Below are positions 1 to 64,000 of a DNA stretch of 64,000 nt, piece by piece. A program made the position numbers and the translations under genes. The stretch spans positions 77,897 through 141,896 of the forward strand of contig OZ220700.1 of assembly GCA_965116725.1 (NCBI GenBank), in the 5' to 3' direction. This DNA is from Thermodesulfobacteriota bacterium (GTDB taxonomy: Bacteria; Desulfobacterota_D; UBA1144; Nemesobacterales; Nemesobacteraceae). A model generated the notes under the pieces. That model did no database searches and was not told the origin of the DNA. It saw only the letters and a list, made by a program, of their open reading frames with translations. Every line of letters begins with the position of its first letter. Within the stretch, counting starts at the first letter, position 1.

Positions 1-925
1 CAGAAAAAAGGCCGGTTTGGGAAGATCTAGGATAAGGCCTGGTGAAGACTTAGAACTTCTTTTTTCGTTTGAATTGTTGAAATCAGATATCCGAACGCAA
101 CTCACCGAGATTGGAGCTCCCGCAAAAATCTCTGACAGAGTCATTGAGATCATCGGAAAAGATGAGGAGAACAGAAACAAGATTGCCCATGAAATCCGCC
201 ATGCGGTTGCCATTTACCAAGGTCAGGCTACACTGGGAAAAATCATCAATGTAATTCTTCATGAAGGCAGACAACCGCTCAGCTACTTCCGGAACCAGAT
301 ACCGAACCTGCGGCACTGGCACGATTTGTTGCAAAAAACTGGAGATTCCGAAGCGCTTGAAAAAATCCTCCCTCTTGTTGACGGCATAGGAGAAAACGCG
401 GAAATCTTCGTTAAGCTCTTCGGCAGGCTTGATCCTCTGGCAGCAGGAAACCGCGCTGCAAAAAAGAAATTGAAACTAAAAAAAGCGCTTCAGGATGCGG
501 TTGCCATCTTTGAAAAAGAAATGAAGTCCTGCAAGGCTACTTACGAGGTCACAGGTGCTAACAATTTCAGCTTTCCCTGCTGGCCTCAGGACATTTATGC
601 GATTTTCACAAATCTCATTGATAACAGCCTTTACTGGATGCGTGGAAAAAAGATTTCTGAGCGGAAAATTACTGTTGAACTTGTGACTGAGGACGGTTCA
701 CTGCTTCACGTTGATTACCGTGACACCGGACCAGGTATTGAACCGGCACTTATTGCAAGCGCGGCGATATTTGAACCCCAGTTCTCCACCAAACCGTATG
801 GCACCGGTTTGGGTCTTGCTATTGCCGGTGAAGCTGCTGCCCGAAATGGTCTTGAACTGAAAGCCTTCGAGTCCGATGAAGGAGCTTGGTTCAGACTGCA
901 GCCGAAAACGGAGGACGAAGAATGA
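1..925 (+). CDS. Sensor histidine kinase-like protein, 5'-partial (frame is open to the window edge)
   Basis: H-box-like LHEGRQPLSYF and a C-terminal HATPase_c region (NLIDNSLYW ... GTGLGLAIA). The reading frame stays open upstream of the TTG at 17. The stop overlaps the start of the next gene as ATGA. Confidence 0.6.
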   Translation, partial: RKKAGLGRSRIRPGEDLELLFSFELLKSDIRTQLTEIGAPAKISDRVIEIIGKDEENRNKIAHEIRHAVAIYQGQATLGKIINVILHEGRQPLSYFRNQIPNLRHWHDLLQKTGDSEALEKILPLVDGIGENAEIFVKLFGRLDPLAAGNRAAKKKLKLKKALQDAVAIFEKEMKSCKATYEVTGANNFSFPCWPQDIYAIFTNLIDNSLYWMRGKKISERKITVELVTEDGSLLHVDYRDTGPGIEPALIASAAIFEPQFSTKPYGTGLGLAIAGEAAARNGLELKAFESDEGAWFRLQPKTEDEE

Positions 926-1944
926 GTGCATTTCAACTTCTCCTTGTCGAAGACAATGAGAAAGAAATTAATGTCTGCAAAGACGCTCTAGAGACATACC
1001 AAAAGGTAAAACAGCGAGAAGTAAATCTTATCGAATGCAAAAACCTTAAAGAAGCCTTGTCAAAACTCGACAGTTCCATTGACGGCGCAATCATAGACCT
1101 GAAGCTTCAAGGCAAAGCGCATGAAGGCAATAAGGTTCTCATCGAAAACGAAAAGCTCCACTTACGGATTCCAGTTGCCATCCTTACAGGGACACCTGAT
1201 GAAGCAAACGTGAACTGCGCAAATATAGGGGTTTTCAAAAAAGGGGACCCTGGAACAGGATATGCTGATCTGCTGGAGCGTCTCTGGAATATCTATGAGA
1301 CCGGACTGACCCGCATCATGGGCGGCAGAGGCACCATTGAAGATACCCTGAATGAAGTGTTCCGTAACAGTCTTCTTCCGCGAATAGATGAATGGATGAA
1401 GTACAGTGAAGCTGACCCTAGCAGAACTGAAAAATCTCTCCTACGTCATACTCTAAATCATTTGCTCCAACTTCTTGATGATGAACATCCTTACTATCCC
1501 GAAGAAGTGTATTTGCATCGGCAGCCTACCACAGAAACTTGGACCGGCAGTCTTGTGAAAAAGAAAGAGGAGGATAAGTGGTTCGTTGTAATGAATCCGG
1601 CCTGTGACCTAGTCAGACGGGAAAATGGTCGTCCGAAGACTGACAGAATCCTCATTATCGAAGTGGATTCCATAAAAGCGACATCTCGAAAAGAACGAAA
1701 AGAAATGTCTAAAAATAAGGAATTACATTATCATTTGCTGCCTGAAACAGATTTTTTCAAAGGAGGTCTCCTGAATTTCAGGAAACTGACTACTCTGGAA
1801 ATCGGAGAGTTCGAAGAAAAATTTGAGGTTTCTCAAATACAGATATCACCGTCTTTCGTTAAAGATATTGCGTCGCGCTTTTCCTCATATTATGCCCGGC
1901 AGGGACAGCCGGATATCGACTTTGATAAATTCATCGATCCTTGA
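922..1944 (+). CDS. Response regulator: N-terminal receiver (REC) domain with an uncharacterised C-terminal domain of about 200 aa
   Basis: LLVEDNEKE ... IIDLKL matches a receiver domain with a phospho-acceptor Asp. A GGAGG sits 7 nt before the ATG at 922. The ATGA overlap with the upstream kinase suggests coupling. The C-terminal half shows no motif I recognise. Confidence 0.6.
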   Translation: MSAFQLLLVEDNEKEINVCKDALETYQKVKQREVNLIECKNLKEALSKLDSSIDGAIIDLKLQGKAHEGNKVLIENEKLHLRIPVAILTGTPDEANVNCANIGVFKKGDPGTGYADLLERLWNIYETGLTRIMGGRGTIEDTLNEVFRNSLLPRIDEWMKYSEADPSRTEKSLLRHTLNHLLQLLDDEHPYYPEEVYLHRQPTTETWTGSLVKKKEEDKWFVVMNPACDLVRRENGRPKTDRILIIEVDSIKATSRKERKEMSKNKELHYHLLPETDFFKGGLLNFRKLTTLEIGEFEEKFEVSQIQISPSFVKDIASRFSSYYARQGQPDIDFDKFIDP

Positions 1945-2343
1945 ACCAAATAGACCGAATCCAGAAACGCCGAGAAACATGACGAATACGCATTGATTGC
2001 TAAATGGTTCTGTCTATTATTCAATTATTCTTCTTGAACATGCAGAAGAAATAAGAGATCAGATTGAGGAATGTCAAGTGAAATATATTCCTATACGGAA
2101 GATAGAAACATTATCTTTAAATATTTCAGAGTTACCGTTTCTGAAACTTTATCACTGTAGAGCCGAAAAAGAATATAGAGTAATCTATGTAGACACTGAA
2201 GTTTTAACCAAACCTAAGGACTATGATATTAACTTGCATTGGATAAAATGGATTTGTCTTAGTCTTTGGATGCCAGAATCATTTTTAGAATCCGTGAAGA
2301 AAACTCTAAGATTCATTCCCGGCTGTAAAAAACGGAGAGATAA

Positions 2344-2676
2344 CAATCGCACAAACAGAAACTTTCACTTCGCGACTGGAGAACCTGCCTATCACGATTG
2401 ACTCTTCCACATGGAGGCAGTCATTTGCTCGGACCATGGTTTCTTGCCCGTTCTTATGGTATCAGCAGATACGACGCGGCCTATCTGGATCTTGCAGTCC
2501 GAGAATCCTTAACACTTGCTAGCTTGGACAGAACACTGGTAAAAGCGGCAGAGAAAGCAGGAGTAAGCATTTATCTTAAAGAAAGGGAAGGGCAAGTGCG
2601 TTATCTGTCTGGGAGTTTTCCGAGCGCTAAGCCTAAAGCAGCAAGAAAACTGATTTATTTCAGCAGACTACGATAA
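2344..2676 (+). pseudogene. PIN-domain (VapC-like) toxin remnant, C-terminal part only
   Basis: GISRYDAAYLDLAVRESLTLASLDRTLVKAAEKAGV resembles the C-terminal conserved block of PIN/VapC toxins. There is no N-terminal PIN half; a stop lies immediately upstream in frame, and the region is AT-rich. Confidence 0.4.
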
Positions 2677-2781
2677 GAAATTAATCTGTTTTCTCTCGAT
2701 ATTCTCTATCCCTTTATTTTACTCTTAAGCCTTGACATGACTCTTTTGATGATTAGTTTGAGAAATGGAGGTACATGCTAG

Positions 2782-3642
2782 ATGCAAACGGCAGTTGCAA
2801 CCTGCGATTCTCTTTCGGTTTTTATGCGGGAGATGGAAAAACATCCGCTTCTCTCAAAAGAGGAAGAGTACGTGCTTGCGGTCAGATATTACGAAAACGA
2901 AGATCTTGAAGCGGCCAATAAACTTGTGGTCTCAAACCTAAGATTCGTGGTGAGAATCGCTTCTGAGTACAAATCCTACGGTTTTCCAATGATGGACCTT
3001 GTTCAGGAAGGTTCGATAGGACTGATGCGAGCCATTCAGAAATTCAACCCCTACAAGGGATACAGGCTTATATCATATGCGGTGTGGTGGATCAGGGCAA
3101 GGATCCAGAACCATATAATGAAGTTCTGGAGCAACGTGAAGATCGGAACCACGCAGTCCCAGCGAAAGCTTTTCCAGAGGATAGAAGGAGCGAAGCGCAA
3201 GCTCGGGATAACTGCCGCTAGTATGGAAGATGACGACATAAGCCGTCTTGCGGACCATTTTGGCGTTAAGGAAGACGAAATCTCCCAGATGCAGGTCCGC
3301 GCTTCCAAAAGAGATCTTTCCCTCTCGGAGCGTCCCGCAGGGGAAGACTCCTCGGCCACTTACGGGGAACTGCTTCCTGACCCGTCGGATAACCAGGAAC
3401 AGGTGCTAAGCGAGTTCGGGTTCGACAGCCTTGCCAGGGAGAATCTGCACGAAGCTCTCAAGACGCTCTCAGAGAGGCAGAAAAAGGTGATAAACGAGAG
3501 GTATTTCACCGAACCTCCAAGAAAACTCCACGAAGTAGCCCGGGATCTCGGGGTTTCCCAGGAGAGGGTAAGGCAGATACAGGCCGAGTCCATAGGGAAA
3601 CTCAGGGGATACATGGCCGAAAAACTTGAAATTCACCCGTAA
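2782..3642 (+). CDS. rpoH: RNA polymerase sigma-32 factor (heat-shock sigma)
   Basis: Sigma-70 regions 2 to 4 are present. The RpoH-type segment W..VKIGTTQSQRKLF follows region 2.4. dnaK starts 26 nt downstream. Confidence 0.8.
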   Translation: MQTAVATCDSLSVFMREMEKHPLLSKEEEYVLAVRYYENEDLEAANKLVVSNLRFVVRIASEYKSYGFPMMDLVQEGSIGLMRAIQKFNPYKGYRLISYAVWWIRARIQNHIMKFWSNVKIGTTQSQRKLFQRIEGAKRKLGITAASMEDDDISRLADHFGVKEDEISQMQVRASKRDLSLSERPAGEDSSATYGELLPDPSDNQEQVLSEFGFDSLARENLHEALKTLSERQKKVINERYFTEPPRKLHEVARDLGVSQERVRQIQAESIGKLRGYMAEKLEIHP

Positions 3643-3668
3643 CAAGAAGAAAAATCAGGAGGAATTAA

Positions 3669-5591
3669 ATGGCTTCTAAGATAATAGGAATAGACCTTGG
3701 AACAACTAATTCATGCATAGCCATCGTTGAGGGCGGCGAACCGAAAGTGATAATCAACGAGGAAGGCACGAGAACGACCCCGTCGGTAGTCGCGTTTCTA
3801 AAAGGCGGAGAAGAGATTCTGGTCGGCGGACCGGCGAAGCGCCAGGCCGTGGCCAATCCCGAAAACACCGTCTACTCCACGAAAAGGCTTATGGGCAGAA
3901 GGTTCGAGGAGATATCGAGCGAAACTTACAGCCTTGCCTACAAGGTAGTGAAATCAGGCAAGTCGGACGCCTGGGTAGAGGTAGAGGGAAAAGAGTATTC
4001 TCCTCCGCAGGTCTCAGCGCACGTGCTCACGAAGCTTAGGAAGGCTGCCGAGGATTACTTGGGGTCTGAAGTCACTGAAGCCGTTATCACTGTTCCCGCG
4101 TATTTTAACGACAGCCAGCGCCAAGCCACAAAAGATGCCGGGAAAATAGCTGGCCTTGACGTAAAGCGCATAATAAACGAGCCGACCGCGGCAGCTTTGG
4201 CCTACGGGTTTGACAAGAAGAAAGAAGGCATGATAGTCGTCTACGACCTCGGAGGCGGAACTTTTGACGTATCGGTGCTTGAGGTCGGAAACAACGTTAT
4301 AGAGGTAAAGTCCACAAACGGCGATACCCATCTCGGCGGAGACGATTTTGACAAGAGGGTGATCGACTACATAATCTCCGAGTTCAAAAAGGATTCCGGG
4401 ATAGACCTCGGGGCGGACAAGATGGCCGTGCAGAGGCTGAGGGAAGCCGCCGAGAAAGCCAAGATCGAGCTTTCAAACACCGTCGAGACGGAAATTAACC
4501 TGCCGTTTATAACGGCCGATGCGAGCGGTCCAAAGCACCTTGTGATGAAGATAACGCGTTCAAAGTTCGAGCAGCTCATAGAAGATCTTATAAAAGGCAC
4601 GCTTAAGCCCTGCGAGCAGGCCCTTAAGGACGCCGGACTTCGCCCGGGCGAGATAGCCGAGGTAATACTGGTTGGCGGATCGACCAGGATCCCGCTTGTG
4701 CAGAAAGTCGTGACTGACTTTTTCGCAAAAGACCCGAGCAGGGGGATAAACCCCGACGAAGTGGTTGCCATGGGGGCCGCCATACAGGCGGGCGTGCTTG
4801 GAGGGGACGTAACCGATGTGCTCCTTCTCGACGTGATACCGCTCTCCTTGGGTATAGAAACCCTTGGAGGGGTCATGACCACTATAATCGAGAGAAACAC
4901 GACCATTCCCACGAAGAAAAGCCAGGTTTTTACCACAGCAGAAGATAACCAGAACTCGGTTGAGATCCACGTGCTGCAGGGGGAGAGGCAAATGGCTGCC
5001 GATAACAGGACGCTTGCTAGGTTCATCCTGTCGGGGATTCCCGCGGCTGCAAGAGGGATTCCGCAGATAGAGGTCACTTTCGACACGGACGCCGACGGAA
5101 TACTCCACGTATCCGCCAAGGACAACGCGACCCAGAAGGAGCAGAAGGTTAAGGTCGAGGCTTCAAGCGGGCTAAGCAGCGATGAGATCGACTCCATGGT
5201 CGAAGAAGCCGAGAAGATGTCCGAGAAGGACAAGGAGAAAAGCGAGCAGGTTCAGAAGAGAAACCAGCTTGACGAGCTTGTTTACAGGACCGACAAGAGC
5301 TTCCAGGAGCTTGGCGATGGTCTCTCCGAGGATGAGAAGAAGGATCTAGAGCAGGCCCTTGAAGAAGGAAGGGAAGCGCTTAAGTCGGATGATCCGACCA
5401 GAATTGACCAAGCGACAGAGAAAATAACCGCTGTTTCCCACAAGCTTGCGGAGCTTATGTATAAGAAACAGCAGGAAGAGGCTGCTGAACAGGGTGCCGG
5501 GGAGGGTGGACAGGAAGGTTCTGCGTCTGGGCAAGGAAATTCCACCTCGGGCGATGATGTTATAGACGCCGAGTTTACCGAGCAAAAGTAA
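3669..5591 (+). CDS. dnaK: Molecular chaperone DnaK (Hsp70)
   Basis: [18 protein letters not shown] and [10 protein letters not shown] are textbook Hsp70 signatures over the full length. An AGGAGG RBS is present. Confidence 0.97.
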
Positions 5592-5949
5592 GCCTCGAAT
5601 TCAATTCCTCCCCCTGTTTTTCATTGAGAGGGCATCGCTCTTCTAATCGGTAAAAAGAGTGCCGAAATAGTTTTGCTAGGGGAGTTATATATCTAGCTTC
5701 CCTAAACTAGACAATCTACTCAAATAAGTAAGGAGCTAGGGCTACGATTTGTCCATTGGGTAGAGAAACATTATAATTTAAAAGCTCGTTTCATCAAACG
5801 ACAAAAATGCTTCCATCACTCTTTTTGTGCTAATAACTTCGTATAATCAGTAATTATTTCTTTAAGTGGTACTCACAAATGTCACGTTAAATCCAATGAG
5901 CGACTTCTGATCTACGGAAGACTTGGTTTGATCACGAAATCAGGAGTAA

Positions 5950-6251
5950 TATCCCAAGAAATATAACAATGCCAACAGTCTCGGACTAAAGTTTCACCTC
6001 CACAGAAGAGATTTGCCGGATTCGCCGGACCTGATTTCCCCAAGGAGAAAAACAGCACTGTTTGTGCATGGATGTTTCTGGTACAGACGCAAGAATTGTT
6101 TGGGAGCAACGACTCCAAAAACCAACATTGAGTACTGGAACAACAAATTCAGGCACAATATGGAGCACGATAGGGAAAGCAGAAGAAAATTGAGCATAAC
6201 AGCTGGAAAGTCTTTGTGATATGGGGTGTGAAACAAAAACTAGGAAATTAA
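5950..6251 (+). pseudogene. vsr: Very-short-patch repair endonuclease (Vsr) remnant, N-terminally truncated and frameshifted
   Basis: LFVHGCFWYRRKNCLGATTPKTNIEYWNNKFRHNMEHDRESRRKL matches the Vsr core (FVDGCFWH ... PKTN.EFW ... RD). The expected C-terminal SWKVFVIWG block continues in the +1 frame after an A-run near 6180. The first roughly 30 residues are missing. Confidence 0.6.
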
Positions 6252-6311
6252 TAGAAGCTTTTTAAAGGAAAAACTTTTTAATCTAACTGTCAATTCTTCT
6301 ATACATCCCGC

Positions 6312-7901
6312 TTAGGTGCCCATTACCGCACCGGCTTCCATCATAATAGCCTCGATTTCGGGGCGCAATTTATTTGGTATCTCTGCTGCTTGGTTTATCT
6401 GAACATATTTGAAAGTGTTTAGATCAAACGGCACCCGGTCGTCACACTTGGCAGGTTCAAACAAGAAAATAAGGCGGTTCTTCTCGTGGTGCTTAAGGGC
6501 GAATCCCGCTTCGATATAGACATTGGGACGATGACCTGTAAGGTCGCAAACAATAATGTCAGAAGAAGCGATGGCCTCATACATTCTGGAATGAATGGGA
6601 AAAGTGCCGCCTTCCTCAGTTCCCATGTCGATCAGCTCAAGTCTCATACCATGAACTTGCTGAAAAGTATTGAGTGTTTGTTGAAGTTGTTGGAACCGTA
6701 ACACCGCTTTATCGTAGGCATTTTCCGGTGCATCCTGAGCCGGATACCAGCGGGCGAGAAAAACGCGATTGGGGATACGGGACTGTGCCACCTTGAAGGT
6801 TTCAAGTAACTGTTGTGCTGGAGAAATCGGATTCAACAAGTTGGTAATGCCATGGTCGCCTAGCCAATGGCCAATCCGATCAAGGCAATCCACTGTTCGG
6901 CGAACCTTCTTTTCGTGATCTTCCCCATTTTCTTCATGCCAGACTAGAGCAGCCAGTTCAAGGAAGCCATGCGTTTTGCAGAGAGAAGGATGGTTAACTT
7001 CCAACTGCGTAACGATATCGGATAATCCTGCAAACAAGTCATTTGCGAAACTAGTCAATGTTTGTCGATCTCGGGCGATAGCCGCATCCATGTTGATCAT
7101 GTTTCGAGCAGACTCCCACAAGGCAGTCAGTGGACGCTCACCGAATCGCCGCCTTGTCGGTTCCGGCAATCCCTTCAGTTGATTCGCCAGAAGTCGTGTC
7201 AAGTGCAGTTCTTTACTATAGGAAAACTCGTTGTCCGGTGTCATTGCATAATCTGGGTGCTGGCCGAGCAGCAGGTGCATTCCGTGTTCCGATTCTAACG
7301 GCAGCGCAGTGCTGTTGATGGTATGAAAGATCAGCGATTCCGAGAAATCGTCGGCGTCACTATCTGGTGGCCCAAGCAACACCATGCAAAATGGTGCAAG
7401 ATATTTTTGCGGAAGGTTCACGTCCTCCTGCAAATTTTCAGCAAACGCCAGCCGATGGTTTCCATCAATACGGCGGATGAGCTTATCCGCCTTAATTGCT
7501 TCCAATTCACTAGACTTCACCCGCAGTTTCTGAATACGGTGATTCTTTCCTGTGAAACGCCTTCCCATCCTGATGAGGCCATAGCCCTTTGTTTCAATAC
7601 CTACGGTTTCATTGTCAATCTGGATCGGCTCTCCTTCACAACGGACAGCGAGAATCACCTCTGGGATGAAGCGATTGTCACTGTATTCCAGATAGTTCTT
7701 AATATCTTCTGCGTGTTTAGCGTCAAGCTTGCGTTGGTGACCGTCTACTTGACCAGTCTGGTCACCAACAGTCATTTGATAGGGAACGGAAACCGCCGCC
7801 AGATCACGCAAGTCAGCAAAACCACGAATGATCTTGAAGATGCCGAGAACCCCTGCCGAAAACAGTCCTTCGAATTCGATGTATTGTCGTCGACGGGACA
7901 T
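6312..7901 (-). CDS. Fusion protein: DndB-like DGQHR (ParB/Srx-fold) domain N-terminally, nucleoside 2-deoxyribosyltransferase-like (NDT-like) domain C-terminally
   Basis: The N-terminal region carries a QR motif (GHQRKLDAKHAEDIKNYL), a DGxHR motif (IDGNHRLAF) and FHTINSTALPL, typical of DGQHR/DndB-like proteins. The C-terminus has DLTGHRPNVYIEAGFAL, the ExGxA catalytic block of NDT/DNPH1-like domains. The start lies 2 nt after the hsdS stop on the same strand. Confidence 0.55.
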   Translation of the reverse strand: MSRRRQYIEFEGLFSAGVLGIFKIIRGFADLRDLAAVSVPYQMTVGDQTGQVDGHQRKLDAKHAEDIKNYLEYSDNRFIPEVILAVRCEGEPIQIDNETVGIETKGYGLIRMGRRFTGKNHRIQKLRVKSSELEAIKADKLIRRIDGNHRLAFAENLQEDVNLPQKYLAPFCMVLLGPPDSDADDFSESLIFHTINSTALPLESEHGMHLLLGQHPDYAMTPDNEFSYSKELHLTRLLANQLKGLPEPTRRRFGERPLTALWESARNMINMDAAIARDRQTLTSFANDLFAGLSDIVTQLEVNHPSLCKTHGFLELAALVWHEENGEDHEKKVRRTVDCLDRIGHWLGDHGITNLLNPISPAQQLLETFKVAQSRIPNRVFLARWYPAQDAPENAYDKAVLRFQQLQQTLNTFQQVHGMRLELIDMGTEEGGTFPIHSRMYEAIASSDIIVCDLTGHRPNVYIEAGFALKHHEKNRLIFLFEPAKCDDRVPFDLNTFKYVQINQAAEIPNKLRPEIEAIMMEAGAVMGT

Positions 7902-7902
7902 A

Positions 7903-9234
7903 TCAACTTGCCCCTACAGGATGAATGCCGAGGATCATCTTTTCAATATCGGTTTCCCGGTCGATCAATGTACCGTTGGCAGCGCTGATGTTTTTCATTA
8001 TTTTTAGTCGGCGTTGTGCGAAATCTTGCTGAACAGCGCCAGATATTTCGGGAAGCCTGATCTCGGCTAAGTTCGCATAGTACATTCGTTGTTTCACACC
8101 GCCCACTCGGTTGAATGAAACAAGCGAGAGAAAATAGTCCGTCCGCAGCAAAAGCGCCATGAAATCAGGAAGAAAACCGTTTTTTATCCGCCATACTTGA
8201 TATTCTGGACTGGTAATCGCATCATTCGGTACATCCGGCACGATACCGAGGGAACCGACATTGGCGCGGGTCGGGTTATGGAAAAACCAGTCTTTCTCGA
8301 TCTTCTTGTATGACGCATTGAAATCCTTGCCCTTTTGTATAGAACTTAGGAAAATTCCTTCTTCATTGTTAACGCCATATATGAACCATTCCTTCTCAGG
8401 TTCCACCCAAGGTTTGACGGTTTCGGTACATTCCTCAGTATAATCGCCCAGCCGCACAAATTCAGGATTGGTGGAAATGAAAGCAGCTGCACGTCCGGCT
8501 TTTACATCCCATTGTGTAGCATTAGCGTAGTTGGCAAAAAAGACCCTGGAACGGGCGGTTTGACTAAAGGCGTGTGTTTGGTTTGCGAGATAAGTGTGAA
8601 GTTCAGAAACCAAATCCGATAAAGCCACTTCCGCTGCAAATAAATCTTGCCGCGCGGCCGCCCAGTACGCCTCAATCTGCCGCTGAACAGGTAGCGACGG
8701 GACAGGGACTCTAACTACTTCCAACTGTGCTGGTTGAATGCGCTTGCGCCCAGATGTCCCACTAACCATCGAATTTAGATATTTCTTAAACGCCACTGTT
8801 CTAAACAGGAGTCTTATATAGCCCGGAATCGCTTTATCTGTTTTTACTGAATAGACGGGAAACTCCGATGTGACACACATATTCTCAATATCGTCTGGCG
8901 CAAGGCCAATCGCGCCATTGCGTACATCGATCTTCGAGAAAACTACATCACCCGGATGCGCACGAAATAGTCTTCCCTTGATGTCTTTGATTTGAATGGG
9001 AACACGTGGTTCAATTGAACCGTCAAAGCGAATGGTGAGCAACGTGACCCTTGTCTCTGGAGATAGAGTGGCAAGTGCAGCTTCGCTCCTTCTTTCCAAT
9101 ATCTGATTCAATGGCTGGATGATTTCATCAGGCCAATTCCAATTGACAGAAAATTGGGCTGCTACAGACCAAGATGCCAGTTTTTGAAAAGCAACTGAGA
9201 AGGTTCTTGGGCGAAGTAGAGAATCCATACTCAT
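7903..9234 (-). CDS. hsdS: Type I restriction-modification specificity subunit (HsdS), two target-recognition domains
   Basis: A central conserved spacer LEVVRVPVPSLPVQRQIEAYW and a C-terminal conserved LPEISGAVQQDFAQRRLKIM repeat separate two variable TRDs. The start overlaps the methyltransferase stop as ATGA. Confidence 0.85.
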   Translation of the reverse strand: MSMDSLLRPRTFSVAFQKLASWSVAAQFSVNWNWPDEIIQPLNQILERRSEAALATLSPETRVTLLTIRFDGSIEPRVPIQIKDIKGRLFRAHPGDVVFSKIDVRNGAIGLAPDDIENMCVTSEFPVYSVKTDKAIPGYIRLLFRTVAFKKYLNSMVSGTSGRKRIQPAQLEVVRVPVPSLPVQRQIEAYWAAARQDLFAAEVALSDLVSELHTYLANQTHAFSQTARSRVFFANYANATQWDVKAGRAAAFISTNPEFVRLGDYTEECTETVKPWVEPEKEWFIYGVNNEEGIFLSSIQKGKDFNASYKKIEKDWFFHNPTRANVGSLGIVPDVPNDAITSPEYQVWRIKNGFLPDFMALLLRTDYFLSLVSFNRVGGVKQRMYYANLAEIRLPEISGAVQQDFAQRRLKIMKNISAANGTLIDRETDIEKMILGIHPVGAS

Positions 9235-11462
9235 TCTTGCGTGCCTATGATCATGGCGAAGGCCTCTGGGTCAGCCAGAAATTGCCGGTACCACTCCACA
9301 CACGTCTTTTCGATCTCCGGGGGCTGATTGGAATTCGGATAAAGCTCGTTCTGATCCTCCTCGCCGGTAGCAGAAATACCGACCTTTTCTGCTTCATACA
9401 TAAAAATAGGATAGTCGAAGCGTTCCTTGACAAGTTGCCTGGTTTCGGAATGTTTTCTAGCATCCATCTCTTTCGCGTAGTCCTTCAGTTTCTTTTGCAT
9501 GGTCTTACGCGTTTTGGCATCCCTGTTGTCTTTGGCTCGCTGAATAGCGGCTTCCAATAGTGCTTTTTTCGTTGCTATTTCCTCTGCGTACTTGTCTTCT
9601 ACCTCATCCGTGGCAGCAGCAAGGGTTGCGTCGAACCACTGTTGCTCTTGTTCGGTGAATTTCTTCAAAAAGAGCAGCGAACATTTTACACTGGCCCCAG
9701 AACTTATAAAAGTCTCCTCTGGAAGACTTACCACGGCGCGCAGAAAAGCACGGTCTTCGGTGAATTGACGCACGTAAGCCAGCGAGGGATTGTTGTAGAT
9801 ACCTTCGGGCAACACGATCCCCAATCGACCACCGGGTCTAAGCAGGTCAAGGCAACGTTCGATAAACAGTATTTCTGTCTTTATCTTCGCCCGGTTGCTT
9901 TTTGGCAGATCAAACAGGCTGGCAATGGGCTTGTTAAGTGCAGCCCTTACTCTGTCCTGAGCAGCGCGGTAAATATCCCCGTATTCGCTTATGTAGGACT
10001 GCTCTGCCACTGAGTTGACCGTAATATCGGTCTCAAGCACTCTATCGGAAGGTTCGACATTGGCACCGAAAGGCGGATTAGTCAGGATGATGTCAAAACG
10101 ACCCTCGAAGATACCATTGACGTTTAGAAAGCCATCGTGATGATGTACGCCCCCGTGCCCGTCACCGTGCATGATCATGTTCATCTTACTGGTACGCGCC
10201 ATCCTGTCATTGGCATCTGTTCCATAGATGCAGCGATTCGATAGGTTCCACAATCGGGAGCCTTCGCGCTGCTGGTCAATGGACGACTGAATTTCTGTAT
10301 ATTTATCCTGAAGCATTTTGGCTTTTTTTGCTGCGGGCAATGATTTTTTTACGTCAATGCCCTTTTTGTAGGTGTTATATTCCCGGTCGGCGTCTTCCAG
10401 TATTTTTTCCCGCACGAGTTCAAAAACACGGATTAAAAATCCACCTGAACCACTGGCGGGGTCACAGACAATTTCACCTTCTTGAGGATCGACCATGCGT
10501 ACCATGAATTCGACGATGGAGCGTGGAGTGAAAAACTGACCGATCTCTCCCCGAAATGTACGCCCAAGAAAGCGTTCAAAAGCAACACCCTTTACATCTT
10601 CGCTGGTATCGGAAAGGTTGTATTTCTCTAGCTTCCGAACAATCTCTTCACCGGTGGCTGGCCTCAAGTTGATGCGCTCTTCTTTCTCAAAAATCTTGTC
10701 ATTGGCGTAAGCGTTCTTTGTGTTTTGAAAAAGGGTATCTAGCGGATTTTCGGAAATCTGATCATGAAGCACATCAACAGTAAACAGATTCTTCCTATTA
10801 CGTCGGGTCAACAACTGCCGTTCCACATAGACTTTCGTGAACAACACTTTGGCGATCTCATCAAAAGCGGCCGCCGGGTCCTTCTTTTCTCTGTTACGAA
10901 TGATGTTGTGGCACTGGTGTAATAGATCGGCGAATTCTTTTTCCTTGAAGGCGCGCAATTTGGAGAATAATTCAGTAATATCACTGTCCGAAGCATCACC
11001 ATGCGGAATATTTTCGATTTCCTCAGTGTAACCGGGCAGTTTATCTTTTATTATTCGCCAGTATTTTGTTTCCCGCGAATTATGGGTAACAAAAAAGGGT
11101 GCGCCACAGATACGCGCATAATTTTCGCCCTGATTGTAATCCTGAGCTTTGATCGTGACGTTATCGGATTTGCATTCGACAATAATAAAGGGAGCGTTAT
11201 TGTCCGCTTTATCCTGTTGCGTCCGCCATATGACGAAATCCGCTCTAGCCCCGGCACTACCCGGACCGGTCAGATCTAGTTCCTCCGATATTTGGGCGGG
11301 TGTGAAACCATATTCGTTGATCAGTATCAATAAGTAATTTTGTCGTACGGTCTCTTCGGGGGTTTCAACTAACCATTTACTGCGAATGTAGCTCCAGATT
11401 TGTCCTTTTGACTCGTCTCGTTTGATATTTAAGGCACTCATATCTCGGTGTTTCCTTTGCAA
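9231..11462 (-). CDS. Gamma-class N6-adenine DNA methyltransferase (HsdM-like) with an N-terminal HsdR_N-type PD-(D/E)xK domain
   Basis: Motif X/I (QFFTPRSIVEFMV ... DPASGSGGFL) and motif IV (ILTNPPFG) are present. Residues about 60 to 130 (ADFVIW ... FIIVECKSDN ... QGENYA) resemble the HsdR N-terminal restriction-endonuclease-like domain. Confidence 0.85.
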   Translation of the reverse strand: MQRKHRDMSALNIKRDESKGQIWSYIRSKWLVETPEETVRQNYLLILINEYGFTPAQISEELDLTGPGSAGARADFVIWRTQQDKADNNAPFIIVECKSDNVTIKAQDYNQGENYARICGAPFFVTHNSRETKYWRIIKDKLPGYTEEIENIPHGDASDSDITELFSKLRAFKEKEFADLLHQCHNIIRNREKKDPAAAFDEIAKVLFTKVYVERQLLTRRNRKNLFTVDVLHDQISENPLDTLFQNTKNAYANDKIFEKEERINLRPATGEEIVRKLEKYNLSDTSEDVKGVAFERFLGRTFRGEIGQFFTPRSIVEFMVRMVDPQEGEIVCDPASGSGGFLIRVFELVREKILEDADREYNTYKKGIDVKKSLPAAKKAKMLQDKYTEIQSSIDQQREGSRLWNLSNRCIYGTDANDRMARTSKMNMIMHGDGHGGVHHHDGFLNVNGIFEGRFDIILTNPPFGANVEPSDRVLETDITVNSVAEQSYISEYGDIYRAAQDRVRAALNKPIASLFDLPKSNRAKIKTEILFIERCLDLLRPGGRLGIVLPEGIYNNPSLAYVRQFTEDRAFLRAVVSLPEETFISSGASVKCSLLFLKKFTEQEQQWFDATLAAATDEVEDKYAEEIATKKALLEAAIQRAKDNRDAKTRKTMQKKLKDYAKEMDARKHSETRQLVKERFDYPIFMYEAEKVGISATGEEDQNELYPNSNQPPEIEKTCVEWYRQFLADPEAFAMIIGTQE

Positions 11463-11530
11463 ACTAAGCTATCTTGGACAACCTCTTCTGAAAAGGTCGT
11501 GGTTTCTTGTTTTATTCTATTGCCCTGCTT

Positions 11531-11557
11531 GTCATTGGTTGGTGTCGTACCAATGAC
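11531..11557. promoter_or_regulatory. Perfect 9-bp inverted repeat (GTCATTGGT n9 ACCAATGAC) upstream of the methyltransferase operon start
   Basis: Seen directly in the sequence. It lies about 70 to 95 bp upstream of the start codon of the 9231..11462 gene, on the promoter side. A second palindrome CACGGGTACCCCGTG is at about 11600. Confidence 0.3.
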
Positions 11558-12308
11558 CCGTATCGCATAGTCAATATTCGTGTACCTGTTTCGATTTCGC
11601 CACGGGTACCCCGTGTTCGTTGCAATGGGAATTATATACAATCCTACACAAAACTTTGAATTTCTCCCTGTAAGACCTTAACTCTCACTCTTGTTTTAGG
11701 TGATATTTTACACAAATAGAGAGAATGATTAAGAAGAGTTAGAAATGTCTAAGAAGAAACGTAAAACCCTTGGGAAGTCAGACGGAGAGGGGATAGAATT
11801 GAGAAACTGTTTTAACTCTTTCCGACTGAGGAAGCGACGGTGAAGTAGTTTGAGGAAAGACGCTGGCCAATACGTACAAACAACGGTGACAGCCGATTAA
11901 AGCCCGGCGAATACCTTTTAGAATCTGGCTCTCCAGATTCAGGTTCATATAATTTTCTGGATCCATATCGACTCGACTTCGTGCTCTTTGTCGTACTTAA
12001 AATGAAAGGACAAAGAACATTACACAAGAGCTCGCTAGCTGGACATAGCTGTTAGGTTATTTGGGCCGGCCGAAAATATCGGATCAGAAAGCTACGCTGG
12101 AAAGGCTTACTAAGAAGTTCGAACATGAAAAAGAAAAACCAAACTAAGAAAACTCGAGACCGGCCAGTCAAGAACTTAAGCAAGCCTACCAATGCCTCAC
12201 CAGAAGAAACAGCTAAAGCAATATCTCTGCCGGCGGAAAAGAAGCTAGAAGTCTCAAAGAAAATCAAGAACTAAGAGTCTGGTAGAATTGTATATAATTT
12301 CCAATCCA

Positions 12309-12575
12309 TTAGATGAAATGTTTGGTCCATATCCAAATTTCAGCAGTAATACACGCTCTGAGCTTCTGCCGTAACTTCTCTGGTGTCTCCCAAACAATAC
12401 GATTGTATTGGCGTGTGTCGAAACGGATTTTCTCTATTACATCTCTACAAGTAAATATCACCGGAATATTGAGTCCATGAGCAAAGTCCGCTTCGTAGTA
12501 GACACCCTATACTGGGTTCTCACTCCTCAGTTGCTAAAGGCTCCGGTCCATAAGTAATTTCCTTAGATTCTCCTT
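12309..12575 (-). pseudogene. Decayed paralog of the NDT-like domain (remnant with in-frame stops)
   Basis: Minus-strand translation gives LRSENPV*GVYYEADFAHGLNIPVIFTCRDVIEKIRFDTRQYNRIVWETPEKLRQKLRA. This aligns with the C-terminus of the 6312..7901 protein (DLTGHRPNVYIEAGFALKHHEKNRLIFLF ... VPFDLNTFKYVQ ... PNKLRPEIEA). It is interrupted by TAG stops and has no start. Confidence 0.4.
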
Positions 12576-13116
12576 CTCCTATCTCCCAGCATTGACGAAA
12601 TCTTTCTAAACGATCCGAGCTGAAGCGAGCCTCATATAAGCGAGTAGAGCGGGTTGCTACGACTGAAAATTGGAAGGATTCATCACGTGCCAAGGAATTC
12701 ATTTTCTCGACCATTTCTTCTTCGTTGGTATCCCACAGTTCTATGTCTCTCGCGTTGCCTCCTTTGTTGTCGATTATCCAGATCCACCAATTCTCGTGTG
12801 AATCGATTCGAAGAGTGAGATGGGGTATGATATCCCGTGAGTCTGCTTTCTGTAACAATTCAGTCTGCTTGCCGAGCTGATCTCGCGTAAGCGATAACTC
12901 CTTGCGCTGAAGGCGGAGTTCTTTGGACTGCAGGAAATACCCGTATACCAGCCAAAGGAAAGCTAGAGGTGTGAAGAGACCTGCAAGAAAGTCTCCCAAC
13001 TCGCTAAGGTTGCCTGCCTTTAAGAGCTCCCATGCATCGTTACTGCGGAAAAAGAGAATGGCGACAATGTAGAGAATACTCAGGCCAACTATTATCCAGG
13101 AATTAGAAAACTTCAT
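12520..13116 (-). CDS. Hypothetical membrane protein (two predicted N-terminal TM helices, coiled-coil-like middle)
   Basis: Hydrophobic stretches WIIVGLSILYIVAILFF and LAGLFTPLAFLWLVYGYFL. It is AT-rich. Its 3' end overlaps the NDT-like remnant in another frame, so it may be the decayed N-terminal half of one former gene. Confidence 0.4.
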   Translation of the reverse strand: MKFSNSWIIVGLSILYIVAILFFRSNDAWELLKAGNLSELGDFLAGLFTPLAFLWLVYGYFLQSKELRLQRKELSLTRDQLGKQTELLQKADSRDIIPHLTLRIDSHENWWIWIIDNKGGNARDIELWDTNEEEMVEKMNSLARDESFQFSVVATRSTRLYEARFSSDRLERFRQCWEIGEGESKEITYGPEPLATEE

Positions 13117-13454
13117 TCTTCCGCCTTCCGCGTGTCCTACTCCGGAACTTTTGGGGTTCAGGGTTTCCCTCAGAAGTCGCTAGCAGATTTCGCCGCATAC
13201 TCTATAGTAATAGAATTTACTGAATGATTAACAGGAATCAATAGAAATTATGCCAACCCCTGTTTGCCGCTTCTAGCATTGAAGAAAGAGTGGTCAAACC
13301 ATTTTTGCAGCCATACTTGGGTTTCCTCGAAATAGTTCCGCTCCAGTAGTGATATTTTCCCCCCTGCGGTTAAAATGATTTTCCGAATCCAGGCTTTCGC
13401 TTCAGCTCCAAAGCACCGTTTTGAGCGTCTGAGGCCGGGTTCCGGATTACAAGG

Positions 13455-13477
13455 GCAACATGGTTTTTCCATGTTGC
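13455..13477. promoter_or_regulatory. Perfect palindrome GCAACATGG-TTTTT-CCATGTTGC about 45 bp upstream of aceE
   Basis: A 9-bp inverted repeat with a 5-nt spacer read directly in the sequence. Its position fits an operator or leader hairpin for the pyruvate dehydrogenase operon. Confidence 0.35.
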
Positions 13478-13520
13478 AAATTTCCCCTGCGGCCCCGTTT
13501 CGCCGCGTTTTGCATGGGTA

Positions 13521-16190
13521 ATGGAAGAAGATTCTCAAATTTCGGAAGAAGAAGTTGAAGATCGGGAATGGATCGAGTCACTTGAATACGTGATCGAGAA
13601 CTCCGGCCGCGAGAGGGCAACCGAACTGCTCCGAAAGCTCAGGATATACTCCCAGAAAAAAGGCGTACAGGTTCCCTACGCCGCGAACACCCCCTACGTG
13701 AACACCATTTCCCTCGAGGACCAGCCGCCTTACCCCGGCAACTACGAAATAGAGCGCAACATAAGAAGCATCATAAGGTGGAACGCCATGGCCATGGTCG
13801 TGCGCGCAAACAGGATAAGCGACGGCATCGGCGGACATATATCGACCTACGCCTCGGCCGCGACGCTCTACGAGATAGGGTTCCACCATTTCTTCAGGGC
13901 AGGCGACGAGGGCCGGGAAGGGGACATGATCTACTTCCAGGGACACGCCTCGCCGGGCATATACGCAAGGGCCTTTCTCGAAGGCACGGTCTCTATCGAG
14001 CAGATGCGCAATTTCAGGAGGGAGCTCGGCGGAGACGGCCTTTCTTCCTATCCCCACCCCTGGCTCATGCCGGACTTCTGGGAGTTCCCGACGGTCTCGA
14101 TGGGACTTTCTCCCATAATGGCGATTTACCAGGCCCGTTTCAACAGATACCTCGAGGACAGGGGCCTAAAGCCCAGGACCGACGCCAAGGTGTGGGCCTT
14201 TATCGGGGACGGGGAAACCGACGAGCCTGAGACCCTGGGAGCCATCACCCTCGCGTCGAGGGAAAAGCTCGACAACCTGATATTCGTGGTTAACTGCAAC
14301 CTCCAGCGCCTTGACGGCCCCGTCAGGGGAAACGGCAAGATAATACAGGAGCTTGAGAGAATCTTCAGAGGGGCGGGGTGGAACGTGATAAAGGTTGTCT
14401 GGGGAGGAACCTGGGATCCGATCCTGGCGCAGGATAAAGACGGCTTTCTGGTCGAGAGGATGGAAGCGGCCCTTGACGGGGATTACCAGAGGTACACCAT
14501 TTCTCCCGGGAAATACATAAGGGAGCATTTTTTCGGCACCCGCCCTGAAATCCTGAAGATGGTCGAGGACCACGCGGACGAGCAGCTTGAGAAGCTCGCA
14601 AGAGGAGGCCACGACTCAGAGAAGGTCTACGCCGCCTACAAGGCCGCGGTTGAGAACACCGGTTCTCCCACGGTGATTCTCGCAAAGACCATAAAGGGTT
14701 ACGGTCTCGGGGAAGCGGGGGAGGGGAAGAACATAACCCACCAGCAGAAAAAACTTAACGAAGAGGAACTCAAGCGCTTCCGGACCCGCTTCTACATACC
14801 GATTACGGACCAGGAAATCAGAAGAGCTCCCTTCTACAGGCCTGCTCCCGACAGCCCCGAGATGAAGTATCTGCGCGAGAGAAGGAAGGCACTCGGCGGA
14901 CCCGTCCCGAAGCGGACCGTACGGGCAAAGCCGCTTCGGAAGATTCCGGAACGGGTGTTCGAGGACTTCAAAAAGGCCTCGGGTCCCAAGAGGAAAGTGG
15001 CCACTACCATGGTGATCGTCCACATGCTCTCAAGACTCATGCGGGACAGGGACATAGGAGATCTGATAGTGCCCATAGTCCCCGACGAGGCGAGAACTTT
15101 CGGAATGGAGGCGCTTTTCCGCCAGGTGGGCATCTATTCAAGCGTGGGACAGCTCTACGAACCCGTTGACGCTGACACCCTCCTTTACTACAAGGAGGCA
15201 AAGGACGGGCAGATACTCGAAGAAGGCATAACCGAGGCGGGCAGCATGTCCTCCTTCATAGCTGCCGGCACGGCCTACTCGACACACGGCATAAACACCA
15301 TTCCCTTTTTCATTTACTACTCGATGTTCGGCTTTCAGAGAATAGGGGATCTTATCTGGGCCGCCGCCGACATGAAGTGCAGGGGTTTCATGGTGGGAGG
15401 CACGGCGGGGCGGACCACCCTTGCGGGCGAAGGTCTTCAGCACCAGGACGGAAACAGCCATCATTTCGCCTACGCCTATCCGAACCTAAAGGCCTACGAT
15501 CCTGCTTTCTCCTACGAGATAGCCGTGATAGTCAGGGACGGGATAAAGAGGATGTACCAGGACGGGGAGGAGATATTCTACTACATAACGGTGATGAACG
15601 AGCGCTACGTGCAGCCCGCCATGCCGGAAGGGGTCGAGGAAGGTATAATAAAGGGGATGTACAGGTTCGCGTCTTCTGAGCCCAAGAACTCGGGGAAAAA
15701 GGTCCATCTTTTCGGAAGCGGCGCCATCATGAACGAGGTTCTCTGGGCGAGGGAGGTTCTTGAGAGCGGCTACGGCGTCCCGACCGACGTCTGGAGCATC
15801 ACGAGCTACAAGGAGCTTTACCAGGACGCGAAAGAGGCGGAAAGATGGAACCGCCTAAATCCCGGCGAGAAGAGAAGAAAGAGCTATATTTCAGAGTGCA
15901 TGGAAGGGGAAGACGGGATATTTGTTGCCGCGACCGACTATCTTAAGAGCCTTCCCGATTCCGTTTCCTCCTATTTTCCCAAGCCCCTTGTCTCTTTAGG
16001 CACCGACGGGTTCGGAAGAAGCGACACTCGGGAGGCGCTTCGCGACTTCTTCGAGGTTGACTACCGCCACATCGCGATTGCGGCGCTCCATGAGCTTGCT
16101 AGGGAAGGCAGGATTGACGAAGAGACCGTTAGCGAGGCGATAAGCGAGTTTGGAATCGACCGGGGGAAGCCCAACCCCGCGGTCACGTGA
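13521..16190 (+). CDS. aceE: Pyruvate dehydrogenase E1 component, homodimeric type
   Basis: Full-length AceE-like sequence (ISTYASAATLYEIGFHHFF ... GHASPGIYARAFLEG) of about 890 aa. Confidence 0.95.
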   Translation: MEEDSQISEEEVEDREWIESLEYVIENSGRERATELLRKLRIYSQKKGVQVPYAANTPYVNTISLEDQPPYPGNYEIERNIRSIIRWNAMAMVVRANRISDGIGGHISTYASAATLYEIGFHHFFRAGDEGREGDMIYFQGHASPGIYARAFLEGTVSIEQMRNFRRELGGDGLSSYPHPWLMPDFWEFPTVSMGLSPIMAIYQARFNRYLEDRGLKPRTDAKVWAFIGDGETDEPETLGAITLASREKLDNLIFVVNCNLQRLDGPVRGNGKIIQELERIFRGAGWNVIKVVWGGTWDPILAQDKDGFLVERMEAALDGDYQRYTISPGKYIREHFFGTRPEILKMVEDHADEQLEKLARGGHDSEKVYAAYKAAVENTGSPTVILAKTIKGYGLGEAGEGKNITHQQKKLNEEELKRFRTRFYIPITDQEIRRAPFYRPAPDSPEMKYLRERRKALGGPVPKRTVRAKPLRKIPERVFEDFKKASGPKRKVATTMVIVHMLSRLMRDRDIGDLIVPIVPDEARTFGMEALFRQVGIYSSVGQLYEPVDADTLLYYKEAKDGQILEEGITEAGSMSSFIAAGTAYSTHGINTIPFFIYYSMFGFQRIGDLIWAAADMKCRGFMVGGTAGRTTLAGEGLQHQDGNSHHFAYAYPNLKAYDPAFSYEIAVIVRDGIKRMYQDGEEIFYYITVMNERYVQPAMPEGVEEGIIKGMYRFASSEPKNSGKKVHLFGSGAIMNEVLWAREVLESGYGVPTDVWSITSYKELYQDAKEAERWNRLNPGEKRRKSYISECMEGEDGIFVAATDYLKSLPDSVSSYFPKPLVSLGTDGFGRSDTREALRDFFEVDYRHIAIAALHELAREGRIDEETVSEAISEFGIDRGKPNPAVT

Positions 16191-16203
16191 CGAGGAACGT
16201 AAG

Positions 16204-17499
16204 TTGATAGAATTCAGGCTTCCCGAACTTGGAGAAGGAATTGAATCCGGACAGGTGATAGAGGTTTTCGTTTCGCCCGGAGACAGGGTCACTCTCGAAC
16301 AGCCCCTGCTTGAAGTGGAAACGGACAAGGCCGCCGTTGAGATTCCTTCCCCGGCAGACGGAACAATTGTCGACGTGTGCGTAAGTGCCGGGGACACGGT
16401 GGAAATAAGCCAGGTGCTCGTGAGAATGAACGGGGACGATGAGGGCAGAGAACCCCCGAAGGATGCTCCCGCGGTCGCAGAAGAGGAAAAACCCGCCGCG
16501 CCGCAAGCGCCCCTCCCTGAAAAAGAACCCGAAGAAAAGAAAAAACAGACCACACCACCCGAAAGCGCGCCCGCGGACGATATCGCCCCGCCTGGACCTC
16601 TAGCGGTGGCGGCAGCGCCTTCCGTGAGACGTCTTGCGAGGGAGCTAGGCGTAGAGCTTTCATCCGTTTCGGGAACGGGTCCCCGAGGGAGGATACTTGA
16701 GAGGGACGTAAAGGTTCACGCAAAGGCCATAATAAAGTCTGCGTCTTCCGCTCCGGCGGCGCCCGAGGAACCCGAGCTTCCCGATTTTTCAAGATGGGGA
16801 GAAACAGTTACCGAGAGTTTCTCGACCGTGAGGAAGCTTACGGCCGAGCGCCTCACCCAGGCGTGGGCGGCCCCGCACGTAACGCAGTTTGACAAGGCGG
16901 ACGCCACGCGGCTTGAAGATCTCAGAAAACTTAACAGGGACAAGGTGTCAGAAGCCGGGGGGAACCTTACCGTAACCGCGATTCTGGTAAAGGCCCTTTC
17001 CCTGGCGCTTTCTGAGTTCCCGAAGTTTAATTCAAGCATACATATGGGCAGCCGCACGATCGTTTACAAGAAATACATAAACATCGGGGTCGCGGTGGAT
17101 ACGGAAAGAGGACTTCTTGTTCCGGTGATAAGGGATGTCGACAAAAAAGACATAACGCAGATATCGGTTGAGTTAACGGAGATCTCTTCTGCGGCTAGGG
17201 AGAAAAAGCTCTCTCCTGACAGGCTCAAGGGGGGAAGTTTCACCATAACCAACCTCGGGGGAATAGGGGGGACCTTCTTTACCCCGATTCTAAATCCCCC
17301 CGAAGTCGCCATACTGGGAGTCTCAAGGTCCTCCTTTGAGCCCGCGTATGTTGACGGGGAGTTTACGCCGAGGTTCATGCTCCCGCTTTCGCTTTCCTAC
17401 GATCACAGGATTATAGATGGGGCGGAAGCCGCCAGGTTCCTCAGGTGGCTATGCGAGATGCTTGAGCGCTCTCCCGAGAGCATATTCGAAGGGGTGTAG
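16204..17499 (+). CDS. aceF: Dihydrolipoamide acetyltransferase (E2) of the pyruvate dehydrogenase complex
   Basis: Lipoyl domain EVETDKAAVEIPSP, an Ala/Pro-rich linker, and a catalytic DHRIIDGAEAARFL block. The start is probably the TTG at 16204 after GAGGAA. The track ORF from 16150 overlaps aceE. Confidence 0.88.
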   Translation: MIEFRLPELGEGIESGQVIEVFVSPGDRVTLEQPLLEVETDKAAVEIPSPADGTIVDVCVSAGDTVEISQVLVRMNGDDEGREPPKDAPAVAEEEKPAAPQAPLPEKEPEEKKKQTTPPESAPADDIAPPGPLAVAAAPSVRRLARELGVELSSVSGTGPRGRILERDVKVHAKAIIKSASSAPAAPEEPELPDFSRWGETVTESFSTVRKLTAERLTQAWAAPHVTQFDKADATRLEDLRKLNRDKVSEAGGNLTVTAILVKALSLALSEFPKFNSSIHMGSRTIVYKKYINIGVAVDTERGLLVPVIRDVDKKDITQISVELTEISSAAREKKLSPDRLKGGSFTITNLGGIGGTFFTPILNPPEVAILGVSRSSFEPAYVDGEFTPRFMLPLSLSYDHRIIDGAEAARFLRWLCEMLERSPESIFEGV

Positions 17500-17505
17500 C
17501 AGGCG

Positions 17506-18939
17506 ATGGCGAGAGTGGCAACGGAAGTGGCGGTAATAGGAGCGGGTCCCGGGGGATATCCCGCGGCGTTTGCCCTTGCCGACAAGGGAAAGAAAGTAAC
17601 GCTTATAGATCCTGAGCTAAACCCCGGAGGAGTCTGTCTCTACAGGGGATGCATACCTTCAAAGGCTCTTTTGCACGCGGCGAAGGTGGCCGAGGAGGCA
17701 AGGGACGCGGCGGATTTCGGTCTTAGCTACGGGGAACCGGAGATCGACCCCCAGAAGCTTTTTTCGTGGAAAGACGAGGTGGTCTCCAAGCTAACGGGCG
17801 GGCTCAGGACGCTTGTTCGGGCCAGAAAAGTAAATTACCTGCGGGGAAGGGCGTCTTTTACCTCTTCCGGCACCCTTCGTGTCGTAACGGCTTCCGGCGA
17901 GGAGAGGGAAGTAGTGTTCGAAAACGCCGTTATCTCCACGGGTTCTGTCTCGAGGAGAATCCCGGGAGTGGATTTCAGCTCCCCGAACGAGGTCGATTCA
18001 GACGGCGCTCTCTCCATGGGAGAGATTCCGAAGAGCCTGCTTGTGGTTGGCGGAGGTTACATAGGCCTTGAGCTTGGAACGTTTTTTTCCTCTCTGGGTA
18101 CCGAGGTCACGGTTGTAGAGATGCTCCCCGGACTCATCCAGGGAGTTGACAGGGATCTTGCGGCGGTCCTTAAAAAGAGGCTCGACCGGAAATTCCGCTC
18201 CATAATGCTTGAAACAAAGTTAATTTCTATAAGTGAGTTAGACAACGAAGTTCAAGTTTCATTCGAAGCCGATGGGAAAAGCTTTCAGGAAAGATACGAA
18301 AAGGTTCTGATCTCGGTCGGAAGGGTGCCGAACACGGAAGGTCTCGGCCTCGAGAACACTCGGGTCGAGGTAGACGGCAAGGGCTTTATAGAGACGGACT
18401 CCCAGAGAAGAACGGCCGACCCGGCGATTTTTGCAATCGGGGATGTCGCCGGAGAACCCATGCTTGCCCACAAGGCGACGTATGAAGCCAAGATCGTGGC
18501 CGAGGTTATAACCGGAGCCAAGACCCAGTACGACCCCAGGGCCGTTCCGGCGGTAATCTTTACCGATCCCGAAATCGCCTGGTGCGGAGTCACCGAAAGC
18601 GAGGCCAGGGAGGCGGGGATGGAAGTGAATGTGTCCAAGTTTCCGTGGGCGGCCTCGGGCAGGGCCCTTACGCTTAACAGGACCGATGGCCTGACGAAGC
18701 TCATAACCGATAAGGGGACCGGGAGGGTGATCGGCGTCGGAATTGTCGGATCGCAGGCGGGGGAACTCATATCGGAATCCGTACTGGCAATTGAAATGGG
18801 CGCGACTGCTGAGGATATAGCTTTTTCAATACATCCTCACCCGACCCTGACCGAGACCATTATGGAGGCGGCAGAAGGCATATACGGGGCAAGCACCCAC
18901 ATTATGAAAAGGCGTCCGAGAAAAGCTTCACGGAAGTGA
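17506..18939 (+). CDS. lpdA: Dihydrolipoyl dehydrogenase (E3)
   Basis: FAD-binding VIGAGPGGYPAAF and redox-active GGVCLYRGCIPSKALL. A pyridine nucleotide-disulfide oxidoreductase over the full length. Confidence 0.93.
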   Translation: MARVATEVAVIGAGPGGYPAAFALADKGKKVTLIDPELNPGGVCLYRGCIPSKALLHAAKVAEEARDAADFGLSYGEPEIDPQKLFSWKDEVVSKLTGGLRTLVRARKVNYLRGRASFTSSGTLRVVTASGEEREVVFENAVISTGSVSRRIPGVDFSSPNEVDSDGALSMGEIPKSLLVVGGGYIGLELGTFFSSLGTEVTVVEMLPGLIQGVDRDLAAVLKKRLDRKFRSIMLETKLISISELDNEVQVSFEADGKSFQERYEKVLISVGRVPNTEGLGLENTRVEVDGKGFIETDSQRRTADPAIFAIGDVAGEPMLAHKATYEAKIVAEVITGAKTQYDPRAVPAVIFTDPEIAWCGVTESEAREAGMEVNVSKFPWAASGRALTLNRTDGLTKLITDKGTGRVIGVGIVGSQAGELISESVLAIEMGATAEDIAFSIHPHPTLTETIMEAAEGIYGASTHIMKRRPRKASRK

Positions 18940-19250
18940 CAAAGTAATATTTGGACTGTTCAAACCTTCTTTTGTTTCCGGATTCATCTCTATAGCAATA
19001 CCTTTCTGAAGTCTGGTTGCGGGGATTATCTGCAACAAAGATGTTAATCAGGACCGCGCAGCGCCAGCCGGGAACAGGCTGTTTTTCCTGCTCTTCCATG
19101 ATATAGTTATGACTGTTCGTAGCTAAAAAGGCGGAAACCTTCCTTTTATGCGGAGGGTGCTCCGACTGCAGGGATAAAAAGAGTTTCTGGACCTTGGTAC
19201 AACTTGAAGACGGCTCTTGATAGCGTCTGGAAATAAGGAGGTTTTTTGTT

Positions 19251-19922
19251 ATGCAATTTCGAATTTTGGGACTTTTGTTCTTGGCGTTGCCCTTGGTAGC
19301 GTTGGTACAGGCTTGCGGAGATGATGACTCTGTCCCCACTATGGAAACGGAAAGGGGAGAACCGATGGGAATGCGGGGATTCTACCTTAGCGTAAACCAA
19401 AATCACGAGATAGACTGCGGTGTTGAAGACGCCTACGTGTACTTGACCGAGACGGAATCCGAGGGAATTTTTGATGTTGAGATTGCGTCTACCAGTGAGC
19501 GTTTTCCGGATTTCACTTATAAGGGGATCAAGACCGTCCGGGGTGATAAAGAGACCTTGGCGGTTTCCTACGTAATCGAATCCCAGGGAAGGGATCCCGC
19601 CCCGGGAATCTACTATCTGGAATCGAGAACCGATTCAGCTATCAGCGAAAAAACGATTTTTACCGGCTACTGGTCGGGCAATGCCGTCCGTCCGGAGAGT
19701 ATGCCCCTTGTGACCTGTCCGTATGTGCTTGTACCCAGAGACGCGATAGGCGAGGGCGGCTGCGGCGGCGCCGGTGAGGGGGAAATGGCCGAGGGTTTGA
19801 AAAAGTATCTCGGTAAAGGTCCTTCGGGCGGATCTCGAGGCGTGGAGCTCGGAACCTGCTACAGCCCGATAACAGCCGACGGGAAATCAACGCCAGGAGA
19901 TATCTCTTTCGGCAATTATTAA
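19251..19922 (+). CDS. Hypothetical lipoprotein
   Basis: Signal peptide with a lipobox (LVALVQACG). No recognisable domain. Confidence 0.5.
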   Translation: MQFRILGLLFLALPLVALVQACGDDDSVPTMETERGEPMGMRGFYLSVNQNHEIDCGVEDAYVYLTETESEGIFDVEIASTSERFPDFTYKGIKTVRGDKETLAVSYVIESQGRDPAPGIYYLESRTDSAISEKTIFTGYWSGNAVRPESMPLVTCPYVLVPRDAIGEGGCGGAGEGEMAEGLKKYLGKGPSGGSRGVELGTCYSPITADGKSTPGDISFGNY

Positions 19923-19930
19923 AACGGAAG

Positions 19931-20281
19931 ATGATTGAAATTGAGTTAAGTGGCTGGAGCGACGGACGCCCTGATTGGGGCGGCTCGCTTTTCGGATTCG
20001 GATTAAGAGTAAGCATGAAAGACCGGGAGATTTTCCGAAAATACTCAACAATAAAGCTCGAATTACCGCGCCCTGCGGGGAAGTTTTACAGACTCGAAGT
20101 AGCCATTACACCGTCTTTCTGGCGCAAGTGTCCCGAGCTTAGACACAAGAAGATCGGGGAGTGGATGTGGGAACGGGGAGATTGTCTGCCCGAGGCGGCT
20201 TCCCCATGGCCGGACGGCAAGGGTCGGCCGCCGAGATATAAGGCCGAGGTTAGAAAGAATTACGTGCGCGTGATTGGCTGA
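19931..20281 (+). CDS. Hypothetical protein
   Basis: An ORF of coding-like composition that follows the lipoprotein gene closely. No motif recognised. Confidence 0.4.
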   Translation: MIEIELSGWSDGRPDWGGSLFGFGLRVSMKDREIFRKYSTIKLELPRPAGKFYRLEVAITPSFWRKCPELRHKKIGEWMWERGDCLPEAASPWPDGKGRPPRYKAEVRKNYVRVIG

Positions 20282-20298
20282 ATACCAGGGAGAAAAGG

Positions 20299-20703
20299 AT
20301 GAACACTCTAAACCGAAAACTTGCTGGGTTTCTGCTGGTGATAATTCTCTTTGCCGCTTCCTGCGGTTGTGGAGATTCAGAACCAAGAAAGTTCAAGCAA
20401 CTTGGGTATTTTAAGGCTTCTAATAAGGCAAGGGTGTTTACAGTGAGTTATACACCGAACGCCACGGAAACCGAGATTAAGGCATATGGATCTTTAAAAG
20501 TGCACACTTTGGGGGCAACAACCGTCACCTATTTTTACCCCGCTGATACGCCGAATATTCCGGATGACGCAGTGACCACGGCTGATAGCGCTATGCAGGC
20601 AATGAAAATAAACGGCGAGGACGGGAGATTTACCTTTCAGGGCTTAATCAATCCCAAGGGGAAATACATTTTCACCAAGGTCGAAGAGGCAAAGGAACCA
20701 TGA
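20299..20703 (+). CDS. Hypothetical lipoprotein
   Basis: Signal peptide with a lipobox (LFAASCGCG). A GGAG RBS is present. Confidence 0.5.
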   Translation: MNTLNRKLAGFLLVIILFAASCGCGDSEPRKFKQLGYFKASNKARVFTVSYTPNATETEIKAYGSLKVHTLGATTVTYFYPADTPNIPDDAVTTADSAMQAMKINGEDGRFTFQGLINPKGKYIFTKVEEAKEP

Positions 20704-20832
20704 CCCAGATACTGAACTTAATTTTTCTTTTGATGTTTCTTTATATATTATTCACCGCCTGTTGAAATTAACGCGATAAAGGCCGCCGGGAATAGTTACT
20801 ATCACGGCTTATAACATTCCCAACCGCTTTTA

Positions 20833-20860
20833 TTGACAATGCGGGAAGAAGATGTAGAAT
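20833..20860 (+). promoter_or_regulatory. Sigma-70-like promoter for rpsT (TTGACA, 16 nt, TAGAAT)
   Basis: TTGACA at 20833..20838 and TAGAAT at 20855..20860, about 35 nt upstream of the rpsT start. Confidence 0.45.
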
Positions 20861-20892
20861 TCAACCTTCATTTTTAGACCCCGGAGGATTTT

Positions 20893-21174
20893 ATGGGCCT
20901 TAGAACAAAATCGGCGCAGAAAAAGCATCGTCAGAACCTGAAAAGACGAGAGAGAAACAAATTCGTAACGTCCACTCTTAAAACCAAGATCAAGCGTTAC
21001 TCGGAAGCTCTTGAGAGCGAGGATACCGATAAATCCCAGGCTCTTCTCAAGGAACTGGTTTCCCTTACCGACAAGGCCGCCACTAAAGGGGTTATCCATA
21101 AGAAAAAAGCCTCAAGATACGTATCGAGGTTCTCAAAGAAGCTTTCAGACCTGAGCCAGGGCGCTGGCTCCTAG
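20893..21174 (+). CDS. rpsT: 30S ribosomal protein S20
   Basis: KSAQKKHRQNLKRRERNK ... DKAATKGVIHKKKASR is the typical S20 sequence and length. Confidence 0.85.
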   Translation: MGLRTKSAQKKHRQNLKRRERNKFVTSTLKTKIKRYSEALESEDTDKSQALLKELVSLTDKAATKGVIHKKKASRYVSRFSKKLSDLSQGAGS

Positions 21175-22133
21175 GTTCCCCGCGAGCAGATTCCCAGAAG
21201 AAGTTTCTCAAGAAGTACGTAGTTGTCCCCGGAACTGTTTTTGATTCCGAAGTCCGTTTCCTCTATAAGCCCAAGTATGCTGCCGAGATCGTTTTCCCTG
21301 AAGTTGCGCACGCTTTTTTTAAGGTAAAAGACGGCCCCGCGGGACGTTTTTATGGCCTTGGCGATGGCTTCATCAGATTTTCCTTCCCGAAGATACTGCG
21401 ACACCTTGAATATCTGGCGGAACCTCCAGGCTATCATGTAGAGTATGGAGAGGGGGTCCTCCCTGTTTCTCTCAAGCTCCCGCAGTATCCTGAGAGAACC
21501 CCGAAGATCCCTGTTCGAAAGCGTGGTCGAGAGGGAAAACACGTTCTCGGTGCTACGTTTCTCAATAAGCCCTCTTAACTCTTTCTCACCTACGGGTTTT
21601 TTCCCGTCAACGTAAAGGGATATTTTCCCAAGCTCGTTCTTGATGAGGTTCATGTCCTCGCCGAGCATGGTTTTTACGAAACCCACCGCCCCGGGAGTAA
21701 GGGAGATCCCGAGTCTTTCCCCGAGGCGCCTTATTTCCTGCTCGGGCTTGCTCCCACGGTCAAGATCAACAAGCTTTATGCCTCTTGCGGGCTTTGTCTT
21801 CCCCTTCCGGGCTCCCCCGGAGAGCAGGACCAGCACGGAGGAAGAGGCCGGGGCCCCGGCGTATTCGTTAAGCAGATCGAGATCGTCTTTTTTAAGGCCG
21901 TCATACCCCTTCGCCACGATCAGTTTTTTCTCGTGAAACATTGGGAGCGTCCTTGCGTCCTCGACTATTTCCTGAAGGGGCGTATCATCGAGGTTTTTGC
22001 TTTCAACCAGCAGCTTGGAAGAACCGCTTGAGAGCTCCTTTTTAAGCTCCTCGATAAAATCTTCGATGAGAAGGGGCTGCGTGCTTTTAAGTACGGTGAC
22101 CGGATGGATGTCGATGCTTTTCTCAGAAGGCAC
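21171..22133 (-). CDS. holA: DNA polymerase III subunit delta
   Basis: Its length and overall pattern resemble HolA. The call is moderately confident. Confidence 0.7.
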   Translation of the reverse strand: MPSEKSIDIHPVTVLKSTQPLLIEDFIEELKKELSSGSSKLLVESKNLDDTPLQEIVEDARTLPMFHEKKLIVAKGYDGLKKDDLDLLNEYAGAPASSSVLVLLSGGARKGKTKPARGIKLVDLDRGSKPEQEIRRLGERLGISLTPGAVGFVKTMLGEDMNLIKNELGKISLYVDGKKPVGEKELRGLIEKRSTENVFSLSTTLSNRDLRGSLRILRELERNREDPLSILYMIAWRFRQIFKVSQYLREGKSDEAIAKAIKTSRGAVFYLKKSVRNFRENDLGSILGLIEETDFGIKNSSGDNYVLLEKLLLGICSRGT

Positions 22134-22149
22134 GACCTGCTTTTTCTCC

Positions 22150-22569
22150 TTATCGGCTGTTTATTTGAAGCTCGCTGAAAAAATATCCTATTTCGTAGGC
22201 GGCCGATTCCGGCGAATCGGACCCGTGCACTATGTTCTTTTCTATACCGGACGCGAAATCCTTTCTTATGGTTCCGGGGTCCGCTTCCTCAGGGTTCGTG
22301 GCGCCCATGATGGCCCTTACCCTCGAGATGGCCTCTTCCCCCTCAAGAACCATCACCACGCACGGTCCCGAGGACATGAAGTCCGTGAGGCTCGAGAAAA
22401 AAGGTCTTTCCCTGTGCACGTGGTAAAACCCCTCGGCCTGTTTCTTTGAAAGGTGTATCATCCGAAGCGCCACAACGCTTATTCCGTTCTCCTCGAACCT
22501 TCGAAGAACTTCACCAATGAGGTTCGCTCCGACTCCGTCAGGTTTTACTATTGACAATGTTCTTTCCAT
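22150..22569 (-). CDS. ndk: Nucleoside diphosphate kinase
   Basis: [12 protein letters not shown] ... NIVHGSDS ... YEIGYFF are canonical NDK motifs. Confidence 0.95.
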
Positions 22570-22666
22570 CTCTTGCCTCCGTGTTTATGTGGTCCCAGTG
22601 ACTGTTTGAATATCAGCTTTGCGGCGGGGGTTAGGTCGGCATGCGCCGCTCCAGGTGAACTTATAT

Positions 22667-23098
22667 CTAGTATTCCCTCTCAAGCTTCTCTACCAGGTTT
22701 TTTCTTCTCCTGCGGCTTTTTATCCTGAGATACACCTTGTGCTTCAGGTCAAGGGTGATCGGCAGGTTAAATTCCCTGCTTACCATCTCGCAGAGCTCTT
22801 TTCCCTTAATGCTGGGCTTCTTTGAGATCGCGTCGTTCATGAAAGATCTTATTTTCCTTTTCCGGGCGCCCTCCGCCTTGTCCATGATCTCGTCTCTTTC
22901 AGAGGCGCTCAGGTTCTTGAGATAAGCGATTACCTCGGAGCGGGTAGGTTCGCTGCTTTCGCTCCGAAACCTCTCTATCGCTGTTCTTATAATCTCGCTT
23001 GAGCTTACGTTCTTGCTGTCCGCGGTTGAGAATACGTAGTCATAGTCGCTTTCGGGAATCCTGAAACTCACAAGCTTGTCTTTGATCTTGGAAGCCAT
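22667..23098 (-). CDS. Hypothetical protein, possible ribbon-helix-helix fold at the N-terminus
   Basis: KLVSFRIPESDYDYV ... SSEIIRTAIERF looks like an RHH beta-alpha-alpha pattern. This is a weak call. Confidence 0.35.
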   Translation of the reverse strand: MASKIKDKLVSFRIPESDYDYVFSTADSKNVSSSEIIRTAIERFRSESSEPTRSEVIAYLKNLSASERDEIMDKAEGARKRKIRSFMNDAISKKPSIKGKELCEMVSREFNLPITLDLKHKVYLRIKSRRRRKNLVEKLEREY

Positions 23099-23498
23099 AA
23101 GTCACTCCGGAAAACCGGGTTCCGGGCCATCAAGCGGAATCCGCAGCAGGCAGTCCCGCCTCCGGTTTCGGAACTAGATTCTAATTATTACGGTGTTAAG
23201 AATCAAGTGCTATATGGCTTTCACGCAATACTGTCTCACGCTGAAGGGGTAGGTTGCTTTTATCGGGAGGTGTTCCGGCGCTTGGGCCGTAGAAATCCCG
23301 GGGTTGCGGTTTTCGCTTCGGAATGCCCCTAGCGCGGGTACATACCGGCAAACAAAAACAAAACAGCCTTCATGATCGGCGCGCGGCAGCAGAGTGAATT
23401 CCCGCGGCCCTCAAAGAGCCGTTCTCAACTTGGACGCGTCCGGAATCCTCTGGGGAGGGCAAGCAGCATCAATATTACAGCAAGCGGGCGGGAAACTC

Positions 23499-25133
23499 TC
23501 AGCCTCGCGCTCTTGTTCTTCCCATCACCGCAAAGACAAGAAGAGTCACGAGGAACAGGGCGAACACAGAAGAATCCCCTGAACCCAGGGCGCAGCCCCC
23601 GTCTCCCGAGGCTTCTGTTTCGCAGTCATCAGGCATTATCACACTCACTCCCTCGGGCTCTTCCCCCTCAAGAGTGACTCCGCATCCCGTGCTTATTTCC
23701 TCGAGCCTTTGAAGCTCAAAAACGCTCTGCGGAATCTCTCCGGTTATTCCCTCCCCGGTGAAATCAAGCTCCGTTACCCTTCCATCATCATCCGTAGTGA
23801 CGCCTGTGTGCCAGTCCTCGAAGTCATAAGGGTCCCCGTAGTCCTCAAACCACTCGGGATTAATGTTAAGCATTTCCTCTATGTCTCTTAGGACCGCTCT
23901 TTCAACCGCGAGTTCAAGCTTATCCGGTATATCTCCCGAAAGTTCATTTCCCCAGAGGGCAAGTTCCACAAGTTCCATAAGACACAGCAATTCTTCTGTC
24001 GGCATATCTCCCGAGAGATTGTTATCCGGAAGACGCAGGGATACAGCCTCTCCAGCGTCATTAGTTTCTACTCCATGCCATTGATCAAGAGGTTCAGTGG
24101 AGTTCCAGTTTTCATTCTCATCCCAGTTCACTCCTCCCGAAGCTTCGTAGAACCTCACAAGGTCTTCCCTGTCTGTTCCGCAGGGGGGAGAATCCGGGTC
24201 GGGGTCTGAGGGTACTGCGGGCGGGGGACCACCGTCAGTGGGGGGAGTGGGAGTAGGTGGTGAGGGCGTGTCGTCCGTGGGCGTGTCGTCCGTGGGCGTG
24301 TCGTCCGTGCGGCCGGTATTGGCCGGAATGGTCAGCGTGAGGCTCGGGCGGCTGGTCAGCGTCAGGGAACTTCCGACCTCGATCACGATGGTCTCGTCAC
24401 CCTCGGCCCTCCCGTCGTTGGTTACCATCAGCGTCGCCGTGGCCGTCGTTTGGCCTGCGATGTCGATGTCATCGGTAACGGCCGAGCCGAGGCCTGTCGG
24501 CGACAGCGTGAAGTCACTGCCTGCAACCGCCGAGCCCATGGCCTTGATGAAATGTAAGGTCGCGCCCGCCGGCGCCTGCCTGTCAAGCGTCGCCGTGAGG
24601 GTCACCGTCGAGCCCTCGGTCGGCCTCAGGTTGTCGGGGTCGGCCGTCAGCGTTACTGTGTACTCCGTGAACGTAGGCGGCGGGGGGGCCTGCGGCGTGC
24701 CGGTCGTGGAAACCCAACTGGTAGGCGTTCCAGAAAGGGCAACATTGATCTCGACAACGTAGGTCGTGCCGTTCGTCAAACCAGTGATTTCCCAGGTATT
24801 TCGGTTTGAGGTGCCGAGAATTTCAATCCCAGTTGCACCGTCACCGTTCAACCAAGTGTTCGTATTCTGCACCTTCCAGCGAATAAAAATGGAATCGGCG
24901 GCGGTCAAAACTCGGGGGTTGGTCCAAGTTAGCGTCAGCTTTCCGTCGCCCGAGGCTGCGGACAGATTGGTCGCCGGACCCGTTTGCGCCACGGCGGGCA
25001 CGGCGGCGAACAGTGAGAGTGCCCCGAGCAAAAGTGCAAGAAGGGAGGGGCGGACGCGCATTGAAGAGAATGTCCATCGAGCGCCAAGAAACGCAGCTAG
25101 GACAAGGAGAAACCATCTAGCGGAGGAAGTCAC
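23499..25133 (-). CDS. Secreted surface protein with TDDTP tandem repeats and a C-terminal Cys-containing sorting-tag-like tail (GG-C ... TM ... RTRAR)
   Basis: A strong AGGAGG lies 5 nt before the GTG start. It has an N-terminal signal peptide and a Thr/Pro-rich repeat region. The C-terminus is GDGGCALGSGDSSVFALFLVTLLVFAVMGRTRARG. Confidence 0.6.
   Translation of the reverse strand: MTSSARWFLLVLAAFLGARWTFSSMRVRPSLLALLLGALSLFAAVPAVAQTGPATNLSAASGDGKLTLTWTNPRVLTAADSIFIRWKVQNTNTWLNGDGATGIEILGTSNRNTWEITGLTNGTTYVVEINVALSGTPTSWVSTTGTPQAPPPPTFTEYTVTLTADPDNLRPTEGSTVTLTATLDRQAPAGATLHFIKAMGSAVAGSDFTLSPTGLGSAVTDDIDIAGQTTATATLMVTNDGRAEGDETIVIEVGSSLTLTSRPSLTLTIPANTGRTDDTPTDDTPTDDTPSPPTPTPPTDGGPPPAVPSDPDPDSPPCGTDREDLVRFYEASGGVNWDENENWNSTEPLDQWHGVETNDAGEAVSLRLPDNNLSGDMPTEELLCLMELVELALWGNELSGDIPDKLELAVERAVLRDIEEMLNINPEWFEDYGDPYDFEDWHTGVTTDDDGRVTELDFTGEGITGEIPQSVFELQRLEEISTGCGVTLEGEEPEGVSVIMPDDCETEASGDGGCALGSGDSSVFALFLVTLLVFAVMGRTRARG
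24266..24310. repeat. Three tandem copies of the 15-bp unit GCGTGTCGTCCGTGG inside the surface-protein gene (encodes TDDTP x3)
   Basis: Read directly. The third copy differs at its last base. Confidence 0.8.
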
Positions 25134-25597
25134 GACTTCCTCCTGAAAAACAGGATTTACGGAATAAATGGGGGGGGGTAGAACTAAACTCCAGTTGAGT
25201 GTGTTTATTTCTATGGGCTGAATTTTCCATGGAAGCGCTTCCCCCTTTGATTGCAGACTTCCCGTATTAGAAACATCCGGTCGGTCTAGATACGTACGGT
25301 TAGTCTAACAAACATGGATATGTAATGTCAAGCTTCAGTCAAGCCAGAGCTTTGTGCGGGCTTCCGTCCCCCCGGTACCACCTCCGATCTTCCTCAAGCG
25401 TAAAATCGCCTTGAGCTTTCATGCCGTGTTCGGAATCGTGTTCTGGAACCGGCCTGTTTTCTAGGTTATTCTGCTGATGTTTAGTCCTGATTGCTTTATA
25501 ATGGCCGATTGTATCTCCGGCACGTGAAGGGGAGTTTCCCTTTAGTGACGGGCAATCAGCAACTTCCTTTGAAGTAAGACAAAAAGACGGTCTGGTT

Positions 25598-27241
25598 ATG
25601 AGGATGAACTCGCAACTACACGTCATTCTGCGAAACGGAGCGAATAATCTTTCCATCGGGCTTCTTTTCTTTCTGCTGACCGTTTTCCCCGCGGTTTCCT
25701 ATAGCGGCGCGGTTACGATCAAGGCGATATACGTCGACCCTCAGGGAATCGGGTTTAACGATACGGCCGGGTTGATGGAGGAGGAAAGGGCGCTGCTAGG
25801 CGATAACGGCAATAACGCGAGCACGCTCGGGCAGGCGAGAAGAAACGCCTTTGAGCACGCCGCCAGTTTGCTTGGACAGAAATTGCCGGGTCAGAACACG
25901 ATCCGGGTTGAGGTGTCGTTCGGGTCCTTTGAGGATGAAAACACGGTTGCCAAAACCTATATGAGGAAGCCCGTAAGCTTCGGTCCCGAAGAGCTGCTGC
26001 ACATAGCGTACCCGCCGGCACTTGCGGAGAAAATCGCGGGAAGGGCCTTGATAGATGAATCGGCGGCTCATTTCATAGTGAAATTCTCAAGGAGCCTGAA
26101 CTTCTACTACGGTTTTCGCGGGGAGGTGCCGCCGTTTTCAATAGATTTCGTCGCCCTCGTCACACACGAAATTATTCACGGGCTCGGGTTCCATTCCTCC
26201 CTTGAGGAAGAAGGTTCTTTTCCAAGCGCGACCCTTGATGTGACTGACGCTGACGGAACCCGGAGTTTTTCACTTGACGTGCCGGAGTGGCAGAGGATCT
26301 ACGACGTGCAGATGTATTCTGAGGAAGACAGAGAATTTATCGTCGACCTTCCGCCGCGGGACAGGGAGCGGGCCATTACTTCTGACACCGGCCTTTTGTG
26401 GGACGGAACCGCGCGGCCTGGAGGGGAGAATTCGTGCAGCTACGGACAGCGCATGGCCGAACTTAAACCTGCAGGCGTAGCTCCGGACGGAAAACCCCAG
26501 CTCTACGCTCCCCCGACTTTTGAAGAGGGCAGCTCCATAACCCATGTTCATACGGACACAGACGATATCATGGAATACCTCTATCCCTTTCCCGTGGACA
26601 TGGACCTGAGCCTTGCCATGCTTGCGGACATGGGCTGGGAAGTAAGCGATGAAGGCTTTCCGCCTTCCTGCGTGCCAACCGGAATAAGCGTTACGCCGAC
26701 TTCAGGACTTGTGACCACGGAGGGGGGCGGGACGGCTTCGTTTCGGGTGAAGCTTGAGTCAGAACCGATAAGCGAGGTCATAATCCCCCTGCGAAGCAGC
26801 CATCCGTCTGAGGGAACGGCCGACACTCGGGCGCTTTCGTTCACGCCCGATGACTGGGAGGTTGCGAAGACCGTGACGGTAACCGGCATGAACGACAGCG
26901 ATGAGGATGGCGCCAGGCGCTACGCTATCGTGCTTGAGCGGGCGCAGAGCCAAGACAGGTTCTATGACGGCTTTGACCCGGACGACGTGTCTCTAACCAA
27001 CCGGGATAATGATCCGGAACCGGATACCCCTTCGCCGGGTTCCATGCTGCCGCCGGGGGAGGAGACGGGACAAGGCGGCCTCGGGTGCGCAGTTGCCGCG
27101 CAAGAGCAAGTGCTGGATGCATCCCGAAGCGGGATGCTTGTCCGGTTTTTGCCCGCCGCACTCCTTGTTTTCGTAATTTCATGCAGAAGCCTGCGAAGAG
27201 AAAAGCGCCACCTCATCCGGGCGGATTTCCTCTCTGATTAA
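25598..27241 (+). CDS. Secreted zinc-metalloprotease-like protein (HExxH) with a C-terminal Cys-containing sorting-tag-like tail
   Basis: A signal peptide, a VTHEIIHGLGFH zinc-binding motif, and the C-terminus GGLGCAVAAQ ... LLVFVISCRSLRREKR, which resembles the tail of the 23499..25133 protein. Confidence 0.55.
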   Translation: MRMNSQLHVILRNGANNLSIGLLFFLLTVFPAVSYSGAVTIKAIYVDPQGIGFNDTAGLMEEERALLGDNGNNASTLGQARRNAFEHAASLLGQKLPGQNTIRVEVSFGSFEDENTVAKTYMRKPVSFGPEELLHIAYPPALAEKIAGRALIDESAAHFIVKFSRSLNFYYGFRGEVPPFSIDFVALVTHEIIHGLGFHSSLEEEGSFPSATLDVTDADGTRSFSLDVPEWQRIYDVQMYSEEDREFIVDLPPRDRERAITSDTGLLWDGTARPGGENSCSYGQRMAELKPAGVAPDGKPQLYAPPTFEEGSSITHVHTDTDDIMEYLYPFPVDMDLSLAMLADMGWEVSDEGFPPSCVPTGISVTPTSGLVTTEGGGTASFRVKLESEPISEVIIPLRSSHPSEGTADTRALSFTPDDWEVAKTVTVTGMNDSDEDGARRYAIVLERAQSQDRFYDGFDPDDVSLTNRDNDPEPDTPSPGSMLPPGEETGQGGLGCAVAAQEQVLDASRSGMLVRFLPAALLVFVISCRSLRREKRHLIRADFLSD

Positions 27242-27263
27242 GCGAATTCCCGTTATTGTGGAC

Positions 27264-27288
27264 AACCCTTGTTTCCGTGCTGTATAAT
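27264..27288 (+). promoter_or_regulatory. Candidate sigma-70 promoter upstream of cysC (TGGACA, 18 nt, TATAAT)
   Basis: A perfect TATAAT at 27283..27288 with a -35-like TGGACA. cysC starts about 120 nt downstream. Confidence 0.35.
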
Positions 27289-27409
27289 GTTGCCCCAAGA
27301 GCTTTGGGAAGAAAGAGGAATTAGCGCGAAAAGCTTGACTGTCTTAATCTGCTTTCCCTTCTCTTTTTTAAATCATATCCGCATCTTACAATCATTGGAG
27401 GCAACATAA

Positions 27410-28012
27410 ATGGAAAGGTTTGTTATTCCCCATCAGCATGAAATCACTAAAGAGGACAGAAGAAGGCTAAACGGCCACGGTTCTTTGATTCTATGGTTCA
27501 CCGGACTTCCGAGTTCCGGAAAATCCACTCTTGCAAATGAAATCGAAAAAGAACTTATACAGCGAAACCACCGCACCTACATACTGGACGGAGACAACGT
27601 GAGGATGGGTCTTTGCAAGGATCTTGGTTTTTCCGCCGAGGACCGCGAGGAGAATATAAGGAGAATAGGAGAGGTATCGAAGCTTTTCATGGACGCGGGA
27701 GTTCTTGTCCTTTCCGCCTTTGTTTCTCCCTACCGCGCCGACCGTGACGCGATAAGGGAGCTTGTGGAGGAAGGGGAGTTCGTCGAGGTATTCGTCGATT
27801 GCTCCGTTGAGCAGTGCGAGCAGCGGGACGTAAAGGGGCTTTACAAGAAAGCAAGAGAAGGCGTTATAAAGGGATTTACGGGAATTGACGATCCGTACGA
27901 GGAGCCCTCAAATCCTGAAATCGTGGTTGATACGGAGAAACACACGATCGAGGAGTGCAAGCAGCAGATACTCGATTACTTGGTCGCGCGCGACGTGGTG
28001 AACATGGGATAA
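27410..28012 (+). CDS. cysC: Adenylyl-sulfate (APS) kinase
   Basis: P-loop GLPSSGKST and the APS kinase pattern LDGDNVRMGLCKDLGFSAEDREENIRR. Confidence 0.9.
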   Translation: MERFVIPHQHEITKEDRRRLNGHGSLILWFTGLPSSGKSTLANEIEKELIQRNHRTYILDGDNVRMGLCKDLGFSAEDREENIRRIGEVSKLFMDAGVLVLSAFVSPYRADRDAIRELVEEGEFVEVFVDCSVEQCEQRDVKGLYKKAREGVIKGFTGIDDPYEEPSNPEIVVDTEKHTIEECKQQILDYLVARDVVNMG

Positions 28013-28109
28013 GGGGAATCCGGGCGCCGTCTCTGCTTGGCCGCTTCTTTTATTCGCGGTTATAGATCATAATAATAGGATTGCGTTAAAGTTTTTCTCG
28101 GAAACACGG

Positions 28110-29405
28110 ATGTCTGCTTCAAACAATGAATCGGGGTCTTCTCCTTCAATGAGTCCTGCGGAGCTGATAAGCGGTATTGCGGAGAATTCAAGAAAAGCCT
28201 CAAGAACCCTGGCTTCCGCCTCGTCTTCCCAGAAAAACGACTTTCTTCTGCGCTTCGCGGACCTTCTGGTCGGGGAAACCGACAATCTGCTCTCGGAAAA
28301 CGCAAAGGACGTTTCCGACGCCGAGGAAAAAGGACTCTCATCTGCCCTTGTTGACCGCCTGAGGCTTAACCCCTCGAGGATAAGCTCCCTGGCCGACGGA
28401 CTGCGGGAGATAGCGGAGCTTCCCGATCCCGTGGGCAAGATATCGGCAAAGTGGGACAGGCCGAACGGGCTTTCCGTTGAGAAAAAAAGAATTCCCCTGG
28501 GCGTTATAGGGATTATCTATGAGTCAAGGCCGGGTGTTACGGCCGACGCCGCGGGACTCTGCGTTAAATCCGGCAATTCCGTAATTCTCCGCGGCGGCTC
28601 TGAAACGATAAGATCGAACCTCGCTATCTCCCGGCTCATGGCCGATTCCCTCTCCCAAAGCGGCCTTTCGCCGTATACCGCCCAGGTCGTCCCGGTTGCC
28701 GACAGGGAGGTCGTGACAGAGATGCTCAAGCTTGAGGACAAAATAGATCTCATTATTCCCAGGGGAGGGGAGGGGCTTATAAGGTTTGTCGCGGAGAACT
28801 CGAGGATCCCGGTTCTCAAGCACTACAAGGGGGTCTGCCACGTTTACGTGGACGAGCATGCGGACCTCGGGATGGCCGAGGAAATCTGCCGGAACGCGAA
28901 AGTCCAGAGACCGGGGGTGTGTAACTCAATGGAGACAATGCTTGTGCACTCCTCCGTGGCGGGTGATTTCCTGCCCTCCGCGATAGAGGGGCTTGAGGGA
29001 GAAGGAGTCGCAATAAAGGGCTGCGAGAACACCAGGAAACTTGTTCCCCACGTGGCCCCGGCACGAGAAGAGGACTGGTACGAGGAGTATCTTGACCTTG
29101 TCCTTAACGTAAGAGTCGTTTCGACGATTGACGAGGCTATAAGCCATATACAGACTTACGGCTCCATGCATACCGACGCCATAGTCACGAAAGACACTGA
29201 AAACTCTGAGAAATTCATAAAAGAAGTGGACTCCTCCGCGGTCATGGTCAATACGTCGACCAGGTTCAATGACGGTTTCCAGCTGGGTTTAGGCGCTGAA
29301 ATCGGCATAAGCACTTCAAAACTGCACGCGTTTGGCCCAATGGGGCTTGAGGAGCTGACCACCTCGAAATTCGTGGTGACGGGAACTGGTCAGGTAAGAA
29401 ACTGA
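28110..29405 (+). CDS. proA: Gamma-glutamyl phosphate reductase (glutamate-5-semialdehyde dehydrogenase)
   Basis: Full-length ProA-like sequence (VIGIIYESRPGVTADAAGLCVKSGNSVILRGGSE). Confidence 0.93.
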   Translation: MSASNNESGSSPSMSPAELISGIAENSRKASRTLASASSSQKNDFLLRFADLLVGETDNLLSENAKDVSDAEEKGLSSALVDRLRLNPSRISSLADGLREIAELPDPVGKISAKWDRPNGLSVEKKRIPLGVIGIIYESRPGVTADAAGLCVKSGNSVILRGGSETIRSNLAISRLMADSLSQSGLSPYTAQVVPVADREVVTEMLKLEDKIDLIIPRGGEGLIRFVAENSRIPVLKHYKGVCHVYVDEHADLGMAEEICRNAKVQRPGVCNSMETMLVHSSVAGDFLPSAIEGLEGEGVAIKGCENTRKLVPHVAPAREEDWYEEYLDLVLNVRVVSTIDEAISHIQTYGSMHTDAIVTKDTENSEKFIKEVDSSAVMVNTSTRFNDGFQLGLGAEIGISTSKLHAFGPMGLEELTTSKFVVTGTGQVRN

Positions 29406-29429
29406 ACCTTCTAGTGGCTCGGGGGGATT

Positions 29430-29455
29430 TTCGCGGAATTGCCCGGTTCCGCGAA
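29430..29455. promoter_or_regulatory. Perfect 9-bp inverted repeat TTCGCGGAA-n8-TTCCGCGAA about 27 nt upstream of recN
   Basis: Read directly. No U-tract follows it, so it is more likely an operator or leader hairpin than a terminator. Confidence 0.35.
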
Positions 29456-29481
29456 GCTATGGCGGGGGGCTTACAAAACAG

Positions 29482-31143
29482 ATGCTTGTTGAACTCAGGC
29501 TTAATAATTTTGCCATAATAGACGAAATTTCCATCAATTTCGGGGCAAACCTGAACATAATTACCGGAGAGACGGGCACGGGGAAATCCCTTATTGTTGA
29601 CGCCATAAACATAATCCTGGGCGACAAGTTTACGGCGGACCACGTAAAATCAACTGACAGGCAGACATCGGTAGAAGCCCTTTTCGAGGTTCCGGGCGAC
29701 TGCGGCATCGGGGAGAAACTTGAGCAGCTGGGTCTTGGGGACTCTGAAGGCGAGCTTGTCATAAAAAGGGTTTTTAACCCGGGCGGAAGGAACAGGATTT
29801 ATATAAACGGTTCGATGGCGACGCTCGGGACTCTCTCGGAAGTGACCGACGGACTTGTTAACATGTTCGGTCAGCATGAACACCAGAGTCTTCTTAAGAA
29901 AAGCAATTATCTAAGTTATTTAGACTCTTTTTCTCAACTTGAACATGAAGTCTCCGAATACAAGGCCTCTTACACGGAACTCGTGCGTGCGGAGAATGAA
30001 CTTGAGGCGCTCAGGAAAAAAGAACGGGAAGGGGCGGAAAAAGAGGATTATCTAAGATTCCAGGCTGAAGAGATAAAAAAGGTATCCCCGGCGCCGAACG
30101 AGGATTCCGAACTTGAGGCGGAGAGAGTGAGGCTTGAGAACTCAGAGAGGTTCTCATCTTCGCTCACAAGCGCGACCGGGCTTGTGTACGAGGGAGAGAG
30201 CTCGGCTGTGGGTTTTCTCAAGCAGGCCCTTTTGGATCTTGAGCGGGTTTCAGACCTTGATTCGTCTCTCGGGGAACTTCGCGACAGGATTGCGGCCGTA
30301 CTTATAGAAACCGAGGATGTCTTCTACGGTCTGAATGAATTCGCAGGAAAGATAGAACACAATCCCCAGCGACTTGAAGAGGTGCTCTCGAGGCTTGAAG
30401 AAATAAGCAGGCTTAAGAGAAAGCACGGGGATTCGATCGAGGAAATAATAAAAAAGCAGCAGCAGATCGAATCCGAACTTGAAGGCCTTGAGAATTCGGC
30501 CGAGATGCTTGAGGAAATTGAGCGAAAAAGGGATTCCTTGAAGGAGAAGGTCTCCGTGGTTGCCTCTTCGATATCGGCCGCAAGAAAAGCAGGAGCCAGG
30601 CGGCTTCAGGATCTTTTCTCCGAGCAGGCTGAGTCGGTCGGACTTAAAAACGCCTGTTTCGAGGTGGAATTCTCGGAAAAAGATCTCTCGGGAGACGGCA
30701 AAGACAGCGTGCAGTTTCTTTTCTCCGCCAACCCGGGCCAGCCCCCCAGGCCCGTTAACAGGGTTGCTTCCGGCGGAGAACTCTCAAGAATAATGCTTCT
30801 GCTTAAAAGTTTCGTTTCCACCGGTGATGCCGGTTCGATCTTCATATTTGACGAAGTGGATGCCGGCATAGGGGGAGTTGTGGCCGAGAGCATAGGGAGG
30901 AAAATAAAGGATCTCTCGGACCAAAGCCAGGTAGTGTGCATAACGCACCTCCCTCAGGTTGCGAAGTTCGCGAACACCCATCTGCTGGTTGCGAAGGAAC
31001 TCGGCGAGAGTGAAACGGATGTCTCGGTTGATGCCCTTGGTGAAGAGGAGAGGGTAATGGAAATCGGCAGGATGCTTGCCGGAAAAAGTGTGTCAGAAAA
31101 AACCTTTGAAGTTGCCCGCGAACTGATAAAGGGAGCTAGCTGA
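29482..31143 (+). CDS. recN: DNA repair protein RecN
   Basis: N-terminal Walker [13 protein letters not shown] and the SMC-like RecN architecture. It is 553 aa. Confidence 0.93.
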
Positions 31144-31699
31144 TCGTCTTTGCCTCGTAGGAGCAGAAAACCACCGCGGTGAGAACCGTTGTCCAGAGTC
31201 CGTTTTTATCTCCTACTGCACTCTGCGTTATGTTTCTGCTTTTTACCTTGTGTCCGCTTATCTCCCATATGTCTTTCTGTTCGTCGTAACTTTTATCTGG
31301 ATCAAAGGGAGCGTTAAGCGTAGTAGCGAGCATGTAGGCGGCTAGATCTTCGGCGTACTCTCCCGCAAGGGCTTCCTTCTGGCCATAGCTGTGGTGTTCC
31401 GAGATGTATCCGTGGCGCGTTTTGTCCTTCGGTATCGCGAGGCCGGTGGATGCGGCGATGAGCCTGCTGGGCTCGTTTGTGGAATTCTCACTCATTACCA
31501 CAAACGCTATCTGCCCGGGGGAGAGCATGGTGAGTCCCTGATTTCTACTTACCAGCTGGCAGCCCGGGGGGAATATGCTTGAAACCTTAACCAGGTTGAA
31601 CTGCGCGATGCCCGCATTCCTTAGAGCAAGCTCAAAGCTTGAGAGCTTTTTCTTGTGCTTGCCTACACCCTTGGTTACAAAAGCTTTTGTAGGGGTCAA
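31136..31699 (-). CDS. pdaD: Pyruvoyl-dependent arginine decarboxylase (PdaD family)
   Basis: [21 protein letters not shown] and AIPKDKT closely parallel the archaeal PdaD signature (LNAGIGNVNLIRISSIMPP ... AIPKDKS), including the SS self-cleavage site. Confidence 0.75.
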
Positions 31700-31771
31700 T
31701 CCACCACTCCTTATAAGCTTGCATTCAAGTTATATTTACGGGGTGAATTTGTCAAACGGGAGTAAACCGCG

Positions 31772-32608
31772 ATGAAATTCGGAGCGCATGTTTCAATAGC
31801 CGGCGGGATTGAGAATGCCCCGCTTAGGGCGAGGCAGCTCGGATGCGAATGCTTTCAGATGTTCACCCGCTCACCAAGAGGCGGCAGACCCCCGGAGCTT
31901 GAGGATCGCCTGCTCGAAGCCTTCTTTCTTAACTGCTCCGAGGCCTCCATAAGCGATTACTACGTTCACACTCCTTATTTCATAAACCTGGCTTCCGGAA
32001 AAGAGGACCTGAGGGAAAAAAGCGTGGATCTGGTAAGAGAGGAACTTGAAAGATCAAGCACCTTGGGGGTGAAATACATGATGACCCACATAGGAAGCGC
32101 AAAGGGACTGCAAAGAGACGCGGCGATAGACAACGTGGTCGACTCCATTTTGAGAATTCTCGAGGACTACGGCGGCACGACGCAGCTTCTGCTTGAGAAC
32201 ACTGCGGGGCAGGGGGATACCATAGGAGCGAGCTTCGAGGAGGTTTCTCTCATACTGCGACGCGTTGCATATGGCGATCTTGGAGTCTGCATGGATACCG
32301 CCCACATGTTTGCTTCCGGATACGATATAAGGACCCGCGAGGGCGTAGAGGAGCTGGTAGAGAGCATCGGAGCCGCGTTTGCCCCCGGAACGGTGAAACT
32401 CGTTCACGCGAACGATTCCAAGGCCGAGTTCAATTCCAGCAAGGACCGCCACGAACATATAGGAGAGGGGAAGATAGGAATCGAGTGCTTCAGCGCTATG
32501 GTCGGGAACCCGTTTTTCGAGGATCTTGACATGATAGTGGAAATGCCTCCTCCCGAGGTGTCAAAGGACGTCGAGCTTCTTAAGAAACTGAGGGACGGGA
32601 GTACGTAA
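31772..32608 (+). CDS. nfo: Endonuclease IV (AP endonuclease, xylose-isomerase-like TIM barrel)
   Basis: MKFGAHVSIAGG ... FQMFTRSPRGG ... HIGSAKG parallels E. coli Nfo. Confidence 0.88.
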   Translation: MKFGAHVSIAGGIENAPLRARQLGCECFQMFTRSPRGGRPPELEDRLLEAFFLNCSEASISDYYVHTPYFINLASGKEDLREKSVDLVREELERSSTLGVKYMMTHIGSAKGLQRDAAIDNVVDSILRILEDYGGTTQLLLENTAGQGDTIGASFEEVSLILRRVAYGDLGVCMDTAHMFASGYDIRTREGVEELVESIGAAFAPGTVKLVHANDSKAEFNSSKDRHEHIGEGKIGIECFSAMVGNPFFEDLDMIVEMPPPEVSKDVELLKKLRDGST

Positions 32609-32610
32609 TT

Positions 32611-33369
32611 TCAGGGCGAGAGCGAAAACCCGCTTTTCCCCACCTGTAAGCCGTCAACATAGATATTTTTTTCCTCGTCAATCGCGACCCTCCCGTTTGC
32701 GATCAGGTCGTGGACCACGAAGGGAAAAAGTTTCCATTCCCCCTGTTCTCTTATTTTCTCTTCCATAGCTGCCACGTCCCCTATACCGAAACCCTCAAGG
32801 GATATGTCGGCTGACTGGGCGATCACGGTTCCGAACCTTGTTTCGGGGTCGTTTTCAAGATAGACAGTGCATCTTATGGTTTTCTCCCCGTTCTCTAATG
32901 CCTGGACGCACGCGATTTTACCTCTTACGAGGTAATTCCTGGTTGTGTCCCCGGGGTAGAGGTTTAAGATCCTGTTTGCGAATCTTTCAGTGAACAGATG
33001 GCTGAGCCTTCTCCTGTATCCGGCCAGCACCACGAGATCGGGATCAAAAGCCTCTTCAATGAGGGAAATCACTGCCGAATCGTAAAGGATCCGTCCGCCT
33101 TCATCCGAAGGGGGCTTCCCAAGATCTTCGAAGAACTTCTCGGAACTTATTGAGGAGGTTTCGATTTTTAGCGCTTCCGCCTTCGCGAGAACCGGGGCCT
33201 CGGGGTCGTTTGAGAAGACATGCTCTATGGCACCGTAGTTTTTCCCGCCGTCTTGTTCAAGCTCCATCTGCCTTGAGTGTATTTTCTCGAAATTCGTTCC
33301 TCTGCCAGAGGCAAGAACGAGAATTTTCATCGGCCGGCCGGTGTCTGAGTAAAGTGACGTTATTTGCAT
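32611..33369 (-). CDS. purN: Phosphoribosylglycinamide formyltransferase-like protein (formyl transferase family) with a C-terminal extension
   Basis: KILVLASGRGTNFEKI and LVVLAGYRRRL ... NLYPG match PurN motifs. The extra roughly 45 aa at the C-terminus make the purN symbol assignment only moderately confident. Confidence 0.65.
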   Translation of the reverse strand: MQITSLYSDTGRPMKILVLASGRGTNFEKIHSRQMELEQDGGKNYGAIEHVFSNDPEAPVLAKAEALKIETSSISSEKFFEDLGKPPSDEGGRILYDSAVISLIEEAFDPDLVVLAGYRRRLSHLFTERFANRILNLYPGDTTRNYLVRGKIACVQALENGEKTIRCTVYLENDPETRFGTVIAQSADISLEGFGIGDVAAMEEKIREQGEWKLFPFVVHDLIANGRVAIDEEKNIYVDGLQVGKSGFSLSP

Positions 33370-33421
33370 TGATTGCTTTATCGTTTAATTTTTATGCGAT
33401 TTCACGTAAGTGTGACGCAGT

Positions 33422-34303
33422 ATGACAGAAAGCAGAAACCTGATCATGAGAATCGTTACTGCCGTCGTGGCCGTACCGATACTTCTTCTCATATTCTACC
33501 ACGGGGGAGTGTACTATCTGGCTTTGATGTGTCTGATTGCGGCTCTGTGCTCCATTGAGTTCTTCGCGCTTGCGGGCCCGGATATCCGGAAGTCGAGAAG
33601 AACCTATATAACGGCTATCTCCCTGCTTCTGATCATAAGCGCGTTTTTCGACTTCATGCTCATGAGCCTTTTTTTCACCTTCCTGATATTTCTCTCCATA
33701 ATTCTCGAATTCCGTAAAAAGGACTTCAGCGACTGCCTGCGAGACCTCGGCATGACCCTTCTGCCGCTTATATATTTCGGCTGGATGCTTGCCCACGGAG
33801 TGTTGCTGAGAAATATCTCGGGCGGCGAGAGTGCTTTGTATTACGGTTCATATGGTCAGGGCCCCGAAGACATCGGCTTTTTCCTCGTGGTGCTTGCGGT
33901 TTCCTGCACTTTTCTTAACGACGCGGGAGCGTATTTCTTTGGGAAAACTTTCGGGAAAAAGAAGCTGGCCAGCCATATAAGCGCAGGCAAGACCGTGGTG
34001 GGACTCATCGGGGGATTCGTTGTTTCTGTCGTAAGCGCCTTCGTGGTGAATCTTGTATTCATCAACCCCCTTCCTGCTCTATGGGTGGTTCTTTACGCGG
34101 TAATAATAGCCGCGGCCGCGGTTGCCGGTGATCTTTTCGAATCCACTATAAAAAGAGGGGCGGGAGTAAAGGATTCCGGCTCCTTGATTCCCGGACATGG
34201 CGGGGTGCTTGACAGGTTCGACAGCCTGATATTCGTCTTTCCTTGCACATATTATACTTCCCTGATTTTCTTTCGCCTGAGCGAGACAGGGACCGTCCTG
34301 TAA
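33422..34303 (+). CDS. cdsA: Phosphatidate cytidylyltransferase
   Basis: A multi-TM protein with the CdsA signature FFGKTFGKKKLASHISAGKTVVG ... GHGGVLDRFDS. Confidence 0.85.
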   Translation: MTESRNLIMRIVTAVVAVPILLLIFYHGGVYYLALMCLIAALCSIEFFALAGPDIRKSRRTYITAISLLLIISAFFDFMLMSLFFTFLIFLSIILEFRKKDFSDCLRDLGMTLLPLIYFGWMLAHGVLLRNISGGESALYYGSYGQGPEDIGFFLVVLAVSCTFLNDAGAYFFGKTFGKKKLASHISAGKTVVGLIGGFVVSVVSAFVVNLVFINPLPALWVVLYAVIIAAAAVAGDLFESTIKRGAGVKDSGSLIPGHGGVLDRFDSLIFVFPCTYYTSLIFFRLSETGTVL

Positions 34304-34309
34304 GGAGGG

Positions 34310-34750
34310 GTGAAAATGGAAATATCCATAGTGGACAGGGAGGAATTCATTGACGAACGGGGGAAGAAAAAACTGGTGCGCTTGATTGAAAGAATACTTG
34401 CGTATCTTGATCTCTCCTCCCGAAGCGAACTCTGTGTCTCGCTTGTGAGCGACGTAGACATGCGGGAACTTAACCGGCGTTACAGGCAGATTGACACAAC
34501 TACGGATGTTCTCTGCTTTCCGCAGAAAAGCGATGTAAACTCCGATCTTCTAGGCGATATAGTGATATCCTACCAGACGGCCCTCCGTCACTCCCGGAGG
34601 CTTGAGATCACGGTTGAAGAAGAACTGCGTTTGCTTATAGTCCATGCGGTTCTGCACCTGCTTGGATTCGACCACAAGAAGAAAAAGGAAAGAGAGGCAA
34701 TGCGTGAGAAAGAAAAAGAGGTGCTTAACTACCTGGCTGAGGCGGGGTAG
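34310..34750 (+). CDS. ybeY: Endoribonuclease YbeY (rRNA maturation factor)
   Basis: HAVLHLLGFDH zinc-binding motif. It is 146 aa. Confidence 0.9.
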   Translation: MKMEISIVDREEFIDERGKKKLVRLIERILAYLDLSSRSELCVSLVSDVDMRELNRRYRQIDTTTDVLCFPQKSDVNSDLLGDIVISYQTALRHSRRLEITVEEELRLLIVHAVLHLLGFDHKKKKEREAMREKEKEVLNYLAEAG

Positions 34751-34760
34751 GGCGTGTCGG

Positions 34761-35298
34761 TCATCCGGGTTCTTTCAGATCTTCCTTAATCTTCTCGATT
34801 TCCTTTACTGTAGGCAGGTCCTTCAGGCTCTTAAGGCCGAATGTCTCAAGGAAAAGATTTGTGGTTTTGTAGAGAAAAGGCTTTCCCGGAACTTCCTTTC
34901 TTCCCGCAATCTCGATGAATCTTCTATCAAGGAGCATGCTCACGCTGCTTGAGCAGTCCACCCCTCTTATTTTTTCAACCTCGATCTTCGTAACGGGTTG
35001 CTCGTAAGCCATTATGGCAAGCACTTCGAGGGAGGCTTTCGAGAGCCTGAACTTCTTTATTTCCTTGTTAAACTCGACTATGTATTGCGAATACTCGGGA
35101 CGGGTCCTGAACTGATATCCCTCGGCGACGCTGCTTAGATGAAACTTCGCCCCATCTCCTCCCAGCGCCCCTGGAGTTCGCTTAGGGCGTCGGTTATCTC
35201 TTTTTTCTCGACGTCCTTCAGAAACTCGGAGATTTCCTGAATGGTTAGGGGGTGTTTAGAAACGAATATCAAGCATTCTATTATCTTTTCAAGAGAAC
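34761..35298 (-). CDS. scpB: Segregation and condensation protein B, reading frame interrupted by an apparent single-base frameshift near 35150
   Basis: The C-terminal two-thirds (SSVAEGYQFRTRPEYSQYIVEF ... LAIMAYEQPVTKIEVEKIRGVD ... LYKTTNLFLETFGLKSL) are in one frame. The N-terminus MDDRSSLEKIIECLIFVSKHPLTIQEISEFL ... ELQGRWEEMGRSF is in another. The two frames join at a C/G homopolymer. Confidence 0.7.
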
Positions 35299-35300
35299 TT

Positions 35301-36074
35301 CTATCGTCCATTTTCCTCCCTCAGAATTATCTTTATGGGTTCTTCGAAGGTCGGCTGAAAAACATCCAGGATGCCCTCTTTCAGCAGTTCCAGTATCGAG
35401 AGGAAGGTTACCACGAGTTTCATGCGGTTTTTATCCCCTTCGAAAAGATCCTCAAAGAGAACCTCTTTTTCCCTTCTCATTATTTCGATTACCTGGTTTT
35501 TTCTTTCATCAACGGTGTAAGTCTGCGGGGCGAGGGATATTTCCCTTGTCTCGGCCTTCTCTCTGTCCTCGCATATCTTAGAGAAGGTGTCCACCAGGGA
35601 CCAGAGGTCGAATTTCACGAATTCCGTCTCTTCTTCCGGTTCTCCGAACATTTCCCTGCGGTCGTAACCCGCCAGGAAAACGTCCTTTCCGAGAATTTCC
35701 ATCCCCCCGAGTTCCGCCGCCGCGCCTCTGTACTTTTCATACTCAAGCAGGCGTCTTACGAGTTCCTCCCTGGGATCCTCTTCCTCCTCTTCGCCTTCCT
35801 CCTTTATCCTGGGAAGAAGCATGCGCGACTTTATGTACCCCAGTTCGGCCGCCATGGACATGTAGTCCCCGACGATCTCGAGGTTCACGTCCTTTAGGAA
35901 CTCAAGATATTCAAGGTACTGCTCGGTTATGAGCGCGATGGGTATGTCGTAGATGTCCACCTCGTGTTTCTTTATGAGGTGAAGCAGCAGATCAAGCGGG
36001 CCGTTGAATATCTCGAGCTGTACGCTGTAGACTGACTGAGGATCTTCCATTCCTTCGTTTCTCTCGGCAATCAC
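35301..36074 (-). CDS. scpA: Segregation and condensation protein A
   Basis: FNGPLDLLLHLIKKHEVDIYDIPIALITEQYLEYL matches the ScpA kleisin N-terminus. Confidence 0.88.
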   Translation of the reverse strand: MIAERNEGMEDPQSVYSVQLEIFNGPLDLLLHLIKKHEVDIYDIPIALITEQYLEYLEFLKDVNLEIVGDYMSMAAELGYIKSRMLLPRIKEEGEEEEEDPREELVRRLLEYEKYRGAAAELGGMEILGKDVFLAGYDRREMFGEPEEETEFVKFDLWSLVDTFSKICEDREKAETREISLAPQTYTVDERKNQVIEIMRREKEVLFEDLFEGDKNRMKLVVTFLSILELLKEGILDVFQPTFEEPIKIILREENGR

Positions 36075-36736
36075 TACGGGTTCATCGCCCGGATCACGAT
36101 CTCAAGTTCGCTCGGGCTGAAATTGCACACTTGTATAAAGATAACCACAGGAACGCGTATGAAGTAACCCAGGAATTGCCCGCCGAACAGGAAAAAGGCG
36201 AAAAGAATGAATATTCCGTAAGTTTCAAATCTTGCGTACCTGTAGGCGAGGCTGTCGGGAAGCAGCCCGTAAAGCACCCGCGAGCCGTCAAGCGGCGGAA
36301 CGGGGATCATGTTGAAAACGGCAAGCACTATCCCTATGTACATGAACCACACGAGCATCCGCACTGCAACGTCGGCCCCGCTTCCCGGGGGTATGGCCGC
36401 GAAATTCTCAAATATCGCCTTTAGAATCACAGCCGCCGCAATCGCGGTCAGAATGTTGGATATGGGGCCCGCAATCGCGACCATAAGCATGTCTTTTTTC
36501 GGGTTCCTGAAGTTCCTCGGGTCAACGGGAACCGGTTTCGCCCATCCGAAATGCACGATGAAAAGCAGCAGGGTTCCCAGGACGTCAAGGTGCACGAGGG
36601 GGTTAAGCGAGAGTCTTCCCTGTCTCTTCGCCGTGTCGTCCCCGAGCCTGTAGGCCACAAGCGCGTGGGCGTACTCATGTATGGTGAGGGAGAAAAGGAT
36701 CACGGGGACCAGTATTATGAGGAATTCGTAGTTCAT
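36074..36736 (-). CDS. Site-2 protease family zinc metalloprotease (peptidase M50)
   Basis: HEYAHA (HExxH) inside a TM helix and a polytopic membrane protein architecture. Confidence 0.8.
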   Translation of the reverse strand: MNYEFLIILVPVILFSLTIHEYAHALVAYRLGDDTAKRQGRLSLNPLVHLDVLGTLLLFIVHFGWAKPVPVDPRNFRNPKKDMLMVAIAGPISNILTAIAAAVILKAIFENFAAIPPGSGADVAVRMLVWFMYIGIVLAVFNMIPVPPLDGSRVLYGLLPDSLAYRYARFETYGIFILFAFFLFGGQFLGYFIRVPVVIFIQVCNFSPSELEIVIRAMNP

Positions 36737-36745
36737 ATCGATAGT

Positions 36746-37639
36746 TTACGCTCTTGGATGAGATTTTTCGTGTATGCGTTTAAGCCTTTCTTTTTCAACA
36801 TAAGTGTATATCTGGGTCGTGGATATGTCCGAGTGGCCTAGCATGGCCTGTATGGCCCGCAGGTCGGCCCCCCGCTCAAGCAGGTGCGTGGCGAAGGAGT
36901 GGCGGAGCACGTGGGGGGTTATGTGGGAGTGTATGCCCGCGGCGAGCGCGTAGTTCTTTATCATGCGCCAGAAGCGCTGGCGGCTCATCTTGGACCCGGT
37001 TCTGGAGGTAACGAAAAGGTACTCCGAAGTTCTTTCGCGAAGAAGTTTTGGTCTTGAGTCAGAAAGATAGTCCCTTACTTTCCTGATGGCGGCCTCGCCT
37101 ATGGGAACTATCCTCTCCTTGCTTCCTTTGCCGAGGGTGATGACGTAGCCGTGGTCAAGGTTGACGCGGTTGAGCTCAAGTGAGATCAGTTCCGATACCC
37201 TGACCCCTGTGGCGTAGAGAACCTCGAGCATCGCGCGGTCCCTGAGCGCCTCGGCGGACTTGCCTCCCTCGGGCTCCCGGAGGAGCCTCTCGACCTCTTC
37301 CAGCGAGAGAGTGTGGGGGAGGGTTTTCGCGGGCTTGGGAGAGACGGTGTTTCTTAGCGGATCCTCGGTTATGACGCTTTCTGTGAGAAGGAACCTGAAG
37401 AACTGCTTTATGGAAACTATGTTTCTCGCCACGCTTCTCGGGGAGAGCTTCTTTTTTCTCAGGTGGTCGAAAAAAGCGGCTATTTCGTCTTCGCTTACGG
37501 CGGCGGGGTCGGATATACCCCTTTTGTCCAGAAAGGCCACGAGGGATGATATGTCCCTTGAATATGACTGAATGGTGTTTTTCGAAAGGCCCCTGTTCAC
37601 CGTAAGATATACAAGGAACGAATCGAGGTGCTCATCCAT
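36746..37639 (-). CDS. Tyrosine site-specific recombinase, XerC/XerD family
   Basis: C-terminal RHSFATHLLERGADLRAIQAMLGHSDISTTQIYTYV with the catalytic Tyr. It sits next to scpAB in a chromosomal context. Confidence 0.85.
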   Translation of the reverse strand: MDEHLDSFLVYLTVNRGLSKNTIQSYSRDISSLVAFLDKRGISDPAAVSEDEIAAFFDHLRKKKLSPRSVARNIVSIKQFFRFLLTESVITEDPLRNTVSPKPAKTLPHTLSLEEVERLLREPEGGKSAEALRDRAMLEVLYATGVRVSELISLELNRVNLDHGYVITLGKGSKERIVPIGEAAIRKVRDYLSDSRPKLLRERTSEYLFVTSRTGSKMSRQRFWRMIKNYALAAGIHSHITPHVLRHSFATHLLERGADLRAIQAMLGHSDISTTQIYTYVEKERLKRIHEKSHPRA

Positions 37640-37644
37640 TAATC

Positions 37645-40100
<2,456 letters not shown>

Positions 40101-40333
40101 TAGGCGACCTCAAAAGTCCAAGTAATATAATTATTCTGGTTTTCCTGTCAAACAGGCCGTTGCTTTGCCGCCGCGGGTTCCTTGGGGGTGTGTTGCTGCG
40201 GCCGGTTTTTCAACTGAACAGGGTGCTTGGACTGGTATTATAGCTGCCCGATCCATGTGGAGGCGCGTGGGTTTTTGCCGTTGTTCGGGTAAAATACAAA
40301 AAAATCCCACTTGCACCCTGCGGAGAAAATGAA

Positions 40334-41014
40334 ATGAAGAAACTCCTGGCTCCTTCAATACTCTCGTGTGACTATCTTCGTCTTGAAGACGAGGTAACCG
40401 CCGTTTGCGAGGCGGGCGCCGATCTAATACACGTGGACGTGATGGACGGGCATTTCGTTCCGAACATAAGCATAGGAATACCCATAGTGGAGGCGATTGC
40501 CCGGATGGAATCGCCACCCCAGATGGATATACACCTGATGATTGATAGTCCCGAGAAATTCACGGAAAAATTCATAGACGCGGGCGCTCCTCACGTGAAA
40601 ATTGTCACGGTCCAGATGGAGGCCTGCAACCTTCTCTACAGCGCTCTCTCTTCCATCAGGTGGAGAGGGATTATGACCGGGGTGGCCCTTAACCCCGCAA
40701 CCCCGATCGGCGTGATCGAGGAAAAGCTGATGGAGCTTATAGACGTGATAGTGATAATGACCGTGGAGCCGGGGTTCGGAGGTCAGAAATTCATTCCCGA
40801 GATGCTGTCGAAAATAAGGGACCTGAGGTCTCTTCTTGACAGGATGGATGGAGATGGAAAGAAGCCGCTTATTGAAGCTGACGGCGGGATAAATCTCGGG
40901 AACATAAGGGAAGTTATCGAGGCCGGGGCGGACATAGTGGTAACGGGATCCGGAATATACAAGACGGAAAACTATGCCGATACGATGTCGGCCATGCGCG
41001 AGATGATGGAGTAG
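40334..41014 (+). CDS. rpe: Ribulose-phosphate 3-epimerase
   Basis: LAPSILSCDYLRLEDEV ... HVDVMDGHFVPNISIG matches the Rpe pattern. Confidence 0.93.
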   Translation: MKKLLAPSILSCDYLRLEDEVTAVCEAGADLIHVDVMDGHFVPNISIGIPIVEAIARMESPPQMDIHLMIDSPEKFTEKFIDAGAPHVKIVTVQMEACNLLYSALSSIRWRGIMTGVALNPATPIGVIEEKLMELIDVIVIMTVEPGFGGQKFIPEMLSKIRDLRSLLDRMDGDGKKPLIEADGGINLGNIREVIEAGADIVVTGSGIYKTENYADTMSAMREMME

Positions 41015-41034
41015 GGGCCAGACCCGAGGGCTGC

Positions 41035-41709
41035 GTGTTTTTCCGGGGGAAGATGAAGTCTCAAGAGCGAAACTACATAGCCGACATAGAGCGGTATTTT
41101 CTCGGGCTTGCGGGAAAGGGTCTCATGCTTTCGGCCAGGGACTACGGTTTCATAAGGGAACTTGGCGAAAGATCAGTCTCAAAGGAAATGGTAATTAAGG
41201 CTATAGCCTACGGCTTTGAGCAAAAGAGGCAGAGAGGGGCCCAGGAACCGAGGGGGCTTTTTAACATAAGGCATGAAATTGAGGATTACCTGAGAACGCA
41301 TTCGGTAGAACGGGAATCGAAACAGGCAACACCCCGGAACGCCGCTTTTACGAGAAGCAATATAATAGAACAGGTTCTACAGAGGCTTGATAGGATCATA
41401 GTTGAGGAAAAAAGAGAGGATATACGGGGGAAATACGAGGAACTCAGGCGCAGGGTCGGAGAGACGGACGGCGCGGGGTCCGCTAACATATACAAACAGT
41501 TTGATTTGCTGTGGCGGGATTTCATGGGGGATGTTTTCTCAGGTCTTTCCGCCGAGAGGAAAAAGCAGATAACCGATGCCGCGCTAAGCAGGATTCCCGC
41601 CAAGGCGAAACTCTACGACGAAGATGCCAAGAGAAAAACCCTTAACGCCTTCAGGGATGAAATTGTATGCGAAACTCTCGGCATAAATAATGTTTTCACG
41701 ATGAAGTAA
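41035..41709 (+). CDS. Hypothetical protein, possibly a DnaD-like primosome or replication accessory protein (inferred from context only)
   Basis: No recognised motif. Its stop lies 2 nt before the start of the DnaC-like gene, which suggests an operon. Confidence 0.3.
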   Translation: MFFRGKMKSQERNYIADIERYFLGLAGKGLMLSARDYGFIRELGERSVSKEMVIKAIAYGFEQKRQRGAQEPRGLFNIRHEIEDYLRTHSVERESKQATPRNAAFTRSNIIEQVLQRLDRIIVEEKREDIRGKYEELRRRVGETDGAGSANIYKQFDLLWRDFMGDVFSGLSAERKKQITDAALSRIPAKAKLYDEDAKRKTLNAFRDEIVCETLGINNVFTMK

Positions 41710-41710
41710 C

Positions 41711-42646
41711 ATGGCCAGAAGAAAACGCATCATTACGGGTTGTCGAAAATGCTTCGGAAGTGGATACACGATCTCCTCCGAGAATGGTCAGTACGCCCGT
41801 GCGGAGGTCTGCGACTGCGTTTCCGAATGCAGTGACTGCGGGGGGACCGGAACGGTGTTTTTGGTGAACGAAAGGGGCTACAGGTATCTTGAGCGCTGCG
41901 GGCTCTGCGGAATGGTGAGGCTTAAGGTCAGAAGATACAACAACGCGAAGATTCCTTCAAAGTACGCCGGCGTTCTGCAGTCAGACGATATAGACCCCCG
42001 TGACAACAGCCAGTTTGAGGCAATGACCTACGTGAAGTCGTTTGTCGACAAGTACCCGGAGGAAAAAGGCTTTCTGCTTATGGGAGGTCCCGGGCTTGCC
42101 AAAACACGCTTGGCCGTAGGGGCCATAGCGGAGCTTACGCTTCAGAAAGCCGTTGAATGCGTGTTTACCGATTTCTTCTTTCTGCTTGGAGACCTGCGGA
42201 AGGCGTATTCAGAGGGAATTCCCGAAAACGAGATAATAGGACCGCTAATAAACGCGGAAATTCTGGTTATAGACGAGATGGGAAAAGGCAAAAGTTCCGA
42301 ATGGGAGCAGAACATTCTCGACCAGCTTATCTCCAAGCGTTACAACTCCTCAAAGAAGACTCTTGTTACTACCAATTATGTGGCCAGGGAGTCACTGCCT
42401 AAGAAATCCAGGAATAAGACGGAAATACTTGAGGACAGGGTGGGGGAGAGGATAGCTTCAAGACTTTATGAGATGTGCTTTGGCAGTACCGCCAGCTCCG
42501 ACAATCGCACACCCGTCCTCACCGCTAACTCCCCCGCTTTTCATCGAGGGAAGCGATTACAGGAAAGATGGAATTTCCTCCTGAAACATTACCGGGTTCA
42601 ACTGAAATCCAAAGCTGATGCACCACCGCTAAGGTGCTTGCCCTGA
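41711..42646 (+). CDS. DnaC/DnaI-like AAA+ helicase-loader family protein with an N-terminal Cys-rich zinc-finger-like region
   Basis: An N-terminal CxxC ... CxC ... CxxC cluster, a Walker A-like GGPGLAKT, and a Walker B ILVIDEMG. It is 311 aa. Confidence 0.55.
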   Translation: MARRKRIITGCRKCFGSGYTISSENGQYARAEVCDCVSECSDCGGTGTVFLVNERGYRYLERCGLCGMVRLKVRRYNNAKIPSKYAGVLQSDDIDPRDNSQFEAMTYVKSFVDKYPEEKGFLLMGGPGLAKTRLAVGAIAELTLQKAVECVFTDFFFLLGDLRKAYSEGIPENEIIGPLINAEILVIDEMGKGKSSEWEQNILDQLISKRYNSSKKTLVTTNYVARESLPKKSRNKTEILEDRVGERIASRLYEMCFGSTASSDNRTPVLTANSPAFHRGKRLQERWNFLLKHYRVQLKSKADAPPLRCLP

Positions 42647-42776
42647 TTTTCTTTGTTTTGATCTGAAAGTTTTCACAATTTTTATCTCAGGCAATTTTTA
42701 GCAAAAACTAATAATATTATTAAAAAATTGTAAAAACTATTAACATTTGCTATTCTTTAGTGCCGGAGGTGATATT

Positions 42777-43043
42777 ATGGCTAAGGAGAGAAGCGGGTCA
42801 TCTGACATGGTAAATATCTCTGCACAGATTCCTGCTGAGATCGCCGAAATATTAGGCAAGGTATCAAGAGCGGAGGAAAGGTCAAAAAGTTATTACGTAA
42901 GAAAGGGGTTAGAGTTGCTTTTAATGGCTAGGCTGGAAGATCTTGAGGATTATGAAGATGCTTCCAAGGCTTATAAGGAATTTCTGGCTTCTGGAGAAAA
43001 AACGGTTTCCTTTTCTGAGCTCAAAAAGGAACTGAATCTCTAG
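42777..43043 (+). CDS. relB: Type II antitoxin, RelB/DinJ-like
   Basis: LEDLEDYEDASKAYKEFLASGEKTVSFSELKKEL is the RelB-type C-terminus. GGAGGTG precedes the ATG at 42777, and the upstream region is AT-rich. Confidence 0.65.
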   Translation: MAKERSGSSDMVNISAQIPAEIAEILGKVSRAEERSKSYYVRKGLELLLMARLEDLEDYEDASKAYKEFLASGEKTVSFSELKKELNL

Positions 43044-43047
43044 AATT

Positions 43048-43370
43048 ATGTGGAAGGTGGAGTTCAGCGAAAAAGGGGAACATAGTGGGGACATGTCGCC
43101 TTGGCAAAAGCAAAATCATGGTGAAGGCCACCGATCAGGTAGCAGTTTGCCAAATTGCCTAGAGATATTCAGCAAAGCATTGTTAAGGCAATAGAGGAGA
43201 AGCTGTTGGTTGATCCTGATTTTTATCTTTCTCGGCTCTCGGGTCATATGGGAAGTTTTTATAGATTCAGGGTCGGCAATTATAGATTGTTGTGTCTGAG
43301 GCGAGATGAAGAGATATTTGTCATAGCTGTTGGGCACAGAAAAGATATTTACAAGAGCATGTCGACATGA
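43048..43370 (+). pseudogene. relE: RelE/ParE-family toxin gene, apparently disrupted by an insertion with a frameshift of about 65 nt after codon 11
   Basis: MWKVEFSEKGE at 43048 is in a different frame from the remainder FAKLPRDIQQSIVKAIEEKLLVDPDFY ... GNYRLLCLRRDEEIFVIAVGHRKDIY. The two parts are separated by unrelated sequence that contains a stop. Confidence 0.5.
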
Positions 43371-43379
43371 CTTGTTGCT

Positions 43380-44414
43380 CTAGAAATTCCAGAATTTCGA
43401 GTAAATTTTTCTGATCTCCGAGACGGTGTGTTCGCAGGTTGTCCGCTTGGGATCAAAACCGGTATCTGACACCTTAAGATCGAGTATCTCTTCTATGACC
43501 GACCGCATGATCAGTCCCATCTCCGCGGTGTTGTAGCCGCCCTCGAGCAAAAAGGCGATATTTCCGCGGCAGTGCTTTTCTGCAAGTCGCATAACGAATC
43601 TTGTAAGCCTGGCGAAACCTCCTGAGGTAACCAGCATTCCACCAAGCGGATCGACCTGGTAAGCGTCAAAGCCCGCGGAAATGAGAATGAATTCCGGGGA
43701 GTACTGCTCCACTACGGGTTCGAGTATCTCGGCGAAGATCCTGAGGTAATCTTCATCTCCCAGCATCGCGGGGCAGGGGACGTTAACCGTGTACCCGAGC
43801 CCCTCTTTGTATCCGAGTTCCTTAAGGCTTCCGGTGCCGGGGTAAAACGGGAACTGGTGCAGTGAGAAGAAGAGCACGCTGCTTGAATCATAGAAGATAT
43901 GCTGGGTGCCGTTTCCGTGGTGCACGTCCCAGTCTATGATCAGGACTCTCTCAAGACCGCAGTTGGCTAACAGATGGGCCCCGGCGACCGCCACGTGATT
44001 AAACAGGCAGAACCCCATCGCCCTGTCGTGTTCAGCGTGATGTCCGGGAGGGCGGGGGAGTACGAACGCGGTATCGATTTTCCCTGAAAGAATATCGTTT
44101 ACCGAGCATATAAGTCCCCCGGAGCCCGCAAGCGCGGCGTCAAAAGAAACTTCGCACGTAGAGGTGTCGGCATCAAGCTGCGAGAACTCCTTGCCGGAGG
44201 TGCCTTTGACCATATCGAAATAGGGCTTGCTGTGTACGAGGGTGATCTCTTCCTCCGTCGCGGGCCTTGTGTCGGCGGGAACCGTTTTCTCCATAAGACC
44301 CGAACTCTCAAGCGCTCCCAGAATGCTGGTCAGTCTTTCCGGACACTCAGGGTGCCCCGGAGGGTTCTGGTGAGCCAGGAAAAGATCGTTACTTACTATC
44401 GAGAGTCTCTTCAT
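43380..44414 (-). CDS. Histone deacetylase / acetoin-utilisation AcuC family deacetylase
   Basis: PPGHHAEHDRAMGFCLFNHVAVA and IDWDVHHGNGTQ match the arginase/deacetylase-fold signature. Confidence 0.85.
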   Translation of the reverse strand: MKRLSIVSNDLFLAHQNPPGHPECPERLTSILGALESSGLMEKTVPADTRPATEEEITLVHSKPYFDMVKGTSGKEFSQLDADTSTCEVSFDAALAGSGGLICSVNDILSGKIDTAFVLPRPPGHHAEHDRAMGFCLFNHVAVAGAHLLANCGLERVLIIDWDVHHGNGTQHIFYDSSSVLFFSLHQFPFYPGTGSLKELGYKEGLGYTVNVPCPAMLGDEDYLRIFAEILEPVVEQYSPEFILISAGFDAYQVDPLGGMLVTSGGFARLTRFVMRLAEKHCRGNIAFLLEGGYNTAEMGLIMRSVIEEILDLKVSDTGFDPKRTTCEHTVSEIRKIYSKFWNF

Positions 44415-45663
44415 CTTGGATCACATCTTTAAGATAACCTATTAGATAAAAGGAACCACAAACACAAGCTGCTTCTCCGTAACCAAGAAGCTTTTCATAT
44501 GCCTCCAGAGGGTCTTTTACCGTCACGACCGAGTCGAATTGTCCCCGGGTAAGGGCCAGAATTCTTTCCGTTTCCAAAAACTTCTTTTCCCCGGCAAGTT
44601 CCGTTATGATCAGTTTCCCCGAAACGCGGGAGAGCGTTTCGGTGAACCCTCCGATGTCTTTATTTTTAAGCATTGTTATGAGGAAATTGAATTTTTTCCC
44701 CGGATGATAAAACTCAAGCGACTTAACGAGGTTTTCCCCCGCGGCGAGGTTGTGCGCGCCGTCGATTATGACGGGAGTTTTCCTGTCTAAGTATTCCATT
44801 CGCCCCCCCAGACTGACTTCCGAAAGAGCCTCTTTTATTTTTTCCGGGTCCGTTTTGTAGCGGGTATGCATTGTCAGCAGCTCGGCTGCCGCTATGGATA
44901 TAACGGCGTTTTCCACCTGGTGCGTGCCCGCGAGAGAAATTCTGAGTCCCGCAATATTCCACTCGGGCCCCGTGTAATCAAAGCTCAGATCTTCTTTCTC
45001 CCCGTAAGTGAAATCTGTTCCGATTCTGTGGCATGTTGAGGAGTTCTCCCTAGCCCTGCGCTCGATTACCGACAGGGCCTCGCCCGTGCATCCTGTCACC
45101 ACGAGGCCGTTTTTTTTGATTATTCCGGCTTTTTCCCCGGCAATCTCACCCAAAGTGTTTCCCAGGTATTCGGTGTGGTCAAAGGACACGTTCGTTATAA
45201 CGCCTGCCAGATGATCGCATACGTTTGTCGAGTCCCATCTTCCTCCCATTCCCACTTCAAGCACGCCTACATCTATTGCCTTGCCGTTGAAGTGAAGAAA
45301 TGCGGCTGCGGTGAGCGTTTCGAAATAACTGAGCTCCACGCCGATCCTGGCGCAGGCGGCAAAAACCGTGCCGAGGGTCTCTTCAAGCTGCTCCCTGGTT
45401 ATTTCCTCTCCGTCTACTTTTATTCTTTCCGTGACGTCGATCAGATGAGGGGAGGTAAAGAGACCTGCCCGATAGCCGTTCGCCTCGAATATTGACGCGA
45501 TACAGGCCGCCACGGACCCCTTGCCGTTAGTTCCGGCAACGGCGACGTAATCCTTTTTCCTGTGAGGAGACCCCAGTTCCTCAAGAACCGCGGTGATTCT
45601 CTGGAGCCCCGGTTTTACGCTGTCCACTCCCTTTAGACGGAGTCTGTCGAGATTCTCAAACAT
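44389..45663 (-). CDS. folC: Bifunctional folylpolyglutamate synthase / dihydrofolate synthase
   Basis: VAVAGTNGKGSVAACIASIF ... LFTSPHLIDVTERI matches the Mur-ligase-family FolC pattern. Confidence 0.9.
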   Translation of the reverse strand: MFENLDRLRLKGVDSVKPGLQRITAVLEELGSPHRKKDYVAVAGTNGKGSVAACIASIFEANGYRAGLFTSPHLIDVTERIKVDGEEITREQLEETLGTVFAACARIGVELSYFETLTAAAFLHFNGKAIDVGVLEVGMGGRWDSTNVCDHLAGVITNVSFDHTEYLGNTLGEIAGEKAGIIKKNGLVVTGCTGEALSVIERRARENSSTCHRIGTDFTYGEKEDLSFDYTGPEWNIAGLRISLAGTHQVENAVISIAAAELLTMHTRYKTDPEKIKEALSEVSLGGRMEYLDRKTPVIIDGAHNLAAGENLVKSLEFYHPGKKFNFLITMLKNKDIGGFTETLSRVSGKLIITELAGEKKFLETERILALTRGQFDSVVTVKDPLEAYEKLLGYGEAACVCGSFYLIGYLKDVIQDEETLDSK

Positions 45664-45774
45664 TTTGGGCCTACCGGGTTAAAGATAGCACATGCCGGAT
45701 TGAAATCCTGCACACACTGCAGGAGCGTCTTTTTCGAATCCGCAAGGGCGGGACGGAGATCAGGGTTTAGGTGA

Positions 45775-46152
45775 TCAGTCCTCAAGTATAACTACGGCGA
45801 CGGAGTATTCCCCGTCGTGTGATATGGTGGTATGAATTCGGGTCAGGCCCCTTTGTTCGGCGATTTCCTTTGTGCTTCCCCTGAGGTCTATGAAGGGTTT
45901 TCCAAGCTCGTTGCGCTTGACCGCTATGTTGTGAAATTTTATGCCCCGCCTGAACCCGGTCCCGAGCGCCTTCACAAAAGCTTCCTTGACCGCGTAATTG
46001 GCCGCGTAGCTTATGTTTCTGTTTTTACCGTCACCGTTTTGCGCGAGTTCATCGTCGGTGAAGACTTTTCGAAGGAATTTCTCCCCCCATCTCTCAATAA
46101 GGTTCTCTATGCGACTGTTGCGAACCATATCGATGCCTATGCCTGAAACCAT
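45775..46152 (-). CDS. acpS: Holo-[acyl-carrier-protein] synthase
   Basis: MVSGIGIDMV ... AVKEAFVKALGTG. It is 125 aa. Confidence 0.88.
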   Translation of the reverse strand: MVSGIGIDMVRNSRIENLIERWGEKFLRKVFTDDELAQNGDGKNRNISYAANYAVKEAFVKALGTGFRRGIKFHNIAVKRNELGKPFIDLRGSTKEIAEQRGLTRIHTTISHDGEYSVAVVILED

Positions 46153-46186
46153 ATCTTTTCGCCTTATGCCTTGTTATAGAAAAATA

Positions 46187-46900
46187 TTATAGCAGGTTGA
46201 TCATGTCTCTTACGGCTTTCTCCATTCCGGAGAGAACCGCCCGTGAAACTATGCTGTGGCCGATGTTGAGTTCCTCAATCCCGTCTATTCGTGAAACCGC
46301 GGTCACGTTAACGTAGTTAAGCCCGTGACCGGCGGATACCCTGAGTCGGTGGGAGAGGGCGTCTTCCGTTGATTTTCTGATCTTGTCAAGTTCCATCATC
46401 ATCCCGGTCTCGTCGCGGGCGTTCGCGTAACTTCCGGTGTGGAGTTCAACCATATGAGCGCCGGTCTGCGCGGAGGCGCCTATCTGTTCGGGGTCGGGGT
46501 CTATGAAAATGCTTACGAACAGTCCGGAGCTCTTCAGTTTTTCAATTCCCGCGGCAATTCTCTCCGTATCCCCGCGCACGTCAAGTCCCCCTTCAGTGGT
46601 TATCTCCTGCCTTTTTTCCGGAACAAGGGTAACGACGTCGGGAAGCGTCTCGCACGCAATCTCAATCATTTCGTCCGTTACGGCCATTTCCATGTTAAGC
46701 TTCGTCCGCACCGTCTGTCTCAGCAGAAGAAGGTCCCTTTCCTGAATGTGTCGGCGATCTTCACGAAGATGGACCACTATTCCGCTCGCTCCGGCGAGTT
46801 CAGCCTGCGCGGCGGCAGCCACGGGGTCGGGTTCGTCTCCCATCCTTGCCTGTCTCAGGGTCGCTACGTGGTCAACGTTTACATTCAGTCTGGTTTTCAT
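46187..46900 (-). CDS. pdxJ: Pyridoxine 5'-phosphate synthase
   Basis: [15 protein letters not shown] ... HLREDRRHI matches PdxJ. Confidence 0.93.
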
Positions 46901-48286
46901 CTACAGATTTCCTGTTCCTATGTTCTCGCTTATTACGGAAGATACGCGGGAAGCGATTCCGTTTATCAGGGTTTCATCCTCTCCCTCCACCATTACCCGC
47001 GCCAGCAGTTCGGTTCCGGAATATCTGAGGTTTATTCTTCCTTTGTCTCCAAGGATTTTTTCAGATTCCCTGACGATCTCGACAAGCCCCGGGATCTGCT
47101 CAAACGGTTTTTTCTCTCTGATTTTAAAACTGTTAAGAATCTGGGGAAACAAATCTATTATCCCGGCGAGCTCAGAAAGCGGTTTTCCCTTTCTTTTCAT
47201 TATGCCCAGAATCTGAAGCGAGGCCAGCAGCCCGTCTCCCGTTGTCGAGTGGTCAAGAAACAGCAGGTGACCCGATTTCTCGCCTCCGAGGTTTGCTCCC
47301 AGTTCTCTCATCGCTTCTACCACGTACCTGTCTCCCACGCGGGTTCTCTCAAGTCTGAGGCCTTTTGCGCTGAGGTAGTTCTCAAGGGCCATGTTGCTCA
47401 TCTGGGTAGCCACCACGGTGTCCGTTGCCAGGGTGCCGCTCTCAAGCATTTCCGATGAGCAGATCGCAAGCACATGGTCGCCGTCAACCTCATTTCCGTT
47501 CTCATCGCAGAAAACCACCCTGTCCGCGTCTCCGTCAAGCGCTATTCCTATGTCGGAACCGCTTCGCACTACTTCTTCACAGAGTATTTCGGGGCGCAGG
47601 CTTCCGCAGTCAACGTTTATATTCGTTCCGTTCGGCTCAGTGCCGATCGTGATCACCTCAGCCCCAAGTTCCTCGAAGATTATGGGTGCGACCTTGTACG
47701 CCGCTCCGTTGGCGCAGTCAACCACGATTCTCACTCCATCGAGCGTAAGATCATCAGGGAAGGTGTTTTTGAGAAACACTATGTAGCGTCCGACCGCGTC
47801 CTCGATTCTTTTCGCCTTTCCCGTCAGGGGAGGGGGGCTTAACTGTTTTTCTCCGAGAACCATGTTCTCTATCTCAGCCTCTATTTTGTCCGGGAGTTTG
47901 AAGCCCGTGGAATCAAATATTTTTATTCCGTTATCGGTGTAGGGATTATGTGACGCGGAGATAACCACGCCGGCTGTGGCTCTCATGTTTGAAGTGAGAA
48001 AGGCTATCGCCGGAGTGGGCAGGGGACCAACGAGCAGTACGTCGGCTCCCATGGACGTTATGCCCGAGGCTATTGCCTGTTCGAAGACGTAGCCTGAAAG
48101 GCGGGTGTCTTTGCCGACGAGTATTTTCACGTGGCCGCCCGTTTTCCCGGACAGATATTTTGTGAGCGCTTTTCCCAGGGCAAGCGATACCTCGGGGGTC
48201 ATCGGATAGGTGTTGGTAACCCCCCTTATTCCATCGGTTCCAAAAATCTTTCTTTCGGGAAATTCAGGTGCGGACTTCTTCTTCAT
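46901..48286 (-). CDS. glmM: Phosphoglucosamine mutase
   Basis: Active-site ISASHNPYTDNGIKIF and the overall phosphohexomutase architecture. Confidence 0.95.
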   Translation of the reverse strand: MKKKSAPEFPERKIFGTDGIRGVTNTYPMTPEVSLALGKALTKYLSGKTGGHVKILVGKDTRLSGYVFEQAIASGITSMGADVLLVGPLPTPAIAFLTSNMRATAGVVISASHNPYTDNGIKIFDSTGFKLPDKIEAEIENMVLGEKQLSPPPLTGKAKRIEDAVGRYIVFLKNTFPDDLTLDGVRIVVDCANGAAYKVAPIIFEELGAEVITIGTEPNGTNINVDCGSLRPEILCEEVVRSGSDIGIALDGDADRVVFCDENGNEVDGDHVLAICSSEMLESGTLATDTVVATQMSNMALENYLSAKGLRLERTRVGDRYVVEAMRELGANLGGEKSGHLLFLDHSTTGDGLLASLQILGIMKRKGKPLSELAGIIDLFPQILNSFKIREKKPFEQIPGLVEIVRESEKILGDKGRINLRYSGTELLARVMVEGEDETLINGIASRVSSVISENIGTGNL

Positions 48287-48289
48287 GAT

Positions 48290-49246
48290 TTACGTCTTGG
48301 GGGATTCTTCCGGGGGAGGCGGTTTGACTCTAACCCTGACACTCCTCGGAGAGGTCTTCGTAAGTTTCAGCAGGTCTGAACTTGGATACTGAACTTTTAC
48401 CCTGAGTCTTTTTTGCCTGCTCTCGCCCATCTCCGTCCCGTCTATGAAGACTTTGACATCGTTGCTCGTAAGGTCGTTAATGGTCTTGTAGGGACCGTTG
48501 AATACCAGCGTGGCCTTAAGCTCGGGAGCTGTAGTGTATTCGAGTTCTCCGAAATTTCGGGGAACTATGTCGACATCCCGAAACTCCTTGGACAGTATTA
48601 TCTCTTTTATGTAAACGGTTACGTTCACGTGATCGCCTTCGAGGACTTCCATGTACTGGGAGGGCAGCTGCAGCTGCGCCGGCGCCGTGAACTCGGCTTT
48701 TTCGCCTTCAAGCTTTATTTTCGCCGTTTCTATGGTTTCCAGCTTGCCAAGCTGCGAAGCGGGTCCTTTTACTTTTACGAATTGCGGGACGACCTTTAAT
48801 TTCTTCGATATCTCGTAGCCGGAGTCCGGTTCTCCGAGCACGGGTTTCACCTTGAACCTTTTCGTCACAAGCATGTCTATGTTAAGAGAGAGCTTTGAGG
48901 GTCTCGCGGCGACTATATCGATTCCTCTGGGAACTATCTGCGACGCCGCGCGCCTTAAGTCTATTTTAAGAACACCCCGTTCCGTTTTCTGCAGGTCAAC
49001 GGGAATTGACTTGTTCGAGAAGGCAAATGAAGAGAGCAGGTTTCTCGCCCCCCTGAGGGAGAGGTCAACATTTTCGGGGGCATTGTTCACGATAATAAGG
49101 TCTTCGGGCAGACCGCTTAGGTGAAGCGGAATCCTGACGTCCCTTTCCACGTCAAGTTCGAAGTTCGTAAATGCCCAGAGAATTACCGCAAGCGCAAGCG
49201 CAATTGTTTTTTTTGCAAGACCTTGAAAGAAAGGTTTTTTCTCCAT
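48290..49246 (-). CDS. cdaR: YbbR-domain protein (CdaR-type regulator of diadenylate cyclase)
   Basis: An N-terminal TM followed by repeated YbbR-like beta-rich domains. It lies between cdaA and glmM as in the conserved cdaA-cdaR-glmM operon. Confidence 0.75.
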   Translation of the reverse strand: MEKKPFFQGLAKKTIALALAVILWAFTNFELDVERDVRIPLHLSGLPEDLIIVNNAPENVDLSLRGARNLLSSFAFSNKSIPVDLQKTERGVLKIDLRRAASQIVPRGIDIVAARPSKLSLNIDMLVTKRFKVKPVLGEPDSGYEISKKLKVVPQFVKVKGPASQLGKLETIETAKIKLEGEKAEFTAPAQLQLPSQYMEVLEGDHVNVTVYIKEIILSKEFRDVDIVPRNFGELEYTTAPELKATLVFNGPYKTINDLTSNDVKVFIDGTEMGESRQKRLRVKVQYPSSDLLKLTKTSPRSVRVRVKPPPPEESPKT

Positions 49247-50043
49247 CAGGCTTTTCCTGCCTGCCCTACTTTTATGCTGCTCAGACTCTCAGCGCTAAGT
49301 TCGGAAACCAGACTCGGCTTTAGCAGTTTATCGTTGGCAATTCTTTTAAGTTCTCCGTCTGCCGCCAGCGAGATCTTCCCTGTTTCCTCGGACACAACTA
49401 CCACGACGGCGTCAGTCTCCCTGGAGAGCTCTATTGCGGCCCTGTGCCTTGTTCCAAGTTCTGTTCCGAGTTCAAGGTCCGTGCTGATCGGGAAAAAGCA
49501 CCCGGCTGAAACAATAACGTCGTCTTTGACTATCACTCCCCCGTCGTGAAGAGGGGATGCCGGGTTGAAAATGGTTATAAGCATCTCGCTTGATAAGCTG
49601 GCGTTAATAGGTCTTCCGGGGAACACTCTCAGGCTCTCCTGCCTTTCAATGGCTATCAGGGCTCCGATTTTCCTTGAAGAGAGAAAAGAACAGGCGTCCG
49701 CCAGTTCTTCTACCATTGCTTCATTTGCGGCCTGTTTTGCGAAACTGAAGAGGAGAGGCTTTTTCCCTATGTTCGCAAGCCCCCTTCTTATATCATCCTG
49801 GAAGAGGATTATTATTATTAGGATAGCGAAACCGAGAAAGTGGGTAAGCACCCAGTTAAGCGTGAAAAAACCCCATTTCCTTGAGGCAAAGTAAAGAACC
49901 GCCATCGCCACGAGTCCGACCAGAATCTGAGAGCTTCTGGTTCCCTCTATGGCCTTCAGTACGTAGAAAAATATTATGGCGACGATCAGGATATCCAGAC
50001 TGTCTGAAAAGAATCGAAAGTTCTGTATGGTAGAGTCTGTCAT
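49246..50043 (-). CDS. cdaA: Diadenylate cyclase CdaA (DAC domain with three N-terminal TM helices)
   Basis: DGAVIVKDDVIVSAGCFFP ... HRAAIELSRETDAVVVVVSEETGKISLA matches the DisA_N/DAC motif. Confidence 0.88.
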   Translation of the reverse strand: MTDSTIQNFRFFSDSLDILIVAIIFFYVLKAIEGTRSSQILVGLVAMAVLYFASRKWGFFTLNWVLTHFLGFAILIIIILFQDDIRRGLANIGKKPLLFSFAKQAANEAMVEELADACSFLSSRKIGALIAIERQESLRVFPGRPINASLSSEMLITIFNPASPLHDGGVIVKDDVIVSAGCFFPISTDLELGTELGTRHRAAIELSRETDAVVVVVSEETGKISLAADGELKRIANDKLLKPSLVSELSAESLSSIKVGQAGKA

Positions 50044-50046
50044 CTC

Positions 50047-50934
50047 CTAGCTAACCCCATATATGCTTTTTACCGTCCGAATCGCCTGCACTGTTTCAAG
50101 TACATCATGAACTCTTACGATAGAAATACCCTTGAGCATTGATATTATTACTGAACAGACGGATCCTATCAATCTTTGCTCGGCAAGCGGGCTCCCCAGG
50201 ATTTCTCCTATAAAGGATTTTCGCGAGGTTCCGATGCAGACCGGAAACCCGAGCTCGCAGAATTCCTCGAGCCTTCTTATGATTTCGAGGTTCTGCGGGG
50301 TGGTTTTTCCGAATCCGATACCCGGATCAATTATTATGTGGTCCCGCGGCACTCCCGCCGCCATGGCCGTCTGAGCAGAATTCGAAAGAAAATCCGCTAT
50401 GTCGGGAATAAGCGAACTGTATTGGGTTTTCTCCTGCATGTCCAGCGGGCGTGAACTTGTGTGGGTAAGCACGATTGCGGCTCCTTTCTCCGATACTTTC
50501 TGCGCCACTTGCGGCTCGAAACTCAGTCCGCTTATGTCGTTTACCATAGAAGCTCCGCACCCCAGGGCCTCCTCGGCGACAGCTGCTTTTGTGGTGTCGA
50601 CGGATATTACGGTGTCAAATTCCGCCGAAGCCGCTTCTATTACCGGTATAACCCTGTGAAGCTCCTCTTCCGTGCTCACGCCGAGAGAACCCGGCCTTGT
50701 GGATTCTCCTCCTATATCAATAATATCGGCCCCGTCTCTGATTAAAGAGGCGATTCTCCCGAGAGCCTTCTGGGGATCGTTGTATGCTCCGCCGTCATAA
50801 AAGGAGTCCGGCGTCATGTTCACGATTCCCATGACGAGGGGTTTTTGGCTGAGATCCAGTTCTTTTGAACCGAGTTTTATCAAATGATGTTCTGGTGCGT
50901 TCTGATTTGCTTTATGGACTGAAGACTTTGGCAA
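50047..50934 (-). CDS. folP: Dihydropteroate synthase
   Basis: MGIVNMTPDSFYDGG ... DIGGESTRPGS matches the pterin-binding motif. Confidence 0.92.
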   Translation of the reverse strand: MPKSSVHKANQNAPEHHLIKLGSKELDLSQKPLVMGIVNMTPDSFYDGGAYNDPQKALGRIASLIRDGADIIDIGGESTRPGSLGVSTEEELHRVIPVIEAASAEFDTVISVDTTKAAVAEEALGCGASMVNDISGLSFEPQVAQKVSEKGAAIVLTHTSSRPLDMQEKTQYSSLIPDIADFLSNSAQTAMAAGVPRDHIIIDPGIGFGKTTPQNLEIIRRLEEFCELGFPVCIGTSRKSFIGEILGSPLAEQRLIGSVCSVIISMLKGISIVRVHDVLETVQAIRTVKSIYGVS

Positions 50935-51003
50935 ACGGCTTTTACTCCCGGTTTTGCAAAGACAGCCAAAAAACAGCGGCGGGGCAAGGCAAAGCCGTAG
51001 GGA

Positions 51004-52854
51004 TCAGACCCTGCCGGTTATATCAAACGGCTTTTTCACTTCCGGCCTGAACTCTTGTTTTCTTGACACCAGCTCGTCAAGTTCCGCCGAGTCTATAACT
51101 TCTTTTTCAAGAAGCAGGGAAGAGAGATCATGCAGAAGATCCAGGTTGTCTCCTAAGAGCTTCATTACCTCGTTGTAGCTTTCGTTCACGATCTTCCTTG
51201 TCTCCTGATCGATCTGCACCGCGGTATCTTCGCTGTAATCGCTTTTTCTCGATATTTCCCTGCCTAGAAAAGGCTGCTGTTCCCCTTTGCCGAAAGTTAC
51301 CGGTCCCACAACTTCGCTCATTCCCCATTCGCATACCATTTTTTTGGCTATGTCAGTAACTCTCTCAAGGTCGTTCGCGGCGCCGCTGGTTCTTTCGGAG
51401 AACACAAGTTCTTCGGCGGCCCTGCCTCCCAGAAGCACCTTTATGGTGGAAAGGAGATAGGTTCTCGAAAGGGTGTACTTGTCTTCAAGGGGAAGCTGCT
51501 GGGTGACTCCGAGAGCCATTCCTCTCGGTATAATCGTCACCTTGTGTATGGGATCGGCCTCGGGAGTCAGTTTCGCCACGAGCGCGTGTCCGGCCTCGTG
51601 ATAAGCGGTGATTTTCTTCTCTTTTTCGCTTATCAGCATGCTTTTTCTCTCAACTCCCATTGTGACCTTGTCTTTTGCGTATTCAAAGTCTTCTATGGAG
51701 ACCTGTTCCTTGTCGTTGCGGGCCGCGTGAAGAACCGACTCGTTGACCAGGTTCTCAAGGTCGGCTCCGGAGAAACCCGGGGTGGACCTGGCGATCACCG
51801 AAAGATCAACGTCATCAGCTATCGGGGTGTCTTTTGAATGAACGACCAGGATGGCCTCTCTTCCCCTGACATCCGGCCTCGGGACGACAACCTGGCGGTC
51901 AAACCTCCCGGGCCTGAGAAGCGCCGGGTCAAGCACGTCCGGGCGGTTCGTGGCGGCCATGACTATAATGCCTTCGTTTCCTTCAAAGCCGTCCATCTCG
52001 ACCAGAAGCTGGTTAAGGGTCTGCTCCCTTTCGTCGTGGCCTCCTCCGAGCCCCGCTCCCCTGTGTCTTCCCACGGCGTCGAGTTCGTCAACGAATATTA
52101 TGCAAGGGGCGTTTTTCTTGGCCTGTATGAACAGGTCCCTTACCCTTGAAGCTCCGACTCCGACGAACATCTCTACGAAATCACTCCCGCTTATGATAAA
52201 AAATGGCACTCCCGCTTCTCCGGCTATGGCTTTTGCGAGAAGAGTTTTTCCCGTTCCCGGGGGACCGACCAGAAGAACTCCCCTGGGTATTCTTCCCCCA
52301 AGCCGGGTGAATTTCTGCGGACTTTTCAGGAACTCCACTATTTCGCTTACTTCCTCTTTTGCCTCCTCAACTCCTGCCACGTCCTTGAAGGTGATTTTGT
52401 TCTGTTCATCGGAGAGCATCCTCGCGCGGTTTTTTCCGAAGCTCATCGCCTTCGTGCCCCCGGCCTGTACCTGTCTCATGAAAAAGACCATCAGGGCGAC
52501 CAGTATGAAAAGAGGGCCCCAGTTTATCAGTATCTGTGTAAGCGAACTTTGTTTGCGACGGGAAAAACTGAACTCTGTGCCGCTTTCCTCAAGCTTTGCG
52601 ATAAGGAGTTCTCCCGCGGGGCCGGTGGTTGTGAATCCGCGGTCTTCGGGGTCGGCGTTTTTAAGCTCTCCTCTTATTATGTTTTCGCCGAATTCTATCT
52701 TGGCTATCCTGTCGTTATCCAAGTGTTCCAGGAATTTGCTGTAGGATATCTCCGAGTAGACGTTTGCCGAGGTGTTCATGAACTGGTACACGGCGAACAC
52801 TCCGACGAACATGGCCACCCAGAGCACAAGATTTTTAAAAATGTTTGCTGACAT
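51004..52854 (-). CDS. ftsH: ATP-dependent zinc metalloprotease FtsH
   Basis: N-terminal TM, AAA+ Walker A GPPGTGKT, second region of homology, and HEAGHA zinc site. Confidence 0.97.
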
Positions 52855-52947
52855 GCACTATTCCTCTGTCTTTACGTAACTCTCACGCGGATAAACATAT
52901 CCAAAAGATAAAATAACATAGTTAAATTTTCATTTCAAACGGGTTTT

Positions 52948-53859
52948 TTAGTCGTAAAGGTCGGTCCCAAGATACATCTCTCCGCTGTCGCAGAAAGTTA
53001 CAAGCAATTGGCCGCCGTCTCGAAGTTCTTTCGAGATCCCAAGGGCCGCGCTGAGGCAGGCTCCCGAAGATATTCCGACCAGTATGCCTTCCTCGGAAGC
53101 GAGAGTTTTGGCGCATTCACGGGCATCTTCCGTGGAGACCGCGTAGATCCTGTCGATCACGCCGGTATCAAGTTTCTCGGGAACGAACCCGGGCGATATT
53201 CCGCAGATGCCGTGAGGACCTTTCTTTCCCTCGGAAAGAGTAGGGCATTCGGTGGGTTCGACCACCACTACCTTGAGGTCGGGATAGATTTTTTTGAGTT
53301 CGGAGCCCACTCCCGTTACCGTTCCCCCGCTTCCGACTCCGCACACAAAGGCATCGAGATGCCCCGGTATCTGGTTTTTTATTTCTTTTGCGGTCTCCTC
53401 GCGGTGAATCTCTATGTCCGCGGTGTTTTTGAACTGGTCAAGGAAATAGGAATCCGGGTTTTCACGTTCTATCTCGCTAGCCTTTTCTCTCGATCCTCGA
53501 AGTCCCAGGCTTGGGTCGGTAAGAACCACCTGTCCCTTAAACGCTTTTATTACCTGGATTTTCTCTTTTGCCGTATCCTCGGGCATAACAACGGTGAAGT
53601 CGTAGCCGCCTGCCCGGCAGCAGAGGGCTATTCCTATCGCAGTGTTCCCGCTTGACGCTTCGATCACGGTTGTTTTACCGGGTTCTATCAGGTTCTCGTG
53701 CTCCGCTCGTCTTAGCATGGCGATACATGCCCTGTCCTTTATGCTGCCCGCGGGGTTTAAGTTCTCAAGCTTCGCCCATATCTTTGAGCGTCCGTCTTTC
53801 GGTACGCTTCTGAGCCTTATTACCGGAGTGTTGCCGATGCAGTCAATCAGGTTTGCCAT
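52948..53859 (-). CDS. cysK: Cysteine synthase (O-acetylserine sulfhydrylase)
   Basis: PLP-lysine region LENLNPAGSIKDR and the glycine loop GVGSGGTVTG. Confidence 0.9.
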   Translation of the reverse strand: MANLIDCIGNTPVIRLRSVPKDGRSKIWAKLENLNPAGSIKDRACIAMLRRAEHENLIEPGKTTVIEASSGNTAIGIALCCRAGGYDFTVVMPEDTAKEKIQVIKAFKGQVVLTDPSLGLRGSREKASEIERENPDSYFLDQFKNTADIEIHREETAKEIKNQIPGHLDAFVCGVGSGGTVTGVGSELKKIYPDLKVVVVEPTECPTLSEGKKGPHGICGISPGFVPEKLDTGVIDRIYAVSTEDARECAKTLASEEGILVGISSGACLSAALGISKELRDGGQLLVTFCDSGEMYLGTDLYD

Positions 53860-53880
53860 TTGCGTGTTTTTCGCGCCCGG

Positions 53881-54093
53881 TCAATACACAAGAAAAGGGA
53901 TTATGTCTTTGAGCGCGCTGCCGTCTTTACTTTTGATCTCGGCCAGTATCTCTCTTATCTGTTCCCACGTCACGTCTTCTTTTCTGATCTCGTTTTTGAG
54001 TTTCAGAATAAGTACTTTTATTTCCTGGTCCGTCACGCTTTTTACGTATGAACTGAGAGCGGCCATCGCTTCATCTTCAGAAAAATGTGTCAT
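53881..54093 (-). CDS. Hypothetical small protein (70 aa) immediately upstream of cysK
   Basis: The ORF sits 21 nt upstream of cysK on the same strand. No motif recognised. Low confidence that it is expressed. Confidence 0.3.
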   Translation of the reverse strand: MTHFSEDEAMAALSSYVKSVTDQEIKVLILKLKNEIRKEDVTWEQIREILAEIKSKDGSALKDIIPFLVY

Positions 54094-54180
54094 TGGTCTA
54101 ATTGCTGATTACAATAACCCAAAAAGTTTTTTTAAGGTAACCTTTTTTCGAGTTGATTTCCACGGAACTGTATACTCCCG

Positions 54181-56778
54181 GTGCAAATGAAATTTAATAG
54201 AGGGATCAATCTTGCCGGCAAAGAGCCGGGCAAGCTTCCCCGTTTCCGTTTTTTCTTGCCTGCGGTCTTTGCGTTTGCCTGCCTGGTCGGGATTCTTGCG
54301 GTCTATATCTATTTCTCAAAAGACCTCCCTGACCTTCGCGATCTCACCAGGTATCAGCCCGCTATCCTGAACGAATTCTATTCATCCGAAGGAGAGCTGA
54401 TAGCGCAGTCCGGGATTGAGAGAAGGGCGCTTGTAAATCTCGAGGATATGCCTGCTCACGTGGTAAACGCCTTCATAGCCGTCGAAGACAGGAGGTTCTA
54501 CCAGCACAGGGGCGTGGACGCCAAAAGCGTTGTGAGGGCTCTTTTTCAGAACCTGGTTACGGGGAGAATCGTCTCCGGCGGAAGCACCATTACGCAGCAG
54601 ATAACCAAAAACCTCATTCTGGGTCCCGAAAAGGCCTACAGCAGGAAGATAAAAGAAGCTATTCTCTCATACAGGATAGAAAAGAACCTCTCCAAAGACG
54701 AAATACTCTACCTTTACCTAAACCACATATACCTTGCCGACGGCGTCTACGGAGTTGAGATGGCGAGCCGGAATTACTTCGGAAAGTCGGCAAAAGACAT
54801 AAACATAGCCGAGGCGTGTCTGCTTGCGGGAATTCCGCGAAGACCGGAGCTGTACTCCCCCAGAGTCAATCCCTCAAATGCGCTTAAAAGGCAGAAGACC
54901 GTGATAAACATAATGCGCAACCAGGAGTTCATAACCGAAAGACAGAAGCGCAAGGCCTTGGCCTATAAGATAAAAATCATTCCGAAGCAGGAACCCAGAG
55001 GGGAATACATCGCCCCTTATTTCATTGAGTACGTAAGGGAATATCTTGAGAACAAAGTCGGCAGGAGGGCCTACGAAAAGGGCGGCTACAAGGTTTACAC
55101 AACCCTTGACATGGACCTGAACCTTGTGGCCTACAGGGCCCTTAAAAGGGGAATACGCAACACTGAGAAAAGACAGGGCAGAACCAGATTTACCATTGCC
55201 AGACTCAGAACTCTTGAGAAGATCGAGGAATTCAAGGAACAGCAGCGCCAGCTTGCTTTTCAGGACGGAAAAACGTACAGGGCCGTTATCACCGTCACGG
55301 GAGACATAGACGAGAGAACTTCTTTTGCTACGGTGGAAGTCGGCGGCGAGAAACGGAAGTTCAGCTACATAGTCGACCCGGAGAGGTATCTTCCCCCTCC
55401 CGATGGCATCTATCTTCTCCCAGAGAGACTGAACCCGGGAGACGTTATAAAGGTGAGGGTGTCTGTAAGCGAGGAGAAGGTGACCGATATAGTTCCCCTG
55501 TTTTGGCCCCAGACCCAGGGGGCGCTGGTCGCCATGGACGCAAGGGGCAACATCATTTCAATGGTGGGAGGATATGACTTCGGACTCTCGAAGTTCAATC
55601 GGGCTATTCAGGCGAAAAGGCAGCCGGGTTCCGCGTTTAAGCCTTTTCTCTACTCGGCGGCTATAGACAAAGGGTATACGCAGACGAGCAAGCTTCTTGA
55701 CGTGCCGATTATCGTGGATGACTGGATTCCGGAGAATTACGACGAAGAATACATGGGGTCGATCTTCTTCAGAGAATCTCTTGTCAACTCGAGGAACCTT
55801 TCTTCGATCAGGCTTATCATGGACGTGGATCCGCGATACGTGGCGAGTTATTCCAGGCCCTTCGGGTTCGGATCCAGAATCAATCCCTATCCCTCGCTTG
55901 CCCTGGGGAGCTCCGAAGTGACTCTGCTGGAAATAACCGCGGCGTATTCTGTTTTCGCAAATTCCGGGATATACAGGAAACCGAATTTCATACTCAGGAT
56001 CTATGACAGGAACGGAAGCCTGATTGAGGATAACACCGGGGAGGTGTATCTGCGGTACGAGAGGAGACTTAAGCAGGGTGAGGAGTCGGGGGAATGGCAT
56101 TATCAGGAGCGTCTTTCGCCGCAGCCTAGCGAGAGCAGGTCGCAGTTTTTAGGGCTTTTGGCCGAAGATCAAAGAGACTTCGTTACTGCGGGGGAATTCG
56201 GGTTTTTCATCAAAAAAGTTCCCATCCATTATTTTGGCAATACGGAAGAGTTTAAGAGGGTTATAAGCCCCGAGACTGCATATATAATGACGGACATGAT
56301 GGAAGCGGTTGTGTCAGAAGGGACGGGACTACTCGCCAATTCGCTTAATTCCAAGGCAAGAATCGCGGGCAAGACAGGTACCACAAATGATTATACGGAT
56401 GCGTGGTTCATAGGATACAGTCCCATGGTTGTCGCGGGGGTATGGGTTGGAAAGGACGATAACACCTCGCTTGGAGACAAGGAATCAGGATCCCTGGCCG
56501 CGGTTCCGGTCTGGAAAGAGTACATGAGCAGAGTGCTTGAAAAATACAATGAGCGCAAGGAATTTGAGATTCCATCCGGCATAAAAATCAGGAACACTCC
56601 CCTGGGAGAAATTTCATTCAAGGTCAAGCCAACCATGTCCAAAGACGAGGTGCTCAGGGGATTGAAGATGATGGTAGTGGAATCTGCGGAAAAGAAAGCG
56701 GAGCTCTCGCAAGAACACGACTACAACAGGATAAGGTCTCTTTTCAGGCGGGATAAGGAAGAAGATGATGATGAATAA
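54181..56778 (+). CDS. mrcA: Penicillin-binding protein 1A (bifunctional transglycosylase/transpeptidase)
   Basis: GT51 motifs AFIAVEDRRFYQHRGVD and GGSTITQQITKN, plus transpeptidase SAFKPF and KTGTTND. Confidence 0.93.
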   Translation: MQMKFNRGINLAGKEPGKLPRFRFFLPAVFAFACLVGILAVYIYFSKDLPDLRDLTRYQPAILNEFYSSEGELIAQSGIERRALVNLEDMPAHVVNAFIAVEDRRFYQHRGVDAKSVVRALFQNLVTGRIVSGGSTITQQITKNLILGPEKAYSRKIKEAILSYRIEKNLSKDEILYLYLNHIYLADGVYGVEMASRNYFGKSAKDINIAEACLLAGIPRRPELYSPRVNPSNALKRQKTVINIMRNQEFITERQKRKALAYKIKIIPKQEPRGEYIAPYFIEYVREYLENKVGRRAYEKGGYKVYTTLDMDLNLVAYRALKRGIRNTEKRQGRTRFTIARLRTLEKIEEFKEQQRQLAFQDGKTYRAVITVTGDIDERTSFATVEVGGEKRKFSYIVDPERYLPPPDGIYLLPERLNPGDVIKVRVSVSEEKVTDIVPLFWPQTQGALVAMDARGNIISMVGGYDFGLSKFNRAIQAKRQPGSAFKPFLYSAAIDKGYTQTSKLLDVPIIVDDWIPENYDEEYMGSIFFRESLVNSRNLSSIRLIMDVDPRYVASYSRPFGFGSRINPYPSLALGSSEVTLLEITAAYSVFANSGIYRKPNFILRIYDRNGSLIEDNTGEVYLRYERRLKQGEESGEWHYQERLSPQPSESRSQFLGLLAEDQRDFVTAGEFGFFIKKVPIHYFGNTEEFKRVISPETAYIMTDMMEAVVSEGTGLLANSLNSKARIAGKTGTTNDYTDAWFIGYSPMVVAGVWVGKDDNTSLGDKESGSLAAVPVWKEYMSRVLEKYNERKEFEIPSGIKIRNTPLGEISFKVKPTMSKDEVLRGLKMMVVESAEKKAELSQEHDYNRIRSLFRRDKEEDDDE

Positions 56779-56857
56779 GCAGGTAACGGAGAAACGACTG
56801 AGTGGAATTCATCTTCTCGAACTTAGGGTGCCTCAAAGCTCCAGGAAGTTTAGAGGG

Positions 56858-57742
56858 TTATTTGTTGAACATTATTGTTCTGTTTTTGTATATCAGAATT
56901 TCTCTGTTGATGTGAGACCAGATTGCTTGTGAAAGAACCTGTTTCTCCAGATCCTCTCCCTTTCTCACCAGGTCGTCTATGGAATCGTTGTAGTTTACCC
57001 GTATCACATTCTGCTCTATTATGGGTCCTGAATCCAGATCCTCGGTTACGTAATGGCTCGTTGCTCCAACGATCTTAACACCTCTTTTGTAGGCGTTGTG
57101 GTAGGGACGCGCTCCGGGAAAGGCGGGAAGGAAGGAATGGTGAATGTTGATTATCCTGTTTTTATAGTGTGAGACAAAATTCTCGCTAAGTATCTGCATG
57201 TACCTGGCGAGCACTATGAAATCCACTTTATAGTCCTTGAGAAGCTCAAGCTGGCTGGCTTCCACTTCCTCTTTGTTATTTTCCACATCGTTGAACACAA
57301 AAAAATCCATGCCGTAGCGGTCAGCAACAGGTTTGAGGTTAAGATGATTGCTTATAATGACGGGAACTTCCACATTATTCCACTCCCTGACTCTTAACCT
57401 GTATATGATATCGGAGAGACAATGTGGGAGTTTTGAGACGAAAACCGCCATGCGCAGCGCTCTCCCGGTGAAGAATATGTCGAATTTTATGTCGAATTCT
57501 GAAGCTACTTCCTCTTGGAAACGTTCGGAGAATTCCTCTTTGGGAATGGAAAATTTCTCCATTGACCACTTTACACGGACAAAGGTGACCATTTCGTCCT
57601 TGTCCATGCAGTGCTGCATTTCGTATATGTTACCGCCATGTCTGGATATGAAGTCGATTATTGCGCGGAGAAGACCCGGGCGGTCGGGAGAATGCGTAAG
57701 CAGTACTGCTTGTTCAGAGCTTTCTGGCATGATTAGGACCAA
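56858..57742 (-). CDS. purU: Formyltetrahydrofolate deformylase
   Basis: An N-terminal ACT domain and a C-terminal formyl-transferase domain (NIHHSFLPAFPGARPYH). Confidence 0.9.
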   Translation of the reverse strand: MVLIMPESSEQAVLLTHSPDRPGLLRAIIDFISRHGGNIYEMQHCMDKDEMVTFVRVKWSMEKFSIPKEEFSERFQEEVASEFDIKFDIFFTGRALRMAVFVSKLPHCLSDIIYRLRVREWNNVEVPVIISNHLNLKPVADRYGMDFFVFNDVENNKEEVEASQLELLKDYKVDFIVLARYMQILSENFVSHYKNRIINIHHSFLPAFPGARPYHNAYKRGVKIVGATSHYVTEDLDSGPIIEQNVIRVNYNDSIDDLVRKGEDLEKQVLSQAIWSHINREILIYKNRTIMFNK

Positions 57743-57802
57743 CCTCTTGTGATTAATGAAAATGCCATTATACCTTAAAAAAGGATATAGTCCTACAAGT
57801 TT

Positions 57803-58594
57803 TTAAAACAGTCCCCTCAACAATCCTCCATCAACTTGGATGGTAGTTCCTGTCATGTAACTTGCTTTCTCAGAAGCAAGAAAGCAGGCTAGGGCGGCCA
57901 GTTCTTCAGGGGTTCCTATTCTTTGCAGGGGAATGTCCTTTTCCATCTCTTCTATGGCTTCTTCATATCCAATGCCTGACTGAGCGGCCCGTTTTTCCGC
58001 AAGCGCCTTTATCCTGTCCGTGTAGATCCGTCCGGGACAGATGTTATTCACCAGTATATTGTCTTTTGCCAGTTCGTTTGAAAGAGTCTTTGAGAAGCCT
58101 ATGAGCCCGGCACGGGAAGTGTTTGAGAGTATCAGCCCGTCTATCGGCTGTTTAACGGCTATTGAGGTTATGTTGACTATTCTTCCCCAGCTTCTCTTCT
58201 TCATCAGAGGAACTACTTTCTTTGCCAGGTGAATACCGCTTAGAAGGTTAAGTTCCAGAGCGTTTTGCCAGTCAGGTGATTCAAAATCTTCAAAAAAGCC
58301 GAAAGGGGGTCCTCCGGCGTTGTTTATCAGAATATCAATTCCGCCAAGTCTTTTAACCGTTTCTTCTATTACACGGTCAATCTGTTCTGTATTTGTTACA
58401 TCGGCCGCAGAGGCAAGGACATGGACATCAAAACGAGTTCTAATCTCGGAAGCTGTGCGTTCTATTTCGTCTTCTGAGCGCGAGAATATGGAGAGATTTA
58501 CACCTTCATCCGCAAGAGCGAAAGCTATTGCTTTTCCGATTCCCTTGCTGGACGCTGCCACCAAGGCAACTTTTCCTTTTATTCCTAGGTCCAT
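57803..58594 (-). CDS. Short-chain dehydrogenase/reductase (FabG-like SDR)
   Basis: GKVALVAASSKGIGKAIA cofactor-binding motif, NNAG, and a catalytic YxxxK region. Confidence 0.8.
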   Translation of the reverse strand: MDLGIKGKVALVAASSKGIGKAIAFALADEGVNLSIFSRSEDEIERTASEIRTRFDVHVLASAADVTNTEQIDRVIEETVKRLGGIDILINNAGGPPFGFFEDFESPDWQNALELNLLSGIHLAKKVVPLMKKRSWGRIVNITSIAVKQPIDGLILSNTSRAGLIGFSKTLSNELAKDNILVNNICPGRIYTDRIKALAEKRAAQSGIGYEEAIEEMEKDIPLQRIGTPEELAALACFLASEKASYMTGTTIQVDGGLLRGLF

Positions 58595-58967
58595 AAGTTA
58601 TTTGAAAATTAGCGATTTAAATTAAAAGAGGCCGCTCTCCTTTCTAAGAAGACAATATTATTATATTTTACCGGTTGGGGGAAGAAGGTCAGTTATAAGT
58701 AGTTTGAATGCCTTAAAAAAGTAAGTTTATGCACCTCGAGCGAGTTAGCGAGGGTTTAACCCCTATGAAAACAAGTCGCTATACTGCATTTTATGATGAT
58801 ATGGGTGTCAAGAAGTCTAGCAATAGAAGCTGTAAAATTAGATTAAATAAAAGGCAATAACGAAAAATATTTTGATGTTTTGCCATACTCAAAACACTTC
58901 AGTATCTTTCCCTCATTAAAATCTGAAAAGTTTTATACTGCTTTCCTTGCTAGGGGAAGAATTGCCG

Positions 58968-59577
58968 ATGGCCGCAGATACTGAGCATGTAACGGTAGTA
59001 GATCACCAACCAGATGATAATTTTATTTGGCGCTATTTAGACCTGCCAAAACTAATCGACCTTTTGCAAACTCAATCTCTTCACTTTGCTAGGGTTAGTT
59101 TGCTTAAGGAAGACCCTTTTGAAGGATGGTTTACGGAAGGTGATTCCAAGTTGTTATTAAGACATTTTACTGCGGTCAAAACTAATGGGAAAGAAGAGGA
59201 AGAGCATGCCCGTAATATGCTAGAAGTGATTGTCCACTCGGGAAAAAACTCTGCATATATTAACTGTTGGCACGCAGGCGATGCCGAGAGTGTTGCCTTG
59301 TGGAAACAGTACGGTACGGAGGCGGGTGCTATGGCTATACAGAGCACCTACGAGAAACTAGCGAGTGCTTTTCCTGATGATCCGGAAAAAACTGTTTACA
59401 TGGGAATGATAAAATACAAAAACTTATTAAGATCCCTGTTGATCTCGACAAAATCATTGAAGAGATTCGGATGCGACCGAGGACGCCAGAGTGGATTACA
59501 AAAACTGTCGAAAAGGTTGTCAAGAAATACGACTTACATCTGAAAGTTCTTCCCGTAGTCGGTTTCATACCAACCTG
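58968..59577 (+). pseudogene. DUF2971-like protein gene with an apparent frameshift in an A-run near 59410 to 59425
   Basis: The N-terminal two-thirds (IWRYLDLPKLIDLLQTQSLHFARVSLLKEDPFEGWF) resemble the DUF2971 signature. The protein-like continuation KLIKIPVDLDKIIEEIRMRPRTPEWITKTVEKVVKKYDLHLKVLPVVGFIPT runs in another frame to 59577. The surrounding region is AT-rich. Confidence 0.4.
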
Positions 59578-59725
59578 AGCCTTTCAGATGAAAAGCGGAA
59601 ACAGAGATGAGTCTTTTAAGTCTTCCTCCGCATTCCTCGCACTTTCTTACAGGTTTGTCATTAAAGCCCTGCAGGATCTCGAAGACGCCTTCACACTTTT
59701 GGCATTGATATTCGTAAATAGGCAT
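59534..59725 (-). CDS. FmdB-family zinc-ribbon protein
   Basis: MPIYEYQCQKCEGVFE ... CEECGG is the typical FmdB CxxC ... CxxC small protein. It overlaps convergently with the 3' end of the DUF2971-like ORF. Confidence 0.6.
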   Translation of the reverse strand: MPIYEYQCQKCEGVFEILQGFNDKPVRKCEECGGRLKRLISVSAFHLKGSGWYETDYGKNFQM

Positions 59726-59967
59726 GGCTTATAAAATCTCCCATATTTCCAGAAAATCATCCGGACATATGAGAAAAAATCAAGAACAGCGGTGAAATAG
59801 GGCACTTGTCGCTGATTTCTTCGGATTTGTTCATGGATTTATATAAGTTTACATAATATACATTATCGGACGTTGGATATTTTCGCCGGGAAGCTCGAGG
59901 AGGAGTGTCATTTAAGATATATTTATAAGTAATTAGAGGTAATTAGAGATAAAAGCTTATAAGTTTT

Positions 59968-60597
59968 TTAGACAATTATAACTATTGCTCTTCCTGGACC
60001 ATGAACTCCCAGTGTGAGGTTAAGTTCTATATCAGCCGTTCTACTCGGTCCAGTTATAAAAGAAATACACGTACACAATTCATCATAATTTTTTTCATAA
60101 GATTCCCCGAGCTTTGCAAACAGAGCATGAATATTCAAAACTATGTTCTCCTTTTCAAGTATCGCGATATGCACGGGAGGTAGAAGCGAAGTAAGTCTCG
60201 GCTGCTCCGGGCCGGACAGCAGAACTAAAGTTCCTGTGTCAGCAATAGCGAAGTCAGCTCCAGTTATACCTATATCTGCGGTTGCAAGATCAGTTTCCGA
60301 GGCAATTTCAAGTGATTTCAAGGGTTTTGTATTCCAGAAGGAAACCGACTGGGCACCAAGCTCTTGGATAAGTTCATTTATTTTCTCAATCAGGCTTCCT
60401 TTCTCTTCGAGAAGATGAACTTCCCCGGATACCATCTCAAAGTTTACTATAAAATCGTTTTCTAACTTGCTTTGATCAATAGATAATTGAGGGTTTAGAA
60501 AACCATTCTCTGTAGTTTCCCTTCCCCTTTTCTCCATTGTTCCCGGGGGATGTTGTAAGTTTTGCAGTATAAGTGCTTTGGATTCTTTAAAAATCAT
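59968..60597 (-). CDS. lutC: Lactate utilisation protein C (LUD domain)
   Basis: LUD-domain sequence throughout. The start is assigned to the internal ATG that overlaps the lutB stop (ATGA) rather than the longer track ORF. Confidence 0.8.
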   Translation of the reverse strand: MIFKESKALILQNLQHPPGTMEKRGRETTENGFLNPQLSIDQSKLENDFIVNFEMVSGEVHLLEEKGSLIEKINELIQELGAQSVSFWNTKPLKSLEIASETDLATADIGITGADFAIADTGTLVLLSGPEQPRLTSLLPPVHIAILEKENIVLNIHALFAKLGESYEKNYDELCTCISFITGPSRTADIELNLTLGVHGPGRAIVIIV

Positions 60598-62039
60598 CTT
60601 AGTCCTGTTCCATTTTCCCCATGGTATTTCTCTTTCCATCTTTGTCTAAAGGGTTTTTTCGAGAAGGCAGGAAAGTTTTTTTCTCTAGTCCACTTTGAAA
60701 AAGGATATGGAAGTCCCTGTAATTCATTGCCTTTTTGGTAGAAATACTGTAAAAAAACCATCACTCTTCCTGTAAGATTATAGTAAAACGGCTTACTGAA
60801 AACGAAACTCCAGACCCGAAAAGCAATTTTCTCCATGAATCCTGCCGGGTCCGGCTTTTTCCTTCCCTGTTCCACTACTTTCTGTCTCAGAGAGAGAAGA
60901 ACATGGGGAAAATCGATTTTTACCGGGCACACGTCCCTGCAGGCTCCGCAAAGGGATGACGCAAACGGCAGGTCTGCCGTTTTTTCCAAGTCGTTTAACT
61001 GGGGAGTTATTACCGCGCCTATCGGCCCCGAGTAAACCCATCCGTAGCTGTGCCCTCCTACTTGCCTGTAAACCGGACATATGTTGATGCAGGCTCCGCA
61101 TCTTATGCAGTAGAGCGATTCCTTTGTCTCCTCTGATCTTGCTATGTCGCTTCTTCCGTTATCAAGAAAAACAAGGTGAAACTGCCGGGGACCATCACTC
61201 TCCCCTTCCCTTCTGGGGCCTGTTATGAGAGAAACATAAGTGGAGGATTTCTGCCCCGTGGCGCTCCTTGCCAGGAGGCTCAAAAAGATGGAGAGCTGCT
61301 CGAACTTGGGAACGATTTTTTCTATTCCCATGATAGCCACGTGTATGTCTGGAAACGTGGTTGCGAGTCTGGCGTTGCCCTCGTTCTCCACTATTGCTAT
61401 GGTTCCACTCTCTGCCACGGCGAAGTTCACCCCGGAAACGCCCATATCGGCCGAGAGAAACTTTTCTCTCAGTTTTTTTCTCGCTATTTCCGTAAGCTTT
61501 TCCGGCTCTTCATACTCGGGCACTCCGAATTTCTCGGAGAAAAGCTTCGATATGTCCTCTTTGGTCTTATGGATTGCGGGGGCGATTATGTGGAAGGGAT
61601 GATCATTGCAAAGCTGCACTATGTATTCCCCGAGGTCTGTTTCCACGGTGTTTACCCCGTTTGATATAAGGTGCCTGTTAAGTTCTATCTCCTCTGTGGC
61701 CATTGATTTACTTTTCACGACGTTTCTGACGTTGTTTTCTCTGGCTATATCGACCACTATTGAGGAAGCTTCTTCGGCATCTTTTGCCCAGTGTACGTTG
61801 CCACCCATCCTGATAACGCTTTTTTCAAGCTCCAGGAGATAGCTGTCCAGATTGTTAATCACATCTTCTTTTATCCTTCTGGCTTCGGACCTGAGTTCTT
61901 CCCACTCAGAGACTTCGTTTACCGCTTTCCGTCTGAAGGCTCTTGACCTGTCGGTGAAATTCACAAGAGCTTTTTTCAGCTTTGGGCTTTTTAGAGCCTC
62001 TACGGAATTTTTCTTGAAATCTATGCGTTCGGTAATCAT
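60594..62039 (-). CDS. lutB: Lactate utilisation protein B (4Fe-4S ferredoxin-type iron-sulfur protein)
   Basis: CIRCGACINICPVYRQVGGHSYGWVYSGPIG and a second cluster CGACRDVCP, typical of LutB/YkgF. Confidence 0.9.
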   Translation of the reverse strand: MITERIDFKKNSVEALKSPKLKKALVNFTDRSRAFRRKAVNEVSEWEELRSEARRIKEDVINNLDSYLLELEKSVIRMGGNVHWAKDAEEASSIVVDIARENNVRNVVKSKSMATEEIELNRHLISNGVNTVETDLGEYIVQLCNDHPFHIIAPAIHKTKEDISKLFSEKFGVPEYEEPEKLTEIARKKLREKFLSADMGVSGVNFAVAESGTIAIVENEGNARLATTFPDIHVAIMGIEKIVPKFEQLSIFLSLLARSATGQKSSTYVSLITGPRREGESDGPRQFHLVFLDNGRSDIARSEETKESLYCIRCGACINICPVYRQVGGHSYGWVYSGPIGAVITPQLNDLEKTADLPFASSLCGACRDVCPVKIDFPHVLLSLRQKVVEQGRKKPDPAGFMEKIAFRVWSFVFSKPFYYNLTGRVMVFLQYFYQKGNELQGLPYPFSKWTREKNFPAFSKKPFRQRWKEKYHGENGTGLR

Positions 62040-62788
62040 TTAGTGTCCTCAAAAGCAATAAGCTCGGCCAGATGAAGCACTTTTACAGGCATTTTTTTTC
62101 TGGATACAAGTCCTTTTATGTTCATGAGGCATCCCATGTCGGTTGAAACGACAGCATCTGCCCCCGAATCCAGGATCGAGTCTGTTTTTTCCTGAAGCAT
62201 GGATTTTGATACTTCCGGATACTTGATTGAAAAAGTTCCTCCAAAGCCACAACAGGCATCGGCCATCTCCATTTCGATGAGTTCGACTCCGTTAAGGGAC
62301 TTGATAAGTTCACGAGGTTGAGAACTTATCCCTAGTTCTCTTAGCGCGTGGCAGGAATCATGAAACGTAACCCTGCCCTTGTATGCCGAGTTAAGATTGA
62401 GAGCTTCTTTATGTTGGAAAACAAATTCTGAGAACTCATAAATGTTGGATGAAACCTTCTCCACTAGGGACAGTTTTTCGGGGTCATTACGGAAAAGTTC
62501 CGCGTAATAGTGTTTTACCATGGATACGCATGAACCCGAGGGACACACGATTGCCTCGTCCCCATCGCCAAAAACATCAAGAAAGTGACAGGCGACCTTC
62601 TCGGCTTCTTTTGCGTGACCGGAGTTAAACGCGGGTTGTCCACAACATGTCTGCTCTTGCGGAAATTCGATTTCCAGTCCCATGCCTGAGAGGACCCTCA
62701 GCATTGCTTCTCCTACTTGGGGGAAAAAATTGTCTACAAGGCAGCTTATGAAAAGACGGATTCTCTGTTTTCTCTCAGGAGGGGTCAT
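62036..62788 (-). CDS. lutA: Lactate utilisation protein A (CCG-domain Fe-S oxidoreductase)
   Basis: Two Cys-rich CCG-type repeats (CCGQPAFNSG ... CCGFGG), typical of LutA/YkgE. There is an ATGA overlap with lutB. Confidence 0.9.
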   Translation of the reverse strand: MTPPERKQRIRLFISCLVDNFFPQVGEAMLRVLSGMGLEIEFPQEQTCCGQPAFNSGHAKEAEKVACHFLDVFGDGDEAIVCPSGSCVSMVKHYYAELFRNDPEKLSLVEKVSSNIYEFSEFVFQHKEALNLNSAYKGRVTFHDSCHALRELGISSQPRELIKSLNGVELIEMEMADACCGFGGTFSIKYPEVSKSMLQEKTDSILDSGADAVVSTDMGCLMNIKGLVSRKKMPVKVLHLAELIAFEDTK

Positions 62789-62939
62789 ACTTCATATAAG
62801 ATAACTTTAACCTGCGGGATTTCTACAAACTGTTTCCAGTCTTCCAGCAAATAAGCTTTTGTTCCGTATAGTCTCAATTCAAATTCTCCATTCCTTATAG
62901 ATCCATCCGTTAATGAACCGGAAGAGTTAACAAGGGTTT

Positions 62940-63317
62940 TTGACATCAAAACCAAGTTGGTGGACAATCACAGGCATGAGCACGATTTTCACACAAATAA
63001 TAAATCGAGAAATTCCGGCCGATATAGTATATGAAGATGAGTTCTGCCTGGCTTTCAGGGATATAAACCCCCAAGCTCCTGTTCATGTCCTTCTCATACC
63101 GAAAAAGGAAATAGTTTCGATGGCGACTGTTAAGACTGAAGATCAGACCGTCCTGGGACACCTTATGGTTAAGGCTTCAGAAATAGCCTCAATGCTCGGC
63201 CTTAGTGAGAGCGGGTACAGGCTTGTCGTAAACACGAACGAGGATGCGGGACAAAGCGTTTTTCACCTGCACATGCATATTCTCGGTGGAAGGACCCTTA
63301 CCTGGCCTCCGGGGTAA
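62940..63317 (+). CDS. HIT-family (histidine triad) protein
   Basis: HLHMHILGG is the histidine-triad motif. It is 125 aa. Confidence 0.88.
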   Translation: MTSKPSWWTITGMSTIFTQIINREIPADIVYEDEFCLAFRDINPQAPVHVLLIPKKEIVSMATVKTEDQTVLGHLMVKASEIASMLGLSESGYRLVVNTNEDAGQSVFHLHMHILGGRTLTWPPG

Positions 63318-63344
63318 TTTCATATGCTCTGAGGTGTTAGAGGA

Positions 63345-64000
63345 CTAAAGCCCAAGCGCTGATGCATCCCTCTCGCTGAGGAATCTTCCATTCGACCTTT
63401 TTTTTACGGTTCTTCCCCTCTTCCAGGACCGCTCGCATCTAGGCTCCTGGGAAAGATCCGTAAGTTCCACATGGATTTCTTCTCCGGCAGAGATCTCAAA
63501 TCTGCTTACCCCGCAGAGATCTTCAAGCTCCGGTTCGAACTTCTTTATATCGTCAAAAAGATCTTTGTTAACCGTCACTGAAAGAGCAGCGTCAAGGGGA
63601 TTGTTTATGCCGCCCTCTCCCCGCGCATCCTCGAGGGCTTTTAGGCATAGTTTCCTTATATCCATAACATCGTTCCAGGTTTTATCGGCCTCAACTTTTT
63701 CAACGCGTGGGAATGTTTCAAGGTGCACGTTGGCATCGTCCTCTCTTTTCAGGGATTTATAGGCTTCAAAGGAAGTATGGACTAGGACAGGGGCGAGAAA
63801 CTTTATGATTCCATCGGCTACTTGGTACATGACCGTCTGGGCGCGTCTTCTTTTCCTGCTGTCCTTTTTTTCGCAGTAAAGCCTGTCTTTTATGCACTCG
63901 AGGTAAACGGCGCTCATCTCATCGGAGCAAAAAGAGAAAATAAGATCGCTTGCCTGCTTGTAGCTAAAGCCCGAGTAGGCATCCAAGGTTTCGTTCGCGA
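63345..64000 (-). CDS. ileS: Isoleucyl-tRNA synthetase, C-terminal part (gene continues beyond the window end)
   Basis: KDRLYCEKKDSRKRRRAQTVMYQV ... LAPVLVHTSFEAY matches the class-I anticodon-binding region. The zinc-finger tail (PRCERSWKRG) is typical of IleRS, and the ORF is open to the window edge. Confidence 0.75.
   Translation of the reverse strand, partial: ANETLDAYSGFSYKQASDLIFSFCSDEMSAVYLECIKDRLYCEKKDSRKRRRAQTVMYQVADGIIKFLAPVLVHTSFEAYKSLKREDDANVHLETFPRVEKVEADKTWNDVMDIRKLCLKALEDARGEGGINNPLDAALSVTVNKDLFDDIKKFEPELEDLCGVSRFEISAGEEIHVELTDLSQEPRCERSWKRGRTVKKRSNGRFLSERDASALGL

Follow-up and report, generated by a model that had tools for sequence, protein, structure and literature searches.

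An apparent 3' remnant of an NDT/TIR-like defence-island gene beside an intact membrane-protein gene of an unrelated family

Membrane-anchored effectors are known in signalling defence systems. The effectors of type II retrons carry an NDT domain at the N terminus and a DNA-binding winged helix at the C terminus and need both a reverse transcriptase (RT) and a non-coding RNA (ncRNA) (PMC7736814), and activated retron Ec86 depletes adenine and its derivatives (bioRxiv 10.1101/2023.08.16.553469). In an earlier note on the stretch of DNA analyzed here (64,000 nucleotides, referred to as the window), a minus-strand segment was described as a second, pseudogenised copy of the NDT-like module at the C terminus of a 529-aa protein and, in one possible reading, as one half of a former effector with two transmembrane (2-TM) helices that a frameshift had split. 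The minus-strand strings quoted there are present in the sequence and the fragment is real as a pseudogene, but the assignment was wrong and the locus was over-interpreted.

The genes around the fragment form part of a defence island. Along the minus strand, the 2-TM gene is followed by the fragment, ~850 bp without a recognisable gene, a gene for a 743-aa protein with HSDR_N_2 and N6_Mtase domains, a gene for a 443-aa type I specificity subunit, the gene for the 529-aa DGQHR protein with its TIR-like C-terminus, and a Vsr fragment. The plus strand carries dnaK and a sigma-70 gene at lower coordinates, just past the Vsr fragment, and aceE at higher coordinates, past the 2-TM gene. The features that bear on the analysis are these:

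6013..6219, minus strand: Vsr fragment, 5'-truncated, the second stub of the island
6342..6662, minus strand: C-terminal TIR/NDT-like domain of the 529-aa DGQHR protein, ~residues 414-520, used as comparator (BLASTP, hhalign, PADLOC)
12292..12309, minus strand: candidate vestige MDWKLY of the start of a DUF5677-like gene (weak assignment)
12299..12335, minus strand: frameshifted tail of the stub (DNA alignment with loci L008 and L009; tail of P0130)
12336..12506, minus strand: main body of the NDT/TIR-like stub, GVYYEADFAHGLNIPVIFTCR-DVIEKIRFDTRQYNRIVWETPEKLRQKLRACITAEI (tblastn and alignments)
12507..12509, minus strand: in-frame TAG at the first codon of the stub, before GVYY (TGG in L005, L008 and L009)
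12509..12519, minus strand: eleven bases 3' of the 2-TM stop codon, GAACCCAGTAT (downstream sequences of 10 loci, DNA alignment)
12520..13116, minus strand: intact gene for a small membrane protein of 198 aa (homologue coverage, AlphaFold)

Pfam returned nothing for the small ORFs 12052..12267 and 11812..12027 in the gap between the stub and the methyltransferase (MTase) gene, or for 13248..13538, and Rfam at a permissive threshold found no RNA family in window 5000-14000. In related contigs, the genes around the 2-TM gene include SIR2 with DUF87, AbiJ, an OLD-like ATPase, nSTAND, Type ISP, Dcm/Vsr and toxin-antitoxin genes, and these islands usually lie near sigma70/dnaK and have variable defence genes. 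The 2-TM gene flanks a recombining, variable defence island.

Window 12299..12509 on the minus strand appears to be the dead 3' stub of an NDT/TIR-like defence-island gene of ~325 residues, of which the last fifth is left. The minus-strand frame spells ...SL(stop)QLRSENPV(stop)GVYYEADFAHGLNIPVIFTCRDVIEKIRFDTRQYNRIVWETPEKLRQKLRACITAEIWIWTKHFI(stop), starting from a different frame directly past the TGA of the 2-TM ORF. When the stub was used to query 5.8 billion proteins, 36 matches were obtained, the best being P0121 (E 8.5e-21, 77% identity), and identity to the family in this protein search ranged from 59 to 77%. Most of the 36 were ~125-140 aa in length, a few were shorter fragments, and some were labelled nucleoside 2-deoxyribosyltransferase. 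tblastn of 21 full-length relatives against the window limited the stub-family match to 12336..12506 (48-71% identity, residues ~262-319), and nowhere in the 64 kb was the N-terminal part of the parent gene matched. The main body of the stub equals residues 66-123 of the 132-aa domain, or residues ~262-319 of the ~328-aa parent. It matches the C-terminal domain of the phrog_16139-like family significantly, and the motifs YYEAGFAHGLNIPVIFTCR and HFDTRQYNHI are common to the stub and the ~320-330-aa family. Pfam gave no match to the fragment at E <= 1. These profile and family matches uphold the description of the segment as a pseudogenised NDT/TIR-like fragment adjoining the gene of a 2-TM protein.

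About 80% of the gene is lost. The ~18% of the protein that remains covers approximately the latter half of the catalytic-type fold, the N-terminal domain and the opening half of the NDT fold being missing, and the stub does not contain a complete alpha/beta TIR/NDT flavodoxin-like fold. Nor is it a complete ORF of the ~325-aa phrog_16139-like family, given its TAG, frameshift, codon deletion and partial set of residues. The TAG at 12507..12509 aligns with a Gly codon of the intact family, and the DNA alignment places a one-codon deletion after FTCR. Because of an extra T (a 1-nt insertion) at ~12335, the true C-terminus GDGPN... lies in a different frame, as GYGPNISSNGLE at 12299..12334, and the apparent ending WIWTKHFI, followed by a stop, is out-of-frame sequence. 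Both the insertion and the codon deletion had been overlooked in the earlier note, which had instead counted two in-frame TAG stops; one of these is the stub's own, and the other, at 12534..12536, falls outside the region of homology, where the end of the 2-TM gene is being read out of frame. Four substitutions affect conserved positions: G72D, at a position invariant in 27 intact proteins, and H94R, H102R and R118C, at positions conserved in >=90% of those 27. The neighbouring E70, also invariant in the 27, is retained (YYEADF); judged from its position in the motif, it may be the counterpart of the NDT catalytic nucleophile, a Glu at a strand-helix turn. In L005, which is otherwise syntenic with the window and has flanks 93-97% identical to it, the stub ends after VIFTC and is followed by unrelated sequence, and in L008 and L009 it is still an ATG-initiated ORF of 71 aa.

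The relation of the stub to the 529-aa protein was assessed at several levels. BLASTP of the stub against the 529-aa C-terminus gave 20/58 identities (34%) with 3 gaps and an E value of 0.006 for the single comparison. The Smith-Waterman score of the stub against the 529-aa protein was 43 (z = 3.7), which was reached by 19 of 2000 shuffles, and the runner-up scores among the other 173 long ORFs of the window were 40 and 39. The pairwise likeness is therefore marginal when judged by the shuffled controls that the earlier note had proposed. At the profile level the homology is recovered: hhalign of the stub's family against the 529-aa C-terminus gave 95% probability (E 2.7e-8, 32% identity), a single region of the PADLOC profile PDLC00733 ("Effector, TIR") was matched by the parent family at 5.2e-10 and by the 529-aa protein at 1.2e-9, and tblastn of L092, L098 and L068 reached window 6342..6596 with E values of 1e-5 to 2e-6. 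The stub's family and the 529-aa C-terminus therefore share a domain superfamily, with a homology that is real but distant. Of the alignment claimed for 12309..12575, the part at 12336..12506 stands as distant homology, but 12510..12575 is not NDT-like: it is the terminal part of the 2-TM gene translated in a different frame. The 529-aa protein differs from the stub's parent in having an architecture of its own, with a DGQHR/DndB-like N-terminus, and in being a member of the MTase-S operon. It is neither the source nor a recent duplicate of the stub, and the "second copy" is a piece of a separate ~325-aa family, to which the stub is far closer and whose similarity to the 529-aa module is at the superfamily level only.

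The parent family was surveyed by scanning metagenome contigs with the NDT family, which gave at least 549 relatives, of which 80 loci were kept. In these 80 loci the frame usually extends ~190-270 codons further 5' than MWFD, provided that the contig reaches far enough, and the encoded proteins are ~320-330 aa in length. They consist of an N-terminal, non-membrane CPIWGTPA...SPRAGG domain, a short ...GYARLAEL... segment and, directly past that segment, a C-terminal NDT/TIR-fold domain that opens with the ...QAFVAMWFD strand. Genuinely short forms are few (for example L063 and L064), and the idea that the parent is a stand-alone protein of ~132 aa was rejected since most copies in the locus survey are ~325 aa. 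The parent matches phrog_16139 at 5.5e-50, JGI labels some short forms "nucleoside 2-deoxyribosyltransferase", and a PDB sequence search with the parent protein gave no meaningful match. Parent genes occur in defence-type neighbourhoods: between a ~1000-aa N6_N4 methylase and a UvrD-like helicase in L020-L022 and L027, next to DUF1156 and HEPN-DUF499 proteins in L029, and next to a Type ISP enzyme in L032. A ~700-aa gene downstream of parent genes was considered as a match to the window's 743-aa MTase, which would have made the stub part of the MTase operon, but the gene encodes a UvrD-like helicase with no similarity to that protein and the proposal was rejected. A DUF5677-like gene was likewise rejected as a conserved partner of the parent family, as no matches were obtained. 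None of the 80 parent-family loci encodes the 2-TM protein.

The 198-aa ORF at 12520..13116, with its two N-terminal hydrophobic helices, exists as the earlier note had described it. It encodes a 2-TM hairpin at ~residues 6-23 and 40-62 with a long helix running to ~94, and the AlphaFold model (pLDDT 77) has helices at 3-34 and 37-94 followed by an eight-strand Ig-like beta-sandwich at 100-186. A total of 276 homologues (E <= 0.01), each ~200 aa, cover ~100% of the ORF. Searching 1.84 billion representatives with the 2-TM profile gave 5881 clusters, the best 150 of which have a median length of 227 aa, and members of the family are typically 200-270 aa. The LxELGDFxxGxFxPLxF motif is invariant in this 2-TM plus beta-sandwich family, and the 198-aa protein belongs to it over its full length. 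In PHROGs the window protein falls into phrog_9267 (E 2.2e-14), a family of undescribed function that Acinetobacter and Undibacterium homologues match at ~1e-30. Neither Pfam nor NCBIfam nor PADLOC (E <= 0.1) holds a family for it, and a PDB sequence search with the 2-TM profile gave no meaningful match. No NDT domain was found in 270 sampled members of the family, none of which had an NDT-profile match better than E = 0.76. For the 2-TM gene, dN/dS runs from 0.07 to 0.29 over the TM/helix half and from 0.29 to 0.92 over the sandwich half; these values leave out L006, whose copy was called as 162 aa and probably has an internal stop. The 2-TM gene is under purifying selection. It is a stand-alone gene found in varied contexts, and the family is associated with phage, prophage and mobile elements and always occurs in defence islands here. 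The ORF is therefore a separate, complete gene from a large uncharacterised family unrelated to NDT. The earlier note had itself named full-length membership in an unrelated family as the outcome that would overturn its reading, and this is the outcome that was obtained.

Close relatives of the 2-TM locus come from Candidatus Dadabacteria-like genomes, and their junctions were compared. All close 2-TM loci have the same 11 nt past the stop codon (GAACTCAGTAT). Directly after these bases comes the breakpoint, followed by either the NDT stub or a conserved spacer of ~50 nt. The stub, with an identical junction at one and the same parent residue, is present in the window, L005, L008 and L009, and the spacer follows the same 11 nt in L001-L004, L006 and L010. 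In L001-L003 the 2-TM gene is followed by a DUF5677-like gene, of which the first 20 codons occur 3' of the stub in L009. A tree of the 2-TM gene does not unite the stub-bearing loci in a single clade: L006, with the spacer, is sister to the window plus L005, L001 and L003, also with the spacer, are sister to L008 plus L009, and the outgroups carry the spacer. The junction state has therefore been exchanged by recombination. A scan for promoters and terminators near the junction gave nothing informative.

Taken together, the data make it very probable that the stub is an ordinary deletion or replacement scar of a defence-island gene, decaying beside a resident, unrelated membrane-protein gene. 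The first ~260 codons of the parent gene, plus everything upstream of them, would have been lost by deletion or cassette replacement, an event that joined codon ~262 to a point 11 nt past the stop codon of the intact, unrelated 2-TM gene. The stub would later have decayed through a nonsense codon, a codon deletion, a frameshift and changes at conserved positions, and in its closest relative (L005) a further deletion would have taken the distal half. On this reading the 2-TM gene is a conserved flank of the island near sigma70/dnaK, with the DNA 3' of it swapped by recombination. While the data show the family of the stub, how far it is truncated, its lesions, the common junction and the intactness of a 2-TM gene from a separate family, the event itself was probably a deletion and not an illegitimate recombination of some other type. 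None of the loci recovered has a 2-TM gene with a complete parent gene behind it, which would be the ancestral arrangement, so that the deletion is inferred rather than observed.

The history may also have run in reverse, with a mobile 2-TM cassette inserted into a resident NDT-like gene or replacing its 5' part. The 2-TM family is phage- and mobile-element-associated (phrog_9267) and found in varied contexts, and the junction state has been swapped between lineages, all of which would fit a mobile cassette. However, neither the window nor L008 nor L009 has an N-terminal piece of the parent on the upstream side of the 2-TM gene, no flanking repeats or integrase were seen at that gene, and a tRNA scan of window 1-20000 found no tRNA that could serve as an integration site. 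The 2-TM gene also lies near sigma70/dnaK in several Dadabacteria-like contigs, as fits a resident flank. We regard this order of events as improbable.

A further alternative is that the stub was retained for a function. It could encode a micro-protein of 50-71 aa, for instance one that acts towards the 529-aa protein or other NDT/TIR-like effectors as a decoy or dominant-negative partner, or it could serve the 2-TM gene as a regulatory element or 3'-UTR. Four loci have inherited the stub together with the 2-TM gene, L008 and L009 keep the 71-aa ATG ORF intact, and comparison of the stub in the window with that in L008 by the Nei-Gojobori method gives a dN/dS of 0.35, a value that taken by itself hints at residual constraint. 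The counts behind it are tiny (8.5 synonymous and 12.5 non-synonymous changes), and the Fisher p ranges from 0.02 to 0.08 with the rounding of fractional counts. Against retention, the differences between the window and L008 are spread evenly over the codon positions (6/7/9), the window (TAG, frameshift) and L005 (distal half deleted) are broken in different ways, sister loci lack the stub, and a product with only half of an alpha/beta fold would probably be unstable. Divergence is also modest (dS ~0.26-0.30 overall), so that a neutral stub would be expected to persist. A retained function is thus very unlikely, and the stub is presumably without one. We give just as little credence to the proposal that the stub is a micro-protein modulating NDT/TIR-like effectors or partnering the 2-TM protein and that, separately, the 2-TM family is an undescribed single-gene membrane defence or exclusion effector.

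The idea that the 198-aa ORF and the fragment arose by frameshift from one ancestral protein, in which two TM helices at the N terminus preceded an NDT-like effector domain at the C terminus, draws on the adjacency of the two on one strand, on the overlap of the stub-bearing frame with the 3' end of the 2-TM ORF and on the precedent of membrane-anchored effectors, but it is hardly credible, as the 2-TM ORF is full length by its homologues and clusters and ends in a beta-sandwich and not in the missing NDT half, no intact TM-NDT fusion was found among 270 sampled 2-TM family members or 80 parent-family loci, the parent has a non-membrane N-terminal domain, homology begins past the 2-TM stop codon at parent residue ~262, and a frameshift cannot explain a stub from which ~260 residues are missing.

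The scar and decay account has practical consequences. As negative evidence, the locus should be counted neither among TM-anchored NDT effectors nor among duplications of an effector module. Defence islands commonly have decayed stubs at their edges; this one reflects ordinary gene decay and has no plausible activity. Two families came to light as by-products: the widespread, uncharacterised ~325-aa family, often found beside methyltransferases, UvrD-like helicases, DUF1156/DUF499 genes and Type ISP enzymes, and the very large, uncharacterised 2-TM plus beta-sandwich family, whose gene marks a recombining island boundary in Dadabacteria-like genomes.

With regard to known systems, the 198-aa protein resembles the TM effectors of CBASS, Pycsar and SLATT in having an N-terminal 2-TM hairpin and in sitting in a defence island. 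It differs from them in its lack of a PADLOC or Pfam match and in having a beta-sandwich in place of a nucleotide-sensor domain, and no CD-NTase, cyclase or SMODS gene lies beside it, the neighbours being the MTase, the S subunit, the DGQHR-TIR-like protein and aceE. The resemblance to the membrane effectors of signalling defence that had been suggested for this architecture is confined, at the level of the protein, to the TM hairpin. The parent family is like Retron-Eco1/Ec86 and Sen2 in being a putative defence effector with an NDT-like domain joined to a second domain, but its domain order is the reverse of that in type II retrons. With this reversed order, no RT-sized ORF among the main ORFs near the stub and no ncRNA, an origin of the stub from a type II retron effector was rejected. 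Full-length parents score 23.3 and 24.3 bits against Pfam PF05014 (nucleoside 2-deoxyribosyltransferase / MilB / DNPH1), under its 28.8-bit gathering threshold, and a fold search cannot separate TIR (PF10137, CAP12-PCTIR_TIR, or PDLC00733) from NDT. PF05014-type NDT/MilB enzymes and bacterial TIR-like effectors are the closest named classes; fold and profile evidence assign the parent domain to this grouping and are compatible with either. By analogy with TIR and NDT-like defence effectors, the intact parent may act as a nucleotide- or NAD-directed effector of the N-glycosidase type.

When loci related to the window were compared at the 3' end of the gene for the two-transmembrane (2-TM) protein, the following element was found:

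L001 6610-6670, L004 6601-6660, L006 8490-8550 and L010 5607-5660: conserved spacer of about 50 nt after the stop codon of the 2-TM gene (AACGAGTAAAGTGATCCTGCCATTGGCAATTTTATTTCCCCC)

The spacer contains the near-palindrome TGCCATTGGCA and may serve, at the edge of the island, as a site for protein binding or recombination. Its place is taken in the window by the NDT stub, the decayed remnant of an NDT/TIR-like domain. A tree of the 2-TM gene covering the window, L001, L003-L006 and L008-L012 has stub-bearing and spacer-bearing loci interleaved, and thus the junction 3' of this gene has been swapped between lineages by recombination. The 2-TM gene itself behaves like a conserved anchor for a defence island that varies in content and lies near sigma70/dnaK. 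Window 11987..12425 (439 bp), which consists of the distal NDT stub and about 300 bp without a recognisable gene, is unrelated to the segment of stub-bearing L005 at 805..1032 (228 bp), while the blocks flanking the two segments are 93-97% identical.

The family to which the 2-TM protein belongs (two TM helices, a helix and a beta-sandwich) is very large: it comprises 5881 representative clusters at E <= 1e-3, corresponds to the uncharacterised phrog_9267 and has a near-invariant motif, LNE[LK]GDFLAGxFxPLAFxWLVYGY. Defence genes surround the 2-TM gene in all of the Dadabacteria-like loci examined, and a stand-alone membrane defence or exclusion protein is possible. For the copy in L006 (7884..8489), tblastn gives an alignment along the entire protein with 87% identity, but the gene was called at only 162 aa; it probably has an internal stop, and may therefore itself be decaying.

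The parent family of the stub, surveyed in metagenome loci L019-L098 (for example, L020 3413..4399), has a conserved, uncharacterised N-terminal domain of about 195 aa (CPIWGTPA...SPRAGGxY...LTSWL); divergent members begin instead with a CxxC...CxxC zinc-ribbon-like region. Recurrent settings are an N6_N4 methylase on one side with a UvrD-like helicase on the other, and the neighbourhood of DUF1156/DUF499-HEPN and Type ISP genes.

Two further features lie in the window:

6013..6219 (+): 68-aa ORF, Vsr fragment (PF03852 profile match, E 3.6e-7)
6312..11462 (-): three-gene operon encoding a 743-aa HSDR_N_2 + N6_Mtase protein, a 443-aa type I S subunit and a 529-aa protein

Of the 74 positions in the Vsr profile, the ORF covers just 46-70; it is a 5'-truncated gene stub, the second within the island of the NDT stub. 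An intact Vsr and Dcm pair is located near the 2-TM gene of L006. The operon is kept in L005 at 97% DNA identity, and no HsdR-type helicase/nuclease ORF was seen for it. It is an unusual RM-like module, whose 529-aa protein combines a DGQHR (DndB/DpdB-like) N-terminus with a TIR/NDT-like C-terminus.
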